Below are positions 1 through 64,000 of a stretch of DNA of 64,000 nucleotides, in pieces (positions within the stretch are counted from its first letter, which is position 1; the number at the start of each line of letters is the position of its first letter). The notes under the pieces were generated by a model. The model saw only the letters and a list, made by a program, of their open reading frames with translations, did no database searches and was not told where the DNA came from. Origin of the DNA: Thermodesulfovibrionales bacterium (GTDB taxonomy: Bacteria > Nitrospirota > Thermodesulfovibrionia > Thermodesulfovibrionales > UBA6898). The stretch covers positions 122,646 through 186,645 of the forward strand of contig JBIOIY010000003.1 of assembly GCA_044450345.1 (NCBI GenBank), in the 5' to 3' direction. Position numbers and translations under genes: made by a program.

Positions 1-735
1 GATGCATCGCTGGGGGTGAAAGCCTTGACGAACATCCTTAAGGCCCATGGGCGGGCCTATGATGTAATCCATTCACATATTCCGGATGCGATGGTGAGCA
101 TAGCGCACAATATGGCATCATTTGCCCCATGGAGCAAATGGAACCCCCTTGACAGACTCCTCGTAAAGATCGCGAAACACTTTTACAACCATTCCCTTCT
201 GGATGCTTTTCTGAGCGGCTCCCTAAGTATCAAATTCCCATTCAGGAAGGCGATCGAAATCGCAGTCCCTATCAAGGGTAAGCTGGACTTTTTCGGCGTC
301 AACTACTACACAAGGATGCATCTTCGCTTCAATCCATTAAAAAAAATGGGGATTGAGATGAGACACAGGGACATCGACGGGCACGGACTTACCGACATGG
401 GATGGGAAATCCACCCTCGAGGGCTCGAAAAGGTCCTGCGCAACGCGTCGAAACTAAACGTTCCCCTGATAATTACGGAAAACGGCATTGCCACCCGCGA
501 CAGTCAGAAGAAGATACGGTTTATGCAGCGGCACATTGATGTTCTGGAGAAGTGCAGACGGGAAGGGAGGGACATCAGAGGATATTTTTACTGGACCCTG
601 ATCGACAACTACGAATGGCTCCAAGGGCTTGATTCGCGGTTTGGGCTGTATACCGTTGACTTTCAGACCCTGGAACGCAGACCGACGAACGCAGCTGCAT
701 ACTATTCATATCTTATTAAGAGCAGAAAGCTCTGA
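1..735 (+). CDS. Glycoside hydrolase family 1, C-terminal part (starts before the window)
   Basis: GVNYY, ITENG nucleophile motif, YFYWTLIDNYEW and RFGLY; the frame is open from the window edge. Confidence 0.9.
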   Translation, partial: DASLGVKALTNILKAHGRAYDVIHSHIPDAMVSIAHNMASFAPWSKWNPLDRLLVKIAKHFYNHSLLDAFLSGSLSIKFPFRKAIEIAVPIKGKLDFFGVNYYTRMHLRFNPLKKMGIEMRHRDIDGHGLTDMGWEIHPRGLEKVLRNASKLNVPLIITENGIATRDSQKKIRFMQRHIDVLEKCRREGRDIRGYFYWTLIDNYEWLQGLDSRFGLYTVDFQTLERRPTNAAAYYSYLIKSRKL

Positions 736-764
736 TCTGCTGCTTTTTCTTCCTCACCCGTAAT

Positions 765-819
765 CTTAACAAGAATGTAATCCTTCCTTAATGATGCCGT
801 AACGATCATATCGTAAGCT
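765..819 (+). promoter_or_regulatory. Pho-box-like promoter: four repeats at 11-bp period plus -10 TAAGCT
   Basis: TAA cores at 767, 778, 789, 800; -10 at 814-819. Confidence 0.7.
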
Positions 820-857
820 AACAACAGTATGGTAAACAAATTGAGAATTAGGCCGTA

Positions 858-1550
858 ATGCTGCTGTGTGATTTCCATATCCACACTACCTATTCAGACG
901 GCTCGGTGGAGCTGAGAAGGACAATCGATTTATTCGGACAGGCAGGCTTCGATGTCATTGCAATAACAGACCATGTGGTGAATGGTGATAATCCACTGGG
1001 CAAACTTGCACATCGTTTTAAGTATTCTGTAACAGCCGCTAACTTTGGCAAATATATCTCCCACATAAAAGAAGAAGCGGAAAGGGCCCAGGACAAATAT
1101 GACATGCTCGTCATCCCCGGAATTGAAATAACCAAAAACCATCTCAGCCCGGACAACTCAGCCCACATGCTGATCATCGATATCCAGGACTTTATCCCCG
1201 CCTGCATGGGGTATGAAGAGATATTCCTGGCGGCGAAGAAACAGAAAGCCCTGACGATAGCTTGCCACCCGCATTATATGTCGGCGAAGAGCGACCGGGA
1301 CACGCTTTTTCTCTGGAACAACAGGGAAAAATATGCACGCTACATCGATGCCTGGGAGATCGCTAACAGAGATGACGTCTTCAATGTTATTAGCCTGAAA
1401 AAGTATCCTTATATCGCAAACAGCGACTTCCATAAGCCCAGACATCTTTACTCCTGGAAGACGCTTCTGAATTGCGCGAAGGGCATAGACTCCATAAAGC
1501 AGTGCATCAGACATAACAAGGGTGTTGCATTGACGCTCTTCAGAAATTAG
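858..1550 (+). CDS. PHP-domain phosphoesterase
   Basis: DFHIHTTYSDG, AITDH, CHPH and NSDFH motifs. Confidence 0.85.
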   Translation: MLLCDFHIHTTYSDGSVELRRTIDLFGQAGFDVIAITDHVVNGDNPLGKLAHRFKYSVTAANFGKYISHIKEEAERAQDKYDMLVIPGIEITKNHLSPDNSAHMLIIDIQDFIPACMGYEEIFLAAKKQKALTIACHPHYMSAKSDRDTLFLWNNREKYARYIDAWEIANRDDVFNVISLKKYPYIANSDFHKPRHLYSWKTLLNCAKGIDSIKQCIRHNKGVALTLFRN

Positions 1551-1559
1551 GAGGTGAAC

Positions 1560-2768
1560 ATGATTTTATTCTGGATCTTTGCAGGCATTACCTGCTTTGG
1601 GATGATCGGATATCTGCTTCAAATTGTCGCGGTCCGGTCATATACGGCTCCCCCCAACTCAGGGGAAAGCATGCGCTTTCCCCGATCTTTTTCTCCTGTC
1701 TCAATCCTTAAACCGCTCAAAGGTCTTGATGACGGCCTGTTCGACAACCTCGAAAGCTTCTGCAATCTTGATTATCCTCACTATGAGATCATCTTTGCAC
1801 TGCAGAACCAGAATGACCCGGCCCATAAAGTGGTAAGGAAGATAAAGGAGAAATACCCTTTAAAAGACATAACCATTGTCGTCGAACATTGCGATGAGGG
1901 GCTGAACCCCAAAGTAAACAATCTTATCCCGGCGTACAAAAGGGCCAAATATGACCTTATATTGATCAGCGACAGTAATGTCCGCGTGGGAAAAGACTAT
2001 CTGGCGGATATTTCTCAGCACATGGATGACCCGTCTGTGGGGCTTGTCAGCAATATGATCAGGGGCGTAAGCGGTCGGTCCCTTGGCGCCGTTATGGAAA
2101 ATCTCCACCTGAACTCCTTTATAGTGGGAAGCGTCTGCTTCCTCGACAAATATCTCAAGATGCCTTGTGTCGTGGGCAAGTCAATGCTGATGAGGAAGAC
2201 CGACCTCGAAGCTATAGGGGGTTTCTCGTCCGTAAAGGACTTTCTTGCGGAGGACTACATCATCGGCGAAAGAATTCACGCGCTCGGCAAAAGGGTCGTC
2301 CTTTCCTGTCATCTTATCAATAATGTCAATGAATACTGGGGCGTAAAGAGGTTTTTAAACCGTCATACAAGATGGGGAAAGCTGAGATGGCACATCGGAG
2401 GCGCAAAGTATTTCTCTGAATTGGCCGGCAATGCCGTGTTCATGTCCTTTATGCCGGTGGTCATAATGCCGATGTCCAAAGTGTCTTTATTGTTGGCTGC
2501 GGCCGTCAGTTCCCTGAAAATAGTTCATGATTTCTACATCGGCAAAAAACTTCGTGCTGATATGAATCCCCTTCTCTATTTGTTGTCCCCTGTCAAGGAC
2601 CTTATTATCGGATTCGTATGGTTTGTGCCGATCCTGAGCAACACCGTGGCCTGGAGAGGCAACAGATATATCATCGGCAAGGACTCGGTGCTCTCACGCT
2701 ATCCCGATGACAGTTTCTGGTCGTGGCGGTACAGGATCATGGACGTAATAAAAACAAGGATTGCATAG
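1560..2768 (+). CDS. Ceramide glucosyltransferase-like (GT21/HpnI-like) membrane glycosyltransferase
   Basis: N-terminal TM helix, SILKPLKG, NPKVNNL, ISDSN, LAEDY, RHTRW and C-terminal WRG. Confidence 0.85.
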   Translation: MILFWIFAGITCFGMIGYLLQIVAVRSYTAPPNSGESMRFPRSFSPVSILKPLKGLDDGLFDNLESFCNLDYPHYEIIFALQNQNDPAHKVVRKIKEKYPLKDITIVVEHCDEGLNPKVNNLIPAYKRAKYDLILISDSNVRVGKDYLADISQHMDDPSVGLVSNMIRGVSGRSLGAVMENLHLNSFIVGSVCFLDKYLKMPCVVGKSMLMRKTDLEAIGGFSSVKDFLAEDYIIGERIHALGKRVVLSCHLINNVNEYWGVKRFLNRHTRWGKLRWHIGGAKYFSELAGNAVFMSFMPVVIMPMSKVSLLLAAAVSSLKIVHDFYIGKKLRADMNPLLYLLSPVKDLIIGFVWFVPILSNTVAWRGNRYIIGKDSVLSRYPDDSFWSWRYRIMDVIKTRIA

Positions 2769-2792
2769 CGCATGCATGATAAGGAGGTGCCA

Positions 2793-3002
2793 GTGCATTG
2801 CTCGCTCAATCAAATCCCGACTGACAATCGGTTGCACGCGGACCATTCCTGCTGCCCTTACAATGGTGCAGCCACCGGCATATGTTCCGCATCCCTTTCT
2901 ACAATGATGATTGTTCCAAGCATGAGGGAAGGATATTGCGAAAATGAGAATTACGATAATTGCCCTATTTTCTTATCCAAAATCCTGAGAAAAAAGACAT
3001 AA
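2793..3002 (+). CDS. Small four-Cys protein
   Basis: SD AAGGAGGT before GTG 2793 (alternative ATG 2772); CP..C..YC..CPIF pattern. Confidence 0.6.
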   Translation: MHCSLNQIPTDNRLHADHSCCPYNGAATGICSASLSTMMIVPSMREGYCENENYDNCPIFLSKILRKKT

Positions 3003-3029
3003 TCCGTGTCTTCTTATATGGAGGTGTGC

Positions 3030-3401
3030 GTGACGCAACAGAAAAAGATACTTATCATCGATGACGACATCCGATATCTTGTTGATGCGAAACGCTGTTT
3101 GCAGTCTCGTGGCTATGCGGTGAGTATCCATGAGTATTCAGCCGGCTCGCCTGTCATGATCAGAAATATGAAGCCGGATGTTGTGTTACTCAATATCAGA
3201 ATGGGTGACCTGTCCGAGGAGAAACTATCATACCTCCTCGGTGCAAACCGGCATGCACGGGGAGTTCCCGTGGTATTCTATTCCTCCCATGACGAGGAAG
3301 GCCTCAGGAATGCCGCCGTCCGCCACGAGGCCGAGGGATATATCCGCAAAGGCGACGTCTCCCTGCTTTGCGATGAGATAGGTGTTTTTTGTCCCCATTG
3401 A
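3030..3401 (+). CDS. Single-domain response-regulator receiver, atypical
   Basis: KILIIDDD...PDVVLLNIRM...PVVFYSS...YIRKG; Asn at the phospho-Asp position. Confidence 0.8.
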   Translation: MTQQKKILIIDDDIRYLVDAKRCLQSRGYAVSIHEYSAGSPVMIRNMKPDVVLLNIRMGDLSEEKLSYLLGANRHARGVPVVFYSSHDEEGLRNAAVRHEAEGYIRKGDVSLLCDEIGVFCPH

Positions 3402-3436
3402 ATCGAGAAACAAGATTTACTTGAGGAGATCAAAAG

Positions 3437-4006
3437 GTGGAGAAGAGAAGCATGGATAAAATCGCAATCATTGATATAGACAATACTTTGTGGCAGTTCA
3501 GCGATGCCTTCTTTGAAGAACTGAGAAAGATAAACAAGGACTTCCCGACACCGGAAAACTGGACACATTGGTGGAGTATATGGCAGGGATATTGTACTGA
3601 GCAGGATTTTTATGGGGCGATAAATGCTATTCACATGAAGCAAGACAGCGACAATTATCAGCCCTATCCTGAAGCCAAAAGCTTCCTTTCGGGGATGAAA
3701 CAAAGTGGCTATCATATCACCATAGCGAGTCACCGTTCCCCTGAGTTTATGGACCAGACTGAGAGATGGCTGAAAAAGCACGGATTGCTGCATGACGATA
3801 TCTACCTGTCCCACCATAAGACCGAGTTATTCAATACAGAGACAAATGTGGTGGTGGACGATGCACCAGAGGTATTGGAGAGGGCAGTTGAGAATGGAGC
3901 GTTAGCAACGGGATTATTATTTCCCTGGAATCGTGCCTTTCGTAATAATGGGTTCAGGCTTTGCAGTAACCTTGATGAGATATTGGATGGTATCCTGAAG
4001 CAGTGA
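3437..4006 (+). CDS. HAD-family phosphatase, 5'(3')-nucleotidase-like
   Basis: IIDIDNTL motif I, IASHR, K, VVDD and FPWN. Confidence 0.75.
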   Translation: MEKRSMDKIAIIDIDNTLWQFSDAFFEELRKINKDFPTPENWTHWWSIWQGYCTEQDFYGAINAIHMKQDSDNYQPYPEAKSFLSGMKQSGYHITIASHRSPEFMDQTERWLKKHGLLHDDIYLSHHKTELFNTETNVVVDDAPEVLERAVENGALATGLLFPWNRAFRNNGFRLCSNLDEILDGILKQ

Positions 4007-4328
4007 GTATATCTATCCCGGAAAAAACCGGTGTTCAACAAGGATGGTGATTTAATCTGGTATACGGAGGCAGCTACCTTTTGTTGAAACGTATAGAAAG
4101 ATTGATCGCTATTATAATTGATCTGTTAAAAAGCCTTGCATTGCTTGAGTATTCGGTTGATATCCTTGAATCGGTCGAAAAAACCCACGGGGGCGGAATT
4201 AATTCTTCTGATTAATGTTTGCAGTACGTGCACGAGAGACGCAAAATCATTTCTCCAACAGGAAAGCATGATATATCAAGTCGTCTTTCAATTTAATGAC
4301 CCGTGCATCCTTGGTTTTAAAGCAGGTG

Positions 4329-4892
4329 TTATATTTTGACCAGATCGAGTGTCACCTTGATAGCCGCTCCGATCAGTGCGGCTTCTTCTTTGCTCATCTC
4401 GCCCAGGCTACCGCGTCTTTCTGTCATTCTCCGGAAACGCGTGAAGTCCGTCGGTAGTGCTTCGGTGTCTATCAAATACGCGATCCCCTGAATAATCTCG
4501 CCTATTCTTTCCGGAGATTTTGCTTCTCCTTCCAGTTTGGCGAAATACTGAACCTTGATTTTCGCCCTGGTGACGTCATAGTCCACGTCCTTCACGCGAT
4601 GAAGCGCCAGAATTGCGTAATCGCCTAGGGCTTGCCAGAATAGTTCGTCATATTCTTGCCACTTTGGCAGCGAGAAGCGCAGTAACGCGGGCCTTTTTCT
4701 TCCTATCTGCGGGATGCATTTTTCAAGCGCGACAACTAAATCCCCAACCTTGTTCTTGTCTATCTGATCAAGCATCTCATATAGCTTGCGCCGCTGATGT
4801 CTCCGAAGGAGCTTCTCGATCTGCTCCAATACGTTCCCCTGTCCAGGGTGCGTGCCTAATTTATCGAGAACATTGTTCGTTGATTTATCCAT
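4329..4892 (-). CDS. Hypothetical protein
   Basis: Long ORF with GGAAGGA SD before MDKST; no family recognised. Confidence 0.55.
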   Translation of the reverse strand: MDKSTNNVLDKLGTHPGQGNVLEQIEKLLRRHQRRKLYEMLDQIDKNKVGDLVVALEKCIPQIGRKRPALLRFSLPKWQEYDELFWQALGDYAILALHRVKDVDYDVTRAKIKVQYFAKLEGEAKSPERIGEIIQGIAYLIDTEALPTDFTRFRRMTERRGSLGEMSKEEAALIGAAIKVTLDLVKI

Positions 4893-5100
4893 GACATTCC
4901 TTCCCGGGACGCTGTCTTTTCTAGATGATACTTGACACATCGGGATGAGTCAAGCGGTGAATGGTTTGGGTAGAGAGACTCACCTTTGTCCGCCCGGCAG
5001 GGCTCAAACCGGAACAGGTGGCCCGGCTAAATCGGAATCAATAGTCTGAATACTCCGAAAAATGCTTTTCCCCTTGATGTAATAAGAAACATTTATACAT

Positions 5101-5155
5101 GTAACAGAAAATTAACACTCCTTTAATAATCCATTAACAGACCGTTTGCTATGCT
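5101..5155 (+). promoter_or_regulatory. Pho-box-like promoter: four repeats at 11-bp period plus -10 TATGCT
   Basis: TAA cores at 5102, 5113, 5124, 5135 (extra one at 5080); -10 at 5150-5155. Confidence 0.75.
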
Positions 5156-5174
5156 ACTGACCAGGGAGGCAACT

Positions 5175-5363
5175 ATGAATATACAATACATTATCTGTCC
5201 CCATCTTAAAGGCAGTTATGACGGAGCGGTCTGCAGCAGCGTCAGCAAGTTGATCAAGAACATAGAAGACGTCACCATTAAATTGTGTATGGGCAGGCAT
5301 TACGAGGTATGCTCGATATATCGGGAGTCTCTGCTCCCTCAGGAGCCTGTCAGTGCCATTTAA
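5175..5363 (+). CDS. Small four-Cys protein
   Basis: SD GGGAGG; CPHL..C..LC..CSIY. Confidence 0.65.
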   Translation: MNIQYIICPHLKGSYDGAVCSSVSKLIKNIEDVTIKLCMGRHYEVCSIYRESLLPQEPVSAI

Positions 5364-5567
5364 GATATGACGCGGACAAGGAAGTCAGTTAGGCCTCTTT
5401 GGCATTTCACGGATTGCCGATGTGTCGATCTTACTCGCCGTCGCCTTGCAAAATTCAGTTCGGACCAGCCGGAAAAATTTCATATTCCCTTAACTTAAAT
5501 GACATCATGCCGTAAAAACCAAAATGATATCCTTAAACTGGATTGTATTTGGAAGAAGGAAACTCGA

Positions 5568-5861
5568 ATGATCACCTATATCATCAAACATCATGTCCCG
5601 GGGCAGATAAGGCTGGATGTTCCTGTATTGAGAAAAATTGCCGAGTATCGGCTAAAAAAGATATCGAAGGCCGTGACAAGGCTTCCCGTCTTTACGGGAA
5701 TAAGAGACCTTACGGTAAATCCAGGGAACGGCAGCGTAGCTATTGAATATGACACCGAAGTTGTCGATATCATAGATTATCTGGAAGACATGGCAGTTAT
5801 TGTCGAAACGCTGGATTGTCTGGAAGGACAAACGCTGGATTGTCCGGAAGGACACCGATGA
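5568..5861 (+). CDS. HMA2-like domain protein
   Basis: HHVPGQIRL...VNPGNGSVAIEYD; 24-bp tandem duplication at 5806-5853. Confidence 0.7.
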   Translation: MITYIIKHHVPGQIRLDVPVLRKIAEYRLKKISKAVTRLPVFTGIRDLTVNPGNGSVAIEYDTEVVDIIDYLEDMAVIVETLDCLEGQTLDCPEGHR

Positions 5862-5872
5862 AGGAGAAAGAT

Positions 5873-6034
5873 ATGGCTTGTATTGATTATCTGGAGACAG
5901 AGGCAAGGTGTTCGAGAGGGATCCCGGTCGCGCATCTTTTCAGGCGTTTCTTCTGTGAGTCAAAGCCTGAAAAATGCCCGATTGTCTTGTGGGAAGTATC
6001 TTCTCGGGCGATAGATAACACTAAATCATCCTAA
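5873..6034 (+). CDS. Small four-Cys protein
   Basis: SD AAGGAG; MAC..C..FC..CPIV. Confidence 0.55.
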   Translation: MACIDYLETEARCSRGIPVAHLFRRFFCESKPEKCPIVLWEVSSRAIDNTKSS

Positions 6035-6044
6035 GGAGGAAGCC

Positions 6045-6224
6045 ATGCAGTGCCCGAATCTTTTGAAATGGGTAATATCATCATGCAAAGCCGTGGAGAG
6101 ACCCTATGTCCCGAGCCTTTTTGAGCTGGAGGAGTATTGTAGCACCGGAGATCACAGGAAGTGTCCTTTTTACATGAGAGACATCGTCAGGCCCAATACT
6201 GTGAGGGATAAAGTGTCCGCATAA
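6045..6224 (+). CDS. Small four-Cys protein, 59 aa (absent from the ORF track)
   Basis: SD AAGGAGG; MQCPNLLKWVISSCKAVERPYVPSLFELEEYCSTGDHRKCPFY... Confidence 0.7.
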   Translation: MQCPNLLKWVISSCKAVERPYVPSLFELEEYCSTGDHRKCPFYMRDIVRPNTVRDKVSA

Positions 6225-6484
6225 CATCTCAAGACTTAGTCTGATAATCCCACTTCTATGGAGAAAAAGGCAGCGTTAAAGAGGGCTCGCGTGGGTCTCA
6301 GGTGTACGCGGTAACCCCTTCATGCATCGCTGACCACTACCATTAAATAGTATCCCCGGCATGAATAAAGTGCCACGGTTTTGCGGCAGAGCTTAATAGG
6401 TAAGTAATGAAAGAAGTGTTAGACAATGTGCCGTTTCAGGCGATAGACTGAACTATATATTAAGGATTCAAGGAGAGTATTCGT

Positions 6485-6778
6485 ATGGGATTGCTTGATG
6501 ATGTATTTAAAGGCGGCAATGTTATAACGGGCTTGGCTATCGGCATCGGAGCAGCGGTGCTTGGACCGGTTGTATTGCCTATATTGGCCGGGGCTGCGAA
6601 ACCTTTGGCAAAGGCCGCGATAAAGGGCGGCCTTGCGCTGTGTGCAAAAGGAAAGGAGTCAGCTGCCGAGTTCGGCGAGGTCTTTGAAGATATTGTTGCA
6701 GAAGCGAAAGCGGAACTCGCGGAAGAGCACGAAAAGGCAATTCCTGTTCCGCCTACCGAAGCGGAACAAAGTGTCTAA
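6485..6778 (+). CDS. DUF5132-like small membrane protein (GxxxG helix plus amphipathic tail)
   Basis: TGLAIGIGAAVLGP...KPLAKAAIKGG...EDIVAEAKAEL. Confidence 0.75.
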   Translation: MGLLDDVFKGGNVITGLAIGIGAAVLGPVVLPILAGAAKPLAKAAIKGGLALCAKGKESAAEFGEVFEDIVAEAKAELAEEHEKAIPVPPTEAEQSV

Positions 6779-7256
6779 TATCCCGGAAGCATTTATAGGC
6801 CATAAGATGACGGGCAGGTTGAGACTAAGGGTCCCGTCGAGAAGAGGAGATGGCGCATATCTGGGAAAAATCACTGAGGAATTCTCATCTCTCCCGGGCA
6901 TTGCGCAGGTAATCGTGAACACCGAAACATCGAGCGTTCTCTTCCTGCATAATCTTTCAGAAGACGCAATTATGGGACATCTCAGTGCAAGCGGTCTGTT
7001 CAGAATTTCGGGGGCTCCCACAGGTCAAGGAGACGTGCATAGCGGAGTCAAAGGATGTTTTCGGGAGATGTCCCGCAAAGTCGAGAAGGCGACGGGAGGA
7101 ACGATGGGTATCAGTGAAGTTGCCTTCCTTGCGCTGTTCGGCGCCGGGGTCATGCAGATAGGTCGGGGGAATTTTACTGCGATCCCCTGGTACACGGCAT
7201 TTTGGTATGCGCTTAATATCTTTCTGAAATCAGACGCACAGAAGGCCGGGGAATAG
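6771..7256 (+). CDS. HMA2-like domain protein with C-terminal membrane segment
   Basis: H..TGRLRLRV...VNTETSSVLFLH; tail GVMQIGRGNFTAIPWYTAFWYA; GTG start overlaps the previous stop. Confidence 0.7.
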   Translation: MSNIPEAFIGHKMTGRLRLRVPSRRGDGAYLGKITEEFSSLPGIAQVIVNTETSSVLFLHNLSEDAIMGHLSASGLFRISGAPTGQGDVHSGVKGCFREMSRKVEKATGGTMGISEVAFLALFGAGVMQIGRGNFTAIPWYTAFWYALNIFLKSDAQKAGE

Positions 7257-7384
7257 CTGTACTCATCCTGTCTGAAGGTGAAGGCGCAATAAACCCGGAG
7301 AGTTCTATTTTTTCATCAGCCTTTTGAAAAAGATGAATGGCTCAGTCAAAAAGTAACTTTTCTCAACAGAGAAGGAGGTCAGTT

Positions 7385-8065
7385 ATGTCTCAGGAAAAAG
7401 TCATGCGCGGCACTCGTTACGCAGAAGAGGTAAGCGAGGCCGGGACGACCGTAAAAGAGGGCGTAGTCAGCAGCCTTAAAGGTCTCAATGAGATTGAGGC
7501 GGAAATCGTGAGCCTCGTGAGGAACACGGTTTCCAACACTTTGCGTGCAACGGGAGAGGTGGCGATCGAAAGTATCTCCATTTCGAAAGACGTCATCAAG
7601 GGGGCTATCCAGGCCACAGAGGAGGTTGGAACAGGACTTATCCTGAGCACGAAAAGTGTTGCCAAAGGGGTGATCATGGGGGTGAGTGATGTAGGCGGCG
7701 ATGTGGTAGCTGTTGCAGGCCAGACAGTAAAAGGCGCGGTAAAGGGGGCCGCTGAAGTCGGCGCGGATGTCGCCCTTGTTGCAAGGAGAGCGGTCGATGG
7801 CGTCATCGAGGCAACAAAGGAGATAGGGGGGAATGTGGAAGATGTCGCGAAAGTGGCAGTCGGAGGGGCGATTGAGGCTGCAGGGACAATAGGTAATACG
7901 GCGGTGAAGGCTGTTAGGGAGATGCTCGTCGGCGTGGTCGAGGGCGTAAAGGAGATTGCGAGCGCAGCTCTGCCTAAACCGAGGACCTCCACACCGGAGA
8001 CAAAAGCGCCTGCATCAAAACCGGTTGTTGCGGAAAAAGCGGCTGCGACCAGGAAAAAGAAGTAA
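7385..8065 (+). CDS. 22-residue amphipathic-repeat protein (copy 1)
   Basis: SD AAGGAGG; periodic V.G.I.A..E[VI]G units; basic Pro/Ala-rich tail. Confidence 0.8.
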   Translation: MSQEKVMRGTRYAEEVSEAGTTVKEGVVSSLKGLNEIEAEIVSLVRNTVSNTLRATGEVAIESISISKDVIKGAIQATEEVGTGLILSTKSVAKGVIMGVSDVGGDVVAVAGQTVKGAVKGAAEVGADVALVARRAVDGVIEATKEIGGNVEDVAKVAVGGAIEAAGTIGNTAVKAVREMLVGVVEGVKEIASAALPKPRTSTPETKAPASKPVVAEKAAATRKKK

Positions 8066-8077
8066 GAATAATACCCC

Positions 8078-11000
8078 GTGGTTCGGCCTGTACACGTTGC
8101 GGTAAGAGGAAGGGCCCGCTTTAAAGTAGCGGGCCTTTATCGGTCTCCCTTACTCAAAGATCGGATTGAACTCACCCTTAATTCACTTGACGGAATAAGA
8201 GAGGCATCGGCCAACACACATACAGGCAATGTTCTTGTATATTTCAATTCTGACAATACTCCCGGGTCAATCGCATCGGCAATAGCAGCGGCAGTGTATG
8301 GCTACAGATCTCAGCATTGTAACAATCATTCTCCGGAAAATAAAGAAGACGCAGACGGCATCATACCCTATCGGCGGAAAGAAGCTCCCGGAGAGCAAGG
8401 CAGGCCTGTTGTTACGAGGAGGAAATTAAGGAAGAGCATCATCAAGGCAGAGGAACAGAATCCTGATCCCTGGCACCAGATGGATGCGCGTGAAGTGGCG
8501 GGAAAGTTTGGCACATCCCAGCACTACGGGCTTCCCAATGACATCGCAAAGACGAATCTGAAGCGGTATGGTCCCAATGTCCTTCCGGAGGCGGTGCCCC
8601 GCTCCGGGTTAAGCATTTTCCTCGGCCAGTTTAACTCACTTCCTGTGGCACTGCTCGGCGTTGCTGCCGGGATTTCTATAGCCACGGGAGGCGTCGCCGA
8701 TGCGATCGTAATTGCCGGCGTGGTGGTCATCAACGCAGTAATAGGGTATGGGACCGAAACCCAGACCGAAAAGACCATCCATGCATTGAAAAGCCTTGTC
8801 AGACCTTCTGCCACGGTCAAGCGGGATGAACAAATTATAGAACTCGGAGCAGAGGAAGTCGTCCCAGGAGATCTGCTGATCCTCAGACCGGGCAGTTACG
8901 TGCCGGCAGACGCAAGACTGCTGGAGACGTATCACCTGAGTATCGACGAGTCCGCACTTACGGGAGAGAGTCTCCCTGTGATCAAAACAAGTTTGCCTTG
9001 CGAGGTTGAAGAAATCCCCCTTGCAGACAGGGTCAATATGGTCTATATGGGGACACTCGTGACCGGCGGGCAAGGGATCGCCGTGGTCGTGGCAACGGGC
9101 AGGTTTACCGAGATAGGAAAGATCCAGGCGCTTGTAGGAGAGGCAGAATCTCCGGACACCCCGATGGAGCGGCAGCTTCATAAAATGGGCACACAGCTTG
9201 TCTTTATAAGCGGAGCTGTCTGCGGACTTGTCTTTATCGTCGGACTTCTGCGCGGATACGGCTTTTTAGAGATGCTCAAGAGTTCCATATCTCTTGCCGT
9301 TGCCGCAGTCCCGGAGGGACTCCCTACTGTTGCAACTACAACCCTCGCCTTAGGTATAAGGGACATGAGGCGGCATAACGTGCTCATCAGGCATCTTAAT
9401 GCGGTCGAAACACTGGGGGCCGTACAGACGATCTGTCTTGACAAGACGGGAACAATCACGATGAACAGGATGTCGGTAGTCGCCGTCCATACCGGCATGA
9501 AACGATATGAAGTCTCAAATGGGGCGATCACGGCTTCCCGGGAGAAGGTGAGCCCCTATTCAGTCGACGAACTCCTTAGGCTGCTGCACGTGAGCGTGCT
9601 CTGCAGCGAGAGCGAGGTCGAAAGAGAAAAGGGTACTTATGCGGTCAGCGGCTCTCCGACCGAAAACGCCCTGATCTATATGGCGTTGAACGCCGGTATC
9701 AATGCCGTTTCTCTTAGAGAGAGCTTCCCCGTGTTGAGCATCACTCATCGTTCGGAAAGTCGCAATTACATGTCTACCGTCCACAAATCCGAGAGTGGAC
9801 CAGTCATCATTGCGGTAAAGGGGAGCCCCGGCGAGGTCCTTTCAATCTGCAACTGGCACATGAAGGGCGGAGAGAAGCTTCCGTTGACGGAGGAGGACAT
9901 GCTTCTCATAGAGACGGAAAATGAACGCATGGCCGGTCAGGCGCTCAGGGTCCTCGGCGTTGCCTATTCATCGCGGGACGATGAGGAAGCCCTCTCCGAA
10001 GATAGAAAAGATCTTCATGAAGACCTGATATGGCTCGGCCTCGTCGGCATGGCAGACCCCATCAGGGAAAATGTGAAAGAACTGGTCCACGGGTTCCACG
10101 AAGCCGGAATCGATACGGTCATGATAACGGGAGACCAGAGCCCCACCGCATATGCTATTGGAAAGGAATTGAATCTGAGCAATAACGGACACCTCGAAAT
10201 CCTTGATTCTACGCACCTTGCGAATATCGAGCCCGAGGTCATGAAGGCCCTCTGTGAGAGGATACACGTCTTTGCCCGCGTCAGTCCTGCACATAAGCTC
10301 CAGATTGTCCAAGCGCTCCAGTCCGCCGGGAAAGTGGTTGCGATGACCGGAGACGGTATCAACGACGGCCCGGCGCTCAAGGCAGCGGATATAGGGATCG
10401 CCATGGGCCACACAGGCACTGATGTCGCCCGCGAGGTGGCTGACGTGATTATTGAAGACGACAATCTCGAAACAATGCTTATCGCGGTAAGCAGGGGAAG
10501 GACAATCTATAACAATATCCGGAAATCAGTCCACTTCCTGCTGTCCACAAACCTCAGCGAGATCATGGTGATGTTCACGGCGATCTCGACAGGTCTTGGC
10601 CAGCCGCTCAATGCGATGCAGCTTCTCTGGATCAATCTTATCACGGACATTGCTCCGGGACTGGCCCTTGCCCTTGAACTTCCGGAGCCGGATGTGTTGA
10701 GCCGTCCCCCCCGGGACCCACACGAGCCGATTGTCAGAAATTCCGATTTCAAGCGGATAGCTTTCGAGTCGGCAATGCTTTCCGCGGGCTCCCTGGGGGC
10801 TTACGGGTATGGCATTGCACGCTATGGAATAGGACCGCGGGCTGGTTCGGTTGCATTCCTCAGCCTTACGGCAGGACAGCTCCTTCACGCTCTGAGCTGC
10901 CGCTCTGAGCAACACAGCATGTTCAGCGCCGAGAGACTGCCACGGAACAAGTATCTTGAAGTGGCACTGGGCGGTTCCTTTGCGCTCCAGATACTGGCGA

Positions 11001-11137
11001 TGACTGTCCCCGGGCTGAGGAGACTTTTGGGAATAGGTCCAATCAGTATCCTCGATGCTCTTGTGATCGGCGGAAGCGCTGCTTTTCCGCTTCTCGTAAA
11101 CGAGGCGACAAAATCCCCCTTGAGGTTGGCAAGATGA
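8078..11137 (+). CDS. P2A (SERCA-like) cation-transporting P-type ATPase with N-terminal HMA2-like domain
   Basis: TGES, VPEGLP, DKTGT, KGSP, TGD, GDGIND, STNLSE and QLLWINLITD; N-terminus H.AVRGRARF...ANTHTGNVLVYF. Confidence 0.9.
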   Translation: MVRPVHVAVRGRARFKVAGLYRSPLLKDRIELTLNSLDGIREASANTHTGNVLVYFNSDNTPGSIASAIAAAVYGYRSQHCNNHSPENKEDADGIIPYRRKEAPGEQGRPVVTRRKLRKSIIKAEEQNPDPWHQMDAREVAGKFGTSQHYGLPNDIAKTNLKRYGPNVLPEAVPRSGLSIFLGQFNSLPVALLGVAAGISIATGGVADAIVIAGVVVINAVIGYGTETQTEKTIHALKSLVRPSATVKRDEQIIELGAEEVVPGDLLILRPGSYVPADARLLETYHLSIDESALTGESLPVIKTSLPCEVEEIPLADRVNMVYMGTLVTGGQGIAVVVATGRFTEIGKIQALVGEAESPDTPMERQLHKMGTQLVFISGAVCGLVFIVGLLRGYGFLEMLKSSISLAVAAVPEGLPTVATTTLALGIRDMRRHNVLIRHLNAVETLGAVQTICLDKTGTITMNRMSVVAVHTGMKRYEVSNGAITASREKVSPYSVDELLRLLHVSVLCSESEVEREKGTYAVSGSPTENALIYMALNAGINAVSLRESFPVLSITHRSESRNYMSTVHKSESGPVIIAVKGSPGEVLSICNWHMKGGEKLPLTEEDMLLIETENERMAGQALRVLGVAYSSRDDEEALSEDRKDLHEDLIWLGLVGMADPIRENVKELVHGFHEAGIDTVMITGDQSPTAYAIGKELNLSNNGHLEILDSTHLANIEPEVMKALCERIHVFARVSPAHKLQIVQALQSAGKVVAMTGDGINDGPALKAADIGIAMGHTGTDVAREVADVIIEDDNLETMLIAVSRGRTIYNNIRKSVHFLLSTNLSEIMVMFTAISTGLGQPLNAMQLLWINLITDIAPGLALALELPEPDVLSRPPRDPHEPIVRNSDFKRIAFESAMLSAGSLGAYGYGIARYGIGPRAGSVAFLSLTAGQLLHALSCRSEQHSMFSAERLPRNKYLEVALGGSFALQILAMTVPGLRRLLGIGPISILDALVIGGSAAFPLLVNEATKSPLRLAR

Positions 11138-12345
11138 AAAAAGACTTCATATTTACATCCGAATCGGTTACCGAAGGCCATCCTGACAAACTCTGTGACC
11201 AGATCAGCGACGCACTTGTCGACCACTTCCTTCAGCAGGACCCCTTTTCGCGGGTCATTGCCGAGTGCGCCGTATCAACAGCGATCATTTTCATCGCCGC
11301 GAGGTTTTCATCCGACGCCAGTGTCGATTTCCCGAATATCGCCAGACAGGTCATCAACCAGATCGGGTATGACCAGCAGGCTTTTAACGCGAAGACCTGC
11401 AGCATCGTCACAAGCCTCAAAGAACTGCCCTCCGCAGAGGACCAGCGCTTTGACGAGAGGAATCTGACGGAAGATGAAATTGACGCTATCCCCGTCCGTA
11501 ATCAGGTCACCGTATTCGGATTTGCCTGCAACCAGACACCCTCGCTAATGCCCCTTCCGATCTGGCTCGCCCATCGACTGGCACGAAAACTTACCGCAGT
11601 GAGACTCCAAAAAGTGCTTCCCTATCTGGCGCCCGACGGAAAAACCCAGGTCAGCGTGGAGTATAAGAATGGAAAGCCCTACCGGATCCACACCATAACG
11701 GTCATAGCCAGTCAGAACAAGACGGAGAAGTCGGGCGGTCCAGACCTTAAGAGACTTTATGATGATATGCTGGATACCGTCATTCGTCCCGCCTTTCTTG
11801 ACGAGGAGATCAGACCCGATGCCGGCACAAGGATATTCATAAACCCCGATGGTCCTTTTATCACGGGCGGACCCTCAGTGCATTCAGGGCTCACAGGGAG
11901 GAAGAATGCGATCGACACCTATGGTGAATATTCCCGGCAAAGCGGCGCGGCCCTCAGCGGCAAGGACCCTCTTCGGATAGACAGAATCGGCGCGTATGCC
12001 GCCCGGTATGCGGCAAAGAATATCGTTGCCGCGGGCATCGCCGACGAATGTGAAATTCAGTTGAGCTATTCCATAGGGCTGTCCCGTCCAGTAAGCATTC
12101 AGGTAGAGACATTCGGCACAGGTCGGATTTCCGACGAAGAGATTTCCAGAATTATCGAAGGCCTGTTTGATTTCCGCCTCGCAGGGATTGTCCGCCAGTT
12201 CAACCTCAGATTTCTCCCCTCCATAATCAAGGGAGGCTTTTACAGGAAACTTGCCTCTTATGGTCATGTTGGCAGAATGGATATCGGTCTTCCCTGGGAA
12301 TTGACGGATAAGGCCGGCATACTTCGTGACGAAGTTGCCGGGTGA
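11134..12345 (+). CDS. Methionine adenosyltransferase (MetK) paralogue with divergent active site
   Basis: FTSESVTEGHPDK, DGKTQV, GLTGRK, SGKDP and YGH are present; the GAGDQG signature is replaced by PVRNQV; ATGA overlap with the ATPase. Confidence 0.85.
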   Translation: MKKDFIFTSESVTEGHPDKLCDQISDALVDHFLQQDPFSRVIAECAVSTAIIFIAARFSSDASVDFPNIARQVINQIGYDQQAFNAKTCSIVTSLKELPSAEDQRFDERNLTEDEIDAIPVRNQVTVFGFACNQTPSLMPLPIWLAHRLARKLTAVRLQKVLPYLAPDGKTQVSVEYKNGKPYRIHTITVIASQNKTEKSGGPDLKRLYDDMLDTVIRPAFLDEEIRPDAGTRIFINPDGPFITGGPSVHSGLTGRKNAIDTYGEYSRQSGAALSGKDPLRIDRIGAYAARYAAKNIVAAGIADECEIQLSYSIGLSRPVSIQVETFGTGRISDEEISRIIEGLFDFRLAGIVRQFNLRFLPSIIKGGFYRKLASYGHVGRMDIGLPWELTDKAGILRDEVAG

Positions 12346-12439
12346 GAGACTTATGATAGCCGGGTACGTGTCGATCCTTCCGGTGGCCCGTTAAGAAGGC
12401 ATCTACCGGTTGTAAGCGCCCCGCTTTTTTTGTTCTCCT

Positions 12440-12494
12440 GTAACGAAAACTTCACGGTAGCGTCAACTTCCCTTAACGTTCCATCCGTTACAAT
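12440..12494 (+). promoter_or_regulatory. Pho-box-like promoter plus -10 TACAAT
   Basis: GTAAC/TTCAC/GTCAA/TTAAC with cores at 12441, 12452, 12463, 12474; -10 at 12489. Confidence 0.65.
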
Positions 12495-12528
12495 TCACCT
12501 GTCAATTTCTTCGACAGGGAGGTGCGAC

Positions 12529-13323
12529 ATGTATCACGATGCCAAAACGAATTTTATGATGACGCAGGGTCGCTTTCTGGTAAAGCTGGCGGAGGACCGA
12601 AGTGAGTTGGAAAAGGCTCTGAAACTCAGATTTGAGGTGTTCAATCTCGAACTCAAGAAAGGGCTCGCCATATCCTACCTTAATGGGATGGACACGGATG
12701 AATATGATAAGTACTGCGCCCATCTCATCGTAATCGACGCTGACTTCGACAGGGTGGTCGGGACCTACCGGTTATTACCTGGTTTTGTTGCTGAATTCAA
12801 TGTCGGATACTATTCGGAAAACGAGTTCGATATGACCAACATAAAGAACCTGCAAGGGGAAAAACTTGAGCTCGGCCGATCATGCGTGCACAGGGACTAT
12901 CGAAACGCCCAGGTCATTAACCTGTTGTGGGCGGGTATTGCAAGGTACGTGGAATTGTATAACATCCGTTATTTATTCGGATGTGCAAGCCTTTGTTCCT
13001 CGGTCACGGAAGAGGTCAGCCTTGTCTATTCCTACCTCTCCCGTCATCACCCTGCCGAACCTCGTTATTCCGTATATCCGCTGCAGAAAGTAACTGGACT
13101 GCGCATGCTCCAGGTCGAAGACCGGAGAGAGGCATTGAAAATGCTGCCGCCGCTCATAAAAGGGTATACGTCCCTTGGCGCAAACATTTGCGGAAAGCCA
13201 TCGTACGATGCCATTTTCGGAACTGCTGATTTCTTCGTTCTCCTCCAGACGGAAAAAATTATGGCCCGCTACCGGAAGAAGTATTTCCAGGAACAAGAGG
13301 AAGCGTTGTGCCCCGTATCATGA
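12529..13323 (+). CDS. olsB: GNAT N-acyltransferase, OlsB-like (ornithine/amino-lipid synthesis)
   Basis: LRFEVF, D.DEYD.YC.HL, VGTYRL, YSENEF, LELGRSCV, LLWAGI, FGCAS and PPLIKGY. Confidence 0.75.
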   Translation: MYHDAKTNFMMTQGRFLVKLAEDRSELEKALKLRFEVFNLELKKGLAISYLNGMDTDEYDKYCAHLIVIDADFDRVVGTYRLLPGFVAEFNVGYYSENEFDMTNIKNLQGEKLELGRSCVHRDYRNAQVINLLWAGIARYVELYNIRYLFGCASLCSSVTEEVSLVYSYLSRHHPAEPRYSVYPLQKVTGLRMLQVEDRREALKMLPPLIKGYTSLGANICGKPSYDAIFGTADFFVLLQTEKIMARYRKKYFQEQEEALCPVS

Positions 13324-14114
13324 GGGCGGGCAAAGCACTGTGCTTGGCGGTGTTGCATCTCGCATGTCTGTTGACCGGGTTGGTCATCGCGGTCCCCTTT
13401 CTTGTCAGCCGCGACCGGAAGGCCAGAGCAAGGGCCGGGGGTATGATGATCTGGGCAAGATGCGCGTGTTGGATACTGGGCATAAGGATTCATCGCACGG
13501 GTTCATGTCCTCCCGTCAAGGGCATGTTTGTGGTCAGCAACCATAGCAGTTATCTCGATATCATTGTTCTCGGAAGTTTATTTCCCGCAGTTTTTTTGGC
13601 GAAGAAGGAAGTCGGGTCCTGGCCCCTGATCGGGTGGCTTGCGCGGCTTGCAGGTACGCGCTTTGTCGTGCGGGAATCGAGAAAGTCCACAGCGGACGCG
13701 CTTGAAAATATAAAACGGCTACTGGATTCCGGAATGAATGTGATCGTTTTTCCTGAGGCTACTACCAATGATGGGACAATGGTCAGGGACTTCAAGAGTT
13801 CCCTTTTTAAAGCTCCTGTTGACATGAAGATACCGGTGCTGCCGGTCAGCGTCATGTACTCGCACGTGAACTCAATCGCCATGACCCCGGAGATGCGGGA
13901 CTCTGTTGCGTGGTACGGGGAAATGGACCTTATTCCTCATCTTTGGGATGTGCTTGGCCTGAAGCGGATTGATGTCAGGGTGCACCGCTGCCCTGTGATA
14001 CGGGAGGTCCTGGCTGAGGACAGCTCCAAAACCAGGAAGATACTAGCCGCTTTCGCCCATAGCGAAGTCATGTCAGGATTGGAAAGTCTGAGACTTGAGA
14101 TATCCTCTTCCTAA
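13308..14114 (+). CDS. Lysolipid acyltransferase (PlsC/OlsA family)
   Basis: NHSSYLD, FLAKKE, FPEATT and AWYG.M. Confidence 0.85.
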   Translation: MPRIMRAGKALCLAVLHLACLLTGLVIAVPFLVSRDRKARARAGGMMIWARCACWILGIRIHRTGSCPPVKGMFVVSNHSSYLDIIVLGSLFPAVFLAKKEVGSWPLIGWLARLAGTRFVVRESRKSTADALENIKRLLDSGMNVIVFPEATTNDGTMVRDFKSSLFKAPVDMKIPVLPVSVMYSHVNSIAMTPEMRDSVAWYGEMDLIPHLWDVLGLKRIDVRVHRCPVIREVLAEDSSKTRKILAAFAHSEVMSGLESLRLEISSS

Positions 14115-14148
14115 GTTTAGACAGAAGTGCTCAATGACAGCCCCACAC

Positions 14149-14487
14149 TCATTCTTCGCCAAATCCACCTTCAACAGCCTCGATTACCTTTTCCGCAACT
14201 CCCAGGGCTTTTTCCGTTGTTTTCTCTACCCGCTCGTCGCACGTTTCTGCCTCGGTTAGACGGAAATAGCCGTTTTTTTCGAGAATCCCGATGATCTGTT
14301 CGCAATTGATTTTTTTCTCATCAAAGTGAATTATCGCACTTCCAGTAGCAGCATGAATCTCTGTCGCCGATATGCCATTAAGTCCTTTTATGAATGTTTC
14401 AAACTCTTTCGTTTTTACGGCATTATCATGAAGTATGGGTGATTCAATTCTCATCCTGCCAGGAACGTAATGAATATAGTATTTCAT
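14149..14487 (-). CDS. HMA2-like domain protein
   Basis: MKYYIHYVPGRMRI...ATGSAIIHFD. Confidence 0.75.
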   Translation of the reverse strand: MKYYIHYVPGRMRIESPILHDNAVKTKEFETFIKGLNGISATEIHAATGSAIIHFDEKKINCEQIIGILEKNGYFRLTEAETCDERVEKTTEKALGVAEKVIEAVEGGFGEE

Positions 14488-14598
14488 ATATAACCATGAT
14501 ACCACTCCACTTATATCAAATGATAGAATTTATTGAATGTCATAATCCTCCCTTCTACAGGCCTTCTGCAATGTCTACTATAAAGGTCCCAACGCTGA

Positions 14599-15216
14599 TT
14601 AAATGATCTGTTCTATCCCTATGGCAATCAATAAGAGACCCGCCACAACCGAGGCCTTTTTGGATATATTCCATTTTATAAAGAATTCTGCGACGTAGTT
14701 CCCCGCCCATAGAGCAAGAAAACTGAGCACCGCAGACAAAAATCCTACCCAAAATGAGTTAAGTCCAATCATCCCGGCGCTTACCCCTCCTCCTACATTG
14801 TTTATCGAAAGCGCAATGCCAAGGAAAGTTGCTTCTCTGAAATCGATATGTTTTGAATTATCCATATCAGCCTTTTTGGGATCCATCAAAACATGAAAGG
14901 CACTTTTCTTGTTTGCCTGGACAGACTCGGCAGAACAATCATTGTTTTTTTTCAGGTATGGTTCTAATATCATCCACAAGCCGATGGCGGTAAGCAGCAA
15001 CATCGCTATCAGAGAGGATAGTTGCTTACTGATAACTCCTGATATTATTGTTCCTGAGAAAGCTGCAACGAATGAAATGACAAAGGTAATTACAGAAATC
15101 CAAAGATTTATCGGAGTGGATATCCTCACTCCTCGAATGCTATAGGCGATTCTGACACCTATATTGTCAAAATTATTCATTAAGGCAATAAAAAACGTAT
15201 AAAAAAAATGATGCAT
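14599..15216 (-). CDS. MntP/YtaF-family membrane protein (putative Mn efflux)
   Basis: NNFDNIGV..AY and LGIALSINN.G.G repeats; multiple TM segments. Confidence 0.75.
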   Translation of the reverse strand: MHHFFYTFFIALMNNFDNIGVRIAYSIRGVRISTPINLWISVITFVISFVAAFSGTIISGVISKQLSSLIAMLLLTAIGLWMILEPYLKKNNDCSAESVQANKKSAFHVLMDPKKADMDNSKHIDFREATFLGIALSINNVGGGVSAGMIGLNSFWVGFLSAVLSFLALWAGNYVAEFFIKWNISKKASVVAGLLLIAIGIEQII

Positions 15217-16060
15217 TACATTGGTCCTTTCAGTGCGGAAACACACTCTAGAGTGGGATATTAATTTTTCTCAGGTCGCGGAAATACCGCCCGCATATTG
15301 TGGGCTACTTAACAATAGCCGGAGCTCACCATAATTTTGTCTAAGTCCTCAACGACCTGTTGTTTCCCAAGTATATCAGTTGTCGAGTTGATCTAGAGTA
15401 TATCCATAGGCAAGTAATGAAAAAATCCTTGCTCACGCCCGAAACTCCGGATAAAGCATACTCCGGAAAATGCATTATATTGCTATGGCCAAAACAAAAG
15501 GCGAGATTAAAAGGATAAATCCGGTCCAGAAAATCCATCTCTCTTTTACTGATAGATTGCTCCAGTATATCTCAAGTAAAGAGTTTTCACCCGATTTAAT
15601 AGCCCCCGCTTTTGAAATGATCCGGCTCTCAACATAGCTTACTTCTATAGCGCCTATTGCGCACAAGCTACTAATTATTATTTCTGCAGTTTTTACCATA
15701 TTGTATCGCCCCGATACAAAATTATTAAGGCGCCTTTCTCAGATCGACTCTTCATCGCAGAACGTGAAAAACAAAGAGTATTCGGTCTCTTCATAAGTAA
15801 AGAATAACAATTTTAACTATCAAATTGAATGCAATCATAGGCAGATAATGAAAAAACAGCAAAGGTTATCTCACATCGTCAGGAGCTTTGGTGATACACT
15901 TTAATCAGGAGAACAGATAAAGCCAAAGCCTCCCGGGAGGGAGGAGAAGAGTCGGGTACTACAAGCAGAGTTCGGCGCCTTTTCAGTGGATAAGGCAATG
16001 ACAATTCGGCCTAGTCACGTATAAACATTTTTTTGTGCCTATTGTAGGCGGGGGTGTGTA

Positions 16061-16657
16061 ATGAAAGCTGAAGCAACCAGTAACGTAAATGTTCGTGAAG
16101 AAATCGGCAAGGCGGGAACGACCGTCAAAGACGGAATGATCAGCAGCTTGAAAGGGATTAATGAGATCGAAGCAGAGATTGTAAGCCTGGTCCGAAACAC
16201 AGTATCCCATACGTTTCATGCAGGCGGCGAAGTCGCACAGGAGAGTCTCTCACTCACCAGGGAGGTGGTGAAAGGCGCAATAACTGCCGCTGAGGAAGTC
16301 GGCACAGGCCTGATCATGAGCACAAAAAGTGTAGCAAAAGGGATAGTGATGGGAGTAAGCGATGTCGGCGGTGATGCGGTTGCTGCCGCAAGCCAGACTG
16401 TAAAAGGCGCGGTAAAGGGAGCCGCGGAGGTCGGCGCTGATGTTGCGCTGGTAGCCAGGAGAACAGTTGATGGCGTCATCGAGGCGACCAAAGAAATAGG
16501 TGGAAATGCGGAAGACGTTGCGAAAGTGGTTGTGGAGGGTGCAATCGAAGCTGCGGGCAGTATCGGAAACACTGCGGTGAAAGCGGTAAGGGAAATGTTG
16601 GTCGGCGTTGTTGAGGGAGTAAAGGAAGTTGCAAATGCGGCCCTTCCGAAGCGATAA
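16061..16657 (+). CDS. 22-residue amphipathic-repeat protein (copy 2, paralogue of 7385-8065)
   Basis: Long stretches identical to copy 1, e.g. NEIEAEIVSLVRNTVS and TVKGAVKGAAEVGADVALVARR. Confidence 0.8.
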   Translation: MKAEATSNVNVREEIGKAGTTVKDGMISSLKGINEIEAEIVSLVRNTVSHTFHAGGEVAQESLSLTREVVKGAITAAEEVGTGLIMSTKSVAKGIVMGVSDVGGDAVAAASQTVKGAVKGAAEVGADVALVARRTVDGVIEATKEIGGNAEDVAKVVVEGAIEAAGSIGNTAVKAVREMLVGVVEGVKEVANAALPKR

Positions 16658-16742
16658 CATGCAATAGAAGGGCGATGACGGAGGAGTCTTCTCGCTTTCC
16701 AATGGTTGTCTTCACTCTTGTTTTTGTAAGAATGAGGGAGTC

Positions 16743-16964
16743 ATGACAGGTGTATGCCAGTACGATAATGATGCGGAAGAGAGACAACATTCCAAGGCTA
16801 TCCAAATGCTCGCAGGGCAATTAGGCATGCCCGAGAAGGAGATAAGAGAACTTTACGAGGAAATTCTCTGTAGTATCAAAGAAGGGGCAAGGATAAAGGA
16901 TTATCTCACCGTTCTGGTGAGTCGCAACGTAAGAGATTCGATAAGAAGGAGTACCCTTCAGTAA
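16743..16964 (+). CDS. DUF3562-like small helical protein
   Basis: GARIKDYLTVLVSRNVR motif; SD GAGGGAG. Confidence 0.6.
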   Translation: MTGVCQYDNDAEERQHSKAIQMLAGQLGMPEKEIRELYEEILCSIKEGARIKDYLTVLVSRNVRDSIRRSTLQ

Positions 16965-17035
16965 AATTCGGGAATGAAGCCGGCTGAGATGGAAGCCATT
17001 GGGAGAGGGAACGCGCTACTATTGACAGCCCGACT

Positions 17036-17419
17036 TCACTTTACGGTTTTTTTGAGCGTTTCTTTTGCCTTCCTTAGGGGCTTTTTTCTGGGCGTCGCGT
17101 TGTTGCGCTTTGGTTCAGGTTTACCTTCAAGTTTTAGGACCTGCATTTCGAGTTTTTTGATTCCGGCTTTAATTGCTTTCACCTTGTTATTGAGCATGGG
17201 ATTTTTGACTTTTCCGCTCAACGCATACACTGTTCCGCCCAGTTCTGAAAATTCCTTTTGCACTTTTGTCTTCAGCTCATAAAGCTGATACCGACGTTTC
17301 CCTTCCTCGGTGAGTTCTTCTGCCTTTTTCTTTACAACGGAAGCCCCCTCCTTCACAATAGCGATGCCTTCTTCGACGCCTTTTTGCAAATCATCCCTAA
17401 TTTTTGTCCAAAAATCCAT
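17036..17419 (-). CDS. Coiled-coil/amphipathic hypothetical protein with Lys-rich tail
   Basis: SD AAGGAG; MDFWTKIRDDLQKG... Confidence 0.65.
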   Translation of the reverse strand: MDFWTKIRDDLQKGVEEGIAIVKEGASVVKKKAEELTEEGKRRYQLYELKTKVQKEFSELGGTVYALSGKVKNPMLNNKVKAIKAGIKKLEMQVLKLEGKPEPKRNNATPRKKPLRKAKETLKKTVK

Positions 17420-17798
17420 TTGTTCTCCTTTGCTCTCATTCATCAATAGACAGTCAATGATTTGACGGCACCCTACACAAATACCTCATCATCTGCTTTC
17501 AATAAGGCTATCATATAATTCAAAGCTCTGCAATCGCGATAGCCGGCCATGATGAGCGCAGACGACTCTTTGCACGTTCTTTTTGAAATCACCGATACAA
17601 AAATTTCTGCCCCCCCCTTCGGGAGCATGCGCTGCCTCTTACTCAGCAGTGTCGTATTCTGAACCCGTCAAGGTCACTGATGTCATTGCTCCGGAAGGAA
17701 ACGCCTTCCATTTTCGGCCGATAGAACTTCCTGAGAGGCACCTGCAAATTTGAACGTCAGCACCTGGATTGTTTTACAATTTTTTCCCTGTGCTCGGT

Positions 17799-18308
17799 TC
17801 AGTTGAAAAAAAGGTAGTCGCTACCTTTTTTGTCCCCATGACACGATATGCAGCTTTCCGGCTTGCCCGATTCCAGCACGTATCCGTTAAGGGAATCATA
17901 CTTTACCCAGAACCAGTCACCCGCCTCAGGATTATAGCCTTTCACCTTAAACATCACGGTCAGCGCCTTCAGTTTCTTGTCGGCGGCATATTCTTCATTG
18001 ATAATGCAGGCTCCATCAGGCATTTCCTTAATCTCCTTGATGGAGGCGAACGCGGCATCGTTCACATAGGTTGTCTGGAACGGACTGTGGGGATCATTAC
18101 CCGCATGCAGTTTGCCTGTTCCCGGCCAGAGATTAAACCTCTCGTAATAAGGTTTAGGTAGCGTCATAAATTTGTAAAGCTTTGCAGCATCGGAACCGGG
18201 GTAAACAGTCTTGGTGCCGTCCACTTGGGTTTGATGGATAGCGTATGCACTATACACGCCACCAAGAACTAGAACTATCACCAGAAAAGTCAACAATGTC
18301 TTTCTCAT
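17799..18308 (-). CDS. Cytochrome P460/c'-beta family protein
   Basis: Signal peptide, PH...TYVN, MPDG, VM.K.KGY.PE.GDWFW and C-terminal CISCH. Confidence 0.8.
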   Translation of the reverse strand: MRKTLLTFLVIVLVLGGVYSAYAIHQTQVDGTKTVYPGSDAAKLYKFMTLPKPYYERFNLWPGTGKLHAGNDPHSPFQTTYVNDAAFASIKEIKEMPDGACIINEEYAADKKLKALTVMFKVKGYNPEAGDWFWVKYDSLNGYVLESGKPESCISCHGDKKGSDYLFFN

Positions 18309-18478
18309 CTTATTAACCTCCTCAGATTTTTTTTTCGTGTCTCTCATGGAGAGCTCTCGTCGCATACCCGAAATCAAGCAGAGCGGCCCCAACGAATACT
18401 GCCATCGCAATCTTCTCACCGTGAACCCCTCTCATCGCTGCCTTTCAGCCGCAAAATACTCTACCTCCCATTAACTTC

Positions 18479-18532
18479 AGTGTAGCATTCCATTGTTACA
18501 GGAACATATCAGAACTGTTAAATGAGCGTTAA
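18479..18532 (-). promoter_or_regulatory. Pho-box-like promoter (3 of 4 lattice positions) plus -10 TACACT
   Basis: GTTA on the + strand at 18495, 18517, 18528; minus-strand -10 at 18484-18479. Confidence 0.55.
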
Positions 18533-18535
18533 ATT

Positions 18536-18787
18536 ATGGGCGAGGTCATTCATCCCGAGATGGTAAGCATTGCCGGAGGCCTTCGAGTGCTCATAGTCGA
18601 AGATGAAGCTCATCGGCCCGATGAGAACAAAGAATCGTCGTATCTATTCGAAATTGAGTTGCAATCGGAGGCAAGTAATGAAAATTTTGGAAGGCACATT
18701 ACTGTTCCCTTCGGGCGGCTCACCAAGAAGGGGGCACTTAAACTGGCTCCAGCAGCGGTTAAATATGCTCTCAAGAGACAAAAATAA
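18536..18787 (+). CDS. Hypothetical protein
   Basis: ORF only. Confidence 0.4.
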   Translation: MGEVIHPEMVSIAGGLRVLIVEDEAHRPDENKESSYLFEIELQSEASNENFGRHITVPFGRLTKKGALKLAPAAVKYALKRQK

Positions 18788-18880
18788 CGAAGACAACTAA
18801 GATATTTAAATTTGTAATAATTCCAATAAATACTTCTAAATTGAAAAATATCTGATGGCGTGATAACTTGAATCAAGAGG

Positions 18881-18955
18881 ACCGATAAAGCCAAACCTTC
18901 TGCGAAGAGGGGGCGGAAAGCGGCGGGTCTTGCCCCTCTTCCGAAGCCGCGAATG
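18881..18955 (+). promoter_or_regulatory. Cyclic-dinucleotide (GEMM-I/c-di-GMP-I) riboswitch-like element
   Basis: CGATAAAGCCAAACC-TTCT-GCGA-AGAGGGG-GCGGAAAGC..GGGTCT resembles the GEMM 5' core; the 3' part is divergent. Confidence 0.5.
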
Positions 18956-19164
18956 GAAAAAGGATCACCTGAGGCACATTCTTCTTTTACCGGAGGGGAA
19001 CTCGGCAAAGCCGTTATAAGGAAGACGAGGCAGAAAAAATCGAAATGAACGTTGTGACTCAGCGGTTTGCAGCTGGAGGCGCGTGGCAAGACGCAGATTA
19101 GTGAGGAAGATACCTACTGCTCGCCTTTCTTGCTGCACCTGAAAAAACAGAGAGAAAAGAATTC

Positions 19165-19911
19165 ATGCAGATAGTATCAGTAGCAAACCATAAGGGTGGA
19201 GTCGGGAAGACTACCTCGGCAGTCAATATTGCCGCCTGTTGGGGAGAGACGGGGCAAAGGGTTCTCCTTGTTGATCTCGACCCTCAGGGAAGTGCAAGCA
19301 TGTCTTTCGGCATAGAGAATGACGGAAACGATATCCTGCAGGCATTACAGAAGACCATAGCATTGCCTGTAGTGAGTACTCAAGCCGAAGGCGTGGACCT
19401 GGTTCCTGCCGGGCCTCATCTCGCGTCCGCCAGACAGAGATTTACCGGGGCAATAGGCAAGGAACTGCTGCTTCGTTGCCTGAAACAAATGCAGGATGGT
19501 TGGGACAGGGTAATTATAGATTGCCCGCCCAGTTTAGGGATTCTCACCATGGCTGCTTTGTGGGCAAGCAATCATGTCATTATCCCTGTTGAAGCAAACT
19601 ATTTGGCGATGAGCGGCCTTAAACAGATGGTGGATACCGTTAAATCTGTGGGAAATGATCACCCTGGCATCGCTATCAGGGCCGTCATACCATGCCGGGC
19701 TCACCCAAGGCGCAGAGTTCATCAGGCGGTCATGGAACAGGTTGAAAAGCTTTTCCCGGAGAAAGTCTCGCCGATCGTCCGGGAGAACGCAGCTCTGGCC
19801 GAAGCTCCCGGACGCGGGCGGCCGATCATACTTTCTGCCCCTAAATCCCACGGGGCCGAAGATTACCGACAAGTTGCATTATGGTTGTCTGACCATATCG
19901 GGAAGATCTGA
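19165..19911 (+). CDS. ParA/Soj-family ATPase (no parB alongside)
   Basis: NHKGGVGKTT, DLDPQG, IIDCPPSLG and LAEAP. Confidence 0.9.
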   Translation: MQIVSVANHKGGVGKTTSAVNIAACWGETGQRVLLVDLDPQGSASMSFGIENDGNDILQALQKTIALPVVSTQAEGVDLVPAGPHLASARQRFTGAIGKELLLRCLKQMQDGWDRVIIDCPPSLGILTMAALWASNHVIIPVEANYLAMSGLKQMVDTVKSVGNDHPGIAIRAVIPCRAHPRRRVHQAVMEQVEKLFPEKVSPIVRENAALAEAPGRGRPIILSAPKSHGAEDYRQVALWLSDHIGKI

Positions 19912-19988
19912 CAATAGGGACTATTCCCTGTATTTCCGATTAGCCGGCCGGCAAGTCACGCTGTGGTTTTTTCCGCACAGCATACAAT

Positions 19989-20042
19989 TTCACAGAGGTT
20001 TAATAAAATCGTAATGATAAGGTAATTTGAGGATTGTAAAAT
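19989..20042 (+). promoter_or_regulatory. Pho-box-like promoter plus -10 TAAAAT
   Basis: Cores at 19990 (TCA), 20001, 20012, 20023; -10 at 20037. Confidence 0.7.
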
Positions 20043-20113
20043 TGCAATATGGATTCAAATGTTTTCCTCGGAGGGAACCAAAATGGAGGACACTGGGAAA
20101 GGAGGAGATGTCA

Positions 20114-20287
20114 ATGAATGTGGACCTGCATGATTTAATACAGCAGCTTGCATGCGAACTCTATTTGAAAAGCGAAAAAGCCGAGGGTCATGATCTTAAC
20201 AACTGGATCGAGGCGGAATGGATTGTAAAAAATCGCTTCGAGCGCACCAAAGATCTCAACAATATCCTGGCAGAAGAGACGGGGTAA
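20114..20287 (+). CDS. DUF2934-like small protein
   Basis: I..LA.ELY......GHDL.NW.EAE; SD AGGAGG. Confidence 0.7.
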   Translation: MNVDLHDLIQQLACELYLKSEKAEGHDLNNWIEAEWIVKNRFERTKDLNNILAEETG

Positions 20288-20340
20288 TTAAAGTCGCTCT
20301 ATAGTCCGGTGACAACGGTCCAGCGATTAAGGAGGATACT

Positions 20341-20547
20341 GTGTGGGAATATAGCCATATCGACGAGCGGTTCGAAGTATCAATCAGGATAATGCATGAT
20401 CCTCGTATCGATGCGCAGACGCTTAATGAGGTCTCACAGTCCATTAGCGACCTTGTGGACGAATTTGCAACAAGGGTTCGCACTCTGGTGGAGTATGAGG
20501 ACAGGGATGGCAGGGAAAGCTCAAGTCTGAGCCATGATCGTTCTTAA
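20341..20547 (+). CDS. Hypothetical protein
   Basis: SD AAGGAGG before GTG. Confidence 0.55.
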   Translation: MWEYSHIDERFEVSIRIMHDPRIDAQTLNEVSQSISDLVDEFATRVRTLVEYEDRDGRESSSLSHDRS

Positions 20548-20579
20548 AAAATGCTGCTCACTTAATAGTTAGGAGGCAT

Positions 20580-21056
20580 ATGTTGACAAAGGATGGATTG
20601 AAGGAATCAGCAAAAGGAAAATCGGCAAAGCCGGTTTCTCCCATCGCAACCAAACAAAATCATGTCAAGAAGGATCCAATAAAAAAGGGGAGGGGCCTAC
20701 AAGAGATAGCGTCTGAGCATGAGACTCAAAGCAAGTCGGAAAAAGGAAATGGAGGCATCGAGAGAGAGTATTCATCCCCGGCCTCTTCCTGCAAGGTAAC
20801 CTTTCGACTGCCCAGGGAAGTAGCCGGCGCTGCCAAAAAGGCTTCACTCGTCGGAGACTTCACCCACTGGGAAAAAGGCGCGCAGCCGATGAAGAGGCTC
20901 AAAAGCGGTCATTTTGAAATAACGCTTGAGTTACCGTCCAACGCGGAATATAGGTTCCGGTATCTCATTGATGATTGTCGCTGGGAGAATGATCGGCATG
21001 CCGATGCATTCAAACCAAATCCCTATGGATGTGAGGACTCGGTAATTATTTTGTGA
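20580..21056 (+). CDS. Glycogen-binding (isoamylase early-set/CBM48-like) protein
   Basis: VTFRLP, LVGDF..W, Y.FRYLID..W.ND. Confidence 0.8.
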   Translation: MLTKDGLKESAKGKSAKPVSPIATKQNHVKKDPIKKGRGLQEIASEHETQSKSEKGNGGIEREYSSPASSCKVTFRLPREVAGAAKKASLVGDFTHWEKGAQPMKRLKSGHFEITLELPSNAEYRFRYLIDDCRWENDRHADAFKPNPYGCEDSVIIL

Positions 21057-21404
21057 ATAGTGAGATTCTTTTTTCATGTTGGTCCTTATTTGGATTAGGG
21101 AAGTAATGAGTAAAAATGAGAATAAATATTGACTTGAAGTTAGGATCGTGCTTAAATATTTTAGCCGCATAGAAAGAACTTGAGGGAGGTGATGTTAATG
21201 GACGCTGGCCCAGGTAGTCATAGTAGTTACGGCGAAAAACTGATGGGTCGGATACTTGCGTGTTCATTACTCACCTCTACCTTGAATCTCTCCTGCCCCC
21301 TGTCCTGACACGCGTACTATCCTAACCCCTTAAGACGTATAGCGCAGTATTTTACCCGCTTTTTTTAAATGCGGCTGCAGCTTGCTTATTAAGGAGACTG
21401 TACA

Positions 21405-22673
21405 ATGAATATTTTCACTCGGCTTTATTACGGGTACCGTAAAATCTGGAAGGCGATCATGCTTTATTTCATGATTGCAGGTCCTGGCATCGTGGTGATG
21501 GTGGCTGATAATGACGCCGGCGGGATTACCACCTATGCCGCTACCGGAGCAAAATACGGCTATCATCTTACGTGGTTTCTGATTATTCTTATCCCCGTCG
21601 CCTATTATGTTCAGGAAATGACCGTGAGGCTCGGGGCAGTTACTAAACGTGGCCACGCCGAGGCGATCTTTGCGGGTTTCGGGGCATTCTGGGGTTGGTT
21701 TTCTCTGCTAGATCTTATGCTGGTTAATTGGTTGACCCTGGTGACCGAATTCATCGGCATGACTGCGGCCCTCAAAATCTTCGGCATTCCCGCATATTTG
21801 ACGGTGATGGCTGTATGCATTTTCATGGGTATTATGGTGGTTAGTGGCCGCTATTGGACATGGGAGAAGCTTGCCTTGCTCTTCTGCGCAGTCAATCTGA
21901 TTTACATCCCTGCCGCCTTCATGGTTAATCCATCTGTATCCCAAATCGTCGGCGATGGCTTAATTCCTCACTTCCCAGGAGGATTCAACAACGAAATGTT
22001 CTTTTACCTTATGGCCAATATCGGCACCACAATCGCTCCATGGATGCTCTTTTTCCAGCAGAGCGCGGTCGTAGACAAGGCAATGAAGGAGAAAGATATT
22101 CCCTGGGGCCAGTTGGATACGTTTATCGGCGCAGTCATGACCGTGGTGGTGGCGGTATTTATCACTATCGTTACAGGAACTGTCTTGAAGGGAATGAATA
22201 TTGATGATGCGGCACAGGCCTCAAAGGTCTTGCTTGGCATTAACAGGAAGGTGGGCACCTTTATGGCCATCGGTCTCTTCGACGCAGGACTTCTCGGAGC
22301 CATTTGCATTTCACTGGCCAGTTCCTGGGCCTTCGGCGAAGTCTTTGGCTGGGCGCACTCCCTGAATAACAAGATAAAGGAGGCTCCCTGGTTCTACGCC
22401 AATTATTTTCTGACTCTTATCAGCGCCGGCTGCGTAGTGTTGATCCCGAAGGCGCCCCTGGTGCTCATCACTCTTTTTGTGCAGGTGATCGCGGTAACGC
22501 TTCTGCCTGCAGCACTGGTTTTTTTGATCCTGCTCCTCAACAACAAAAAAACCATGGGTGACCACACTAACACTCTTTGGCAGAATGTCGTAAACTCTGT
22601 TATAGTCGTGGCGATTGTGATTTTGTCGAGTTTATACGGCATCAGCACCCTGTTTCCGGACATATTTAAATAG
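21405..22673 (+). CDS. NRAMP-family divalent cation transporter, Mg-type subgroup
   Basis: GPG...DNDAGGITTY, QEM..RLG and IGTTIAPW (not the DPGN/MPH of MntH). Confidence 0.85.
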   Translation: MNIFTRLYYGYRKIWKAIMLYFMIAGPGIVVMVADNDAGGITTYAATGAKYGYHLTWFLIILIPVAYYVQEMTVRLGAVTKRGHAEAIFAGFGAFWGWFSLLDLMLVNWLTLVTEFIGMTAALKIFGIPAYLTVMAVCIFMGIMVVSGRYWTWEKLALLFCAVNLIYIPAAFMVNPSVSQIVGDGLIPHFPGGFNNEMFFYLMANIGTTIAPWMLFFQQSAVVDKAMKEKDIPWGQLDTFIGAVMTVVVAVFITIVTGTVLKGMNIDDAAQASKVLLGINRKVGTFMAIGLFDAGLLGAICISLASSWAFGEVFGWAHSLNNKIKEAPWFYANYFLTLISAGCVVLIPKAPLVLITLFVQVIAVTLLPAALVFLILLLNNKKTMGDHTNTLWQNVVNSVIVVAIVILSSLYGISTLFPDIFK

Positions 22674-22688
22674 TGAAGGAGGACGACA

Positions 22689-22865
22689 ATGATAAAGAAT
22701 TTTTTCAGCCACAATTACGCTAAGATCCGCGAGATCAATGAAAAGTACGCGACCCCAAACGTTGAGATGTCCAAGTGGGTGAAGATTTCATTGTTATCAT
22801 TGCGGTTTTATCTTATTTTTCTTGTAGGCTTATTGATTTATAAATTTATCACCTTATTGAGATAA
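22689..22865 (+). CDS. Small membrane protein, 58 aa (absent from the ORF track)
   Basis: SD AAGGAGG; ...LLSLRFYLIFLVGLLIYKFITLLR. Confidence 0.7.
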   Translation: MIKNFFSHNYAKIREINEKYATPNVEMSKWVKISLLSLRFYLIFLVGLLIYKFITLLR

Positions 22866-22877
22866 GGGAGGCATATT

Positions 22878-24152
22878 GTGAACAATACAGTTGATAAGAA
22901 ACAGGAGCAGATCGAAGTAGTGTATTTCCTGAGCGATATCATCGGTATAAAGGTCTTTAATCATGACAGGAAGATCGGGAAACTGCGGGATATCGCCATC
23001 CGCGAACATGAGAAACTCCCCACGGTGACCCATTTTATCGTCCATCGGCCGTTTGGCCACAAGCCGTTGATGGTCCCCTGGGAACGGGTGAGTTTGGTCA
23101 ATCTCAGGGAAATCATAGTCAATCTCGATTCTGTCGAACAGTATGAAGGAGAACCTGCTGAATTCCAAGTGCTGCTGAATGACCACGTTTTGGACAAGAA
23201 AGTCCTCGACATGGACGACAATGAGATCGATATTGTCTACGACGTCAAACTGGTATTACGTAACAGGATACTTTACGTTACTGATGTGGATTTCAGCAGA
23301 TACGCCCTACTGAAAAGGCTCGGGCTCAAACCGCTCGCGAAACTGCTGGGCAACTCCGACCTCCTGAAGAAAGAGACCCTCTCCTGGTCCTACGTCCAGC
23401 CGCTTCCGGAGAACATTGGCATCTTTAAAGGCAATGTAAAACTGAATGTCCTGAAAGAGAAACTCCCGGAGATTCATCCGGTTGATCTCGCCGACATCCT
23501 GGAGGAACTGAACGAAGAACAGCGACTTGCCATCTTTAACGAATTGGAGACGGAGCATGCGTCGGACACTCTGGAAGAGATAGAGCCTCGTGTCCAGAGA
23601 GAACTGATCTCCTCCATCAAGAAAGAGAGGGCTGCGGAATTGATCAATGATATGACGCCTGCCCAGGCTGCCGATATCCTTGCTGTCCTTCCTGCGGCTG
23701 ATGCCGACGATATACTGAAATTGATCGACAGGGAGAATGCACAGAAGATTCAGTACTTGCTCGACAAACACGATGAGAAGATCGTCAACTTCTCGACGTC
23801 ACATTTTATCAAACTCCCTCCTCGCACCCAGGTCAGTCAGGTCCTTCTTCAGTACCGCGAGATCGCAAAGGACAAGGATGAGATCATGTATCTCTATGTT
23901 GTCGATGAAAAAGACACTCTGCTGGGTATCGTGGATCTGAAAGAGGTATTGCAGGCAAAAGTCGACGATAAACTTAAGGACATCATGACAACTGGTATCA
24001 TCCATCTGAATCCGGAGAATACCCTCCTTGAGGCCTCCGAAATGTTTTCGCGTTATAGCTTCCGGGCTATTCCAATTACCGACGACAACGATATCATCCT
24101 CGGTGTTGTCCCTTATCGAGACATCATGAATCTCAAACACAGGTTTGTATAG
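22878..24152 (+). CDS. MgtE intracellular-domain protein (PRC, MgtE_N and CBS pair; no TM region)
   Basis: HPVDLADILEEL, YLYVVD and AIPITD; no hydrophobic C-terminus. Confidence 0.8.
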   Translation: MNNTVDKKQEQIEVVYFLSDIIGIKVFNHDRKIGKLRDIAIREHEKLPTVTHFIVHRPFGHKPLMVPWERVSLVNLREIIVNLDSVEQYEGEPAEFQVLLNDHVLDKKVLDMDDNEIDIVYDVKLVLRNRILYVTDVDFSRYALLKRLGLKPLAKLLGNSDLLKKETLSWSYVQPLPENIGIFKGNVKLNVLKEKLPEIHPVDLADILEELNEEQRLAIFNELETEHASDTLEEIEPRVQRELISSIKKERAAELINDMTPAQAADILAVLPAADADDILKLIDRENAQKIQYLLDKHDEKIVNFSTSHFIKLPPRTQVSQVLLQYREIAKDKDEIMYLYVVDEKDTLLGIVDLKEVLQAKVDDKLKDIMTTGIIHLNPENTLLEASEMFSRYSFRAIPITDDNDIILGVVPYRDIMNLKHRFV

Positions 24153-24347
24153 TGTAGTGTCTTGACCCACTCGGCGACGTTGCTGTTTATGCACCATTCG
24201 CGAACGAGGTCGTGGACTGGACGTGCGTGGCATTGATTGACATTATTAGCGAAGGGATAAAGAGTGAGTTTTTGAGAAGAACTGTCTTCTTATTTTCCAG
24301 ACAAACTAAAGGAGGCCCGGTAAGCGCAGAGAACAAAAGGAAATCGG

Positions 24348-24716
24348 TTACAAAAGGATTCCCAGTAATGACAACGCAGTGCCCTCAAATGCCCTGTCCA
24401 CAAAAACCCCGAAAGCGGCCCTACCCAGGACCTTCCCTGCCTTGGATGCCGCTGTCTGGATATACTGGTCGTTTGATATAGCCTTAGTCTCATCGAAATA
24501 GCCCGCCCTCTGAAGGGTATTGATTATGTCTTTGTCATTGATTTGGGATGCATTGTAGTGTATCGTCAGGCTTCCGGTGGTGTTGTTGATATCGATTGTG
24601 GCTATTCCTATGAGGCCGGAAAGCAACATTTTTATATGATCGTGGGTATTTTTGTTCTTGAACAGAGGGTTCTTCAGGCGTAATCTCCCCGGCGTGGTGT
24701 GAATGTAATAGTTCAT
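24348..24716 (-). CDS. HMA2-like domain protein with hydrophobic tail
   Basis: MNYYIHTTPGRLRL...NNTTGSLTIHYN; tail ALSLLGILL. Confidence 0.75.
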   Translation of the reverse strand: MNYYIHTTPGRLRLKNPLFKNKNTHDHIKMLLSGLIGIATIDINNTTGSLTIHYNASQINDKDIINTLQRAGYFDETKAISNDQYIQTAASKAGKVLGRAAFGVFVDRAFEGTALSLLGILL

Positions 24717-24717
24717 G

Positions 24718-25017
24718 CTATTTATCCTCCTCCTTCATTCTGAACTTCCTGAAATGCTTGCAATCAGGATATCCTGAACACCGGAATCTGATCACGTCAC
24801 CTTCTAATTTGTAGACGTGCATGGGCTTGCCGCATTCCTTACATATAGGTTTCCCCTTGACTTCAGAAACCTTTGATCCATTTGTGAACTGCTTCCCGCA
24901 AATTATGCAGAGAAACCTCTGTTTCCCGGTCCCTGCCTTGCCATACCGGTATACTGCCTCCGAGTTACAGGAGGGACAGGACGTGTCCGCGTTTACCTTC
25001 TCAAGCACACTAATCAT
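24718..25017 (-). CDS. Double zinc-ribbon protein (InsA-like plus topoisomerase C4-like)
   Basis: CPSC..YG....KQRFLC..C and C.ECG..M...CSGYPDC. Confidence 0.7.
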   Translation of the reverse strand: MISVLEKVNADTSCPSCNSEAVYRYGKAGTGKQRFLCIICGKQFTNGSKVSEVKGKPICKECGKPMHVYKLEGDVIRFRCSGYPDCKHFRKFRMKEEDK

Positions 25018-25023
25018 GGTTAC

Positions 25024-25078
25024 ATTATATATCGATAGGTGTTACATTCAAGTGAAGGCAATGTTACATTTCGGTTAA
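25024..25078 (-). promoter_or_regulatory. Pho-box-like promoter plus -10 TATAAT, predicted leaderless
   Basis: GTTA/GTGA on the + strand at 25041, 25052, 25063, 25074; TATAAT at 25029-25024, 6 nt before ATG. Confidence 0.7.
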
Positions 25079-25199
25079 ATTTTTGGCTATGTGGTGCCCA
25101 ATTCGATATGGAAAAAGTCGGTACCATTGTGCAGGAATAATTTTTCACATGCGAATATTTTTGATACCACCTCTCTTTTGACATTTTCATCCACTTTTT

Positions 25200-25253
25200 A
25201 TAACGCAAACTTAATATTTCCTTAATATTGTTGTAACAATGCAATGCTATTTT
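25200..25253 (+). promoter_or_regulatory. Pho-box-like promoter (distal to pstS)
   Basis: TAA cores at 25201, 25212, 25223, 25234; -10 TATTTT at 25248. Confidence 0.65.
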
Positions 25254-25337
25254 AGATCACGTGGCCGATCTGCGTGAGTCTTGCTATCGTGAGTCTGAGG
25301 CGATAAAATGAAGGAGGAGGTGAGATTGTCAGGGGAT

Positions 25338-25391
25338 GTAATATGAATTTAACTTCCTTGTAACATTCTTGTAATAATTGGGCTGTATCCT
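25338..25391 (+). promoter_or_regulatory. Pho box and promoter of pstS
   Basis: TAA cores at 25339, 25350, 25361, 25372; -10 TATCCT at 25386. Confidence 0.8.
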
Positions 25392-25419
25392 TAAGAATAA
25401 CATTTAAAAAGGAGAAAAA

Positions 25420-26430
25420 ATGAGAGCGTTCTTCAAATTAACCTTGGCAATAGCGGTGATCTTGATGTTTACCAATGTGTATGCGGCAGAAACACTTAAC
25501 GGAGCAGGAGCGACTTTCCCTTATCCTGTTTATTCTGCATGGGCCTTCGACTACAGCAAGGTTGCAGGAATGCAACTGAACTACCAGTCCATAGGTTCCG
25601 GCGGCGGCATCAGGCAGATTACAGAGAGGACCGTTGATTTCGGCGCATCCGATGCGCCCCTAAAGCCTGAGCAACTTACCAAAGATAAGCTGCTGCAGTT
25701 CCCGGCAGTTATCGGCGGCGTGGTCCCCGTGATCAATGTTTCAGGAGTGAAAGCCGGTGAGCTTAAACTCGATCCTGACGCCCTCTGCAAGATATACCTG
25801 GGAGACATTAAATACTGGGACGACAAAACGATTAAGTCTTTGAATCCCAAACTGAATCTCTCGCATGACGAAATTACGGTAGTCCACAGGTCGGACGGTT
25901 CAGGAACTACTGCGATATTTACAGAATATCTCAACTCGGTATGCCCCGACTGGAAAAGCAAGGTTGGCGCGGGGACTTCGGTGAAGTGGCCCGTCGGCAT
26001 AGGCGGCAAGGGAAACGAGGGCGTGGCGAACTATACAAAGAGGACCGCAAACTCCATAGGATATGTCGAGTTTGCGTATGCAAAGCAAAACAAGCTTGAG
26101 CATGTCCAGCTTAAGAACAAGGCGGGAAATTTTATACAGCCTAGTTTCGAGAGTTTCGAAGATGCGGCAGACACAGGTGACTTTGATGCAAAGAAAGACT
26201 TTCATCTCTGGCTGGTCAACGCGCCGGGCAAAGGCTCATGGCCTATCGCAGGAGCGACATTCATTTTACTGGCGAAAGAGAAGACCGACTCAAACAAAAA
26301 AGTGGTAACATTTTTTGACTGGGCCTTTAAAAACGGAGACAGCAAGGCAAAAGAACTGGTTTACGTCCCTTTACCGAAATCTTTAAAGGACAAGATAAGG
26401 GGTTACTGGAAGGCAAACGGTCTGCAATAA
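25420..26430 (+). CDS. pstS: Phosphate ABC transporter substrate-binding protein
   Basis: GAGATFPYP, YQSIGSGGG, DFGASD, RSDGSGTT and GKGNEGVA. Confidence 0.97.
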   Translation: MRAFFKLTLAIAVILMFTNVYAAETLNGAGATFPYPVYSAWAFDYSKVAGMQLNYQSIGSGGGIRQITERTVDFGASDAPLKPEQLTKDKLLQFPAVIGGVVPVINVSGVKAGELKLDPDALCKIYLGDIKYWDDKTIKSLNPKLNLSHDEITVVHRSDGSGTTAIFTEYLNSVCPDWKSKVGAGTSVKWPVGIGGKGNEGVANYTKRTANSIGYVEFAYAKQNKLEHVQLKNKAGNFIQPSFESFEDAADTGDFDAKKDFHLWLVNAPGKGSWPIAGATFILLAKEKTDSNKKVVTFFDWAFKNGDSKAKELVYVPLPKSLKDKIRGYWKANGLQ

Positions 26431-26441
26431 TCATTCGGGAG

Positions 26442-26478
26442 AATTGGGGCAGGGCACAAAGCCTGCCCCAATTTTTTT
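26442..26478 (+). terminator. Hairpin plus U-tract after pstS
   Basis: AATTGGGGCAGG...CCTGCCCCAATT followed by a T run. Confidence 0.7.
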
Positions 26479-26510
26479 ATAAAGGATTGGCTGAAAAGGT
26501 GGCAATATAA

Positions 26511-27452
26511 ATGGCAAGAACGGCGAGGAAGAATCCGGTGGACATGTCCTTTTCCGTTATCACCGGTATCGCTTCTTTTTCAGTTGTCATTTTTATTATC
26601 GGAATTCTTTATGTGCTTATATCGGAGTCTTCCCTCGCAATAGGGAAATTCGGGGTCATTAAGTTTCTTACTTCGACAGACTGGGACCCGGTGAAAGAGT
26701 CTTTCGGAGCTCTGACGAATATTTACGGGACTGCTGTAACGACGATCCTATCCCTTATTATCGCGATCCCCGTTGCCATAGGAATTGCGATATTCGTCAC
26801 CGAAATATCCCCGAATTTTCTGAAGGGACCAATCGGGATAGCGATAGAGCTCCTGGCGGCAATACCGAGCATTATTTACGGCATGTGGGGACTTTTCACC
26901 CTTTCGCCGATAATGAGCAATCACATAGAGCCTTTCCTCAAGAAGATCTTCGGGTCCATCCCCCTTGTGGGGATACTTTTCCAGGGTACGCCGATGGGGA
27001 TCGATATCCTCACGGCGAGTATTATTTTGAGTATCATGATCATCCCTTTTACCGCAAGCATATCGCGGGATTCATTCAATCTCACGCCGGCGGTGGTGAA
27101 GGAGTCGGCATATGCGATCGGCGCCACAAAGTGGGAGGTGGTAAAGAATGTCATTCTGCCGTATTCAAAGCTCGGCGTTTTCGGAGGGGTGGTTCTTTCT
27201 CTCGGGCGGGCGCTCGGAGAAACAATGGCAGTCGCCTTTGTGCTCGGCAATAACCACAGGATCACGACATCCCTTTTTGATGCCGCCGCGACCATTACGG
27301 TAACACTTGCAAATGAGTTTACCGAGGCGGACAAGGACGTTTACCTTTCCTCGCTGTTTTATCTGGCATTAGTACTCTTCGTGATGAGCTTTATTACCCT
27401 GGCCATCGCAAAATATTTTCTCCTTAAGGCAGAAAGGAAATATTCGAGATGA
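26511..27452 (+). CDS. pstC: Phosphate ABC permease
   Basis: ELLAAIPSIIYG and LGRALGETMAV. Confidence 0.95.
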   Translation: MARTARKNPVDMSFSVITGIASFSVVIFIIGILYVLISESSLAIGKFGVIKFLTSTDWDPVKESFGALTNIYGTAVTTILSLIIAIPVAIGIAIFVTEISPNFLKGPIGIAIELLAAIPSIIYGMWGLFTLSPIMSNHIEPFLKKIFGSIPLVGILFQGTPMGIDILTASIILSIMIIPFTASISRDSFNLTPAVVKESAYAIGATKWEVVKNVILPYSKLGVFGGVVLSLGRALGETMAVAFVLGNNHRITTSLFDAAATITVTLANEFTEADKDVYLSSLFYLALVLFVMSFITLAIAKYFLLKAERKYSR

Positions 27453-28288
27453 CTAGGGAACAAAAAAGAAAAGTGGAAGGGACTATCGCACTATTCCTGA
27501 GCACCATGGCCGCCTTTTTCGGCCTGTTCTGGCTTGTCTTTATACTGGGAGATGTACTTGTCCATGGAATAAAGGCTTTGAATCCAGGCCTTTTCATGAA
27601 TGACCCTGTGCCGCCGGGCGTTGAGGGAGGGGGGCTGAGAAACGCTTTTGTGGGGCAGCTTATGATAACCATACTTGCAACATTTATCGGGGTTCCAATC
27701 GGCGTGCTCGGGGGGACGTTTCTTGCCGAGTATGCACGGGGCAGAAAGATCGCAAGAATGATCAGTATACTCGCCGACATCATGGTGAGCGTTCCCTCTA
27801 TCGTTATAGGTACATTCATCTACGCGATTCTTGTGAAACCTGTGGGACACTTCAATGGATGGGCAGGCGCAGTTGCACTGGCGATCATCATGGTTCCTGT
27901 AGTGCTCAGGACGACCGAGGACATGCTTTCCCTCGTGCCGTGGACTTTGAGAGAAGCCGCTTTTGCCCTGGGTGCGCCCTATTACAAAGTGATCACCCAG
28001 GTGGTTTACCGGGGGGCGGCAACAGGGATTCTTACCGGTATCCTCCTCTCGATCGCAAGGGTGGCAGGAGAGACTGCGCCTCTTCTGTTCACTTCATTCA
28101 ATAACTCTTTTTTCTCTCTAAACATGCAGCAGCCTATTGCTTCTCTTACTGTAACGATCTTTCAGTATGCCATGGGACCGTATGATAGCTGGCATACGCA
28201 GGCATGGGCCGCAGCATTCGTGATTACGATATTCATACTCATCCTGACAATCACGGGAAGACTGATCATCAAGTGGAGGTACAAATAG
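27449..28288 (+). CDS. pstA: Phosphate ABC permease
   Basis: [16 protein letters not shown] and [13 protein letters not shown]. Confidence 0.95.
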
Positions 28289-29052
28289 TGTCCGAGACTG
28301 TTGAAATAGAAGTAAAAGACTTGAACTTCCATTACGCCGGGGATATTCACGCCCTTAAAGAAGTAAATCTGGCGGTCTATAAAAACGCGGTTACCGCGCT
28401 GATAGGTCCGTCCGGCTGCGGCAAGACTACCTTGCTCAGATGTTTCAACCGGATGCATGACCTCTATCCGAAGAACAGGTATGAGGGGGAGATACATTTT
28501 CAGGGGAGCAACATCCTATCGAAAGAGACCGATCTCATACACCTCAGGAGCCGCATAGGGATGGTCTTTCAGAAGCCGACCCCGTTTCCGATGAGTATCT
28601 TTGATAATATCGCGTACGGTCTTAAACTGAACGGGGTGGGCAGAAGATCGGATTTGGCGGAAAAGGTGGAGAAAGCCCTTGTGCATGCTGCCCTGTGGGA
28701 CGAGGTGAAAGACAAACTCGGCGCGAGCGCCTATGAACTGTCGGGGGGACAACAGCAGAGGCTCGTTATCGCGAGGGCACTTGCGGTGAACCCTGAAGTG
28801 CTGCTCTTTGATGAACCGACTTCCGCACTGGACCCTATTTCGACTGCAAAGATAGAGGAACTTGCTACGGCCTTGAAAAAGGAGATTACTATAGTTATAG
28901 TTACGCACAACATGCAGCAGGCTGCGAGGATATCAGACTGGACCGGCTTCTTAATGCTGGGGGAATTGATCGAGTTCGGCAGGACCGATAAGATTTTTAC
29001 CGCACCATCTGAAAAACTCACAGAAGACTATGTAACGGGGAGGTTCGGTTGA
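28288..29052 (+). CDS. pstB: Phosphate ABC ATPase
   Basis: [27 protein letters not shown] and [12 protein letters not shown] start inferred. Confidence 0.95.
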
Positions 29053-29720
29053 TGACTGTTTTTGATGAGGAATTACAGCACCTGAAAGAGAAGCTGCTCA
29101 AGATGGGGTCCCTTGTCGAGGACGCTATCAAGAATTCGGTCCTGTCCCTCGTGGAGAGGGACAACGACCTTGCGCGGAGGGTCATCGATAATGACCGCCT
29201 CGTAAACACCCTAGACGTCGAGATCGACGAGGAATCGATCCGGCTCATTGCACTGAGACAGCCGATGGCAGGCGATCTCAGGTTTATCACAACAGCCATG
29301 AAGATTACCACCGATCTCGAGAGGATGGGAGACCTCGGGGTAAATATAGCGGAAAGGGCACTCGAACTCAACCAGGAGCCTATATTGAAGCCCTATATCG
29401 ACATCCCTAAAATGAGGGAGATTGCCCAGGGGATGACAAGGGACGCACTCGACGCCTTCGTGAGAAAAGACAAGAAGCTCGCTATGGATGTGATCATGCG
29501 GGATGATGAGGTCGACGATCTCAAACACGCAGTCTTACAGGAGCTGGCCTTTTTTATGGTCCAGGACCCTACTACGGTAACCCGGGCGATGAAGATAAGC
29601 TTTGTTGCTCAATATCTTGAAAGGATCGCGGACCATGCTACCAACGTCGCAGAGATGGTCATATATCTGATTGAAGGGAAAATAATCAGGCATATGACGT
29701 TGCCCCCAGAAAATATGTAG
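29052..29720 (+). CDS. phoU: Phosphate signalling regulator
   Basis: QP.A.DLR, DLERMGD and LERIADHATN. Confidence 0.95.
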   Translation: MTVFDEELQHLKEKLLKMGSLVEDAIKNSVLSLVERDNDLARRVIDNDRLVNTLDVEIDEESIRLIALRQPMAGDLRFITTAMKITTDLERMGDLGVNIAERALELNQEPILKPYIDIPKMREIAQGMTRDALDAFVRKDKKLAMDVIMRDDEVDDLKHAVLQELAFFMVQDPTTVTRAMKISFVAQYLERIADHATNVAEMVIYLIEGKIIRHMTLPPENM

Positions 29721-29878
29721 CGAGCTTCCGCTGTCCCGAGGCGTTTGCCTGGAAAGTGCCGCTCGCCGGCTGTCCGTATTCCCCTGACCCTGTCCATATT
29801 TACCGATTTTGGGATATAATACATTCTTTCCGGGGCTTTATATAAAGCCATATAAAGACACGGGCTTAGCAGAAAGAG

Positions 29879-31081
29879 GTGCTTGAAATTAAAAAATTGC
29901 GCGGCAGAAAAGGCTATTTCGGAGAGTACGGCGGACGTTTTGCGCCCGAGACCCTCATCCCGGCGCTCGAGGAACTCGAGACGGCCTATAATGACTTGAA
30001 AAAGGACAGGGAGTTTCAGCGGGAGCTTGCCTATCTCATGAAGAATTATGTAGGAAGACCGACGCCGCTCTATTTTGCGAAGAGGCTGACAGAGTCCCTC
30101 GGAGGGGCAAAGGTCTATCTCAAGCGCGAAGACCTTGCGCATACCGGGGCCCATAAGATCAATAACGCCCTCGGTCAGGCCCTCCTGGCTAAGAAGATGG
30201 GTAAAAAGAGGCTGATTGCCGAGACGGGCGCCGGCCAGCACGGCGTGGCGACCGCGACAGGGGCCGCCCTCTGCGGTCTTGAATGCGAGATTTATATGGG
30301 GTCTGACGATATCGCGAGGCAGTCCCTGAACGTCTTCAGGATGAAACTGCTCGGCGCTGAAGTGGCCGAGGTCTCGGTCGGGTCTCGGACGCTGAAGGAC
30401 GCGATCAATGAAGCGATGCGGGACTGGACAGCGAATGTCGCAACTACACATTATGTCCTGGGAACTGTGTTCGGCCCTCATCCCTTCCCGACGATCGTGA
30501 GGGACCTGCAGTCTGTAATCGGGAAAGAGGCAAAAAAACAGATCCTCGATGAAGAGGGAAGGCTGCCGGATTATCTGATAGCCTGCATCGGCGGAGGGAG
30601 CAATGCGATGGGGCTGTTCCATCAGTTCATTAAAGATAAAGACGTGAATATGATCGGAGTGGAGGCCGGGGGGAGGGGAATAGTCCCCGGTGAGCATGCA
30701 GCGCGGTTCGCGGGGGGATCGGTCGGCATACTCCAGGGGACCAAGAGTTTTCTTCTCCAGGACGATGACGGCAACATCCTCGGCACCCATTCTGTTTCGG
30801 CAGGTCTTGACTATGCGGCGGTAGGACCGGAACATTCTTTTCTCAGAGACTCAGGAAGGGTCGCTTATACCTATGCCACCGACGAAGAGGCGCTCAGCGC
30901 GTTTGAACGTCTCTCAAGGACAGAGGGCATCATTCCCGCCCTGGAGTCTTCCCATGCCCTTGCCGAAGCGGTCAAGCTGGCCCCCGGACTTTCCAAAGAC
31001 AAGGTGATCATCGTCAATCTCTCCGGCCGCGGCGACAAGGATGTGCAGCATGTCGCCCGGATAAAAGGGATAGAGCTGTGA
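29879..31081 (+). CDS. trpB: Tryptophan synthase beta chain
   Basis: [28 protein letters not shown] and SGRGDKD. Confidence 0.97.
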
Positions 31082-31857
31082 TGTCCCGTATAGAGAAAAA
31101 ATTCAAGGAAGTCCTCCGACGCAAGGGAAAGGCATTTATCCCTTATATTATGGCCGGTGATCCCAATCTCGAACGGACGAGGGAACTGGTCGGGATACTC
31201 GAGGAATGCGGGGCCGACGTCATCGAACTCGGGGTGCCTTTTTCAGACCCCCTTGCAGACGGCCCTACGATACAGAAGGCGGCCCAGCGTGCGCTCAGTG
31301 AAGGGGTCACCCTGGGAAAGGCGATCGAGTTTGTCGGCTCTCTCAGAAGGACAACTCAGATCCCTATTGTGCTGATGACTTACTATAACCTGATATTTCG
31401 GTACGGGGAGGAGAGGTTTGTGCGGGAAGCGTATACCGCCGGCGTAGACGGGATAATAGTACCTGATCTGCCTCCGGACGAAGCCGGACCACTGCTGTCT
31501 TTTTCGAAGAATACAGGCTTCGACGTCATCTTCCTTGTTGCCCCCACGTCCACCGGCGAAAGGATAAAAAAAGTGGCGAGGGCGTCGCGGGGCTTTATCT
31601 ATTACGTCTCTATCACAGGGATAACCGGCTCGAAACTTTCAGTAGATGCATCCATCGGATCACACATCGAAAAGATAAGACAGATAAGCAGGAAACCTGT
31701 TGCGGTCGGGTTCGGCATTGCGACGCCCGAGGAGGCTTCAGAGATCGCCAAAATCGCTGATGGCGTGATAGTCGGAAGCGCGATCGTGAAACGGGTGGAG
31801 GATACAGATGAAAATCTGAAGCAGTATCTCATCTCATTGAGAAAGGCGATATCATGA
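31081..31857 (+). CDS. trpA: Tryptophan synthase alpha chain
   Basis: ELGVPFSDPLADGPTIQ, GITG, VGFGI and GVIVGSA. Confidence 0.97.
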   Translation: MSRIEKKFKEVLRRKGKAFIPYIMAGDPNLERTRELVGILEECGADVIELGVPFSDPLADGPTIQKAAQRALSEGVTLGKAIEFVGSLRRTTQIPIVLMTYYNLIFRYGEERFVREAYTAGVDGIIVPDLPPDEAGPLLSFSKNTGFDVIFLVAPTSTGERIKKVARASRGFIYYVSITGITGSKLSVDASIGSHIEKIRQISRKPVAVGFGIATPEEASEIAKIADGVIVGSAIVKRVEDTDENLKQYLISLRKAIS

Positions 31858-32615
31858 AGCTTAGGGTCCTGGGGAGCTCCGGCGCTGAATTCCCCGGATA
31901 CAATGCTCCCGCCTTTCTCATCGACAGCAGGCTCCTTCTTGACGGCGGCACGATAGGCTCCCGACTGAGCGAGTCTGAACAGTGGAAGATAAAAAATATC
32001 CTGATAACCCACTCCCATCTTGACCATATAAAGGGGATACCCTTTCTTGCCGACAACATCGTAATCAAGAACAGGAGGCACAGCATCACGCTCCTCGGCA
32101 TCGGCGAGACGCTCACGGCCCTGCGGGAGAATTTATTGAACGACAAACTCTGGCCTGATTTTACCAGGACATCGGCCGCGATCGATCCGGTGATAAGGCT
32201 GAAGAGCATTTCCGAGTGCAAGGCCTTTAAAATCGACGGCTATACGATCAAGGCATGCCGGGTGGACCATACCGTCCCTGCAGTGGGCTATATAATAAAA
32301 GATCTTAGCGGCAGGGTGCTGCTTTACACCGGTGATACGGGGCCGACAAATGACATCTGGCGTGCAGCTCCCAGGGTCGATGTAGTCATCGGCGAGGTCT
32401 CTTTCCCGAACAATCTGGAGGCGCTCGCGATAAAGACGGGGCACCTGACCGCAGGGCTCCTTGCCGGAGAACTTGAAAAGATGACAAATTTTCAGGGACG
32501 GATCTTTGTGACCCACCCCAAACCCCAGTACATCGATCGCATCAGAAAAGAGATACACAGGATCGGAAGACGGCGGATTGAGATGCTGAAAGACGGGAAG
32601 GTATATGAGATCTGA
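31854..32615 (+). CDS. MBL-fold hydrolase, class II cyclic-nucleotide phosphodiesterase-like
   Basis: THSHLDH, WPDF, HTVP, TGDTG and EVSFPN. Confidence 0.8.
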   Translation: MKLRVLGSSGAEFPGYNAPAFLIDSRLLLDGGTIGSRLSESEQWKIKNILITHSHLDHIKGIPFLADNIVIKNRRHSITLLGIGETLTALRENLLNDKLWPDFTRTSAAIDPVIRLKSISECKAFKIDGYTIKACRVDHTVPAVGYIIKDLSGRVLLYTGDTGPTNDIWRAAPRVDVVIGEVSFPNNLEALAIKTGHLTAGLLAGELEKMTNFQGRIFVTHPKPQYIDRIRKEIHRIGRRRIEMLKDGKVYEI

Positions 32616-32722
32616 AAATAAAGGCGGTGCTGCAGCCCGGGTCTCCCGGCCGCACATACATGAGGTAATTTTTTGCGGTATTACTGTGAATGAGAATTTG
32701 TGAGTGATAAGAAGGTAAATGA

Positions 32723-33556
32723 ATGGCCTGGTTTAAAAAGAGCAAAGAGATAAAGACCGATAAAAAAGTGAAGATCCCCGAGGGGCTCTGGGTAAAGTGC
32801 GAGAGCTGCCGCGAGATCGTCTATAAGAAGGAAATAGACAAGAACCTCAAGATATGCCCCAAGTGCAATTATCATTTCAGGATCAGCGCCAGAGAGCGTC
32901 TCAAGCTCCTTGTGGACGAAGGCAGCTTCGCCGAGATGGACGCAGGCCTGTTTTCCAATGACCCCCTGAAGTTCAGGGACAAGGTCTTATATAAGGAGAA
33001 GCTCGAAGAAAACAAGAGGAAGACCGGTCTTGAAGACGCCGCCATTTCAGGGGAGGCGATGGTCGAGGGACATCCGATTATCCTCGTAATTATGGATTTT
33101 GCCTTTATCGGAGGGAGCATGGGGTCCGTTGTCGGAGAGAAGATCGTAAGGGCCGCGGAGGCCGCCGTCGAGTCGGACAGGCCCCTTGTGACAGTTGCTT
33201 CCTCCGGCGGCGCGAGGATGCAGGAAGGTATCTTTTCCCTCATGCAGATGGCGCGGGTATCGGCGGCCGTGGGCAGATTAAGGGACAGCGGACAGCTTTA
33301 TATTTCTGTCCTGGCCGATCCGACGTTCGGAGGGGTGACCGCCAGTTTCGCGATGCTCGGGGACGTGATCCTCGCTGAGCCGAAGAGCCTCATAGGGTTT
33401 GCGGGAAGGGGCGTTATCGAGCAGACTATCAAGCAGCAACTCCCGGAAGACTTCCAGCGGGCCGAGTTTCTCCTCGAACATGGCTTTATAGACAAGATCG
33501 TCGATAGGAAAGATATCAAGAAGACCGTTGCAAAGATCATAGAATTGCTTGTATGA
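32723..33556 (+). CDS. accD: Acetyl-CoA carboxylase carboxyltransferase beta
   Basis: PEGLWVKC zinc ribbon, GGSMG and SGGARMQEG. Confidence 0.97.
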   Translation: MAWFKKSKEIKTDKKVKIPEGLWVKCESCREIVYKKEIDKNLKICPKCNYHFRISARERLKLLVDEGSFAEMDAGLFSNDPLKFRDKVLYKEKLEENKRKTGLEDAAISGEAMVEGHPIILVIMDFAFIGGSMGSVVGEKIVRAAEAAVESDRPLVTVASSGGARMQEGIFSLMQMARVSAAVGRLRDSGQLYISVLADPTFGGVTASFAMLGDVILAEPKSLIGFAGRGVIEQTIKQQLPEDFQRAEFLLEHGFIDKIVDRKDIKKTVAKIIELLV

Positions 33557-34860
33557 GCTACCCGACCACGATCGATTATCTTTACGGCCTTCAAAAGTTC
33601 GGGATGAAGTTCGGCCTGGATAATATCCGGAAACTCATGTCCGTCTTTCATAATCCCCAGGACTCTTTCCGGTCAGTCCACGTAGCCGGGACCAATGGAA
33701 AGGGTTCCACCTCGGCGATGATAGAATCCATCCTCCGGACCGCAGGCATAAGGACCGGCCTTTTTTCGTCTCCCCACCTCATCAGCTTTACGGAAAGGAT
33801 CAGGATAGACGGGGAGGAGATAACCGAAAAGGACGTAGTGGCGCTTGCCGGGGAGGTGAGGGCGGCTGCGGAAAAGATCGGGGATTTTTCTCCTACTTTT
33901 TTTGAGGTGGTCACCACCATGGCCTTTCTTCATTTCAGAAAGGCGGGGGTCGAGTGGGCGGTGATCGAAACGGGCTTGGGAGGAAGGCTAGACGCAACGA
34001 ACATCATCATGCCCGAGGCGGCCGTCATTACGAGGATCGGTCTTGATCACTGTGAATTTCTCGGCAAGACCCTGGGGGAGATCGCTTCGGAAAAGGCGGG
34101 CATCATAAAGGACGGCGTCCCTGTCGTGTCGGCCGCCCAGGAGGCCCCGGCGATGCAGGTCATCGAGAAGAAGGCAAAGGAGAAGGACTCGCCGCTCTTC
34201 ACGTATGGAGACTCATTCGCGTCGGAGCTGACGTCTGAAACATTCGAAGGGACATCGTTTCGTTATTCCGGAGAAAGGCATAACAGAGACTTTGCCTTGC
34301 CATTGGCCGGCAGACACCAGATGATCAACGCGTCGATGGCCGTAAAGACGGCTGAGATACTTATGGGGAAATATCCGGGGATGAAGTGCGATATAGGGAA
34401 GGGACTCTCCAATGTAAGGTGGCCGGGGAGGATGGAGATGGTGAATGACGCCCCCCCGGTCCTTATTGACGGCGCCCATAATCCCCAGGCAGCATTAGCC
34501 CTCTCGGGATACCTGAAAGAGGTTGCGCTTTCGAGATATAAGAGGATCGTCCTGGTAATCGGTGTGATGGGGGACAAGGATATCGAGGGTATACTGGGCC
34601 CCCTTCTGCCGGTTGCTTCAGAGATGATTTTTGCAGCGCCTGCGTACGGCAGGTCGGCCCGGCCTGAGAGGCTTGCAGCGCTTGCGGCCGCGAAGGGATA
34701 TTCGTCGCTGGTTGCGCCGAGCGTAGCGGATGCCGTGAAAAAGGCGGTGGAAATATGCCTTCCCGGAGACCTTGTCGTGGTTACCGGATCTTTCTACACA
34801 ATCGGCGAGGCCAAGGAGTCCTTCGGAAATAAAGGAGTGCTAACGAGGCTCAGGGAATAA
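33553..34860 (+). CDS. folC: Folylpolyglutamate/dihydrofolate synthase
   Basis: HVAGTNGKGST, ETGLGGRLDATN and DGAHN. Confidence 0.95.
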   Translation: MSYPTTIDYLYGLQKFGMKFGLDNIRKLMSVFHNPQDSFRSVHVAGTNGKGSTSAMIESILRTAGIRTGLFSSPHLISFTERIRIDGEEITEKDVVALAGEVRAAAEKIGDFSPTFFEVVTTMAFLHFRKAGVEWAVIETGLGGRLDATNIIMPEAAVITRIGLDHCEFLGKTLGEIASEKAGIIKDGVPVVSAAQEAPAMQVIEKKAKEKDSPLFTYGDSFASELTSETFEGTSFRYSGERHNRDFALPLAGRHQMINASMAVKTAEILMGKYPGMKCDIGKGLSNVRWPGRMEMVNDAPPVLIDGAHNPQAALALSGYLKEVALSRYKRIVLVIGVMGDKDIEGILGPLLPVASEMIFAAPAYGRSARPERLAALAAAKGYSSLVAPSVADAVKKAVEICLPGDLVVVTGSFYTIGEAKESFGNKGVLTRLRE

Positions 34861-34885
34861 AGACAATAAACCTTATTGTTGCATT

Positions 34886-35054
34886 GCAGCAGACAAAAAC
34901 ACCTCAGAAGCTCTGCAATGACAACATGATTTAATTAAACATCACGTAAACGCAGACATAACTATGGGTTGTAATTCAGAAAGACGATTGGCAGCCCCGC
35001 TTAAGGGCTGTAAAGTGTTGCAGGCAGCGCTTTTTCGGCGTTCCTGTCTGCTGC
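34886..35054. repeat. About 170-bp intergenic element with inverted ends
   Basis: GCAGCAGACA (34886) pairs with TGTCTGCTGC (35045); further imperfect inner pairing. Confidence 0.45.
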
Positions 35055-35134
35055 GAATTGATTATTCTATGCAACTGTAAGGTAAGCAGTAAGTAGTGAG
35101 AAGTTAATCTATATGTGAAAGGTGAAAGTCAGAG

Positions 35135-37120
35135 GTGAAAGGCAAAATAACACGCAATCGTCTGTTGTTTTTTGTTTCACTATTCGCTGTTCACTATTTA
35201 CTATCTGCTGCTGTCTGTTTTGCCGGGGATGCCAACAATACCGTCATCACTTCGGATAAGCTCGAATATTTCGGCGAGACAAAGAAATATGTCGCCACAG
35301 GGTCGGCAACGGTTGAAAAAGGCGGCGCTGTACTGAAATCCGACGAAATAACGTTCCACGAGGACACTTCCGATGCGTTCGCCGTCGGCGGGATGAGGTA
35401 CGAGGACCCCGACTCCTCTATAAAAGCGGCCAGGGCCGAGATGAATCTCGATGCCAAGACCGGGACGCTCTTCGATGCCGAGGTGTTATATAAGAAATAC
35501 AATTATCACATCCGGGGAAAGGAGATAGAGAAGAGGGCAGAAGATTACTATTACAGTCCCGATGCCACGTTTACCACCTGCGACGCGCCTGTACCTGACT
35601 GGTGCTTCAAAGGAAAGGACGTCAATGCCGTGGTCGAAAAAAAGGTGATCGCAAGAAGCGCGACCTTCCGGATCCTGGACCTTCCTGTCTTCTATACGCC
35701 ATATCTGTATGCCCCCCTCATGAAAGAACGGCAGACCGGTCTTTTGATCCCCCTTGTTTCAAACAGCACGGCTCGCGGGGTGTCGCTGACCCTTCCGTTT
35801 TATTGGGCGATTGCGGAAAACAGAGACGCCACGGTCATCATCGACGCTTACAGCAAGCGCGGTTTGGGCACAGGGATCGAATACCGCTTCGCTGAACCGG
35901 GCGGGGCGACCGGCAACTGGTGGGCCTATAACATAAAAGATACCTTACTTGAGAAGGATTTCTTTGAGGTCAGAGGCCTTTACGAAAACCGTCATGCCGA
36001 CGGGCTAGGCGGTTATCTCAACATCAATTACGTCAACGATAAGACGTTTTATCAGCAATTCAGCACACGCCGGGACATTCGTAATCTCCGTTATCTCGAA
36101 TCCACCGGCGAGTTGAACCTGCCCCTGAATGATTCGAGGCTTTATCTTCTTTCTCAATACTGGCAGGACATGCTGAACGATACCTCTTCCGTCCCCCAGA
36201 AACTCCCGGAGGCCGGATACGTCCTGAATTACACTCCCTTAGGCGACTTCATGATCTCTGCGGCCGTTAACGCAGCCAACCTTTGGAGGGAGAGCGGGAC
36301 ATCGGCAGAGAGGATCGATGTGTATCCGCGAATACTGCATTCCGTGGGGAAGGATGTGGTCCTGACCCAGGCGGTTGCGCTGAGGGAGACCGCATATTCC
36401 TTTTACAAAGACCAGGATGCGGACAACTTCAGACAGAGAGAGGCGTTCGAATACGATGCGATTTTGCATACAAGGCTTTATAAGACATATTCTGCATTCA
36501 CCCATATTATCGAGCCTTCGGTGCGGTATCACTTTATCTACAGTTCAAGCGATGATCTTCCTCTTTTCGATTCCACCGAACTCTTCGGGAAGACCTCGAA
36601 CATAGAACTGGCCGTTTTAAACAGGGTCGTGGCGAAAGGCACGGAACTGTTTGCGGTGCGGCTTACCGAGCCGGTCGACACTTATAGTGGAAAACCCTTC
36701 CAGCCCCTGAGTCTCGAAGTCTCTGTCAAATCCCCTGTCCCTCTGACGATGGAGGCAACCTATGACATGTACTCAGGCAGTCTCGATACCGTTACCTCTC
36801 TCATCACTTTCCAGGCATTTAAGGCGAACTTTACCCTCGGTGAAAGGTATAACAGGAAGGACGATATTCTGATGTTTACCGCCTATGCCGGCTTCAGCCC
36901 GCTTAAGTCCCTGCAGATATCCGGACAGATGTGGTACGACGCAAAGGGGCCGGGACTCAGGGACCTCGTCATGGATGTAAAATACCAAAGACAGTGCTGG
37001 GGAGTGCGGTTTGAAGCGGTGAAAAGCCCGGGTGATTTCACGATGAAGGTCCTCTTCGACATTACGGGAATAACATCGAGGTCTCAGATGAAGATCAGGG
37101 AGTATTCTCCCACGCTCTGA
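35135..37120 (+). CDS. lptD: LPS-assembly outer-membrane protein
   Basis: Signal peptide, FTTC...P.W, RQTGLL.P, PFYWAI and H.IEP; position after folC. Confidence 0.85.
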   Translation: MKGKITRNRLLFFVSLFAVHYLLSAAVCFAGDANNTVITSDKLEYFGETKKYVATGSATVEKGGAVLKSDEITFHEDTSDAFAVGGMRYEDPDSSIKAARAEMNLDAKTGTLFDAEVLYKKYNYHIRGKEIEKRAEDYYYSPDATFTTCDAPVPDWCFKGKDVNAVVEKKVIARSATFRILDLPVFYTPYLYAPLMKERQTGLLIPLVSNSTARGVSLTLPFYWAIAENRDATVIIDAYSKRGLGTGIEYRFAEPGGATGNWWAYNIKDTLLEKDFFEVRGLYENRHADGLGGYLNINYVNDKTFYQQFSTRRDIRNLRYLESTGELNLPLNDSRLYLLSQYWQDMLNDTSSVPQKLPEAGYVLNYTPLGDFMISAAVNAANLWRESGTSAERIDVYPRILHSVGKDVVLTQAVALRETAYSFYKDQDADNFRQREAFEYDAILHTRLYKTYSAFTHIIEPSVRYHFIYSSSDDLPLFDSTELFGKTSNIELAVLNRVVAKGTELFAVRLTEPVDTYSGKPFQPLSLEVSVKSPVPLTMEATYDMYSGSLDTVTSLITFQAFKANFTLGERYNRKDDILMFTAYAGFSPLKSLQISGQMWYDAKGPGLRDLVMDVKYQRQCWGVRFEAVKSPGDFTMKVLFDITGITSRSQMKIREYSPTL

Positions 37121-37178
37121 CCCGGAAGAATCTTGCTTCCCCTCTTATCTCGGCATGCCGAAAATTGTATAATAGTAT

Positions 37179-37385
37179 ATGAAGTGTAAATATCTGGAGA
37201 AACATTTTTCCGAAACTACCGGCAAACTTCATATCCCCTGCCCTTACAGGCAAAGTACGTGTGTCGATGTGCATGTGGTGATAAAAGACGGCTACTGCTA
37301 CCGTTCGGAGGATTGCATGGTCATCAAGTGCAAATTCAACCGCATGCAGTCAGATATAGGCTGTCTTCTTTCACTGACCTGGTAA
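37179..37385 (+). CDS. Small Cys-rich hypothetical protein
   Basis: TATAAT 5 nt before ATG; several Cys. Confidence 0.55.
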   Translation: MKCKYLEKHFSETTGKLHIPCPYRQSTCVDVHVVIKDGYCYRSEDCMVIKCKFNRMQSDIGCLLSLTW

Positions 37386-37398
37386 AATTCTCTTTCCC

Positions 37399-37484
37399 TC
37401 GGGGCGTCGCCCCGCACCCCAGTTACCTTTCTTGCTTGCTCCAAGCAAGGTAACCGAAAGAAGGGCACTCCAACGAAAATTTTC
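37399..37484. repeat. Palindromic (MITE/REP-like) repeat, copy A
   Basis: CGGGGCGTCGCCCCG hairpin; closely matches the reverse complement of 38170-38251. Confidence 0.75.
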
Positions 37485-37570
37485 CGTATGTCGAGGATGG
37501 CGAAAGCATATTTCTTAAAACAATAATACCAAACAGCAAAGCGACAAAGAAATATTTGGGAGGCGGGTAA
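37484..37570 (+). pseudogene. C-terminal remnant of a BrnT/DUF4258-like toxin
   Basis: PYVEDGESIFLKTIIPNSKATKKYLGGG*; stop overlaps the antitoxin ATG; 5' part replaced by repeat A. Confidence 0.7.
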
Positions 37571-37860
37571 TGAAAAAAACGGCATATTTGGATAAAGAGG
37601 AAAGAGAACTGGCGGAATCGCTGGACAAAGGCGAATGGGTTTCTGACCTTGATAAGAAAGGGAAAAAGCAATATGAGGCATATGCCCGCTACAGCCTGAA
37701 CAAACAAAAGCGGATCAACATCCGGATGACTGAGAGGGACCTGAAGAAGATTCGGGCTAAGGCAATCGAAGAGGGAATACCATATCAATCTCTTATTTCT
37801 ATGCTTGTCCACAAGTTCAACGAGGGGAAAATTACCTTTAGCAAAAAGAGGCATGCCTGA
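37570..37860 (+). CDS. CopG/BrnA-like antitoxin
   Basis: KRINIRM...L..I..KA.EEGIPYQSLIS. Confidence 0.85.
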   Translation: MKKTAYLDKEERELAESLDKGEWVSDLDKKGKKQYEAYARYSLNKQKRINIRMTERDLKKIRAKAIEEGIPYQSLISMLVHKFNEGKITFSKKRHA

Positions 37861-37973
37861 TAAAAAAAGCGCCCGCCCGTGAATAATAACGGCTCGATTG
37901 CCCGCCATCTTTGTATAGGGTCCTGTCTACGACCCATAGAGAATCCGGTTTTGTCTTAAGTCTTACTCATTTT

Positions 37974-38251
37974 CCGGGCTTCGCCCAGAACCCCAGCAAC
38001 GCGGGAGCAGAAGTTTAAAGTTCGGTAGCAGGAAGTGTGACAGTTGGGAATTCCCCTTCGAAAATTTAGGTGAGCATGGTCACCGGAGCGTTTAAAATTT
38101 TAGCATGTCTGAGCACCGATGTTAGGGGCGAGTTCTAAAATTTAGCGAGGACGACCAGCGCAGCCGTTTGAAATTTTCGTTGGGGCGCATTCTTTGGGCT
38201 ACCTTGCTTGGGCGGCAAGAAAGGTTGCTGGGGCACGGGGCGACGCCCCGA
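37974..38251. repeat. MITE-like element containing repeat copy B (38170-38251)
   Basis: Left end CGGGCTTCGCCCAGAACCCCAGCAAC is an imperfect inverted match to right end GTTGCTGGGGCACGGGGCGACGCCCCG. Confidence 0.6.
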
Positions 38252-38526
38252 TTCTATAATGTTTTGTGATGTTGGCGGATCCGAAGTGTATTTTCCGATG
38301 ATTCACGACTTACGATTCACGTCTTCCTGATTCTTAAGCTGAGTGCTGATCGCTGACAGCTTATAGCTTAGGTATTTACTTCTTCCTACTCACTACCTTA
38401 CAATGATTTGAGCGGATCGGGGGATCTTCTACCCTCTTTCACGCTTGCCTTATAAGAAATGCGGGTCTGATGATTAGCCAAAGGCTCCTACTAATTGGAT
38501 TGGGTATCAAGCGTGACAAGTAGATC

Positions 38527-38591
38527 GTATAACCAGTCGCTCAAGCCGATCGCGGCCCCGTGGGCCGCTCCGCCTTAGCTTTTAGTTGAAG
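38527..38591 (+). mobile_element. Integron attC-like recombination site (solitary)
   Basis: TAAC-CAGTCGCTCAAGCCGA...GCGGCCC/GGGCCGC...CCGCCTTAGCTTTTA-GTTGAAG; a TAG lies just upstream. Confidence 0.65.
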
Positions 38592-38967
38592 CTGTAGAAA
38601 TGTCCTAAAAAGGCTGGAAGAGTGTCATTCTGTTTTGATAAGATGCTAGGGAGACAGCTTATCATGTGTTGGATGAATCGGCTCAGACGCACGGTGCCAC
38701 GGATGGAGTCTGGTGTATGTTCGCGATAAACCACGCCGAAGCTGGTCACGACTGTAGTAGCTCTCCATATCTTGGCGACAGCCGTATTTGTGGGTTTGAT
38801 GAGTCAGAACGATGTCGATTCTAATGACTTGCAGCTGACAAGATAATGCGCAGATCAAATTGTCATGGAAAAAAGATAGGGTCAGGGGGCGCCTTGATAC
38901 CAGACAGGTCAATTCCAAATTATAAAAGTCTGACCCTCCAGATGTAATATAATAAGGAGAATGGCAT

Positions 38968-39411
38968 ATGGCAAAAATCGGAATTCTGACATGCTCGAAT
39001 GCGACGCAGGACCTTGGCTGTTCTTCGGTGAGCTGCCTGGCGGATTTTCGGAAGCGAAAAGGAACGTTCGCCGGATATCCTGAGGATGAAAAGCTCACTT
39101 TGACCGGAATCATAAATTGCCCAGGCTGTCCGACGCTTACCGGCCCGGACAAGTTAATCGAAAGAATCAGAGCCTTAACTGATTTTGGGGTCGATACTAT
39201 ACATTTCTCTTATTGCGTGAAAGCCCTCTGCCCTTTCAAAGAGAAATACAATGGTGCACTTGAACAATCGTTCCCAAAGATTAGAATTATCATCGGAACA
39301 CATGAAGAACATATCACCCCGGAGGAATTCCGCCGGCGCGTTAAGAAACTATTCCGCCAGCCACGGAAAACAATGGTCGATATCATTTTGAATAAAGACG
39401 AAGAGGGCTGA
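38968..39411 (+). CDS. CGGC-domain protein
   Basis: KIGILTC, C...C, CPGC, IHFSYC, CP and GTH. Confidence 0.85.
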   Translation: MAKIGILTCSNATQDLGCSSVSCLADFRKRKGTFAGYPEDEKLTLTGIINCPGCPTLTGPDKLIERIRALTDFGVDTIHFSYCVKALCPFKEKYNGALEQSFPKIRIIIGTHEEHITPEEFRRRVKKLFRQPRKTMVDIILNKDEEG

Positions 39412-39521
39412 CACGTATAAGGTTCCGCTCTGTCAAAGAAAAGTTCCCTTAATTAACGCCGCCGAGTTCCCTAAAAAATAGTTAATTTGACAATCTTCTT
39501 CCACTTGGTTAAATTTAAAGT

Positions 39522-39800
39522 ATGGGGGCATATGAAGGAAGGGAAAGAAGGCATCAGCGGAAAATATATGTCAGCGCCTTTGCCTACCGGTTGCCTTCCC
39601 GTTCTGCTGAAATCTTTTTCGGAGTCACCTCCAACATTAGCGATTCAGGGATGTGCATCTATTCCGACGTCCGGCCCGAAGAAGGTGAAAGCATAGAATT
39701 CAGAAGTTCCCTCCCCGTACCATCCACGATGGCAAATGTAAAGTGGGTCAAGAACGATGTAGACGGCCTCTACAAGATGGGGCTTGTGTTTGACGAGTAG
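39522..39800 (+). CDS. PilZ-domain protein
   Basis: ERRHQR and NISDSGMC; TTGACA-17-TAAATT promoter. Confidence 0.8.
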   Translation: MGAYEGRERRHQRKIYVSAFAYRLPSRSAEIFFGVTSNISDSGMCIYSDVRPEEGESIEFRSSLPVPSTMANVKWVKNDVDGLYKMGLVFDE

Positions 39801-39812
39801 GAACGGTTTCAC

Positions 39813-40340
39813 TCACCGGAGTATGCCCTTTATATAGTCGCTGATTTTGTCCACCCCATCTTCAACCGGCGTCCTTTCCGCATCAATAACGATCTCCGGA
39901 CTCACCGGTTTTTCGTAAGGCGCATTTACGCCCGGCACCGGCCAGCCTTTTTCCCCTTTTTTATAGATGTCCCGCGGCGCACCGCGGGTTTCCCGCCTCT
40001 GCAGTTCCCTTCTCCTGCATTCATCGACCGAACATTCCAGATAGACCTCGACATACCCGGGGACCAGAGAGCGTGCAAGCTCGCGCCATTTCTTCAGGTT
40101 GCCGGTAGCATCGATTATCACGCTATGGCCCAGGTCCGTCAGCTCTTTTGCGAGGAAGACAAGACAACGGTAGACGATATCGCGTTCTTCATCGGAATAA
40201 GAAGGCTCGGGGGTGACGACCTTCCTGATATCGTCCATGCGGAGGGTAATGAAATCAGGATGCCTTTCTTTCAAGGAATCAGCGATGCTGCTTTTGCCGC
40301 TTCCGGGAAGACCCGTTATCCATACCGCAATCCCGCCCAT
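39813..40340 (-). CDS. Adenylyl-sulfate kinase-like P-loop kinase
   Basis: WITGLPGSGKS, EVYL.C and PGVNAPYE.P. Confidence 0.75.
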   Translation of the reverse strand: MGGIAVWITGLPGSGKSSIADSLKERHPDFITLRMDDIRKVVTPEPSYSDEERDIVYRCLVFLAKELTDLGHSVIIDATGNLKKWRELARSLVPGYVEVYLECSVDECRRRELQRRETRGAPRDIYKKGEKGWPVPGVNAPYEKPVSPEIVIDAERTPVEDGVDKISDYIKGILR

Positions 40341-40406
40341 AGTGAAAGCTTAGCCCGCACCGCCGGGAATATCAAGGCGGCACACCGCCGAAAAAATTAA
40401 TAGTAG

Positions 40407-40511
40407 TTCACCGCAGAGACGCAAAGCTCGCTGAGGTAAAGTTAATTTTGTTTTCAGGTGGAGTGCCGACAGAAAGAATACCCTCTGTGTCCTTTGCGCC
40501 TCTGCGGTGAA
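40407..40511. repeat. Palindromic intergenic repeat
   Basis: TTCACCGCAGAGACGCAAAG ... CTTTGCGCCTCTGCGGTGAA, 20-bp inverted ends with one mismatch. Confidence 0.75.
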
Positions 40512-40536
40512 TTTAGCCTGCACCCAGAGCAGTTAC

Positions 40537-41487
40537 TCAGACAGGAAAGCCGTTCTCTGCAAGGTGTGAGGAAAGTATCTCCTTTGCAGTCTCTATATCC
40601 GATTTTATCTGGGTCACAAGGGCCTCGGCGCCCTTGAACTTCTTCTCCTCCCTTATCTTCCTGATGAAGTAGAGCGAGATGTCCTCGCCGTAGATGTCCT
40701 CATTGAAATCAAAGACGTGCACCTCGATCGCAAGTACCTTTTTGTTGAAGGTGGGACGCATGCCTATATTAGCTATGCCGTCATACACTTTCTCGCGAAC
40801 GATGAGTCTGACCGCATACACCCCGTCGGCCGGGATGATCGAATGCTTCGGCGCTATGTTTGCGGTGGGGAAGCCGAGGCCTTTTCCCCTTCCGTCCCCT
40901 TTGACGACTATGCCGGTGATCGCATAGGTCCTTCCAAGGAGTTTCGCGGCATGTTCGACATCGCCCTCCCGAAGCAGGGTGCGGATCTTCGTGCTGCTTA
41001 TCACCTCGCCGCCGAAGGCTATCTGCTCGATCTCCCTCACGGCGAATCCATATTTTTCACCCAGGCTTCTCAGGGTGCGGATGTCCCCCTTCCTTCCTTT
41101 TCCGAAGCGGTAATTATAGCCCACGAATATCTCCTTTGCGCCGAGGGTACCGCATAAGACATCCCTCACAAAGTCCTCGGGAGGCATGGCTGAGAATTCG
41201 AGGGTGAAGGGTATCTTGACAAGGACATCGATGCCGAGTCTTTCAAAGAGCTTGATCTTCTCCTCGTAGATGCTGATGAGGGGAGGGCATTTCTCCGGAG
41301 CGAGTATCTTCAGCGGATGGGGCCTGAAGGTCACCACCATGCTCAGCGCCCCTGTTTCCCGCGCACGGCGGATGATCATCCTCACCAGCTCCTGATGTCC
41401 GAGATGGAGGCCGTCGAAGTTCCCGAGGGTGAGAATGCTGTTGTCGAATTTCTTCTGTATATTTTTCAGGTCGGTGATTAATATCAT
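40537..41487 (-). CDS. ribF: Riboflavin kinase/FAD synthetase
   Basis: GNFDGLHLGH, ISSTKIR, GFPTAN and NIG.RPT. Confidence 0.95.
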   Translation of the reverse strand: MILITDLKNIQKKFDNSILTLGNFDGLHLGHQELVRMIIRRARETGALSMVVTFRPHPLKILAPEKCPPLISIYEEKIKLFERLGIDVLVKIPFTLEFSAMPPEDFVRDVLCGTLGAKEIFVGYNYRFGKGRKGDIRTLRSLGEKYGFAVREIEQIAFGGEVISSTKIRTLLREGDVEHAAKLLGRTYAITGIVVKGDGRGKGLGFPTANIAPKHSIIPADGVYAVRLIVREKVYDGIANIGMRPTFNKKVLAIEVHVFDFNEDIYGEDISLYFIRKIREEKKFKGAEALVTQIKSDIETAKEILSSHLAENGFPV

Positions 41488-41491
41488 TCCT

Positions 41492-42322
41492 TCAGCTCCT
41501 CAGCAGATTCCCCATCTCCCGGTAGATCTCGTTTCCGATCTCTATCCCGAGGTCGATGAATTCAGGCCCGAACCTCTTTCCGGTCTCTGTCCTGAATGTC
41601 TCTTTTATCTTTCTGACCCCCTTCATCTTTTCGATGAAAGTGAGGTAAAGCGCCCGGGCGGGTGTTCCCGAAGATTCCATGATCAGCCAGAGCGTGGTAG
41701 TAAAATTGTCCGGCCCCCACCTGAACTTGTCAGCATCATAGAGCGAGTCGCTGACCAGCTTCGCATCTTCGTCCTCAGAAGTAAGGACTTCCTTGAATGC
41801 CTCGTGGTTCCTGATTGCCGACGTTATGTAACGCTTATATCTCTCATCCAAATCGAAATCTTCGAGGATCTTTCCAGCCTCTATGCCTCCTTTGGCGGTA
41901 TGGTCTTTCTCGTTGCGTTTGATATCGTGAAAAAGTCCCGCTATCTGCGCACAGAGCATAAGTTCATCCGTCCTTTCCCGGCCTCTGTCCCCCGCAAAAC
42001 TCTCGATCTGAAGGACCGCGCCAGCTTCTATCGCCACCATCTCTCCATGCTGTATGCCGTGGGCAGGATGCATCTTCGACTCGTCGAGGTAGGACCTGCA
42101 TTTGGCGAGCACCTCGCTTTCAGAAAAGGACAAGAGCGATTTTTCGAGTTCCTTCTTGTGGGTACGGTAAAAAGAGGGGGGACCGATCCGCCGGGCCACG
42201 CTCGATGCCTTCTCTTTTAATACTGGATAGATAGGTTCTCTTAACAAATGATCCACAATCCTTGAATATAATATATAATTATAATAATTTTCGGGTGATG
42301 TTTTCCCTATTATTTTCAACAT
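41492..42322 (-). CDS. HD-domain phosphohydrolase (start uncertain)
   Basis: HG..H, FHDIKR, IRNHE and LYDADK. Confidence 0.8.
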   Translation of the reverse strand: MLKIIGKTSPENYYNYILYSRIVDHLLREPIYPVLKEKASSVARRIGPPSFYRTHKKELEKSLLSFSESEVLAKCRSYLDESKMHPAHGIQHGEMVAIEAGAVLQIESFAGDRGRERTDELMLCAQIAGLFHDIKRNEKDHTAKGGIEAGKILEDFDLDERYKRYITSAIRNHEAFKEVLTSEDEDAKLVSDSLYDADKFRWGPDNFTTTLWLIMESSGTPARALYLTFIEKMKGVRKIKETFRTETGKRFGPEFIDLGIEIGNEIYREMGNLLRS

Positions 42323-42348
42323 AGCGCGGGAGAGGCACTTTTTAAGCA

Positions 42349-44409
42349 ATGTTCGACAAGAAACTGAAACTGTACTCCCGGATCCTCGACCATGTCGCGG
42401 ACGGTATCTATTTCGTCGGCGGCAACAGAAAGATCCTTTACTGGAATGAAGGTGCGGCCTCGATCACCGGTTTCTCCGCGGAAGAGATGGTCGGCGAGAA
42501 CTGTTATACCGAACTTCTCGGTCACGAAGACGAAAAAGGCAATACGCTATGTGACCTGGGTTGTCCGTTGACAGCCGGCATGGGAAGCGGCCCCCTTCGG
42601 AGAAACCTCTTCCTCAGGGCGAAAGACGGCAGAAAGCTTCTTGTAGAGGAGCACATCTCCTCTGTGTATGAGAGGGGGAAACTGGCCGGGGTGATCATCG
42701 CTTTCAGAGAGGTCTCGGCCTTCATGGGCCTCAGGCTGTTTCAACTCCGGACGCAAAAGATCGAGCGCCTTATTCCGATCTGCGGGTGGTGCAAGAAGAT
42801 CAGGGACGGGGCCGGCAGATGGGAGCAGCTTGAGACTTTTCTGACCGACGAGGGCTTCGGAGAATTCACCCACTCGATGTGCCCGGTATGCGCGGAAAAG
42901 ATATTCACGAAGAAAATATATATGGAGAACTACCAGAACATCTGCAAGGCGATAAGCACCAGCCTTTCTCTGGAGGAGGTCCTGAAGCTCATCGTGACAA
43001 ATGTGGTCAAGGTAATGAACGTCAAGGCGAGTCTCCTCAGGCTGTTGAACAAGGAGAAGAACCAGCTTGAGATCGCGGCATACCACGGCCTGAGCGCGAG
43101 TTATGCGAACAAGGGGCCCGTCGAATATGACGCAAGTATCGATGACGCGCTGGCAGGGAAGCCTGTGTCGATCTACGATATCACGGCCGACAAGAACGCC
43201 AGATACAGAAAGGAAGCTGAAAGAGAAGGCATAAGGAGTATCCTCTCTATCCCTCTGCGGTTCAAGGACGAAGTGATCGGTGTGCTCAGGATGTATACCT
43301 CCGAACCTGTCGAGTATTCCGACGAAGACCTCAAGTTTGTCGCCGCTATCGCCGAACAGGCCGCTATCGCGATCATGAACGCCCGCATGTTCGAAAAGTC
43401 CGTTTCAAGGGAGAGGGAATATCTGAACGTTTTTCAGACTGTGACCGATGCGGTGAGCGGGACGCTCAACGTCGGCGAGGTCCTCGGCCTGATCGTCAAG
43501 AAGATCCCCGAGGTCCTTCACCTCAAGGGGGCGACGATCCGTCTCCTGGACGATACCGGCACCGAACTGAAACTCGTTGCAGCGCATGGCCTGAGCGAGA
43601 AATACCTCAATAAGGGACCGGTCGATACAGAGGAAAATATCAAGGCTGCCCTGAATGAGAGCCCCGTGGCGATCAGTGACGCAGCCACCGACCCGAGGAT
43701 AAGATACAAGAAAGAGGCCGAAGAGGAGGGGATCAAGAGCATGCTTACCCTCCCGATCATTGCCCGCGGCAGGGTGATCGGAGTCCTGAGGCTGCTGACC
43801 GGATATCCGCGGCATTTTTCGAATGAGGAGATCGATTTTGCGGCCTCCCTTGCCAAGCAATGCGGCACTGCGATCGAAAACGCGCGGCTGTACGAGGGGC
43901 AGTACAGGGAGATCCAATACCTCAAGACGATACAGGAAGTATCCAGGGCGATCAGCTCGACCCTGAACGTCAGGGGGGTGCTCGACATGATCGTTCAAAG
44001 AATACCCCGGATCATGAACACGAAGGCGGCGACGATAAGGCTCCTCGACGAATCCTGGAAAAAACTCGAACTCGTTGCTTCCCACGGTCTCAGCGAACGA
44101 TACCTCAACCGCGGCCCTGTGGACGCCGAGGAAAGCATTTCATTGGCACTTGAGGGAAGACCGCTTGCCATTTACGACGCCACGTCAGACCCCAGGATCT
44201 TTTACCGTGACGCCGCAAGAGAAGAGGGCATTAAGAGCATACTCGTTGTGCCTATCGTCGTCCTCGGAAGAGTCATCGGCATAATGAGGCTCCTTACCGG
44301 GGAATATCGCGTGTTCCGGCAGGAGGAGATAGAGTTTGCCGTTGCACTGGCCGAACAGGGGGGCATAGCCATCGAAAACGCCAGGATGTATGAGAAGATG
44401 AAGAGGTGA
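42349..44409 (+). CDS. PAS, Cys-motif and three-GAF sensor protein without an output domain
   Basis: WN.GA..ITG PAS, CGWCKKIRD...THSMCPVC and three GAF repeats ending AI.NAR. Confidence 0.85.
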   Translation: MFDKKLKLYSRILDHVADGIYFVGGNRKILYWNEGAASITGFSAEEMVGENCYTELLGHEDEKGNTLCDLGCPLTAGMGSGPLRRNLFLRAKDGRKLLVEEHISSVYERGKLAGVIIAFREVSAFMGLRLFQLRTQKIERLIPICGWCKKIRDGAGRWEQLETFLTDEGFGEFTHSMCPVCAEKIFTKKIYMENYQNICKAISTSLSLEEVLKLIVTNVVKVMNVKASLLRLLNKEKNQLEIAAYHGLSASYANKGPVEYDASIDDALAGKPVSIYDITADKNARYRKEAEREGIRSILSIPLRFKDEVIGVLRMYTSEPVEYSDEDLKFVAAIAEQAAIAIMNARMFEKSVSREREYLNVFQTVTDAVSGTLNVGEVLGLIVKKIPEVLHLKGATIRLLDDTGTELKLVAAHGLSEKYLNKGPVDTEENIKAALNESPVAISDAATDPRIRYKKEAEEEGIKSMLTLPIIARGRVIGVLRLLTGYPRHFSNEEIDFAASLAKQCGTAIENARLYEGQYREIQYLKTIQEVSRAISSTLNVRGVLDMIVQRIPRIMNTKAATIRLLDESWKKLELVASHGLSERYLNRGPVDAEESISLALEGRPLAIYDATSDPRIFYRDAAREEGIKSILVVPIVVLGRVIGIMRLLTGEYRVFRQEEIEFAVALAEQGGIAIENARMYEKMKR

Positions 44410-44449
44410 CTGTTCCGGAGTCTCCCTGCAAGAAATTCTTCTTCGTATA

Positions 44450-44971
44450 CTACCACTCTTCCCAGTGAATATTTTCCTCCTTGAATTTGTCTAAAGCCTT
44501 CCCTTTCTCCCTGGGGACACCAATAGGTATGACATTCAGGGGAATACTATTTTCAGGGATATTTAAAATCTTTCTGACGTTCGCGATTCTCTCCTTATCC
44601 ACGTGCACCGCTGTCCAGACAGCGCCCAGACCGAGGGCATGACACGCGAGAAGGATATTTTCACTTGCAGCAGAGCAATCCATTACCCAATAATCTTTGC
44701 TGAAAACCTTATCCTTGTCGGGAATACCACAGACTACAATAGCAGCCCCGGCTTTATCCAGCATTTTGGCGTAAGGAAGCTTGTCGCAGAGTTCATCAAG
44801 GGTCTCTCTCTTTGTCACAACAACAAATGCCCACGGCTGAATGTTAACCGCGGAAGGAGCTGCCATCGCCGCCCTCAAAATAGCGGTCAGGGTTTCATGT
44901 GAGACTGCTTCTCCGGTAAATGACCTTACACTTCTTCTGGAATAGATACTATTTAGTGTTTCATTCTCCAT
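44450..44971 (-). CDS. Nitroreductase family protein
   Basis: RRSVR, AAPSA.N.QPW and LGLGAVW. Confidence 0.9.
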   Translation of the reverse strand: MENETLNSIYSRRSVRSFTGEAVSHETLTAILRAAMAAPSAVNIQPWAFVVVTKRETLDELCDKLPYAKMLDKAGAAIVVCGIPDKDKVFSKDYWVMDCSAASENILLACHALGLGAVWTAVHVDKERIANVRKILNIPENSIPLNVIPIGVPREKGKALDKFKEENIHWEEW

Positions 44972-45190
44972 ATTTTCCTCCCTACAGTATTACCTCTGTC
45001 CTTAGGCAAGAATAAATTCCATTCCTTATCAAGGGTATTATATCACCTGTCGGGTAAACTATTTTCGGGAAGGACTTTTTTAAACGGAAAAGCCGCAATT
45101 GGGCAGTTGTATGTTATCGAAGAATAATGAACATAGATTCTTGACATTAATTCTTCTTTGACTTATATTTGGAGTGAAAAGAGGAAGTGA

Positions 45191-45472
45191 ATGGCGGCTG
45201 ATAGTGTGAGGCAAAGAAAATACCAGCGGATTCCTTACAAGGGGAATATGGAGATATGCGTGCATTCGCATCTTAAGGATGAAACGCTGCTGAGTACAGG
45301 CTCCAATATCAGTGATTTTGGTGTCTGCATCTATACCTTTAAACCTCTCAAAGAAGGCCAGGATATAATATTCAAAAGTAATCTCCCTATGCGGCATCAA
45401 AGGGGAAATGTAAGATGGATCAAACAATGTAATCGCAGTATCTACCGGGTGGGAGTTCTGTTTACGGACTGA
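45191..45472 (+). CDS. PilZ-domain protein
   Basis: QRKYQR, NISDFGVC and VRW. Confidence 0.75.
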   Translation: MAADSVRQRKYQRIPYKGNMEICVHSHLKDETLLSTGSNISDFGVCIYTFKPLKEGQDIIFKSNLPMRHQRGNVRWIKQCNRSIYRVGVLFTD

Positions 45473-45512
45473 TTGAAGGATGCCCGCAACTCCGGAGCGT
45501 TGACGGAGCTGT

Positions 45513-45848
45513 CTAGCGTTTATCTTTAGTCCCCAAATAGTCTCCGAGCATCCCCCTGCTGTGCTCGTCCTCGTGGCAATAGATGCAGAGATTTTCCCAG
45601 TTGGAGCCATCGGGCGGATTGTTTCTGTGGTTGCCGTCTTTATGATGAACAGTCAAGAGATGCCGGTCCTTATATTCGAACTCCCTACCGCATTTGGCGC
45701 AGATAAGCCCGTGTATTTTAAGGGACTGTTCCCGGTAATCACTCGCAGAACCGCTCACCTGTTTCAATTCCTTCACGATGTCTTCAACTGACTTTTCACC
45801 GCCCTTTTGCGGTATTTTTCTTAAATCTCGAAGTCGTTTATGTCTCAT
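45513..45848 (-). CDS. YajD-like HNH nuclease
   Basis: YREQSL, C.KCGREF and LTVHHKD.NH.NNP.DGSNWE.LC.YCH. Confidence 0.85.
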   Translation of the reverse strand: MRHKRLRDLRKIPQKGGEKSVEDIVKELKQVSGSASDYREQSLKIHGLICAKCGREFEYKDRHLLTVHHKDGNHRNNPPDGSNWENLCIYCHEDEHSRGMLGDYLGTKDKR

Positions 45849-45855
45849 GAGGCTC

Positions 45856-46056
45856 TCATCCCTGCTTTCTTCTTGCGGTAACGGTTTCTCCTCCTATTCC
45901 CCAGTTGTCCGTCCCGATCTCCTCGATTACGACCACAGTGGTTTGGGGATTCTTGCCCAATACGTCCGCAAGCAGCCGGGTAACTCCCTTAATAAGCTCT
46001 GCCTTTTTTTCCGGCGGCGTCCCGTCTTTCGTGATTTTGATATTGACATAAGGCAT
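45856..46056 (-). CDS. 4-oxalocrotonate tautomerase family protein
   Basis: N-terminal MP and WGIGG; SD GGAGGT. Confidence 0.9.
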   Translation of the reverse strand: MPYVNIKITKDGTPPEKKAELIKGVTRLLADVLGKNPQTTVVVIEEIGTDNWGIGGETVTARRKQG

Positions 46057-46081
46057 ACGCACCTCCCTCGGGATTATCGGG

Positions 46082-46732
46082 TCACTTACACTTTTCGGCC
46101 AGCTCCTGAAAGGAGCGGCGCCAGGACTCAGACAGGGCCGGGACATCCAGGACTTTCCTGATGCCCGCACAATTCTTCTTTTTGCGATGATAGATATTGT
46201 TGGCGAACGCGATAGTTATTTCATGGGGGTCTCTCACTTTTAGTGCAAAGGGACTATCTTTTTCCACGACGCCTTCTCCAAGTACTCTGCAGTAAAATCC
46301 CGTGCGCCCTGAATCCACTACAAGCTTGACCATATCCGTCCTCCCGTATCTGGCTGCCAGTGTCTTGCACGGTTGCCGCGGTTGAGAAACCTGAACGACT
46401 GCCGATCCGAGCTGAAAAATATCACCTATGCAGACATCCCTTTCAGTGAGACCGCTTATGGTGATATTTTCGCCGAATGCAGCGACCGGTAGCGTGATGC
46501 CGAGAACGTCTTTCCAATAAGGATAGTGGTCCGAACTATAGATACAGACCGCCTTGTCCGGGCCGCCGTGATGTTTAGTGTCGCCCACGCCGTCACCTGC
46601 GAAGCCGAGTCTCCCGAGACGAATAGGCCCGGAGACAGGGTTTTTGCATATCCCGGTCACTATCTCCCGGCCGCCGAATAGTTCCTCTTTCGGAAGGCCG
46701 ATAGCAAGTGATTCGATCCGCATGCGTTTCAT
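46082..46732 (-). CDS. MOSC-domain protein (YiiM-like)
   Basis: HGGPDKAV, FGEN, SQPRQPC and TGFY. Confidence 0.9.
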   Translation of the reverse strand: MKRMRIESLAIGLPKEELFGGREIVTGICKNPVSGPIRLGRLGFAGDGVGDTKHHGGPDKAVCIYSSDHYPYWKDVLGITLPVAAFGENITISGLTERDVCIGDIFQLGSAVVQVSQPRQPCKTLAARYGRTDMVKLVVDSGRTGFYCRVLGEGVVEKDSPFALKVRDPHEITIAFANNIYHRKKKNCAGIRKVLDVPALSESWRRSFQELAEKCK

Positions 46733-46866
46733 ATATCCATAGTATTCGAAAGAAGGCGAGTTATCAAGGGCAACCGCAATCAACCATCAACTTTGAGCGT
46801 GGTCGTATTATCAGCCTTTTGTTGATGGATTCGGGGGTAAAAGGAAAAATGATTTCCCCGGAGAAA

Positions 46867-46898
46867 TTAAAAAGGCCGTGTTGCCACGGCCTTTTTAA
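46867..46898. terminator. Intrinsic terminator of atpBE (bidirectional form)
   Basis: AAAAAGGCCGTG-TTGC-CACGGCCTTTTT. Confidence 0.85.
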
Positions 46899-46913
46899 GA
46901 ACCGATGCGTGAA

Positions 46914-47273
46914 CTAAACCTTAAACGGATTGACGAAGAGCAGGATCAACGCCACAACAAGGGCGTAAATCGCGAGAGACTCGATCATGGCGAGACCGAT
47001 GATCAGGGTCGTCGTGATCTTCCCGGATGCGCCGGGGTTTCTTGCGATACCCTCTGTGGCACCCTTAAGGCCCATGCCCTGGCCTATACTGGCTCCGAAG
47101 GCCGCAATCCCGATTGCGAGACCGCAGGCAAGCGCTGCGACTCCATAATATCTGAGTTTTGCGTCTCCGGGTGCTGCCGCCGCTCCGGCTGCGGCCTCTT
47201 CGGCAAATACCGCAGGTGCGAGCAGAACGACCAGTGAAAGTACAAGAAGAATTGCTGAAATTGTCTTCTTCAT
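46914..47273 (-). CDS. atpE: ATP synthase F0 subunit c with N-terminal extension
   Basis: GQG, IARNP and MIESLAIY. Confidence 0.95.
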
Positions 47274-47304
47274 GTCTTATTCCTCCTTCCTCAAGGACTT
47301 TGGA

Positions 47305-47991
47305 TTAATGTGCCTCTTCTACGGCACCGGCAAGATAAAGCGCTGTCAATAATGTAAAGACAAACGCCTGGATTACGCTGACGAGTACGCCGAGCACCAG
47401 AATCGCCACCGGCACGACCGCCGGAGCAAGGATCCCGAGCACGCCGATTATGTAATGCTTTGCACTCATATTACCGAAAAGTCTGACCGAAAGGGTGAGG
47501 GGTCTGGCGATGTGGCCGATGAACTCAATAACAAACATAAGGAGCATGAGAGGAAGGGCAAATATGGAACGTATAGGGCCGAGGAAGTGTTTGATATACC
47601 CAAATCCATGCACCCAGATTCCGTAGACGTGGGTCGCCAGAAAAACCGGAATCGCCATCGCCGCGTTCGTGTTGATGTTGCTCGTGGGAGATGAGAATCC
47701 GGGGATTAGTCCCATAAAATTGCACGTGGCGATGAAGAGCGCCAGCGTTGCGATAAGGGGGAATAACGGCCTTGCCCAATGATGGCCTATGTTATCTTCG
47801 GCAAGAGTAAGGAGCGCCTCAATAATCGTTTCCACGACATTCTGTGTGCCCTGCGGTACGAGCCTAAGCGAGCTCCTCACGATCAAGGCGAGCACTATCA
47901 AGAGGAGGGAAGCGAGGAACGCGTAAGAGACATAATGTGGGACCACTTCAGGATTGAAGAATATATCCATCAAAAGTTTTTCTTCGTGCAT
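47305..47991 (-). CDS. atpB: ATP synthase F0 subunit a
   Basis: N.MGLIP, PTSNIN, RPLTLSVRLFGN and IQAFVF. Confidence 0.95.
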   Translation of the reverse strand: MHEEKLLMDIFFNPEVVPHYVSYAFLASLLLIVLALIVRSSLRLVPQGTQNVVETIIEALLTLAEDNIGHHWARPLFPLIATLALFIATCNFMGLIPGFSSPTSNINTNAAMAIPVFLATHVYGIWVHGFGYIKHFLGPIRSIFALPLMLLMFVIEFIGHIARPLTLSVRLFGNMSAKHYIIGVLGILAPAVVPVAILVLGVLVSVIQAFVFTLLTALYLAGAVEEAH

Positions 47992-48156
47992 AAGGGCCTC
48001 CTTTGTGAAAAATCGAGGTAATGTTACAAAAGGCTAAGCACAAATGTCAACAGCAAAGGTAAAATAACTTGCATTTTTTAATTTGGTAATGTCTTAATAA
48101 TTATAATTAATATGCTGTTTGAATGAAAATAAGTATAATATGGGGCAAGAGGAAAT

Positions 48157-48576
48157 ATGAAAAGAGACCTGAACGAAGAAGAAAAAAAGGAGATGCCGCT
48201 TTATCCGATCGGCATCGTTGCTGAGTTGATCGGGACCACTGACCAGACCCTTAGACTTTATGAAAAGCACGGACTTATCAAGCCTGCAAGAAGGAACAAA
48301 AACAGGTTTTACTCCGAAAATGACATAAAGTGGCTTAGGTGTTTGAGAGAGCTGATCCACAACAAGAAGATCAGCATCGAAGGGATAAAAAAACTTCTTG
48401 ATTATGCTCCATGCTGGGAAATAACATCCTGCACCGACGACAGAAAGAACAAATGCTCGGCCTATATAGACAGGACAAAGCCCTGTTGGGAACTGAACAG
48501 GATGATCTGCAATACCCAATCCGGCCGGATCTGCGAAGACTGCATAGTCTATATCTCTAAGAAGGCAAAGAAATAA
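48157..48576 (+). CDS. MerR-family (HspR-like) regulator with Cys-rich C-terminus
   Basis: IG.VAEL....QTLRLYE..GL, R.YS and CWE...C...CWE...C..C. Confidence 0.85.
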   Translation: MKRDLNEEEKKEMPLYPIGIVAELIGTTDQTLRLYEKHGLIKPARRNKNRFYSENDIKWLRCLRELIHNKKISIEGIKKLLDYAPCWEITSCTDDRKNKCSAYIDRTKPCWELNRMICNTQSGRICEDCIVYISKKAKK

Positions 48577-48588
48577 GACTCCGCAGCA

Positions 48589-50889
48589 TCAATCGAAGTC
48601 GATCCGTGCAGGCTCCTTTACCTCCCAGAGAGACTTGGAGGGCGAGAGTTGTTTAGGCTGGGTACCTTCCTTGAAGAATTCCCGGATGCCGGATTCATCA
48701 CGTGAGAGGAGGCCTGTTTTCGGATCTATCACGGCCGAGACGATGCCTTCGGGCTGTGCAAACGCTTCGGAGCCGCCCCGCAGCGCATTTTGCATAAAGG
48801 AAACCCATATCGGAGAAGCCGCCCTGGCCCCTGTCTCCAGAGGACCCAACGTTTTATAGTTGTCGAAACCTACCCAAACACAGGAGACAAGGTTTGAGCC
48901 GTAGCCGACAAACCAGGCGTCCTTATAATCGTTGGTAGTCCCGGTCTTCCCTGCAACAGGGAACCCGAGAGCCTTGGCTCGCCAGCCTGTACCGTACCTT
49001 ACGACATCCTCCATCATTGAGGTAATCAGAAAAGATGTCTGGGGGCTCACCGTCTGCTCCGGTTCGGGCTCGCTGCTTTCCAATATCCTGCCCTTTCTGT
49101 CGGTCACATATTTAATCGAAATAGGTTTGACCTTCATCCCGTTGCTCGCAAAGAGGTCATAGACCATCGCGATTTGAAAAGGGGTGATATTAAAAGACCC
49201 TAAGGCTATGCTGAGGTTGCGCGGCATGTCTCCATCGAACCCGATCGTCCTGGCAAAGTTTATAAGATTGTCTATGCCCATCGCATCGACAAGCTTTACA
49301 GTGACAACGTTCCTGGAATATGTCAGGGCCTCGCGCAGGCGGGTTGGTCCGTAAAACTTATGGTCATAATTTTCAGGATTCCATTCTCCTTTAGCCCCTC
49401 CCACGTAAGATACAGGTTCGTCATTGATGATGCTCGCCGGAGTGAAGCCGTTGTCCATCGCTGCTGCGTAGATGACCGGTTTAAATGCCGATCCGGGTTG
49501 CCGCTTCGCGAGGATGGCCCTGTTAAAATCGCTCCGGGTGAAATCATAGCCCCCGACCATCGCCCTGATGAACCCGGAATAGGGTTCGACGGAGATCAGC
49601 GCCCCCTCCACCTCGGGGTCCTGCTCCAATGCAAGCCGGATGTTTTTGTTCTGGATGCTCTTGATGCTTACCTTTACGATGTCGCCGGGCCTCAATATCT
49701 TGGACAAGGAAAAGTTCTGTATCATCTTTGACGTAGCGTCCCTGTTCAAGGTTTTTGATGCCCACATCGCGTCCTTTATCGAGAGTTTCCCGATGACCCC
49801 CCTGGTTTTTATGGAGGCGTCTTTGTCGGATACTTTCAAAACAAGTCCGGAATAAATATCGCCGGGATTGATCGCCACTGTCCCGGAAAGCTCCTTCGTT
49901 TTCAATTCCTTTTCGAAATCCGTATCTTTCTTATGGTCCAACGGGCCGCGCCATCCCCTCCTCTTGTCCACCTCTTTCAGTCCTGCCTGAACCGCGGTTA
50001 CCGCAGCGGTCTGCATCCCCCTGTTGAGGGTGGTATATACTTTCAGACCGCCCTTATATACGGCATCTACGCCGTATTTCTCTTCGAGGTATTTCCTCAC
50101 ATAATCGACGAAGTAGCTGTTTACCTCGATCCCTTTCTTAGGGCTCGAAAGATATAGGGGCTGGGCAGAGGCCGCTTCCTTTTCCGATTTCTTGATGTAC
50201 CCTTCTTCCTCCATCCGGGCCAGAACAGTGGCCTGCCTGCCCTTTGCTTTTGACAGGTCGTTAAATGGCGAATAGAGGGTAGGCGCCTTGACGATACCGG
50301 CGATAAGAGAAGCTTCGGCAAGGGTCAGTTGCCTGACGGATTTGCCGAAATATACCTTCGAAGCCATCTCAACCCCGTAAGCGCCGTGACCGAAATAGAC
50401 CTTGTTGAGATATAATTCGAGGATCTCCTTCTTGCTTAGGTTCTTCTCTATCTTTACCGCGAGCGACGCCTCCATCAGTTTTCTCTTTAAGGTTTTTTCA
50501 GAGCTGAGGAAAACCACTTTGGCCAGCTGCTGGGTGAGGGTGCTGCCGCCCTCCTTGAGGCTGGCATGGATAACGTCTTTGACGACCGCTCTTGCAATCG
50601 CGATATAGTCTATCCCCTTGTGTTTCCAGAACCTGGAGTCTTCAACAGCGATAATGGCGTTGATCATATTCTTCGGCATGCTGTCCAGGGGAATAAAGAT
50701 GCCCTTTTCTATCTTCAGCTCACCGATGATCACATCGTCGTCTGAGTAAATCTTCGTCCCTGCCGCCTGGTTGTACTGTTTGAGTTCGTCAATTGACGGT
50801 ATCCCTTTCGCTATGGCGATGTAGCCGCCTGCAATGCCTCCAATGAGAAGAGATACAGCCGCAAAGACGATGATAAACCTGAATTTCAT
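48589..50889 (-). CDS. Class A penicillin-binding protein (PBP1A)
   Basis: EDSRF, GGSTLTQQ, YLN, QPGSAFK, SRN and KTGT. Confidence 0.93.
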   Translation of the reverse strand: MKFRFIIVFAAVSLLIGGIAGGYIAIAKGIPSIDELKQYNQAAGTKIYSDDDVIIGELKIEKGIFIPLDSMPKNMINAIIAVEDSRFWKHKGIDYIAIARAVVKDVIHASLKEGGSTLTQQLAKVVFLSSEKTLKRKLMEASLAVKIEKNLSKKEILELYLNKVYFGHGAYGVEMASKVYFGKSVRQLTLAEASLIAGIVKAPTLYSPFNDLSKAKGRQATVLARMEEEGYIKKSEKEAASAQPLYLSSPKKGIEVNSYFVDYVRKYLEEKYGVDAVYKGGLKVYTTLNRGMQTAAVTAVQAGLKEVDKRRGWRGPLDHKKDTDFEKELKTKELSGTVAINPGDIYSGLVLKVSDKDASIKTRGVIGKLSIKDAMWASKTLNRDATSKMIQNFSLSKILRPGDIVKVSIKSIQNKNIRLALEQDPEVEGALISVEPYSGFIRAMVGGYDFTRSDFNRAILAKRQPGSAFKPVIYAAAMDNGFTPASIINDEPVSYVGGAKGEWNPENYDHKFYGPTRLREALTYSRNVVTVKLVDAMGIDNLINFARTIGFDGDMPRNLSIALGSFNITPFQIAMVYDLFASNGMKVKPISIKYVTDRKGRILESSEPEPEQTVSPQTSFLITSMMEDVVRYGTGWRAKALGFPVAGKTGTTNDYKDAWFVGYGSNLVSCVWVGFDNYKTLGPLETGARAASPIWVSFMQNALRGGSEAFAQPEGIVSAVIDPKTGLLSRDESGIREFFKEGTQPKQLSPSKSLWEVKEPARIDFD

Positions 50890-50944
50890 GGCAAGTTTAA
50901 TTATACCCCCGCGCTCGAAAAGCTGTCAAAAAATGACAGGTAAA

Positions 50945-52915
50945 TCAGCCGAGCAATTTCAGGATAAAGTTGACTCCTCCACCGATAAGAAGGGCGAACG
51001 TCGTGATAAGGGAAAACATCAGGAGTGCTGTCTTCGTCCCCCGCTCCTTGATGATCATGAAAAAGCTGGCCAGACAAGGGACAAAGAGTGTCAGCGTAAT
51101 AATGCTCACTATTACCTGGTCGGTGCTGAGCAGGCCCTGCTTGGAGAGCTGGAAGAGACCTGCAGCGCCATAGTCTCTCCTGAGGAAGCCCAGTATCAGT
51201 ACGCTCGCCGTCTTTTCAGGCAGGCCCAGAAAACTTACAACAACGGGCGATGCCGCGCTTTCGATCCACTTCAGAATGCCTGTTTTGTCGAGTACGAACA
51301 GCACAAAAGTACCCAGGATAAATAACGGCACCGCCTCCTTAAGGTACCATTCGATCCTCCCGAGGGTCTTCATAAGGATATTCCCCATTCGCGGCATCCT
51401 GATCGGGGGTATCTCGAGAAAAAAGTCCGCCTTTTCCCCGGGTACTACTTTTGAGGCTATGTACCCGGTAAGCACGAGGACCGAAAGCACCGCTCCTGCC
51501 CACCAAAACGCTACCTTGACGGGATAGGGTCCGAGCATCCCCATTATTACCCCCAGCTGGGCAGAGCAGGGAATGGCAAGGGCTATAAGGAATGTCGCGA
51601 TAATCCTTTCTCTATTCGTCTCAAGTATCCTGGTGGTCATGGTCGCCATCGTACCGCATCCGAGGCCCAGGACCATCGGAAGCACCGCCTTTCCGTTCAG
51701 CCCTATCTTCGAAAAGGCGCTGTTTGCAAGGACCGCGATCCTCGGCAGGTACCCGCTGTCTTCGAGGAACCCGAAGGCGACAAAGAAGGTCGCGGTTATC
51801 GGGAGGATTATCGCTAAGGCGTAAGTTATTGCCATAGTGAACATTCCATACTGGCCGACAAAAAAGTCCTGTGCCAGCGTGAAGGGTATGACGTATCTGA
51901 CCGTTTTCACCATGCCAGGGCTTATGTACCGTCCGAATATCACTTCTTCGAAAAAATTGACCAGCGTCCCGGCGCCGAATTTCCCGACGAACTCATAAAA
52001 GCAAAAGAGGACGAAGAAAAGGAAAAAGATGCCCCAGAAAGGATGCATCGACCACTTGCCTATCCACTGGGCAATCTGTCCTGCGCGGGCGCTGCTTTTT
52101 TTCATGACCGCCCCGACTATCTTTTCCGACATCTCTATCCTCTTTCTGGAGATGATGTTCGCGATTTGCTCTTTGTGCTTCGTTTGGGACTCGTCTCGTA
52201 TGTCCTCGATCTCTTTGATCTTATCGGAATCGAGATTGGCGATGAACCAGCCTCTCATGCTGTCGTCGCCGGAGAGGATCATAAGGGCCAGAGAACGCCT
52301 CGATATGCTCGCATCGGGCAGCAGGGCCGAGATCCTGTTGATGTACCCTTCAATGTCTTCTCCGTAATGGGTGCTGATCTTGGGCTTTTTAGGAGTGAGA
52401 AGGGCCTCTTTCAGTTTCGGGATGCCTTTTCTCTGCGGGGCGACGGTGCTTATGACCTTAATGCCGAGCATTTCCTCAAGCTTACTGTAATCTATCTCGA
52501 TACCCCTCGCGGTCGCCTCATCTTCCATGTTCAGGGCGAAGATACAAGGCAGGCCCATGTCGGCGAGTTGCAGCAAGAGCATGAGGGCCCTCTTCAGATT
52601 TTTCGAATCGGCAACAAGGACGATGTTCTCCGGTCGCTCGGCAAGGAGGATGTCCCGAGTCACACGTTCATCCTCGCTCATAGGCACAAAGCTGTTTACG
52701 CCGGGTGAATCGACGATAAGCAGCCTCTTGCCGTCAAGGCTCAGGTTGCCGTGTGAGACCTCTACGGTCGTTCCCGGATAGTTTGAGACGGTTACGTATT
52801 TGCCTGTCAGAAGCCCGAAGATGACGCTTTTGCCCACATTCGGGTTGCCGACCAACACTATCCTGCTGTATTTTTGCTTTTTCTTTTCCTCTTTTAATGC
52901 CTTTACGTCCTGCAT
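50945..52915 (-). CDS. feoB: Ferrous iron transporter B
   Basis: GNPNVGKS, NYPGTTVE, DSPG, LEDSGY, GLGC and PCSA. Confidence 0.93.
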   Translation of the reverse strand: MQDVKALKEEKKKQKYSRIVLVGNPNVGKSVIFGLLTGKYVTVSNYPGTTVEVSHGNLSLDGKRLLIVDSPGVNSFVPMSEDERVTRDILLAERPENIVLVADSKNLKRALMLLLQLADMGLPCIFALNMEDEATARGIEIDYSKLEEMLGIKVISTVAPQRKGIPKLKEALLTPKKPKISTHYGEDIEGYINRISALLPDASISRRSLALMILSGDDSMRGWFIANLDSDKIKEIEDIRDESQTKHKEQIANIISRKRIEMSEKIVGAVMKKSSARAGQIAQWIGKWSMHPFWGIFFLFFVLFCFYEFVGKFGAGTLVNFFEEVIFGRYISPGMVKTVRYVIPFTLAQDFFVGQYGMFTMAITYALAIILPITATFFVAFGFLEDSGYLPRIAVLANSAFSKIGLNGKAVLPMVLGLGCGTMATMTTRILETNRERIIATFLIALAIPCSAQLGVIMGMLGPYPVKVAFWWAGAVLSVLVLTGYIASKVVPGEKADFFLEIPPIRMPRMGNILMKTLGRIEWYLKEAVPLFILGTFVLFVLDKTGILKWIESAASPVVVSFLGLPEKTASVLILGFLRRDYGAAGLFQLSKQGLLSTDQVIVSIITLTLFVPCLASFFMIIKERGTKTALLMFSLITTFALLIGGGVNFILKLLG

Positions 52916-53325
52916 TTTTTGCAACATCCCCTTATCTCTAGAGCATGGCTGGATCCAACGAAACTGTTTTCTTCACAGATCTCGTCCTGGAGGTTCTCGA
53001 GTTTCTCGGAATAGAATTCTATGAACTCTCCGCAGATTTCGCAGATCATATGATCGTGATGCGTATGACCGTAAGTATGCTCGTAAATATTACCTTTATC
53101 AGTCCTTGTGACCCGTGTGACGAGGCCGCACTCCACAAGAAGGCTCAATGTCCTGTATACCGATGCCCGGGACGCCTTTGACCCGGAGTCTTTTATCCGG
53201 GAATAGAGGAATTCCGGATCGAAATGACCGTGGAACGAATAGACCTCGGCAAGGACCGCGGTGCGCTCTTTTGTCAGTTTTAGCCCCTTTTCTCCGAGAA
53301 AATTCCGGAAGATCTTATTTTCCAT
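52903..53325 (-). CDS. fur: Fur-family regulator
   Basis: T.ER, SVYRTL, HHDHMICEICG and C..C. Confidence 0.88.
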   Translation of the reverse strand: MENKIFRNFLGEKGLKLTKERTAVLAEVYSFHGHFDPEFLYSRIKDSGSKASRASVYRTLSLLVECGLVTRVTRTDKGNIYEHTYGHTHHDHMICEICGEFIEFYSEKLENLQDEICEENSFVGSSHALEIRGCCKKCRT

Positions 53326-53343
53326 GTGATTAGCTTAGCTGAA

Positions 53344-53362
53344 ATTGAGACTGAATTGCAAT
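53344..53362. promoter_or_regulatory. Fur-box-like 19-mer overlapping the -35 of fur-feoB
   Basis: ATTGAGACTGAATTGCAAT with palindromic ends. Confidence 0.55.
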
Positions 53363-53530
53363 TAAGCTGTTTCTAAACAATTTAATACCCCCGGCATGAG
53401 GTCATTAACCTAGGGGGCTCCTATTTTACATTTATTTGCATTTATGCTAAGGTTAAAAATTGCGGATAGGGTGCTTTATTGCATACGCACAATAGCTCTG
53501 CACTGAACAGGTTTCCTTTGGAGGCTCGAT

Positions 53531-54730
53531 ATGGTCAAAAAAATAGTTCTCGCATATTCAGGTGGTCTTGACACATCTGTTGCGATAAAGTGGCTGAAAG
53601 AGACATATAAAGCGGATGTTATCGCGTTCTGCGCCGACCTGGGGCAGGGCGAAGACTTGAAGGAACCGAAACAAAAGGCCCTTAAGACGGGGGCTTCGAA
53701 GGTATATATCGAGGACCTCAGGGAAGAGTTCGTTAAGGAATACATATTTCCGATGCTGCGGGGTAACGCGGTCTACGAAGGCTTTTACCTTCTGGGAACG
53801 TCCATTGCAAGGCCGCTGATTGCGAAGAGACAGATCGAGATTGCGAAGAAGGAAGGAGCTGACGCAGTGGCCCACGGCGCGACAGGCAAGGGAAATGACC
53901 AGATACGGTTTGAGCTGACATGCTACGCCCTTAACCCTGATATAAAAATTCTCGCCCCATGGAGGGAATGGACCTTTGATTCACGAAAGTCTCTGATGAA
54001 CTACGCGAAAAAGCACGGTATCCCGGTGACCGCAACAAAAAAGAAGCCCTTCAGCACCGACAGGAATATCTTTCATATAAGCTATGAAGGTGGGATACTC
54101 GAAGACCCGTGGAAAGAACCGCCGTCTGACATGTATACGATGACAGTACCCCTTGAAAAGACTCCGGACAGAGCGCAATATATCGAGGTGTCCTTTGAAA
54201 AAGGAGACCCGGTCGGAATCAACGGCAAAAGGATGTCTCCCGCCGGACTCCTTCAGTCGCTGAATGAAATAGGGGGAAGGCACGGCATAGGCAGGGTCGA
54301 TATCGTCGAAAACAGGCTTGTCGGCATAAAGTCACGCGGGGTGTACGAGACCCCCGGTGGGACGATACTTCACTTCGCCAGAAAGGCTGTCGAGTCGATA
54401 ACCCTCGACAGGGAAGTAAAACATCTCGCTGACTCGCTGATGCCGAAGTATGCTGAACTTATATATTATGGATACTGGTTTTCACCGGAGCGGCTGGCCC
54501 TTCAGAAGATGATAGACGAAACGCAGAAGGTGGTGAACGGCACTGCCCGCCTGAAACTTTACAAAGGCAACTGCCTGATTGCAGGCAGGAAGTCGCCCGA
54601 CTCTCTCTATGACGCCAGGCTCGCCACATTCGAGGAAGAAGACGTGTATGATCAAAAAGACGCCGAGGGGTTCATAAAACTGCTCGCGCTCAGGCTCAAG
54701 GCCAACAGGTTTCTCAGGAAAAAAGTATGA
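53531..54730 (+). CDS. argG: Argininosuccinate synthase
   Basis: [20 protein letters not shown] and KSRGVYETP. Confidence 0.97.
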
Positions 54731-55815
54731 CCGATATAAGGTACTGGGTCGGCCTCTCCCTCGTCCCCGAGGTGGGCCCGGTCATGTCGCGGAAGCTTAT
54801 TTCGGAGATCGGAAGCCCTGAAAATATCTTCCGGGCCGGTGCGGACGACCTGCTGGCGATACGGGGGCTCGGCAAGGAAAAGGCAGACAGCATAAGGGCG
54901 TTCCGGAACTGGGACCGGGTCGAAGAGATCGTAAAGGTCACGGAGAAAAAGGGCATCAGGATTGTCGGATATCAGGATCCGTGTTATCCTGAAGTACTTA
55001 AAAAGGTGGCCGGCGCCCCTCTCGTCCTTTATATGAAGGGCGATTATTGCCGTGAGGACAGATTCGGTATCGCCGTTGTCGGCTCCCGCAAGCATACCCA
55101 CTATGGCGAGGTCGTTACCCGGAAGATATCCGGCGAACTTGCCTCATCGGGCTTTACTATTATAAGCGGGATGGCCAGGGGGATCGATACGCTTTCCCAC
55201 GAGAGCGCATTGGCGGCCGGGGGCAGGACTATTGCGGTACTCGGGTCCGGTCTCGATGTATATTACCCTGCGGAAAACAAGGGGCTTTTGGAGAAGATAA
55301 CTTTATCAGGTTGTGCGGTAAGCGAATTTCCCCCCGGCACGATGCCGAGCAGGGAGAATTTTCCCAGGAGGAACAGGCTGATCAGCGGTCTTTCACTCGG
55401 GGTGCTGGTGGTTGAAGCGACTTCACAGAGTGGGTCCCTGATCACCGCCAATTATGCCCTTGAACAGAATAAAGAAATTTTTGCCGTACCGGGGCAGATA
55501 ACCTCGCGCAATTCCGACGGGACGAACGGACTCATAAGGCAGGGCGCGAAGGTCGTGCTCGGAGCGGACGATATAATAGAAGAACTTGCCCCCGTATTGA
55601 GAGGTTTTATCAGAAAGAGCGACTGCCGGTCCCCCGTGGAGATCTCCGAAGACGAGGGCAGGATATGCGGACTTCTGACGAGGGAGCCCAAACATATAGA
55701 TCTGCTTTCGCGGGAGAGCGCACTGCCGGTCCACGCGGTGCTGAACCTGCTTCTTTCTCTTGAGCTGAAAGGCGTTGTCCGGCAGTCCAACGGGAAAAGA
55801 TTTTATCTGTTATGA
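54727..55815 (+). CDS. dprA: DNA-processing protein A
   Basis: [19 protein letters not shown] and SGSLITA. Confidence 0.95.
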
Positions 55816-55823
55816 GGTGAATA

Positions 55824-56108
55824 GTGTCAAAGAAACTTATTAAAATATTGAAGATGATCACGCAAGACCTTAAAGAAACCGAATTTTATTCCGAAGAGAT
55901 ACTCAATACAATTCAGTACGATGAACCGGATTTTATCGATATCGGTGAGGAACTTGCGGCGCTCGAGTCTTCCGAGGGCCTTGACGACGACGAACTCGAT
56001 ATATTAAAGTCTCTTCTCATCTATATCATGCTCAAAAAGAGTTCGTACGAAAGGGAAGATATATATTCGTTGGTGTTCGGCGGAGGAAAGAGGATTATAT
56101 GGCATTAA
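55824..56108 (+). CDS. Hypothetical protein in the smg (DUF494) position between dprA and topA
   Basis: SD GAGGTG; acidic; ends in WH; synteny. Confidence 0.55.
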   Translation: MSKKLIKILKMITQDLKETEFYSEEILNTIQYDEPDFIDIGEELAALESSEGLDDDELDILKSLLIYIMLKKSSYEREDIYSLVFGGGKRIIWH

Positions 56109-56136
56109 TGAATTGGTTAATACGCGGAGGTCGATC

Positions 56137-58401
56137 ATGAAGTCGCTTGTCATAGTTGAGTCTCCTGCGAAGGCGAAAACGATCAGCAAGATCCTCGGTA
56201 AATCCTTTGAGGTCAAGGCATCGGTCGGCCATGTCAAGGACCTCCCCGTAAATGAGATGGGGATCGACATAGACAACAACTTCACCCCCAAGTATATCGT
56301 CATCCCCGGCAAGGAGAAGGTGATCAGGGAACTGAAAAAGGCCTCAAAAGAGGCGGAAGTCATCTACCTTGCCCCGGACCCCGACAGGGAGGGTGAGGCC
56401 ATCGCCTGGCATATCGCCGATGAGGTCAAGGGGAAATCCAAAAAAGTCTACAGGATAAAATTTAACGAGATCACAAAGACGGCAGTGCTGGATTCTATCA
56501 AAAATCCCGGCGAGATAGACCTCCGGAAGGTCGACGCGCAGCAGGCCCGTCGGGTTCTCGACAGGCTTGTGGGATACGAACTGAGCCCCCTCCTTTGGAG
56601 AAAGGTGAGAAGAGGGCTCAGCGCCGGAAGGGTCCAATCAGTTGCGGTCAGGCTTGTTGTGGAGAGGGAACGGGAGATCGAGGCATTCAAGTCCGAAGAG
56701 TACTGGTCGATCAACGCCGAGTTCGAGGGTTCGATGAAGCCGCTGTTCTGGGCGAAGCTTTTTAAGTACAACGGCGAAAAAATAGATATCAAGAACTCCG
56801 AAACAGCTCAGGCGGTGCTTGGAGATATTAAAGACAGCAGGTTCATCCTCGCCAAGATCGAGCGGAAAACAAGGAAGAGGATGCCCTCCCCGCCTTTTAT
56901 CACCAGCACGCTCCAGCAGGAGGCCTCCAGGAAACTACGGTTTACCGCGAAAAAGACGATGTCCGTTGCCCAGCAGCTTTATGAGGGTATCGAATTGGGC
57001 GAGGAAGGGGCGGCCGGCCTCATCACGTACATGAGGACCGATTCATTGCGGGTGGCTGCCGAGGCGCAGCAGGCTGCGAGGGATTTCATCATGGCGACTT
57101 ACGGGAAGGAGTATCTACCGGAAAAACCGCCGTTCTATAAGAGCAAGGAGTCGGCCCAGGAAGCACATGAAGCGATAAGGCCCACTTACATGGCCAACAC
57201 CCCCGAGGGAATAAAGCAGTATCTGTCCAAGGACCAGCTCTCGCTCTACAAACTCATCTGGAACCGCTTTGTGGCCAGCCAGATGAACCCGGCACAGCTG
57301 GAACAAACAACCTTCGAGATCGCGTGCGACACCGAGAGATGCAAGGGTGACACGGTCTTCAGGGCGTCGGGCAGCGTCATTAAGTTCCAGGGATTTATGG
57401 CCCTTTACACTGAAAGTACGGACGAACTGATCGAAGATAATGAGGCCCTTCTGCCCAGCCTCAAGGAAGGGGAAACGCTTAAACTTTTGGAGATCCAGCC
57501 TAAGCAGCATTTTACTCAGCCGCCGCCGCGTTTTACAGAGGCATCCCTCGTGAAGGCCCTCGAAGAAAAGGGCATCGGGAGACCGAGTACATATGCCGCA
57601 ATACTTTCCACCATACAGGACAGAAAATATGTGCATAAGGCAGAGGGAAGATTCGCCCCGACAGAACTTGGGTCTGTGGTCAATGATCTCCTTGTCGAGA
57701 GGTTCACCGAATTGATGGAGATAGGTTTCACGGCCAGCATGGAGGAAAAGCTCGACCGCATAGAAGAAGGCAAAATGAAATGGGTAAAGGTCGTAAAGGA
57801 CTTCTACTCCCCATTCCATAAAAAACTGACTGAGGCCCTCGCCATTCCGGGTAAGGTCAAGCCCCAGGACATTCCTACGGAGACGGTTTGCGAGAAATGC
57901 GGGCTCCCTATGGTAATACGGTGGGGCAGACACGGGCGGTTCCTTGCCTGCTCTGGGTTCCCGGATTGCAAGAACGCAAAGCCTCTTGAAGACGACAAGC
58001 AGGGTGCCGAAGTCGTTATGACGGACGAGAAATGCCCGAAGTGCGGCGCACCCATGGTCCTCAAGTCGGGCAGGTTCGGAAAGTTTTTCGCATGTTCGAA
58101 GTATCCGGAGTGCAAGACGACAAAGCCTGTCGCCACCGGGGTGAAATGCCCTGAAGACGGCGGGGATATTGTGGAGCGCAGGTCGAAAAAAGGCAAACCC
58201 TTCTGGAGCTGCGGCAACTATCCGAAATGCAAATTCGCGACGTGGTATAAGCCGGTGCCGGAAAAATGTCCGAAGTGCGGCGCTGAATTCCTCGGAGAAA
58301 AAAGGAACAAGGCCGGGGAGGTCTCCCTTTACTGCCTGAACAAGGAATGCGACTATAAGTCAGCGCCGGAGAAAGAGGAGGAGGCCGCGGTAGGGGCCTG
58401 A
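56137..58401 (+). CDS. topA: DNA topoisomerase I
   Basis: IVESPAKAKT, DPDREGE, SAGRVQ, ITYMRTD and C4 zinc ribbons. Confidence 0.97.
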   Translation: MKSLVIVESPAKAKTISKILGKSFEVKASVGHVKDLPVNEMGIDIDNNFTPKYIVIPGKEKVIRELKKASKEAEVIYLAPDPDREGEAIAWHIADEVKGKSKKVYRIKFNEITKTAVLDSIKNPGEIDLRKVDAQQARRVLDRLVGYELSPLLWRKVRRGLSAGRVQSVAVRLVVEREREIEAFKSEEYWSINAEFEGSMKPLFWAKLFKYNGEKIDIKNSETAQAVLGDIKDSRFILAKIERKTRKRMPSPPFITSTLQQEASRKLRFTAKKTMSVAQQLYEGIELGEEGAAGLITYMRTDSLRVAAEAQQAARDFIMATYGKEYLPEKPPFYKSKESAQEAHEAIRPTYMANTPEGIKQYLSKDQLSLYKLIWNRFVASQMNPAQLEQTTFEIACDTERCKGDTVFRASGSVIKFQGFMALYTESTDELIEDNEALLPSLKEGETLKLLEIQPKQHFTQPPPRFTEASLVKALEEKGIGRPSTYAAILSTIQDRKYVHKAEGRFAPTELGSVVNDLLVERFTELMEIGFTASMEEKLDRIEEGKMKWVKVVKDFYSPFHKKLTEALAIPGKVKPQDIPTETVCEKCGLPMVIRWGRHGRFLACSGFPDCKNAKPLEDDKQGAEVVMTDEKCPKCGAPMVLKSGRFGKFFACSKYPECKTTKPVATGVKCPEDGGDIVERRSKKGKPFWSCGNYPKCKFATWYKPVPEKCPKCGAEFLGEKRNKAGEVSLYCLNKECDYKSAPEKEEEAAVGA

Positions 58402-58761
58402 GGGCCGCTATTTCAGGGCTGCACTGCGTCGAGGTTTGCAGACGGCCTTTGTATTCCGTTCTCATGCCGCCTTATTCGGGTTGGAGATCGATCTCCAACC
58501 GGATTAACCGCCGCCGACATTTCCCTTTTTCGATAATGATATGCATGTCTATTCAGCGGGTCCCTATGCTTCCCGCTGACAGTATAGGCAGCGCGGCTGA
58601 CAGCTATTCCGCAATAAGACCTATCCAGCCAGCCTAAAGGGTTGCAAATCCTGACAATTGCGGTAGTTAGCCGAAGCTGAGCAAATTCGCATTCATTTTT
58701 TCTTGACATTTGCCTCATAATCTGATATGTTAATAGATATCAGATAAAGAAGGAGGTATCT

Positions 58762-59130
58762 ATGCTACACCGTCGGCACCTCCCTGACCAAGAGCGTTAT
58801 GCCCGCTCGAAGGTCACCAAGCTCCTGCATGACAAGCCCTTCATTGTGGGGGGGCTGGTTAAGATGGCCAGAACCTGCGGTAAGGCAAACTGTAAATGTG
58901 CCCGGGGCGAGAAGCACGTGTCATGGTATCTGGCCACGCGGCACAAAGGAGTCCGAAAGATGATCTTCATTCCGCAGCCGTGGGAAAAGGACGTGATCGA
59001 ATGGGTCAATAGCTATAAGGAAATCACGAAGCAGATAGACATTATCTCTCAGCAGTGCCTTGAGCGATTCACCACGTCCAGTAAAGAAGAAAGGGACAGG
59101 GATTCTTATAAGGCTCCTCAGATACGCTGA
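58762..59130 (+). CDS. IS accessory protein (DUF6788-like)
   Basis: G.L....[21 protein letters not shown]. Confidence 0.75.
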
Positions 59131-60310
59131 TAAACTGTACGATTTGAATGCGCAATTACAGGGCATTGGAGACGGCCGCATTCGTCCCCGGATTCAAACG
59201 CCAGTGATAGCGGGCAGCGCATTGGTAATGGCGCTGGCACAGATGGGGAGTCTCAATGCCCTTGAACAAACAGGAGAGAATAGTTTTTGGAGAAAATGGA
59301 TCGGCGCGAATCTGCCCAGTGCGGATGTAATGGGTACGGTTTTCAGTTCGATAGACTGTCACGCCCTTCGCAGGATGCTGCGACACCTCTATAGCCGGTT
59401 AAAGCGAAACAAGGTATTACGTCCTTCTTTCAGCGATAACTTGTTTGCCCTGGTTGTAGATGGACATGAGTCCAGCGCCAGCTATCTGCGTTGCTGTGAT
59501 CAGTGCCTCACACGGGAGAAAAAGACCCTCAAGGGAAGTAGAATCCAGTATTATCACCGTCATGTGATGGCGATCCTTTTGTGCAAAGATTTCCCGTTTC
59601 TTCTGGACCTTGAGCTGCAAATACCCGGCGAGGACGAAGTTGCCGCAGCTACACGACTCTTGCACCGGATTTTTCTGAACTATCCCCGGGCCTTTGACAT
59701 TGTCGTGGCCGATGGTCTGTATGCTCAGGCGCCCTTCTTTAAAACCGTTATCGCGCACGGCAAGCAGGTCATTGCGGTGTTGAAGGATGACCGCAGGGAT
59801 CTGCTGCAGGATGCCATGGGTATTTTCAGTCAGGTGCAACCTGTCATTTTTCTACAGGATGGGCTTACCAAACAATGCTGGGACATAGAGGGATTCACCT
59901 CATGGGCATCGTTCGGACAGAAAGTCCGTGTGGTGCGTTCGGTAGAGACCACCACAATCTGCAGACAACGAACCAGCGAAAAAGAATGTTGTGTCACAGA
60001 GTGGATGTGGGTTACCACATTACCCAAACAGAGAGTTTCGACAGAAATATTCATCGGAATTGGCCACGGAAGATGGGATATCGAAAACAAGGCATTCAAT
60101 GAATTGACTACGTATTGGCACGCCGATCACGTTTACAAACATACCGTCGGCGCTATTGAAGCGTTCTGGCTTATGACAATGTTAGCTTACAATCTCTTTC
60201 ACTCCTTTATTACGCTGAACCTTAAACCGGCTCTCCGGCAGCGTTATACGAAGCTTCATCTGGCACGCGCCCTCACGGCGGAATTGTATGAAAACTGCCG
60301 CCCGCCGTGA
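59060..60310 (+). CDS. DDE transposase (start uncertain)
   Basis: VVDG, VVADGLY and G.GRW.IEN..F. Confidence 0.88.
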
Positions 60311-60618
60311 TTCTTAGGCGCATCACCTGAACCGCCTCAATGTATCCAACCCCTATCACACTACGTTGGAGCCGATCCGACAACGAACCAACTTTCTCCT
60401 TTCCGCCCATATCCACCCTCTCGGCACCTGAATTTACCTCAAAATGCACAGCCCGAATCTGCCTTCATCAGAAAATGGCCCTTTCCTCTTTTCTTTTTTG
60501 GCTTTATGGTTAGTATTACGGAATTGCTGCGCGGCTGACGGCAGGATTGATCTTTACTCCTGCGGAAACTATAATGGTATTATGTTTAAGGCGTAACTGA
60601 AATACAAGGAGGGGTGCG

Positions 60619-61419
60619 ATGAACAGGCTGCTAGTAGGTATCGTTTTGGTTTTATTTTTCGCCGGCATGGCGTCCGCTCAGGGCGGAGTCAAGAAAAAGA
60701 GGCCTTTGCCGTATGAGTTCGGCAGAGTGGTGATCAACAACTCTTCAGAAAAGGCAGGGCTTGCCCCTGTCGTATTCGATCATTGGCTGCATCGGGCGAA
60801 GTATACCTGCAGGCTGTGTCATGTGGACATAGGGTTTGCCATGAAGGCGGGTGCCACTGGCATAAAGGCGGCGGACAACATGAGCGGCTACTACTGCGGT
60901 TCATGTCACAATGGAAAAAAGGGGGCGGCCGACGTTCAGATTTTTGAGGCCTGTACAAAGACGACTGCTCCGGGCGAAAAGACGCGGTGCATGAGGTGTC
61001 ACTCCCTGGGGAAGAATGTGGCACGGAAGTATGATTTTATGGAATTTACGGGAAGTTTTCCGAGAGGGCGCTTTGGGAACGGCATCGACTGGGAAAAGGC
61101 CGAAGCTGAAAAACTTATAAATCCGGTGGATTATCTGGAGGGCGTTTCAATAAAGAGAAGATCAATAGCCGCCCAGAAGGATTTTGCGCTCAATGCAAAA
61201 TTGGAAGGAATGCCCGACATCATATTTTCTCACAAGAAGCACACCCTATGGAATGGCTGTGAGCTATGTCATCCGGAAATTTTTATCGGCGTAAAAAAGG
61301 GAACGACGAAGTATTCCATGATTGAGATATTCGACGGCAAATACTGCGGCGTGTGTCACACCTCAGTCGCTTTCCCGTTGACTGATTGTCAGAGGTGCCA
61401 CGTAAAACAGGTACAGTGA
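60619..61419 (+). CDS. Periplasmic hexaheme c-type cytochrome (c7-like repeats)
   Basis: Signal peptide; 6 CxxCH; VVFDHWLH and GNGIDW. Confidence 0.88.
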   Translation: MNRLLVGIVLVLFFAGMASAQGGVKKKRPLPYEFGRVVINNSSEKAGLAPVVFDHWLHRAKYTCRLCHVDIGFAMKAGATGIKAADNMSGYYCGSCHNGKKGAADVQIFEACTKTTAPGEKTRCMRCHSLGKNVARKYDFMEFTGSFPRGRFGNGIDWEKAEAEKLINPVDYLEGVSIKRRSIAAQKDFALNAKLEGMPDIIFSHKKHTLWNGCELCHPEIFIGVKKGTTKYSMIEIFDGKYCGVCHTSVAFPLTDCQRCHVKQVQ

Positions 61420-61516
61420 AAAGGTGCAAAAGGGTGTAAAAATGGAGATTAGGACCGTCAGAATCGCGCTGCGGCTATGTTTCTATCTGCAGCTTTTGAC
61501 TATGAGGGGGCTATAA

Positions 61517-61846
61517 ATGAAAACGTCTGGAATCCTCTCCGCTTTGCTTGTTAGTATCGTATTTTTATTTCCTGCAATTCAGAATTCAAGAGAGAACGGC
61601 TATAGTGTTTCCGGTGTGGCGAATGCAGAGGCAGACTGGCAGAAAGAGTTCGAGGACATTTGCGGAAAGACCCAGGATGCCATGGTGTATTCTCCGGAGG
61701 AACTGAGGGCTTTTATTGACAGGTGCGACAAGATCAGGCCTCTCATAGAAAAACTGGACGAGACGCGGAGAAAGGTCTATTTAAGGAGACTGCAGATGTG
61801 CAGGGACCTCTTTGCCTTTGCACTTGAATCAAAAGAGAAGAAATAA
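61517..61846 (+). CDS. Exported hypothetical protein
   Basis: Signal-like N-terminus; W..EF..IC..T motif. Confidence 0.65.
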   Translation: MKTSGILSALLVSIVFLFPAIQNSRENGYSVSGVANAEADWQKEFEDICGKTQDAMVYSPEELRAFIDRCDKIRPLIEKLDETRRKVYLRRLQMCRDLFAFALESKEKK

Positions 61847-61869
61847 CCCGCCGGGGTTTTTATCCCTGG

Positions 61870-62658
61870 TTAACTTTTCATTGAGGGGTGGCATTTTTTG
61901 CATTCGTCAAGGGGGAAAGCGATGCGGAGGTGACAAGCACCGCAAAATTCGCCATTCAGGATACGTGACATCGAAAAATGCTTCGTGGTCTTTTTCTTTA
62001 TATTAAAAATGTCCGGGTGACAATTGGCGCAGTCCAGCCACTGCACATGCGCCTTATGTGGAAAAACAGCGGGAGGGATGCCGGACATCTCCGCGGCCAG
62101 AGTAAGGGTCTTGTCCAGGCCCAGGGGTTGAGAATCTCCCGCAAGACTCTGCTTTGGTTTTATTGATCCGTTGTCAAGGGCCTTCACCCAATCGATTCCA
62201 TTGCCGAACTTTGCCCGGGGAAGGCTTTTCTGGAGTGCGAAGAACTTTTCTCTGTTCGGGCTCTGGTCTGCATTGTGGCATCTCTTGCAGTTGTCTCCTT
62301 CATCGTCCTTCGGTGCAAAGGCGATTTTACCGTTATGGCATACGGTGCAGTATCTGTTCTTCGCCTTCCCGTTCTCGCAAATGACTCCCGTTTCATTGGC
62401 CTTCATGGAGAATTCCAGTTCGCCGTGGCATACCCTGCATGTATATTTTGCTCTGTGGACCCAGTGAGAGAATACCACCGGGGTAACAGCACCTGCTTTC
62501 GAGGAGGGCCCTTCCATCAGGACATCACCATACTCCTCGGGGGGTGAAAGCCTGGGGAGTTTTAAATCGCCATGGGAAAATGCCAATTCTTCCAAAAGGC
62601 CAAACCCGGCCGCGAAGATAAGGCCTGCGACAATAATCTTGGATAAGCCCTTTTTCAT
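61870..62658 (-). CDS. Periplasmic hexaheme c-type cytochrome, paralogue of 60619-61419
   Basis: 6 CxxCH; VVFSHWVHRAKYTCRVCH and FGNGIDW. Confidence 0.88.
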   Translation of the reverse strand: MKKGLSKIIVAGLIFAAGFGLLEELAFSHGDLKLPRLSPPEEYGDVLMEGPSSKAGAVTPVVFSHWVHRAKYTCRVCHGELEFSMKANETGVICENGKAKNRYCTVCHNGKIAFAPKDDEGDNCKRCHNADQSPNREKFFALQKSLPRAKFGNGIDWVKALDNGSIKPKQSLAGDSQPLGLDKTLTLAAEMSGIPPAVFPHKAHVQWLDCANCHPDIFNIKKKTTKHFSMSRILNGEFCGACHLRIAFPLDECKKCHPSMKS

Positions 62659-62762
62659 ATATTCGATTACACTACTTTCCGGCCCGCCGAGAAATAAGAC
62701 AACCCCCGAAACAGAACACGAAGGTCATGTACTTGAAACGATATGCTGTTGTAAAAAACACA

Positions 62763-62849
62763 TGGTGCCGAAGGGGGGACTCGAACCCCCACGGCGTTTC
62801 CACCACCAGAACCTGAATCTGGCGCGTCTGCCAGTTCCGCCACTTCGGC
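62763..62849 (-). tRNA. tRNA-Leu (anticodon CAG)
   Basis: GCCGAAG acceptor stem, CCAGA-TTCAGGT-TCTGG anticodon arm, long variable arm, GTTCGAG and encoded CCA. Confidence 0.95.
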
Positions 62850-62916
62850 AATCACTTATATTATCTATGTGAAAATAACTTGTCAATAAAGGTGAGGAGC
62901 CCAGGCGAGTGAGATT

Positions 62917-63693
62917 CTAATTCTTATCTATCTTCTTGATAATGTCTTCAGCCGACATCGCACCAGGAACATTTGAGCCGTCAGGGAAGATGACCGCCGG
63001 TGTGCCGGAAATGCCGAGCTTCTGGCCGAGTTTTATATTGTCGTCGATTGCGGTAGTCTCACACTTGGGATCGGGGATCGGCTTTTTCTCAAAGGCATCG
63101 TCAAGAAGCGCCAGAGACTTCTCACAGAGTATCGCCTTTGATTTACGCGCCGCGTCCTGGTGCATCGGAAGAGGAAACAGCATTATATAAAAAGCGACGT
63201 CTTTTCTTTTCTCCAAGACCTTCTTCATCTCCTGATGAAGTTTTCCGCAGTATGGTCACTCGGGGTCGTCGAAAACGACGATCTTATACTTTGCATCCTT
63301 ACTGCCCATCACGAGTGCGTTATCGAGAGGTATCTGTGAAAAATCGACCTTACTGAGCCGGTCGAAGCTTTCTTTTGTGTAGTTTGTCTTTGTCTTTATG
63401 TCAAAGATGTTGCCCGAGAAAATATTTTTCTTGGAGAAATCGACATACAAAAGGCTTTTCTTCCCGCCCGATTCCAAGTCTACTTCCCATAGACCTTTCA
63501 TAGGACCCGTTTTTATCTCCAGTATCTTGATATCGGGTATCAGTTCCTTCAAGACATCCTTTGCCTGATCGGAGCTGAGCGTATGGCATTTGACGCACTC
63601 CTGATCGGCGCCTTTGGCAAAGGCGTAAGCGTTTTCATACCGCGAAAAAAGTGCCAATGTCAGAGCAGCTAAAATATATATGAATTTACGCAT
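62917..63693 (-). CDS. DsbC-like thiol:disulfide isomerase, probable selenoprotein (UPYC), with N-terminal CxxCH
   Basis: The two track ORFs are in one frame, joined by TGA at 63258-63256: VFDDPE-U-PYCGKLH...GISGTP. Confidence 0.85.
63223..63240 (-). promoter_or_regulatory. Bacterial SECIS-like hairpin
   Basis: CTTCATC-AGGA-GATGAAG perfect 7-bp stem starting 15 nt 3' of the UGA. Confidence 0.75.
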
Positions 63694-64000
63694 GGCGACA
63701 TTATAGCATAAAGCGATTTCGGAAAACACAAGAAAAGATCCGGTCGGACAGATTTTTTTTTGGTCCTCCCTTTTTACTGTGCGCCCGCAGCTGCCTTGAG
63801 AGTTCCGCATGACGAGGAAAATCCCCGGGAAAGTTTGATGGTTCGACTAATATGGCTATTCATCAGCGTCCGACTGTTTTTTGCATAAAGCAATATAACT
63901 CATTGAAAGAATAATATAATAATGACATTTCGACCTGTTACCGACTTGAAATATTTTCAGCCAGTCGGTCATCGTTCCGGGGACACCCGGAAGGAGACGA

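Follow-up and report, generated by a model that had tools for sequence, protein, structure and literature searches.

We found that a set of adjacent genes of ~6 kb (6485-12345) in a 64,000-nucleotide stretch of Thermodesulfovibrionales DNA (hereafter the window) forms an operon that is real, widely conserved, and unstudied, and that encodes a Ca2+-type P-type ATPase, three small partner proteins, and a MetK paralog. The explanation that we regard as probable, taken with all of its steps, is that the operon encodes a membrane assembly centered on this pump. All genes listed in the original prediction were present at their positions, including the overlaps between neighboring frames (6771 versus 6778; 11134 versus 11137). 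The features to which we refer are the following:

5101..5139, + strand: four KTAAYA half-sites phased at 11 bp (Pho-box-like; pattern search), ahead of the first small gene
5151..5363, + strand: small four-cysteine protein of 70 aa, no family; alternative start 5175; relatives in 22/74 loci
5499..5861, + strand: soluble CoBaHMA (HMA_2) protein; likely start 5568; relatives in 52/74 loci
5873..6034, + strand: putative gene for a second small four-cysteine protein, 53 aa; weak similarity only
6045..6224, + strand: third small four-cysteine protein, 59 aa; relatives in 25/74 loci
6393..6409, + strand: single Pho-box-like pair, 76 nt upstream of the core operon; one mismatch
6485..6778, + strand: DUF5132 protein (Pfam DUF5132, E 7.7e-15)
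6771..7256, + strand: CoBaHMA domain (HMA_2) with a C-terminal two-helix membrane hairpin (CoBaHMA-2TM), FezC-like architecture
7385..8065, + strand: helical-repeat protein with 22-residue repeats, no family
8078..11137, + strand: P2A-type (Ca2+-type) P-type ATPase with an N-terminal CoBaHMA domain (Pfam, NCBIfam, structures)
11134..12345, + strand: MetK paralog with a rebuilt methionine pocket; its start overlaps the pump stop
12414..12426, + strand: terminator-like hairpin and T-run 3' of the MetK-like gene; five pairs, weak
12430..14114, + strand: OlsB-like (12430-13323) and OlsA-like (13308-14114) ornithine-lipid genes (NCBIfam)
14149..14505, - strand: soluble CoBaHMA protein (HMA_2 E 8.2e-13); relatives in 51/74 loci
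16061..16657, + strand: second helical-repeat copy without the basic tail; 82% identity to 7337-8065 over 185 residues
24348..24716, - strand: CoBaHMA protein with a hydrophobic C-terminus, divergent from pstS; HMA_2 match at 24507-24701

HMA_2 matches occurred in five proteins of the window, two of them below the 30-bit Pfam cut-off: 5499-5861, slightly below it (E 8.6e-7, 29.5 bits), and the N-terminus of the pump (E 8.7e-6, 26.2 bits). The three small cysteine proteins (5151-5363, 5873-6034, and 6045-6224) have a C-x~10-C-x~17-C-x6-C pattern in common. Terminator-like sites such as that at 12414-12426 are only about twice as frequent in the region as the shuffle mean. A neighboring gene that had been taken for the Mg transporter MgtE (22878-24152) matched only the cytosolic half of MgtE (profile positions 12-250 of 450), and on that evidence it is no transporter.

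Upon surveying 74 related loci, we observed strong conservation of the predicted combination of DUF5132, HMA2, P2A ATPase, and variant MetK. All 74 loci had the pump and 72 the MetK-like gene, which followed the pump in 69 of 70 loci and is its most tightly linked partner. In 52 loci, the available DNA reaches 2,500 nt or more upstream; of these, 46 have the DUF5132 gene on the same strand, 45 the CoBaHMA-2TM gene, 45 the repeat-protein gene, and 40 all three together. Most loci belong to Nitrospirota and the remainder are labeled as several further phyla, with an identical gene order in loci labeled Nitrospirota, Thermodesulfovibrionales, Brocadia, Binatia, Syntrophales, and Desulforhabdus. 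Two come from named strains, Desulforhabdus sp. TSK (L066) and Chlorogloeopsis fritschii PCC 6912 (L034), which, provided that they are in culture, could open the way to experiments. In Chlorogloeopsis, adjacency is limited to the pump and the MetK-like gene, and the small partners are therefore no fixed requirement.

The pump is P2A-type and not P1B, as the original prediction had it, according to NCBIfam models, solved structures, and residue conservation. It contains the Pfam domains Cation_ATPase_N, E1-E2_ATPase, Cation_ATPase, and Cation_ATPase_C; its top NCBIfam models are PMR1-type and then SERCA-type Ca pumps, and the nearest solved structures are LMCA1, SPCA1, and then SERCA. The predicted PEGLP, STNLSE, and WINLITD motifs are all present, and across 60 orthologs their ion-site residues vary little or not at all, as do DKTGT, TGE(S), and TGDGxND. 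In SERCA, Ca2+ is bound by the Glu of the M4 PEGLP, an Asn and a Glu in M5, an Asn, a Thr, and an Asp in M6, and a Glu in M8. Of these ligands, the M4 Glu was kept in 59/60 orthologs and the M5 Asn and Glu and M6 Asn and Asp in 60/60, while the M6 Ser/Thr position was split 53/7 and the M8 position was Gln in 58/60, where SERCA has Glu908. Because the pump carries this Gln and scores below the NCBIfam equivalog cut-offs (624.9 versus 798.3 bits for the PMR1-type model), Ca2+ is a substrate that we infer. Assignment as a P1B-6 ATPase was rejected, the pump having neither an HNx[ST] nor an N-x18-HNx[ST] motif. Its N-terminal domain conserves H-x4-GR-x-R-x-K, with His6 in 59/60 orthologs and Gly11, Arg12, and Arg14 in 60/60; the hallmarks described for CoBaHMA domains are an extra strand with a conserved His, conserved basic residues, and no CxxC (PMC8890360).

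The MetK-like protein has all three MetK Pfam domains and retains GHPDK..D, DGKTQV, GLTGRK, and SGKDP..DR. Despite a score above the TIGR01034 cut-off (375.6 versus 309.4), three conserved acidic MetK positions and GAGDQG are replaced: GAGDQG reads ..(N)Q(V), GD.GLTGRK reads VHSGLTGRK, and GEI(S/T)T reads ARF. These changes, which affect residues that bind methionine in canonical MetK, are conserved across 72 sequences together with a 10-residue loop insertion. A canonical MetK is encoded elsewhere in the genome (contig C40), and the variant MetK of the original prediction is thus borne out as a divergent extra copy. Behind the MetK-like gene, the OlsB-like and OlsA-like frames matched NCBIfam models at E 1.2e-52 and 4.6e-52, both below the equivalog cut-offs; they adjoin the module in 15/74 and 12/74 loci, respectively, and are absent from most. 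It is conceivable, if unlikely, that the pump moves a substrate other than Ca2+ and that the cluster serves membrane remodeling, in which CoBaHMA domains would sense the loss of anionic phospholipids as ornithine lipids replace them and the product of the MetK-like enzyme would be an adenosylated compound, lipid-related or otherwise. The position of the Ols genes after the operon and the tight pairing of pump and MetK-like gene are compatible with this, as is the hypothesis, put forward in the available text of bioRxiv 10.1101/2024.07.07.602159, that CoBaHMA binds anionic lipids. Against it stand the M4, M5, and M6 ligands shared with SERCA, which argue for a Ca2+-like ion, and the many loci that lack Ols genes.

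The linkage of the module to phosphate genes is real. The operon lies in the same phosphate island as pstSCAB-phoU, and pst genes occur at most 8 kb from the module in 19-23 of the 74 loci. Pho-box-like matches were enriched in the window (16 versus 1.75 expected): the array at 5101-5139 comprises three overlapping exact KTAAYA-N5-KTAAYA matches, similar arrays precede pstS at 25211-25238 and 25338-25376, and such sites lie between pstS and the CoBaHMA gene at 24348..24716. Ahead of the core, the two half-sites that had been proposed are present at 6393-6409, with one mismatch. The KTAAYA pattern occurred upstream of the DUF5132 gene in only 2/55 related loci, which is a weak test, as the pattern was derived from the source genome. 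Direct Pho control of the 6485-12345 core, which would act through this one imperfect box, may be suspected and is unproven. The proposed core promoter, TAGACA-18-TAGACT at 6420-6449, exists as a sequence, but it is not promoter evidence, because such matches (9 of 12 positions) were no commoner than in shuffles (8 versus 8.2).

The phosphate setting could suggest an acidocalcisome-like organelle storing Ca/Mg-polyphosphate, a reading that we consider very unlikely. Acidocalcisomes load Ca2+ by a P-type pump, and an H+-pyrophosphatase gene lies ~58 kb away on the same contig; together with the pst genes beside the module, this accords with such an organelle. However, searches of the source genome, which is 91% complete, gave no match to PPK1 or PPK2, and in a sample of 301 genomes PPK1 was found in 2/31 pump-bearing Nitrospirota (pump-bearing meaning a genome with an open frame of at least 1,000 aa that contains an HMA_2 match; PPK2 was checked in the source genome). 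In families where the pump is common, the PPK1 counts were 1/23, 0/8, 0/6, 0/12, and 1/64. The (poly)phosphate part of the original prediction is weakened accordingly, and polyphosphate is an unlikely counter-ion.

The DUF5132 protein (55.1 bits; Pfam gathering cut-off 25) consists of one GxxxG-rich membrane helix followed by a Lys-rich stretch and an acidic helix, and all 31 aligned orthologs matched DUF5132. The CoBaHMA-2TM gene, scanned by Pfam as the longer frame 6633-7256, covered HMA_2 profile positions 10-153 of 154 (E 2.3e-10), that is, the domain plus the membrane hairpin. The helical-repeat protein has about eight 22-residue repeats, detected as lag-22 self-similarity, and a basic disordered tail; its AF2 model (pLDDT 76) places one helix per repeat, and its PDB matches were designed repeat proteins only. 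A Pfam scan of its frame 7337-8065 returned no family, and 834 representatives were found at E<=0.001 among 1.84 billion. An alignment of 32 sequences, at least 90% of which keep Met17 of the 7337 frame, supports its predicted start at 7385.

Profile similarity of these partners supported the notion of a ferrosome-like toolkit placed on a different pump. Two of the three outcomes that would have counted against the original prediction, a combination that is not conserved and small proteins unlike those of Fez clusters, were looked for and did not turn up. For this comparison, the Fez side was represented by clusters recognized by the P1B-6 motif (TM4 SCA; N-x18-HNx[S/T], as given in PMC13460109) and not by the experimentally studied FezA/B/C sequences. 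Aligning the profile of the 31 DUF5132 orthologs with that of eight small proteins beside pumps with these P1B-6 (FezB-type) hallmarks, hhalign yielded a match (93.4%, E 2.5e-7, 53 columns). The DUF5132-family HMM matched a gene beside such pumps in 8/12 loci, weakly (13-22 bits), and 3/8 of the Fez-side small proteins matched DUF5132 in turn (best E 9.3e-4). A 199-aa HMA_2-2TM protein beside one P1B-6-hallmark pump scored 142 bits on the HMA_2 model, and the CoBaHMA-2TM family HMM matched full-length partners of P1B pumps with 65-88 bits. Within the same phylum, P1B pumps with an N-terminal HMA_2 are flanked by DUF5132-like and HMA_2-2TM genes, and the pumps with P1B-6 hallmarks in the sampled genomes match HMA_2 at their N-terminus as well.

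In the favored explanation of a pump-centered membrane assembly, the P2A pump would remove Ca2+, or a close divalent cation (Mn2+, Sr2+, or Ba2+), from the cytosol. The single-pass DUF5132 protein, the CoBaHMA-2TM protein, and the 22-residue repeat protein would share their ancestry with the partners of P1B metal pumps. We hypothesize that the small membrane proteins contact the pump, probably via its basic N-terminal CoBaHMA domain, and stabilize or cluster it in a specialized membrane patch whose cytosolic face may be lined by the repeat protein. The translationally coupled MetK-like enzyme would have kept the ATP/triphosphate chemistry and lost the methionine pocket, and the module would be part of a phosphate-limitation gene set. 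The ion would be delivered either to the periplasm or to an internal vesicle, with roughly equal chances.

Little is understood of how bacteria handle calcium, and no genes are known for intracellular calcium minerals outside cyanobacteria. The operon, a small and concrete gene set, links a calcium-type pump to partners known from the experimentally studied ferrosomes and mycobacterial effluxosomes, and also to genes proposed for the calcium carbonate granules of cyanobacteria. It points to a single accessory kit in use with several classes of pump, and it may mark a novel bacterial way to handle or store calcium. Two of its proteins, the 22-residue repeat protein and the MetK with a rebuilt substrate pocket, have no described function. 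A bolder and rather doubtful extension is that an ancient, portable "cation-compartment kit" of CoBaHMA domains, DUF5132/FezA-like proteins, and CoBaHMA-2TM proteins was bolted onto different transporters (P1B-6 iron-type, CPC-type P1B, Cys-less P1B-like beside Ca exchangers, Ca/H exchangers, and P2A), and that in anaerobes like the source Nitrospirota it builds a Ca-storing internal vesicle with a helical-repeat coat and a MetK-derived enzyme acting on a new substrate.

A platform of pumps in the plasma membrane and a storage organelle are equally good models of the assembly. Quite plausibly, if short of an even chance, PacL-like partners chaperone and cluster the pump, which would export Ca2+ to the periplasm under phosphate limitation with no organelle involved. 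The nearest solved pump, the cell-membrane exporter LMCA1, is annotated only as "Calcium-transporting ATPase", and in some loci (L099 and L102) a P2A pump stands together with a P1B pump of the CPC type, both having an N-terminal HMA_2 match, which recalls multi-pump effluxosomes. In Mycobacterium tuberculosis, according to the available text of PMC13460109, PacL, with one membrane helix and a Glu/Ala-rich cytosolic helix, binds the CxxC-less metal-binding domain of the P1B-6-like CtpC, and CtpC needs PacL to be stable and to cluster in the plasma membrane. The DUF5132 protein is built in the same way: it is small, crosses the membrane once, and has an acidic, helical part in the cytosol, and its gene precedes that of a P-type pump with a CxxC-less N-terminal domain. 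Yet PacL belongs to DUF1490 and the protein here to DUF5132: DUF1490 was matched by 0/31 DUF5132 orthologs at E<=0.1, and one small protein of a P1B/HMA_2 cluster was intermediate, with borderline matches to both DUF5132 (E 0.005) and DUF1490 (E 0.009). As far as that text describes them (PMC13460109), the PacL assembly is a plasma-membrane platform and not an organelle, the pumps are P1B, for Zn, Cd, or Cu, and the operons comprise a PacL gene and a pump, without a CoBaHMA-2TM, repeat, or MetK-like partner. At least five conserved accessory genes would, moreover, be many for chaperoning one exporter.

Alternatively, and as a tentative possibility, the ferrosome-type kit and the Ca2+-type pump may form internal vesicles without polyphosphate, coated by the repeat protein and filled with Ca2+ (possibly Ba, Sr, or Mn) as carbonate or orthophosphate. 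P2A pumps move ions out of the cytosol, which is compatible with a vesicle lumen; the module occurs in magnetotactic Nitrospirota (L053 and L060), and other magnetotactic Thermodesulfovibrionales make intracellular Ca-Ba-Mg carbonates. Chlorogloeopsis fritschii PCC 6912, which we take to form intracellular amorphous Ca carbonate (iACC), has a 61%-identical pump with its MetK-like gene and 18 HMA_2 matches in its genome. This strain is mentioned only for a Ca/H antiporter in the available part of PMC8890360. Weighing against an organelle, no inclusion has so far been linked to these genes, the pump is of another class than the Fez pump, ATPases go unmentioned (0 occurrences) in the paper on carbonate-forming Nitrospirota, a ParA-like gene near the cluster is not conserved (1/74 loci), and phosphate-shortage induction would be an odd setting for a phosphate mineral.

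The organelle model draws on two known systems. The partner architecture is nearer to Fez clusters than to PacL operons, given the CoBaHMA-2TM protein and the hhalign match to P1B-6-side small proteins. In the portion of the ferrosome account available (bioRxiv 10.1101/2020.01.10.902569), FezA/B/C are enriched on these membrane-bounded organelles and deletion of fezB and fezC abolishes their formation. Both systems have an Arg-rich, CxxC-less, HMA-type N-terminal domain on the pump, an HMA-plus-two-membrane-helix partner, and one or more small GxxxG membrane proteins in an operon-like order. By contrast, the pump of the present operon belongs to P2A and has Ca-type ligands, that of fez belongs to P1B-6, the neighbors here are phosphate and not iron genes, the repeat protein and MetK-like enzyme conserved here find no mention in that portion of the account, and ferrosomes are observed organelles, whereas the present operon is known from genes alone. 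The second system is the ccyA (calcyanin) neighborhood of Microcystis aeruginosa PCC 7806, which holds candidate genes for iACC: as given in the available text of bioRxiv 10.1101/2024.07.07.602159, DUF5132 and CoBaHMA genes flank, and are co-expressed with, the iACC marker ccyA and a Ca/H exchanger. There, two DUF5132 proteins, a CoBaHMA protein, and a CoBaHMA-plus-helical-hairpin protein adjoin the Ca2+ transporter, several of them co-expressed with it; the transporter is an exchanger instead of a P-type pump, and the locus as described contains no repeat protein or MetK-like gene.

Among enzymes of known function, the MetK paralog shares its three domains with S-adenosylmethionine synthetase and differs in its rebuilt methionine-pocket motifs. 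The pump resembles LMCA1, SPCA1, and SERCA in its domain set, DKTGT, TGES, the M4 PEGLP Glu, the M5 Asn/Glu, and the M6 Asn/Thr(Ser)/Asp; it departs from SERCA in its M8 Gln, and from these pumps in general in its scores below the equivalog cut-offs, its added N-terminal CoBaHMA domain, and its dedicated, conserved partners.

We consider it reasonably probable that the module studied here is a membrane assembly centred on a pump and serving, within a phosphate-limitation response, to clear a Ca2+-like ion from the cytosol. Between window positions 5151 and 12345, every sizeable frame on the + strand is co-oriented, and its main genes are as follows.

Main genes of the module, with window coordinates, strand and product
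5499-5861, + strand: soluble CoBaHMA protein (Pfam HMA_2, E 8.6e-7)
6485-6778, + strand: DUF5132 protein (Pfam DUF5132, E 7.7e-15)
6771-7256, + strand: HMA_2-2TM protein, scanned as the longer frame 6633-7256 (HMA_2 profile positions 10-153 of 154)
7337-8065, + strand: repeat protein (no Pfam family)
8078-11137, + strand: P-type ATPase (Cation_ATPase_N and Cation_ATPase_C; weak N-terminal HMA_2, E 8.7e-6)
11134-12345, + strand: MetK-like protein (all three MetK domains)

Frames, domains and overlaps (8 nt between the DUF5132 and HMA_2-2TM genes, 4 nt between the pump and MetK-like genes) bear out the gene-by-gene description of the original prediction. HMA_2 is the Pfam name of the CoBaHMA domain, which, in the available text of the sources, was described from calcyanins (PMC8890360; bioRxiv 10.1101/2024.07.07.602159). 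As the HMA_2 profile was covered almost end to end by the 6771-7256 protein, the membrane hairpin of the model is included in it. Genome-wide, Pfam returned six HMA_2 matches, five of them inside the window, and a single DUF5132 gene. An NCBIfam scan of the small proteins gave no informative match. The promoter proposed at 6420-6449 (TAGACA-18-TAGACT) did not rise above chance when compared with the expectation for such matches. Ahead of the core operon, three small frames (5151-5363, 5873-6034 and 6045-6224) share a four-cysteine pattern, C-x~10-C-x~17-C-x6-C, at weak sequence similarity; for two of them relatives were found, one in 22 and one in 25 of the 74 related loci. The three may form a family of small metal-binding proteins linked to the module.

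The gene combination proved to be conserved. A pump scan keeping one genome per species yielded these 74 loci, at 55-94% identity, in which Nitrospirota or Thermodesulfovibrionales labels predominate and the remaining labels are Candidatus Magnetominusculus, Brocadia, Loosdrechtia, Binatia, Syntrophales, Desulforhabdus and Chlorogloeopsis. When six-frame translations of the loci were searched with the window proteins, we found the MetK-like protein in 72, HMA_2-2TM in 59, DUF5132 and the repeat protein in 58 each, one soluble CoBaHMA protein in 52 and the other in 51, OlsB in 15 and OlsA in 12, many absences being contigs that end early. An intact pump start preceded by 2,500 nt or more of sequence was available in 52 loci; of these, 46 have DUF5132 in place, 45 have HMA_2-2TM, 45 have the repeat protein, and 40 have the full trio. 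Where the contig extends far enough past the pump, the MetK-like gene lies 3' of it in 69 of 70 loci. Throughout, the genes run in one order: DUF5132, HMA_2-2TM, repeat protein, pump, MetK-like. Both Chlorogloeopsis loci hold the pump and the MetK-like gene only, and the repeat protein is missing from its usual place in six loci with sufficient upstream DNA, three of which are Candidatus Magnetominusculus or similarly labelled bins.

The pump belongs to the P2A class and not to P1B, and the motifs originally read from it were correct. NCBIfam ranked PMR1-type and SERCA-type Ca2+ pumps highest, both under their equivalog cut-offs, and the nearest solved structures were Listeria LMCA1, human SPCA1 and SERCA. 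Across the window protein and 59 aligned full-length orthologs (n=60), the catalytic motifs are kept, as are the ion-site residues: the M4 Glu in 59/60 and the M5 Asn, M5 Glu, M6 Asn and M6 Asp in 60/60 each, with a Ser/Thr preceding the Asp. At the position of SERCA Glu908, 58 of the 60 pumps carry Gln. The most likely transported ion, by inference, is Ca2+. The N-terminal domain retains His6 (59/60) and Gly11, Arg12 and Arg14 (60/60 each) and lacks CxxC; a complex prediction of this domain (pump residues 1-80) with DUF5132 residues 36-92 scored 0.24 against a mark of 0.32, a value that speaks neither for nor against a contact.

The repeat protein, when compared with itself, gave sharp peaks at lags of 22 and 44, and its AlphaFold2 model (32 sequences; mean pLDDT 76, core ~90) has one helix per repeat, for which Foldseek against the PDB returned designed helical-repeat proteins only. 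In a profile search of 1.84 billion representatives, 834 relatives passed E<=0.001, of which 78 also passed E<=1e-30. Another copy lies 8 kb downstream, at 16061-16657, amid small genes without assignment; it is 82% identical to the operon copy and is devoid of the basic Lys/Pro-rich tail. The MetK-like protein scored 375 bits, against 596 bits for a canonical MetK on another contig, and an ESM Atlas search with it reached ordinary MetK clusters only. Aligned with the canonical copy, 72 variant sequences retain GHPDK..D, DGKTQV, GLTGRK and SGKDP..DR; GAGDQG is replaced by a stretch with Asn and Val, GEI(S/T)T by ARF following a 10-residue insertion in the preceding loop, and, in at least 90% of the sequences, His stands in for the Asp of GD.GLTGRK. 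In canonical MetK, the acidic residues replaced here bind methionine by its amino group; on this basis the enzyme has probably kept its ATP and triphosphate chemistry and no longer handles methionine.

The window also holds a phosphate island with OlsB/OlsA-like genes, pstSCAB-phoU, a PHP-family hydrolase and an HpnI-like glycosyltransferase. The Pho-box-like pattern KTAAYA-N5-KTAAYA occurs 16 times in the window against 1.75 expected, arrays preceding pstS and the frame at 5151 (the latter with four exact half-sites) and lying at four further places; the core operon, whose Pho control is putative, has one imperfect pair upstream (6393-6409). A site was found in 2 of 55 orthologous upstream regions, a weak test since the pattern was derived from the window's own genome. 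In 19-23 of the 74 loci, pst genes are found no more than 8 kb from the pump, far above chance for a single-copy locus. The available portion of a D. alaskensis phosphate-limitation study leaves the module unmentioned.

Several other genes accompany the island. In the region 24348-25017 (- strand) and 25062-25376, a CoBaHMA protein with a hydrophobic C-terminus and a zinc-ribbon-like Cys-rich protein (relatives in 31/74 loci) are divergent from pstS, with Pho-box-like arrays in the shared spacer. A 206-aa protein (17799-18419, - strand; a relative in 1/74 loci) looks secreted, contains a single CxxCH haem-binding motif and has a Pho-box-like pair just upstream (18516-18532). Between the two halves of the island sit a ParA/MinD-type ATPase (19165-19911; near the module in 1/74 loci only) and a gene weakly matching the N-terminal part of glycogen-branching enzymes (20580-21056), and a three-half-site array lies at 19989-20016. 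The claim of neighbouring Mg/Mn transporters had to be narrowed: in the 'MgtE' at 22878-24152, a 180-residue N-terminus without assignment precedes a match to the cytosolic N-domain and CBS part only (profile 12-250 of 450), and, as the MgtE membrane domain is unmatched, the protein is probably a sensor or regulator, not a Mg2+ channel.

The suggested polyphosphate store is unlikely, as neither PPK1 nor PPK2 was found in this 91%-complete genome. HMA_2 occurs in 56 of 301 sampled Nitrospirota genomes, and at least 31 of the 301 have a match within a frame of at least 1,000 aa (a lower bound, as 54 matches were unlisted); PPK1 was found in 50/301 and, among those 31 listed, in two. PPK1 is nearly confined to two families (27/50 and 19/24), and in most sampled Thermodesulfovibrionales-side families it was not found. 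An H+-pyrophosphatase gene is present on the window's contig.

We compared the module with ferrosome clusters, in which, according to the available text, FezB is a pump of class P1B-6 whose N-terminus bears an Arg-rich motif, FezC an HMA domain with two membrane helices and FezA a small hydrophobic GxxxG protein (bioRxiv 10.1101/2020.01.10.902569). Pumps picked out by the TM4 and TM5-6 hallmarks that a review gives for P1B-6 (SCA and N-x18-HNx[S/T]; PMC13460109, available portion) stood in for the studied FezA/B/C sequences; they came from 301 genomes of the phylum of Desulforhabdus sp. TSK sampled for HMA_2, with 20 regions taken around matches in frames of ~700-800 aa. Twelve pumps of these regions carry an SCA-like TM4 motif and 10 of the 12 HNx[S/T] as well, and the N-termini of the hallmark pumps match HMA_2 weakly, like that of the window pump. 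An HMM of the window's DUF5132 family matched a small frame near the hallmark pump in 8/12 loci, at only 13-22 bits, the frame being directly adjacent in seven. A profile of these eight proteins aligned with the DUF5132 orthologs (hhalign 93.4%, E 2.5e-7) across the membrane helix and acidic helix, and on Pfam 3/8 matched DUF5132 (below threshold), 3/8 DUF6110 and none DUF1490. A 199-aa neighbour of one hallmark pump matched the whole HMA_2 model at 142 bits and has the architecture of window 6771-7256.

The first Nitrospirota P1B pumps considered as fez (loci L077-L083) were rejected, since they lack the P1B-6 hallmarks and are CPC-type or Cys-less. Both types have the same kinds of partners. 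At two of these loci, L079 (4157-10775) and L080, P1B-like pumps with an N-terminal CoBaHMA have no Cys motif in TM4 ('VSAPT' in place of CPC/SPC), and on their flanks lie two DUF5132-like genes together with genes for CoBaHMA proteins and for a CoBaHMA-DUF454 protein; in L079, the one of the two that was scanned, a cax Ca/H exchanger comes next, with a Ca/Na antiporter. These pumps may represent an uncharacterised subgroup with a calcium link. In two loci from the phylum of Desulforhabdus (L099 and L102), a CPC-type P1B pump occurs alongside the P2A module, each with an N-terminal HMA_2 match, a pairing that recalls multi-pump platforms.

As the same partners stand beside P1B-6-hallmark, CPC-type, Cys-less and P2A pumps, the accessory kit is common to several pump classes, in line with the original prediction. 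Conservation and profile comparison, with the hallmark-pump partners as reference, support a Fez-type kit on a Ca-type pump. That the ion is delivered into an internal vesicle, as the ferrosome likeness had suggested, we hold to be possible, if less likely than not.

The calcium reading of the assembly can be set beside organisms with calcium minerals. The pump of Chlorogloeopsis fritschii PCC 6912, which presumably forms intracellular carbonate, is 61% identical to that of the window. This genome contains 18 HMA_2 matches, at least seven at the start of 660-1,050 aa frames; by these domain matches, CoBaHMA-fused proteins have expanded greatly in this cyanobacterium. Intracellular Ca-Ba-Mg carbonates are made by Thermodesulfovibrionales magnetotactic bacteria, in a paper with no mention of ATPases (PMC12710302). 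In Microcystis, according to the available text, two DUF5132 genes, one CoBaHMA gene and one CoBaHMA-hairpin gene adjoin ccyA and a Ca/H exchanger, and several of them are co-expressed with ccyA (bioRxiv 10.1101/2024.07.07.602159).

Gaschignard et al. 2024, the CoBaHMA paper, may list CoBaHMA-pump fusions; our literature search, which left that paper and bioRxiv supplements outside, found no description of the operon. The present analysis contributes a comparison with P1B-6-hallmark clusters, a survey of PPK genes and synteny counts. Mycobacterial PacL, as described in the available portion of PMC13460109, consists of one membrane helix followed by Glu/Ala repeats and binds CtpC, a P1B-6-like pump, at its metal-binding domain, which has no CxxC; the stability and plasma-membrane clustering of CtpC need PacL. 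This precedent means that the kit need not imply an organelle, and we tentatively entertain, at about the same odds as the vesicle, a plasma-membrane platform in the style of PacL and Ctp pumps as the destination. None of 31 DUF5132 orthologs matched DUF1490, the PacL family, which counts against such a platform, whereas the small protein of one P1B cluster gave borderline matches to both DUF5132 and DUF1490, and the DUF5132 protein of the window has the same layout as PacL.

Follow-up and report, generated by a model that had tools for sequence, protein, structure and literature searches.

The question raised by this locus is whether a gene that looks like metK, and that lies directly behind an ion pump, still encodes a methionine adenosyltransferase (MAT), and what its product would do otherwise. 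We analyzed a window of 64,000 nucleotides from a Thermodesulfovibrionales bacterium, on whose positions all coordinates below are based. We know of no function assigned to the MAT fold other than the synthesis of S-adenosylmethionine (SAM). MAT has been described as the sole SAM-making enzyme (PMC3793261). The original prediction, made by eye from the sequence, was that the protein keeps the phosphate ligands, has lost the methionine ligands, and is probably not a SAM synthetase. We found no description of this protein or of its pairing with the pump in the searchable literature, a scope that did not take in Gaschignard et al. 2024 on the CoBaHMA family.

The open reading frame at 11134..12345 (+) is real and encodes a MetK-like protein of 403 amino acids. 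Its product matched all three MAT Pfam domains (PF00438, 121.9 bits; PF02772, 121.1 bits; PF02773, 180 bits), matched solved MATs with E-values from 1e-100 to 2e-94, and was 48% identical to the MetK of its own genome. With TIGR01034 it scored 375.6 bits, above the cut-off of 309.4 (canonical metK of the same genome, 596.1); that it still passes this equivalog cut-off counts against the explanation that we favor below. Sources that give its relatives a name label them methionine adenosyltransferase or S-adenosylmethionine synthetase, and this label is probably wrong. An AlphaFold2 model of the monomer had a mean pLDDT of 83.8 and a pTM of 0.84, with confidence below 50 at residues 241-272, the active-site loop, which depends on the second chain of the dimer, and the pocket is not informed by the model. 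A predicted complex of the MetK-like dimer with residues 1-180 of the ATPase scored 0.00, was run without controls, and speaks neither way.

We aligned the protein with E. coli K-12 MetK from NC_000913, using the numbering of the literature (precursor minus 1). The alignment bore out the retention of H14, D16, E42, D163, K165, R244, K245, K265, and D271 and added E8 and F230 to the retained residues; the E42-R244 pair, which bridges the dimer in MetK, is also kept. The predicted losses were found as well: GGEITT reads AARFSS (E55R), Q98 is L within a longer, unrelated loop, GAGDQG reads PVRNQV (G117R and D118N), GPMGDCG reads GPSVHSG (D238H), and K269 is R. Further substitutions, not on the first list, were T227D, R229P, G253E, G258S, G260A, and F262L. 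GAGDQG and GGGAFSGKD are the two classical MAT signature motifs, and both are degenerate here, the second reading SGAALSGKD.

The altered positions are, as had been claimed, the published methionine ligands. In the available text of one source, the amino group of methionine is held by Asp238 and Glu55, its carboxylate by Gln98 and Lys269, and its side chain is contacted by Ile102; His14 is the catalytic acid, Phe230 stacks on the adenine, and Asp163 and Asp238 hold the ribose hydroxyls (PMC3853416). The human equivalents given in the accessible part of another are Glu70, Gln113, and Asp258 (PMC6850014), and T227 appears as the adenine-N1 ligand in the accessible part of a third (PMC8715544). 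As for the adenosine contacts, the window protein keeps F230 and D163 and has D at 227 and H at 238. Read from the alignment, the acidic groups E55, D118, and D238 are now R, N, and H, and it was E55 and D238 that had held the alpha-amino group. Taylor and Markham reportedly observed in 1999 that the E. coli MetK variants D118N and D238N lost SAM synthesis about 1000-fold and largely kept their PPPase activity.

These substitutions recur in relatives. Of its closest relatives in the database, 121/121 carried each of R55, H238, and R269 and 114/121 carried N118, and because of this constancy we take the pocket substitutions to be more than chance. A second census covered 78 distinct pump-linked MetK-like sequences. 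The triphosphate/Mg2+/K+ site and the catalytic acid (E8, H14, D16, E42, K165, R244, K245, K265, and D271) were each kept in 76 to 78 of these: E42, K245, K265, and D271 in all 78, and H14, D16, and E8 in 77 (one gap); D163 and K165 were each kept in 77. Position 55 was R in 70 sequences, Q in 4, V in 2, H in 2, and never E; position 118 was N in 65, D in 8, H in 4, and S in 1; position 269 was R in all 78. G253E (77/78), G258S (76/78), and F262L (77/78) were nearly as constant, and position 227 was D or E in 75/78. The lid residues Q98 and I102 were variable, F230 was kept in 60/78, and I302 was kept in 70/78. At the ATPase-adjacent loci examined, H238 and R269 were present in 80/80. Four deeper pump-linked members (L085, L086, L088, and L089) have F230 replaced (R, I, Q, V) with the triphosphate set intact. 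That the new pocket residues do not vary points to a specific second substrate.

A phylogeny, which had been proposed as a check, showed that the MetK-like proteins form a clade, and their loci tie this clade to the ATPase. The divergent clade was monophyletic (90 rows, SH-like support of 100, stem length of 0.38), and the window protein, which carries the clade marks H238, R269, L262, E253, and S258, fell within a 74-row subclade of it (support of 99). Its dN/dS against the nearest orthologue was 0.067; dS was usable for 49 of 1378 pairs, and their median dN/dS was 0.10. The substitutions are conserved in orthologues and under purifying selection (dN/dS of ~0.1), and so are not decay. The gene was carried by 43/301 Nitrospirota genomes (42 and the window's genome), about one in seven, and was also found in records labeled Thermodesulfobacteriota, Brocadiales, and Deferrimicrobiota, with the same substitutions fixed across at least four phylum labels. 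A metagenome scan for the genomic context of distant clade members returned 6 divergent loci among 80.

Next, we looked for other sources of SAM in the genomes that carry the cassette. The window's genome has a separate canonical metK on contig C40 (596.1 bits), adjoining ahcY, so the MetK-like gene is not the sole or housekeeping copy. A further metK-type match was present in 37/42 other cassette genomes, the broken gene of G212 not being counted, and three cassette genomes without an intact bacterial metK (G151, G179, and G212) have an archaeal-type MAT, so that a canonical or archaeal-type MAT is co-resident in 40/42. No other MAT was found in the two that are left, G127 (89% complete) and G193 (300 contigs).

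The gene upstream, at 8078..11137 (+), encodes a P2-type ATPase (SPCA/LMCA1-like, Ca2+/Mn2+-type) with an N-terminal CoBaHMA domain, as judged from profile matches and solved relatives, the best of which were SPCA1 (3.9e-143) and Listeria LMCA1. The protein has the PEGL, DKTGT, TM5 N..E, and TM6 N..D residues, and its class is P2 Ca-type and not P1B. The HMA_2 domain is located at its N-terminus, and G11, R12, and R14 of the ATPase are invariant in 53 orthologues. The ATGA overlap described originally is real: the reading frame of the ATPase closes with ...AAG ATG A at 11137, and the ATG of the MetK-like gene is at 11134. On the evidence of this overlap in the sequence, the MetK-like gene is translationally coupled to the Ca2+/Mn2+-type ATPase. 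The pairing extends to the clade, in which the ATPase was directly upstream on the same strand in 79/83 divergent loci; the other 4 have no upstream DNA, which makes this 79/79 informative loci, drawn from several phyla, 38 of them with the 4-nt overlap. Among the 43 MetK-like copies of the 42 other Nitrospirota genomes, 42 adjoin the ATPase and the remaining one is at a contig start. In G039 the ATPase beside the MetK-like gene reads as out-of-frame pieces, and in G098 a related cassette (ATPase 44-46% identical) lacks the MetK-like gene altogether.

The MetK-like gene closes an operon whose start is preceded by a Pho-box-like array at 5101..5150 (+), just before the first open reading frame. 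The array consists of four KTAAYA hexamers in an 11-bp phase, a 10-nt gap, and a -10-like TATGCT. Three phased hexamers with at most 1 mismatch gave 5 matches in the window against 0.01 expected, a figure to be read knowing that the pattern was derived from the same sites; all 5 lie at the operon start or upstream of pstS (25211-25238 and 25338-25376). The genes in between encode a small CoBaHMA-like (HMA_2) protein (5499..5861, +; PF19991, 29.5 bits, just below the cut-off of 30), homologues of which are near the cassette in many loci; a DUF5132 protein with one N-terminal hydrophobic segment (6485..6778, +; PF17195, 55.1 bits), conserved upstream of the pump in most loci; a CoBaHMA (HMA_2) protein with a C-terminal hydrophobic hairpin (6633..7256, +; PF19991, 41.1 bits, residues 55-195), whose true start is probably near 6807; and an Ala/Gly/Val-rich, helical-repeat, phasin-like protein (7337..8065, +). 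The last has no Pfam match, scored 0.92 in a feature search to a cluster auto-named 'Phasin family protein', and is conserved directly upstream of the pump. Its paralogue, a second helical-repeat (phasin-like) copy that matches the same locus positions, lies at 16061..16657 (+). Behind the MetK-like gene, a weak terminator-like hairpin with a T-run (12414..12436, +; 5-bp stem, of which 3 pairs are GC) was recognized by its match to the consensus alone. The organelle that the original prediction had the protein serve is a conjecture based on the membrane-hairpin and phasin-like neighbors.

The explanation that we favor, at slightly better than an even chance, is that the protein belongs to an undescribed, pump-linked clade of the MAT fold and, as a neofunctionalized enzyme, would act as a triphosphate (PPPi/NTP) hydrolase with a second site for a phosphate-type or carboxylate anion. 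Its chemistry is probably one not yet described for this fold. The protein would still form a MAT-like dimer, bind an NTP or inorganic triphosphate at the interface, and cleave or hydrolyze the triphosphate, and its rate of SAM synthesis would be too low to be useful. Where MetK has its methionine pocket, the protein now has invariant, cationic residues (R55, R/K117, H238, and R269), from which we infer that the site may bind an anionic group instead. When phosphate is scarce, the enzyme would work together with the pump, and SAM would come from the housekeeping metK. Against this explanation stand, besides the TIGR01034 score, the constancy of the new pocket residues, the weak link to polyphosphate, the two cassette genomes in which no other MAT was found, the related cassette of G098 that lacks the gene, and the derivation of the Pho-box pattern from the very sites that it counts.

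Several other readings of the same residues were weighed against this one. The retention of F230 (60/78), D163, K165, H14, and I302 in this subclade means that the protein may still bind a nucleoside and transfer it, which would make it a transferase and not a plain hydrolase. It would move a nucleosidyl group (adenosyl, perhaps guanosyl) to a nucleophile other than methionine, likely an anionic one or one without an alpha-amino group, and yield a new nucleoside conjugate and PPPi. This is possible, though we think it unlikely. The catalytic acid H14, the O5'/alpha-phosphate lysine K165, the ribose ligand D163, F230, and I302 (70/78) speak for it, R55, H238, and R269 are held and not free to vary, which suggests a gained ligand, and D or E at the adenine-N1 position (75/78) could shift the base preference. 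However, the deeper pump-linked members L085, L086, L088, and L089 do without the stacking residue, K165 is lost in more distant relatives of the clade, the lid over the second substrate is unconserved, and none of the genes conserved in the cassette is a candidate for an acceptor or for a downstream user. A non-catalytic regulatory or sensor subunit, which would bind ATP, PPPi, or another anion and gate the ATPase in the way of ligand-keeping pseudoenzymes, strikes us as rather improbable. It would suit the obligate and mostly translational coupling to the pump (79/79 informative loci), as well as the CBS-domain DUF294 nucleotidyltransferase-like sensor proteins that flank the MetK-less cassette of G098. 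The full catalytic set, beyond the binding residues, is nevertheless invariant across phyla, and a whole-length dN/dS of ~0.1 suits an enzyme as well as a sensor.

That the protein is simply a second, condition-specific SAM synthetase, made for instance under phosphate starvation, we hold to be very unlikely. The alpha-amino ligands E55 and D238 and also D118, Q98, and I102 are all replaced, the human variants D258G and K289N lose SAMe synthesis according to the available part of PMC6850014, and another MAT is present in the window's genome and in 40/42 other cassette genomes. These facts have to be set against the score above the TIGR01034 cut-off, the labels of named relatives, the capacity that R269 could have to hold a carboxylate, and the two cassette genomes in which no other MAT was found. 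The original interpretation is partly supported: the ligand loss, its conservation in orthologues, the pump link, and the separate metK were borne out, with the equivalog cut-off still passed standing against it. A decaying duplicate, or pseudogene in progress, to which the degenerate signature motifs might point, has next to no probability: the reading frame is open, dN/dS is 0.07-0.14, synteny is conserved, and the same substitutions are fixed in orthologues across at least four phylum labels. We therefore rejected decay.

We also considered a role in polyphosphate metabolism, which the original prediction had raised. No PPK1, PPK2, or PPX (Ppx-GppA) was found in the window's genome (91% complete), and PPK1 occurred in only 2/43 cassette-bearing genomes of the Nitrospirota sample. 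A polyphosphate role is weakened by these results, and the idea of a polyP-mobilizing phosphatase was downgraded, PPK2 and PPX having been checked in the window's genome only.

The MetK-like gene is a widespread, strongly selected paralogue in which the triphosphate half of the active site has been kept and the other half re-engineered, and it appears from its context to be tied to one pump family in a phosphate-starvation operon. The probably wrong label inflates the apparent metK copy number in metabolic reconstructions. Identifying the substrate of the protein would give an old fold a new reaction and would probably explain what the CoBaHMA pump cassette is for. In its boldest form, which we regard as doubtful, the protein would be the first MAT-fold enzyme with a non-SAM physiological role. 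As a partner enzyme of the Ca2+-type pump, it would produce or use up inorganic triphosphate or a nucleoside-anion conjugate, and this product would be the counter-ion, stabilizer, or signal for a calcium inclusion that phosphate starvation induces and that a membrane or phasin coats. If so, the inclusion would be a relative of the CoBaHMA/DUF5132 machinery found next to calcyanin in cyanobacteria that form carbonate, and the protein could provide a PPK-independent route to short-chain polyphosphate in lineages in which no PPK1 was found.

Compared with bacterial MetK (E. coli MetK, PDB 1FUG/1RG9/7LL3; TIGR01034; PF00438, PF02772, and PF02773), the protein has the three-domain MAT fold, every ligand of triphosphate, Mg, and K, and the salt-bridge pair of the dimer. 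It differs in the replacement of four methionine ligands (E55, Q98, D118, and D238), in the changes of K269 to R, T227 to D, and G253 to E, in a longer and unconserved lid loop, and in 7 residues inserted before the C-terminal YGH motif; its gene lies outside a methyl-cycle context and always behind a P-type ATPase. Another likeness is to the human MAT1A patient variants D258G and K289N, which, in the available part of PMC6850014, lose SAMe synthesis and keep phosphatase activity, the two functions being uncoupled, and whose sites correspond to E. coli D238 and K269, both also altered here. Unlike those variants, the MetK-like protein has H and R at these sites, as its sequence shows; selection has fixed the changes, and further changes in the pocket go with them.

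The archaeal-type MAT (PF01941) is, like the MetK-like clade, another divergent SAM-synthetase lineage. It has a working methionine site built from other residues, as described in the available text of PMC3853416, whereas the MetK-like protein belongs to the bacterial lineage and has lost the site. In genus g100 an archaeal-type MAT lies ~6 kb from the MetK-like gene and is evidently the SAM supplier there. The cassette as a whole can be compared with the ccyA (calcyanin) neighborhood of Microcystis aeruginosa PCC 7806, presented in the accessible text of bioRxiv 10.1101/2024.07.07.602159 as candidate genes for amorphous CaCO3 inside the cell. Its transporter is a Ca2+/H+ exchanger, calcyanin is encoded there too, and 'P-type' appears 0 times in the text of that paper; the window's pump is a P-type ATPase, and calcyanin had no match among the window proteins scanned. 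Common to the window and to the ccyA neighborhood, as far as the latter is described in that portion, are DUF5132 and CoBaHMA (PF19991) helical-hairpin proteins beside a Ca2+ transporter.

The gene at 11134..12345 (+) encodes a 403-residue protein that matches all three MAT Pfam domains, scores 375.6 bits against the TIGR01034 profile (cut-off, 309.4), and has bacterial MATs as its best solved relatives (1e-100 to 2e-94). We aligned it with E. coli K-12 MetK (NC_000913) and with the canonical MetK of the source genome. Relative to E. coli MetK (literature numbering), E8, H14, D16, E42, D163, K165, F230, R244, K245, K265, D271, and I302 are kept, and the substitutions are E55R, G117R, D118N, T227D, R229P, D238H, G253E, G258S, G260A, F262L, and K269R; Q98L sits within a longer, unrelated loop, and a 7-residue insertion precedes the C-terminal YGH motif. 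All the residues that the original prediction had listed as kept or changed stood up in this alignment.

Taylor and Markham are said to have found, in 1999, that D118N and D238N lower SAM synthesis about 1000-fold with little loss of PPPi hydrolysis. In known MATs, His14 serves as the catalytic acid and the adenine is stacked on Phe230; the ligands of the ribose hydroxyls are Asp163 and Asp238, those of the methionine amino group are Asp238 and Glu55, those of its carboxylate are Gln98 and Lys269, and Ile102 touches its side chain (PMC3853416). Thr227 forms a bond with N1 of the adenine, Lys165 is in contact with O4'/O5', and Gly117 and Asp118 are close to the base (PMC8715544). A study of the human enzyme assigns Glu70, Gln113, and Asp258 the same ligand roles as in E. 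coli MetK and describes patient variants, D258G and K289N, that lose SAMe synthesis with phosphatase activity unaffected (PMC6850014). The Arg264-Glu57 pair (E. coli R244-E42) is a salt bridge across the MAT dimer (PMC3793261); both of its residues are present in the MetK-like protein. Residue 239 of the latter, at the E. coli T227 position, is acidic (Asp or Glu) in 75 of the 78 pump-linked sequences, and its carboxylate could favour bases that carry an N1-H donor, e.g., guanine or hypoxanthine.

These substitutions are not pseudogene decay, the alternative that the original prediction had raised, as they are fixed in orthologues with a dN/dS of about 0.1. The best 120 database relatives are 76 to 99% identical, and among the closest relatives R55, H238, and R269 were each present in 121 of 121 sequences and N118 was present in 114. 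Pairwise dN/dS was 0.067 against the nearest orthologue (L004), with a median of 0.10 for the 49 pairs (of 1378) that had 0.05 < dS < 1.5; the top values, about 0.48, came from very distant pairs. We also set 76 canonical sequences against 78 distinct pump-linked ones, the latter chosen by H238, so that the H238 count in this set is by construction. Fifty-three positions, including the whole triphosphate/metal set, were conserved and identical in both sets; six were fixed but differed (G54A, H189Q, D238H, G258S, K269R, and V270I), and four (Q98, I102, G117, and S273) were conserved in the canonical set only. When loci were defined by ATPase adjacency instead, H238 and R269 occurred in 80 of 80.

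A FastTree phylogeny was built from 180 rows: 74 pump-linked sequences (the window's protein included), three canonical loci, 101 representatives from a 50%-identity library, E. coli MetK, and the source genome's own MetK; two loci whose match contained a stop (L048 and L063) were left out. The divergent forms made up a single clade of 90 rows that lies within the canonical MetKs (SH-like support, 100; stem length, 0.38). The window's protein fell in a 74-row subclade (support, 99) in which position 55 was R in 68 rows, Q in 4, and V in 2.

This clade is tied to the ATPase, as had been suspected. Our 80 loci from genome contigs comprised 77 with the divergent form and three (L024 to L026) with a canonical metK and no cassette genes. 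The usual gene order was DUF5132, CoBaHMA-hairpin protein, helical-repeat protein, ATPase, and MetK-like gene. With six further loci from a metagenome scan, the ATPase lay upstream on the same strand in 79 of 83 divergent loci; the other four had no upstream DNA, three being truncated by the start of the contig, and L086 having 30 bp only. The predicted ATGA overlap between the ATPase (8078..11137, +) and the MetK-like gene is real, the stop of one and the start of the other sharing those four letters. The gap was -4 nt in 38 of the 79 loci and below 150 nt in 77, and in the exceptions (L005 and L011) the ATPase match broke off early. Three deeper loci (L085, L088, and L089) had different other neighbours (CorA/MgtE_N, PHA_gran_rgn, and Zn_peptidase_2); since HMA_2 on the ATPase and the 4-nt overlap persisted there while those neighbours differed, the pump and the MetK-like gene are the core pair. 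By record labels, which may be wrong for MAGs, the 77 loci came from Nitrospirota (50), Thermodesulfobacteriota (12), "Deltaproteobacteria"-type lineages (8, six of them filed under Myxococcota in the taxonomy table), Brocadiales (2), Deferrimicrobiota (1), and Pseudomonadota (2), with 2 unlabelled.

Across 301 Nitrospirota genomes, matches to the MetK-like protein were bimodal (553 to 747 bits and 63 to 81% identity versus at most 372 bits and 50%). The high-scoring group held 43 copies in 42 genomes, the source genome not counted; an ATPase orthologue adjoined 42 of these copies, and the remaining one (genome G158) lay at a contig start. Two ATPase relatives had no MetK-like neighbour: one, in G038, was at a contig start, and the other, in G098 (44 to 46% identical), belongs to a real MetK-less variant of the cassette. 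This variant (L164, G098:C19:27500-38500) has DUF5132, CoBaHMA, repeat-protein, and ATPase genes without a MetK-like gene, CBS-domain DUF294 nucleotidyltransferase-like genes on both flanks, one with a cNMP-binding domain, and a small CoBaHMA gene on the opposite strand. In G039 (L165, C3:652000-664000), the ATPase is in four out-of-frame pieces, which may mean that the pump is broken or that the long-read assembly has indel errors, and the adjoining MetK-like gene is intact.

Among solved relatives, SPCA1 and Listeria LMCA1 come closest to the ATPase, whose best profile is a PMR1-type Ca-ATPase model, with a score below the cut-off. It retains PEGL, DKTGT, and the N..E of TM5 and N..D of TM6, which we take to be SERCA-like sites; its first 80 residues are the CoBaHMA domain, with G11, R12, and R14 invariant in 53 orthologues. 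The 242-residue repeat protein had no Pfam match; its language-model features resembled, at 0.92, clusters automatically named phasin, which is a lead only. The first genes of the operon, after the Pho-box array and ahead of the DUF5132 gene, include three small ORFs (5175-5363, 5873-6034, and 6045-6224, all +; 53 to 62 residues). Each has four cysteines at similar spacing and no Pfam match, and the three may be paralogues from a small family of metal- or redox-binding peptides. A gene for a ParA/MinD-type ATPase is located 7 kb downstream of the MetK-like gene (19165-19911, +), near genes for a CBM48 protein (20580-21056), Nramp, MntP, and an MgtE_N/CBS protein; such a gene directly follows the MetK-like gene in four loci (L008 and L018 to L020) and is 1.7 kb downstream in L007.

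A separate canonical metK lies on contig C40 of the source genome (TIGR01034, 596.1 bits) and is followed by an S-adenosylhomocysteine hydrolase gene, an ordinary methyl-cycle pair. Among the 42 other cassette genomes, the MetK-like query matched the paralogue alone in four (G127, G151, G179, and G193), and the bacterial metK of G212 was split, with a TGA stop. Three genomes carry an archaeal-type MAT (PF01941, ~537 bits) some 6 kb away from the paralogue (G179:C46:3575-4762, G151:C70:5491-6675, and G212:C2:330366-331553); they belong to one Nitrospirota genus (g100) and lack the bacterial metK or, in the case of G212, have it split by the stop. No MAT besides the paralogue was found in G127 (89% complete) or G193 (300 contigs).

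A Pho-box-like array of four KTAAYA hexamers in 11-bp phase (5101-5139, +) stands 5' of the operon's first ORF, followed by a 10-nt gap, TATGCT, an AGGGAGG ribosome-binding site, and the ATG at 5175. In the 64-kb window, three phased hexamers with at most 1 mismatch gave 5 matches versus 0.01 expected, all before the operon or upstream of pstS (pstSCAB-phoU, 25420-29720), and phased hexamers with at most 3 mismatches gave 17 versus 0.67, the extra arrays preceding a PHP/GT21 gene pair, a cytochrome-P460-like gene, and others; this statistic is indicative only, because the pattern was derived from the same sites that it counts. Exact matches occurred in 30 of 77 cassette loci versus 0 of 86 other loci, which came from other taxa, and many were on the opposite strand beside the cassette. 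The array before the PHP-domain and GT21 glycosyltransferase genes (858-2768, +) is weaker (766-804, +; 2 to 3 mismatches). GT21 enzymes produce phosphate-free glycolipids under phosphate limitation. Directly 3' of the MetK-like gene are OlsB/OlsA-like genes (12430-14114), both below NCBIfam cut-offs; together with the GT21 array, they suggest a membrane-remodelling Pho island.

The MetK-like protein is no relic, and it is probably not a SAM synthetase. Two features argue for a ligand-binding, probably catalytic protein: its Mg-triphosphate centre is strictly retained, and new basic residues are fixed exactly at the methionine ammonium site. Deeper pump-linked members have lost the adenine-stacking residue and kept the triphosphate set, so that what the whole clade shares is the handling of triphosphate. 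We lean, with moderate confidence, towards an enzyme that hydrolyses or otherwise cleaves triphosphate (PPPi/NTP) and binds an anion at its second site, and that would work with the pump under phosphate starvation; this chemistry is what we infer from the retained and altered residues.

A transferase acting on a new nucleophile is a less likely reading of the protein, and a regulatory subunit is less likely still. A polyphosphate-degrading role is weakened, because no Ppx-GppA, PPK1, or PPK2 was found in the source genome (91% complete) and just 2 of the 43 cassette genomes in the Nitrospirota sample (G288 and G158) had a PPK1. PPK1 was present in 50 of the 301 sampled genomes, almost all from two families, and its absence is a trait of the lineage, not of the cassette. 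The triphosphate-cleaving enzyme remains our preferred reading. In the searchable literature, which did not include the possibly relevant CoBaHMA family paper (Proteins 2024), we found no description of a pump-linked MetK-like protein or of its pairing with the ATPase. In that literature, CoBaHMA and DUF5132 proteins have come up so far only as neighbours of calcyanin and a Ca2+/H+ exchanger, in Microcystis (bioRxiv 10.1101/2024.07.07.602159).
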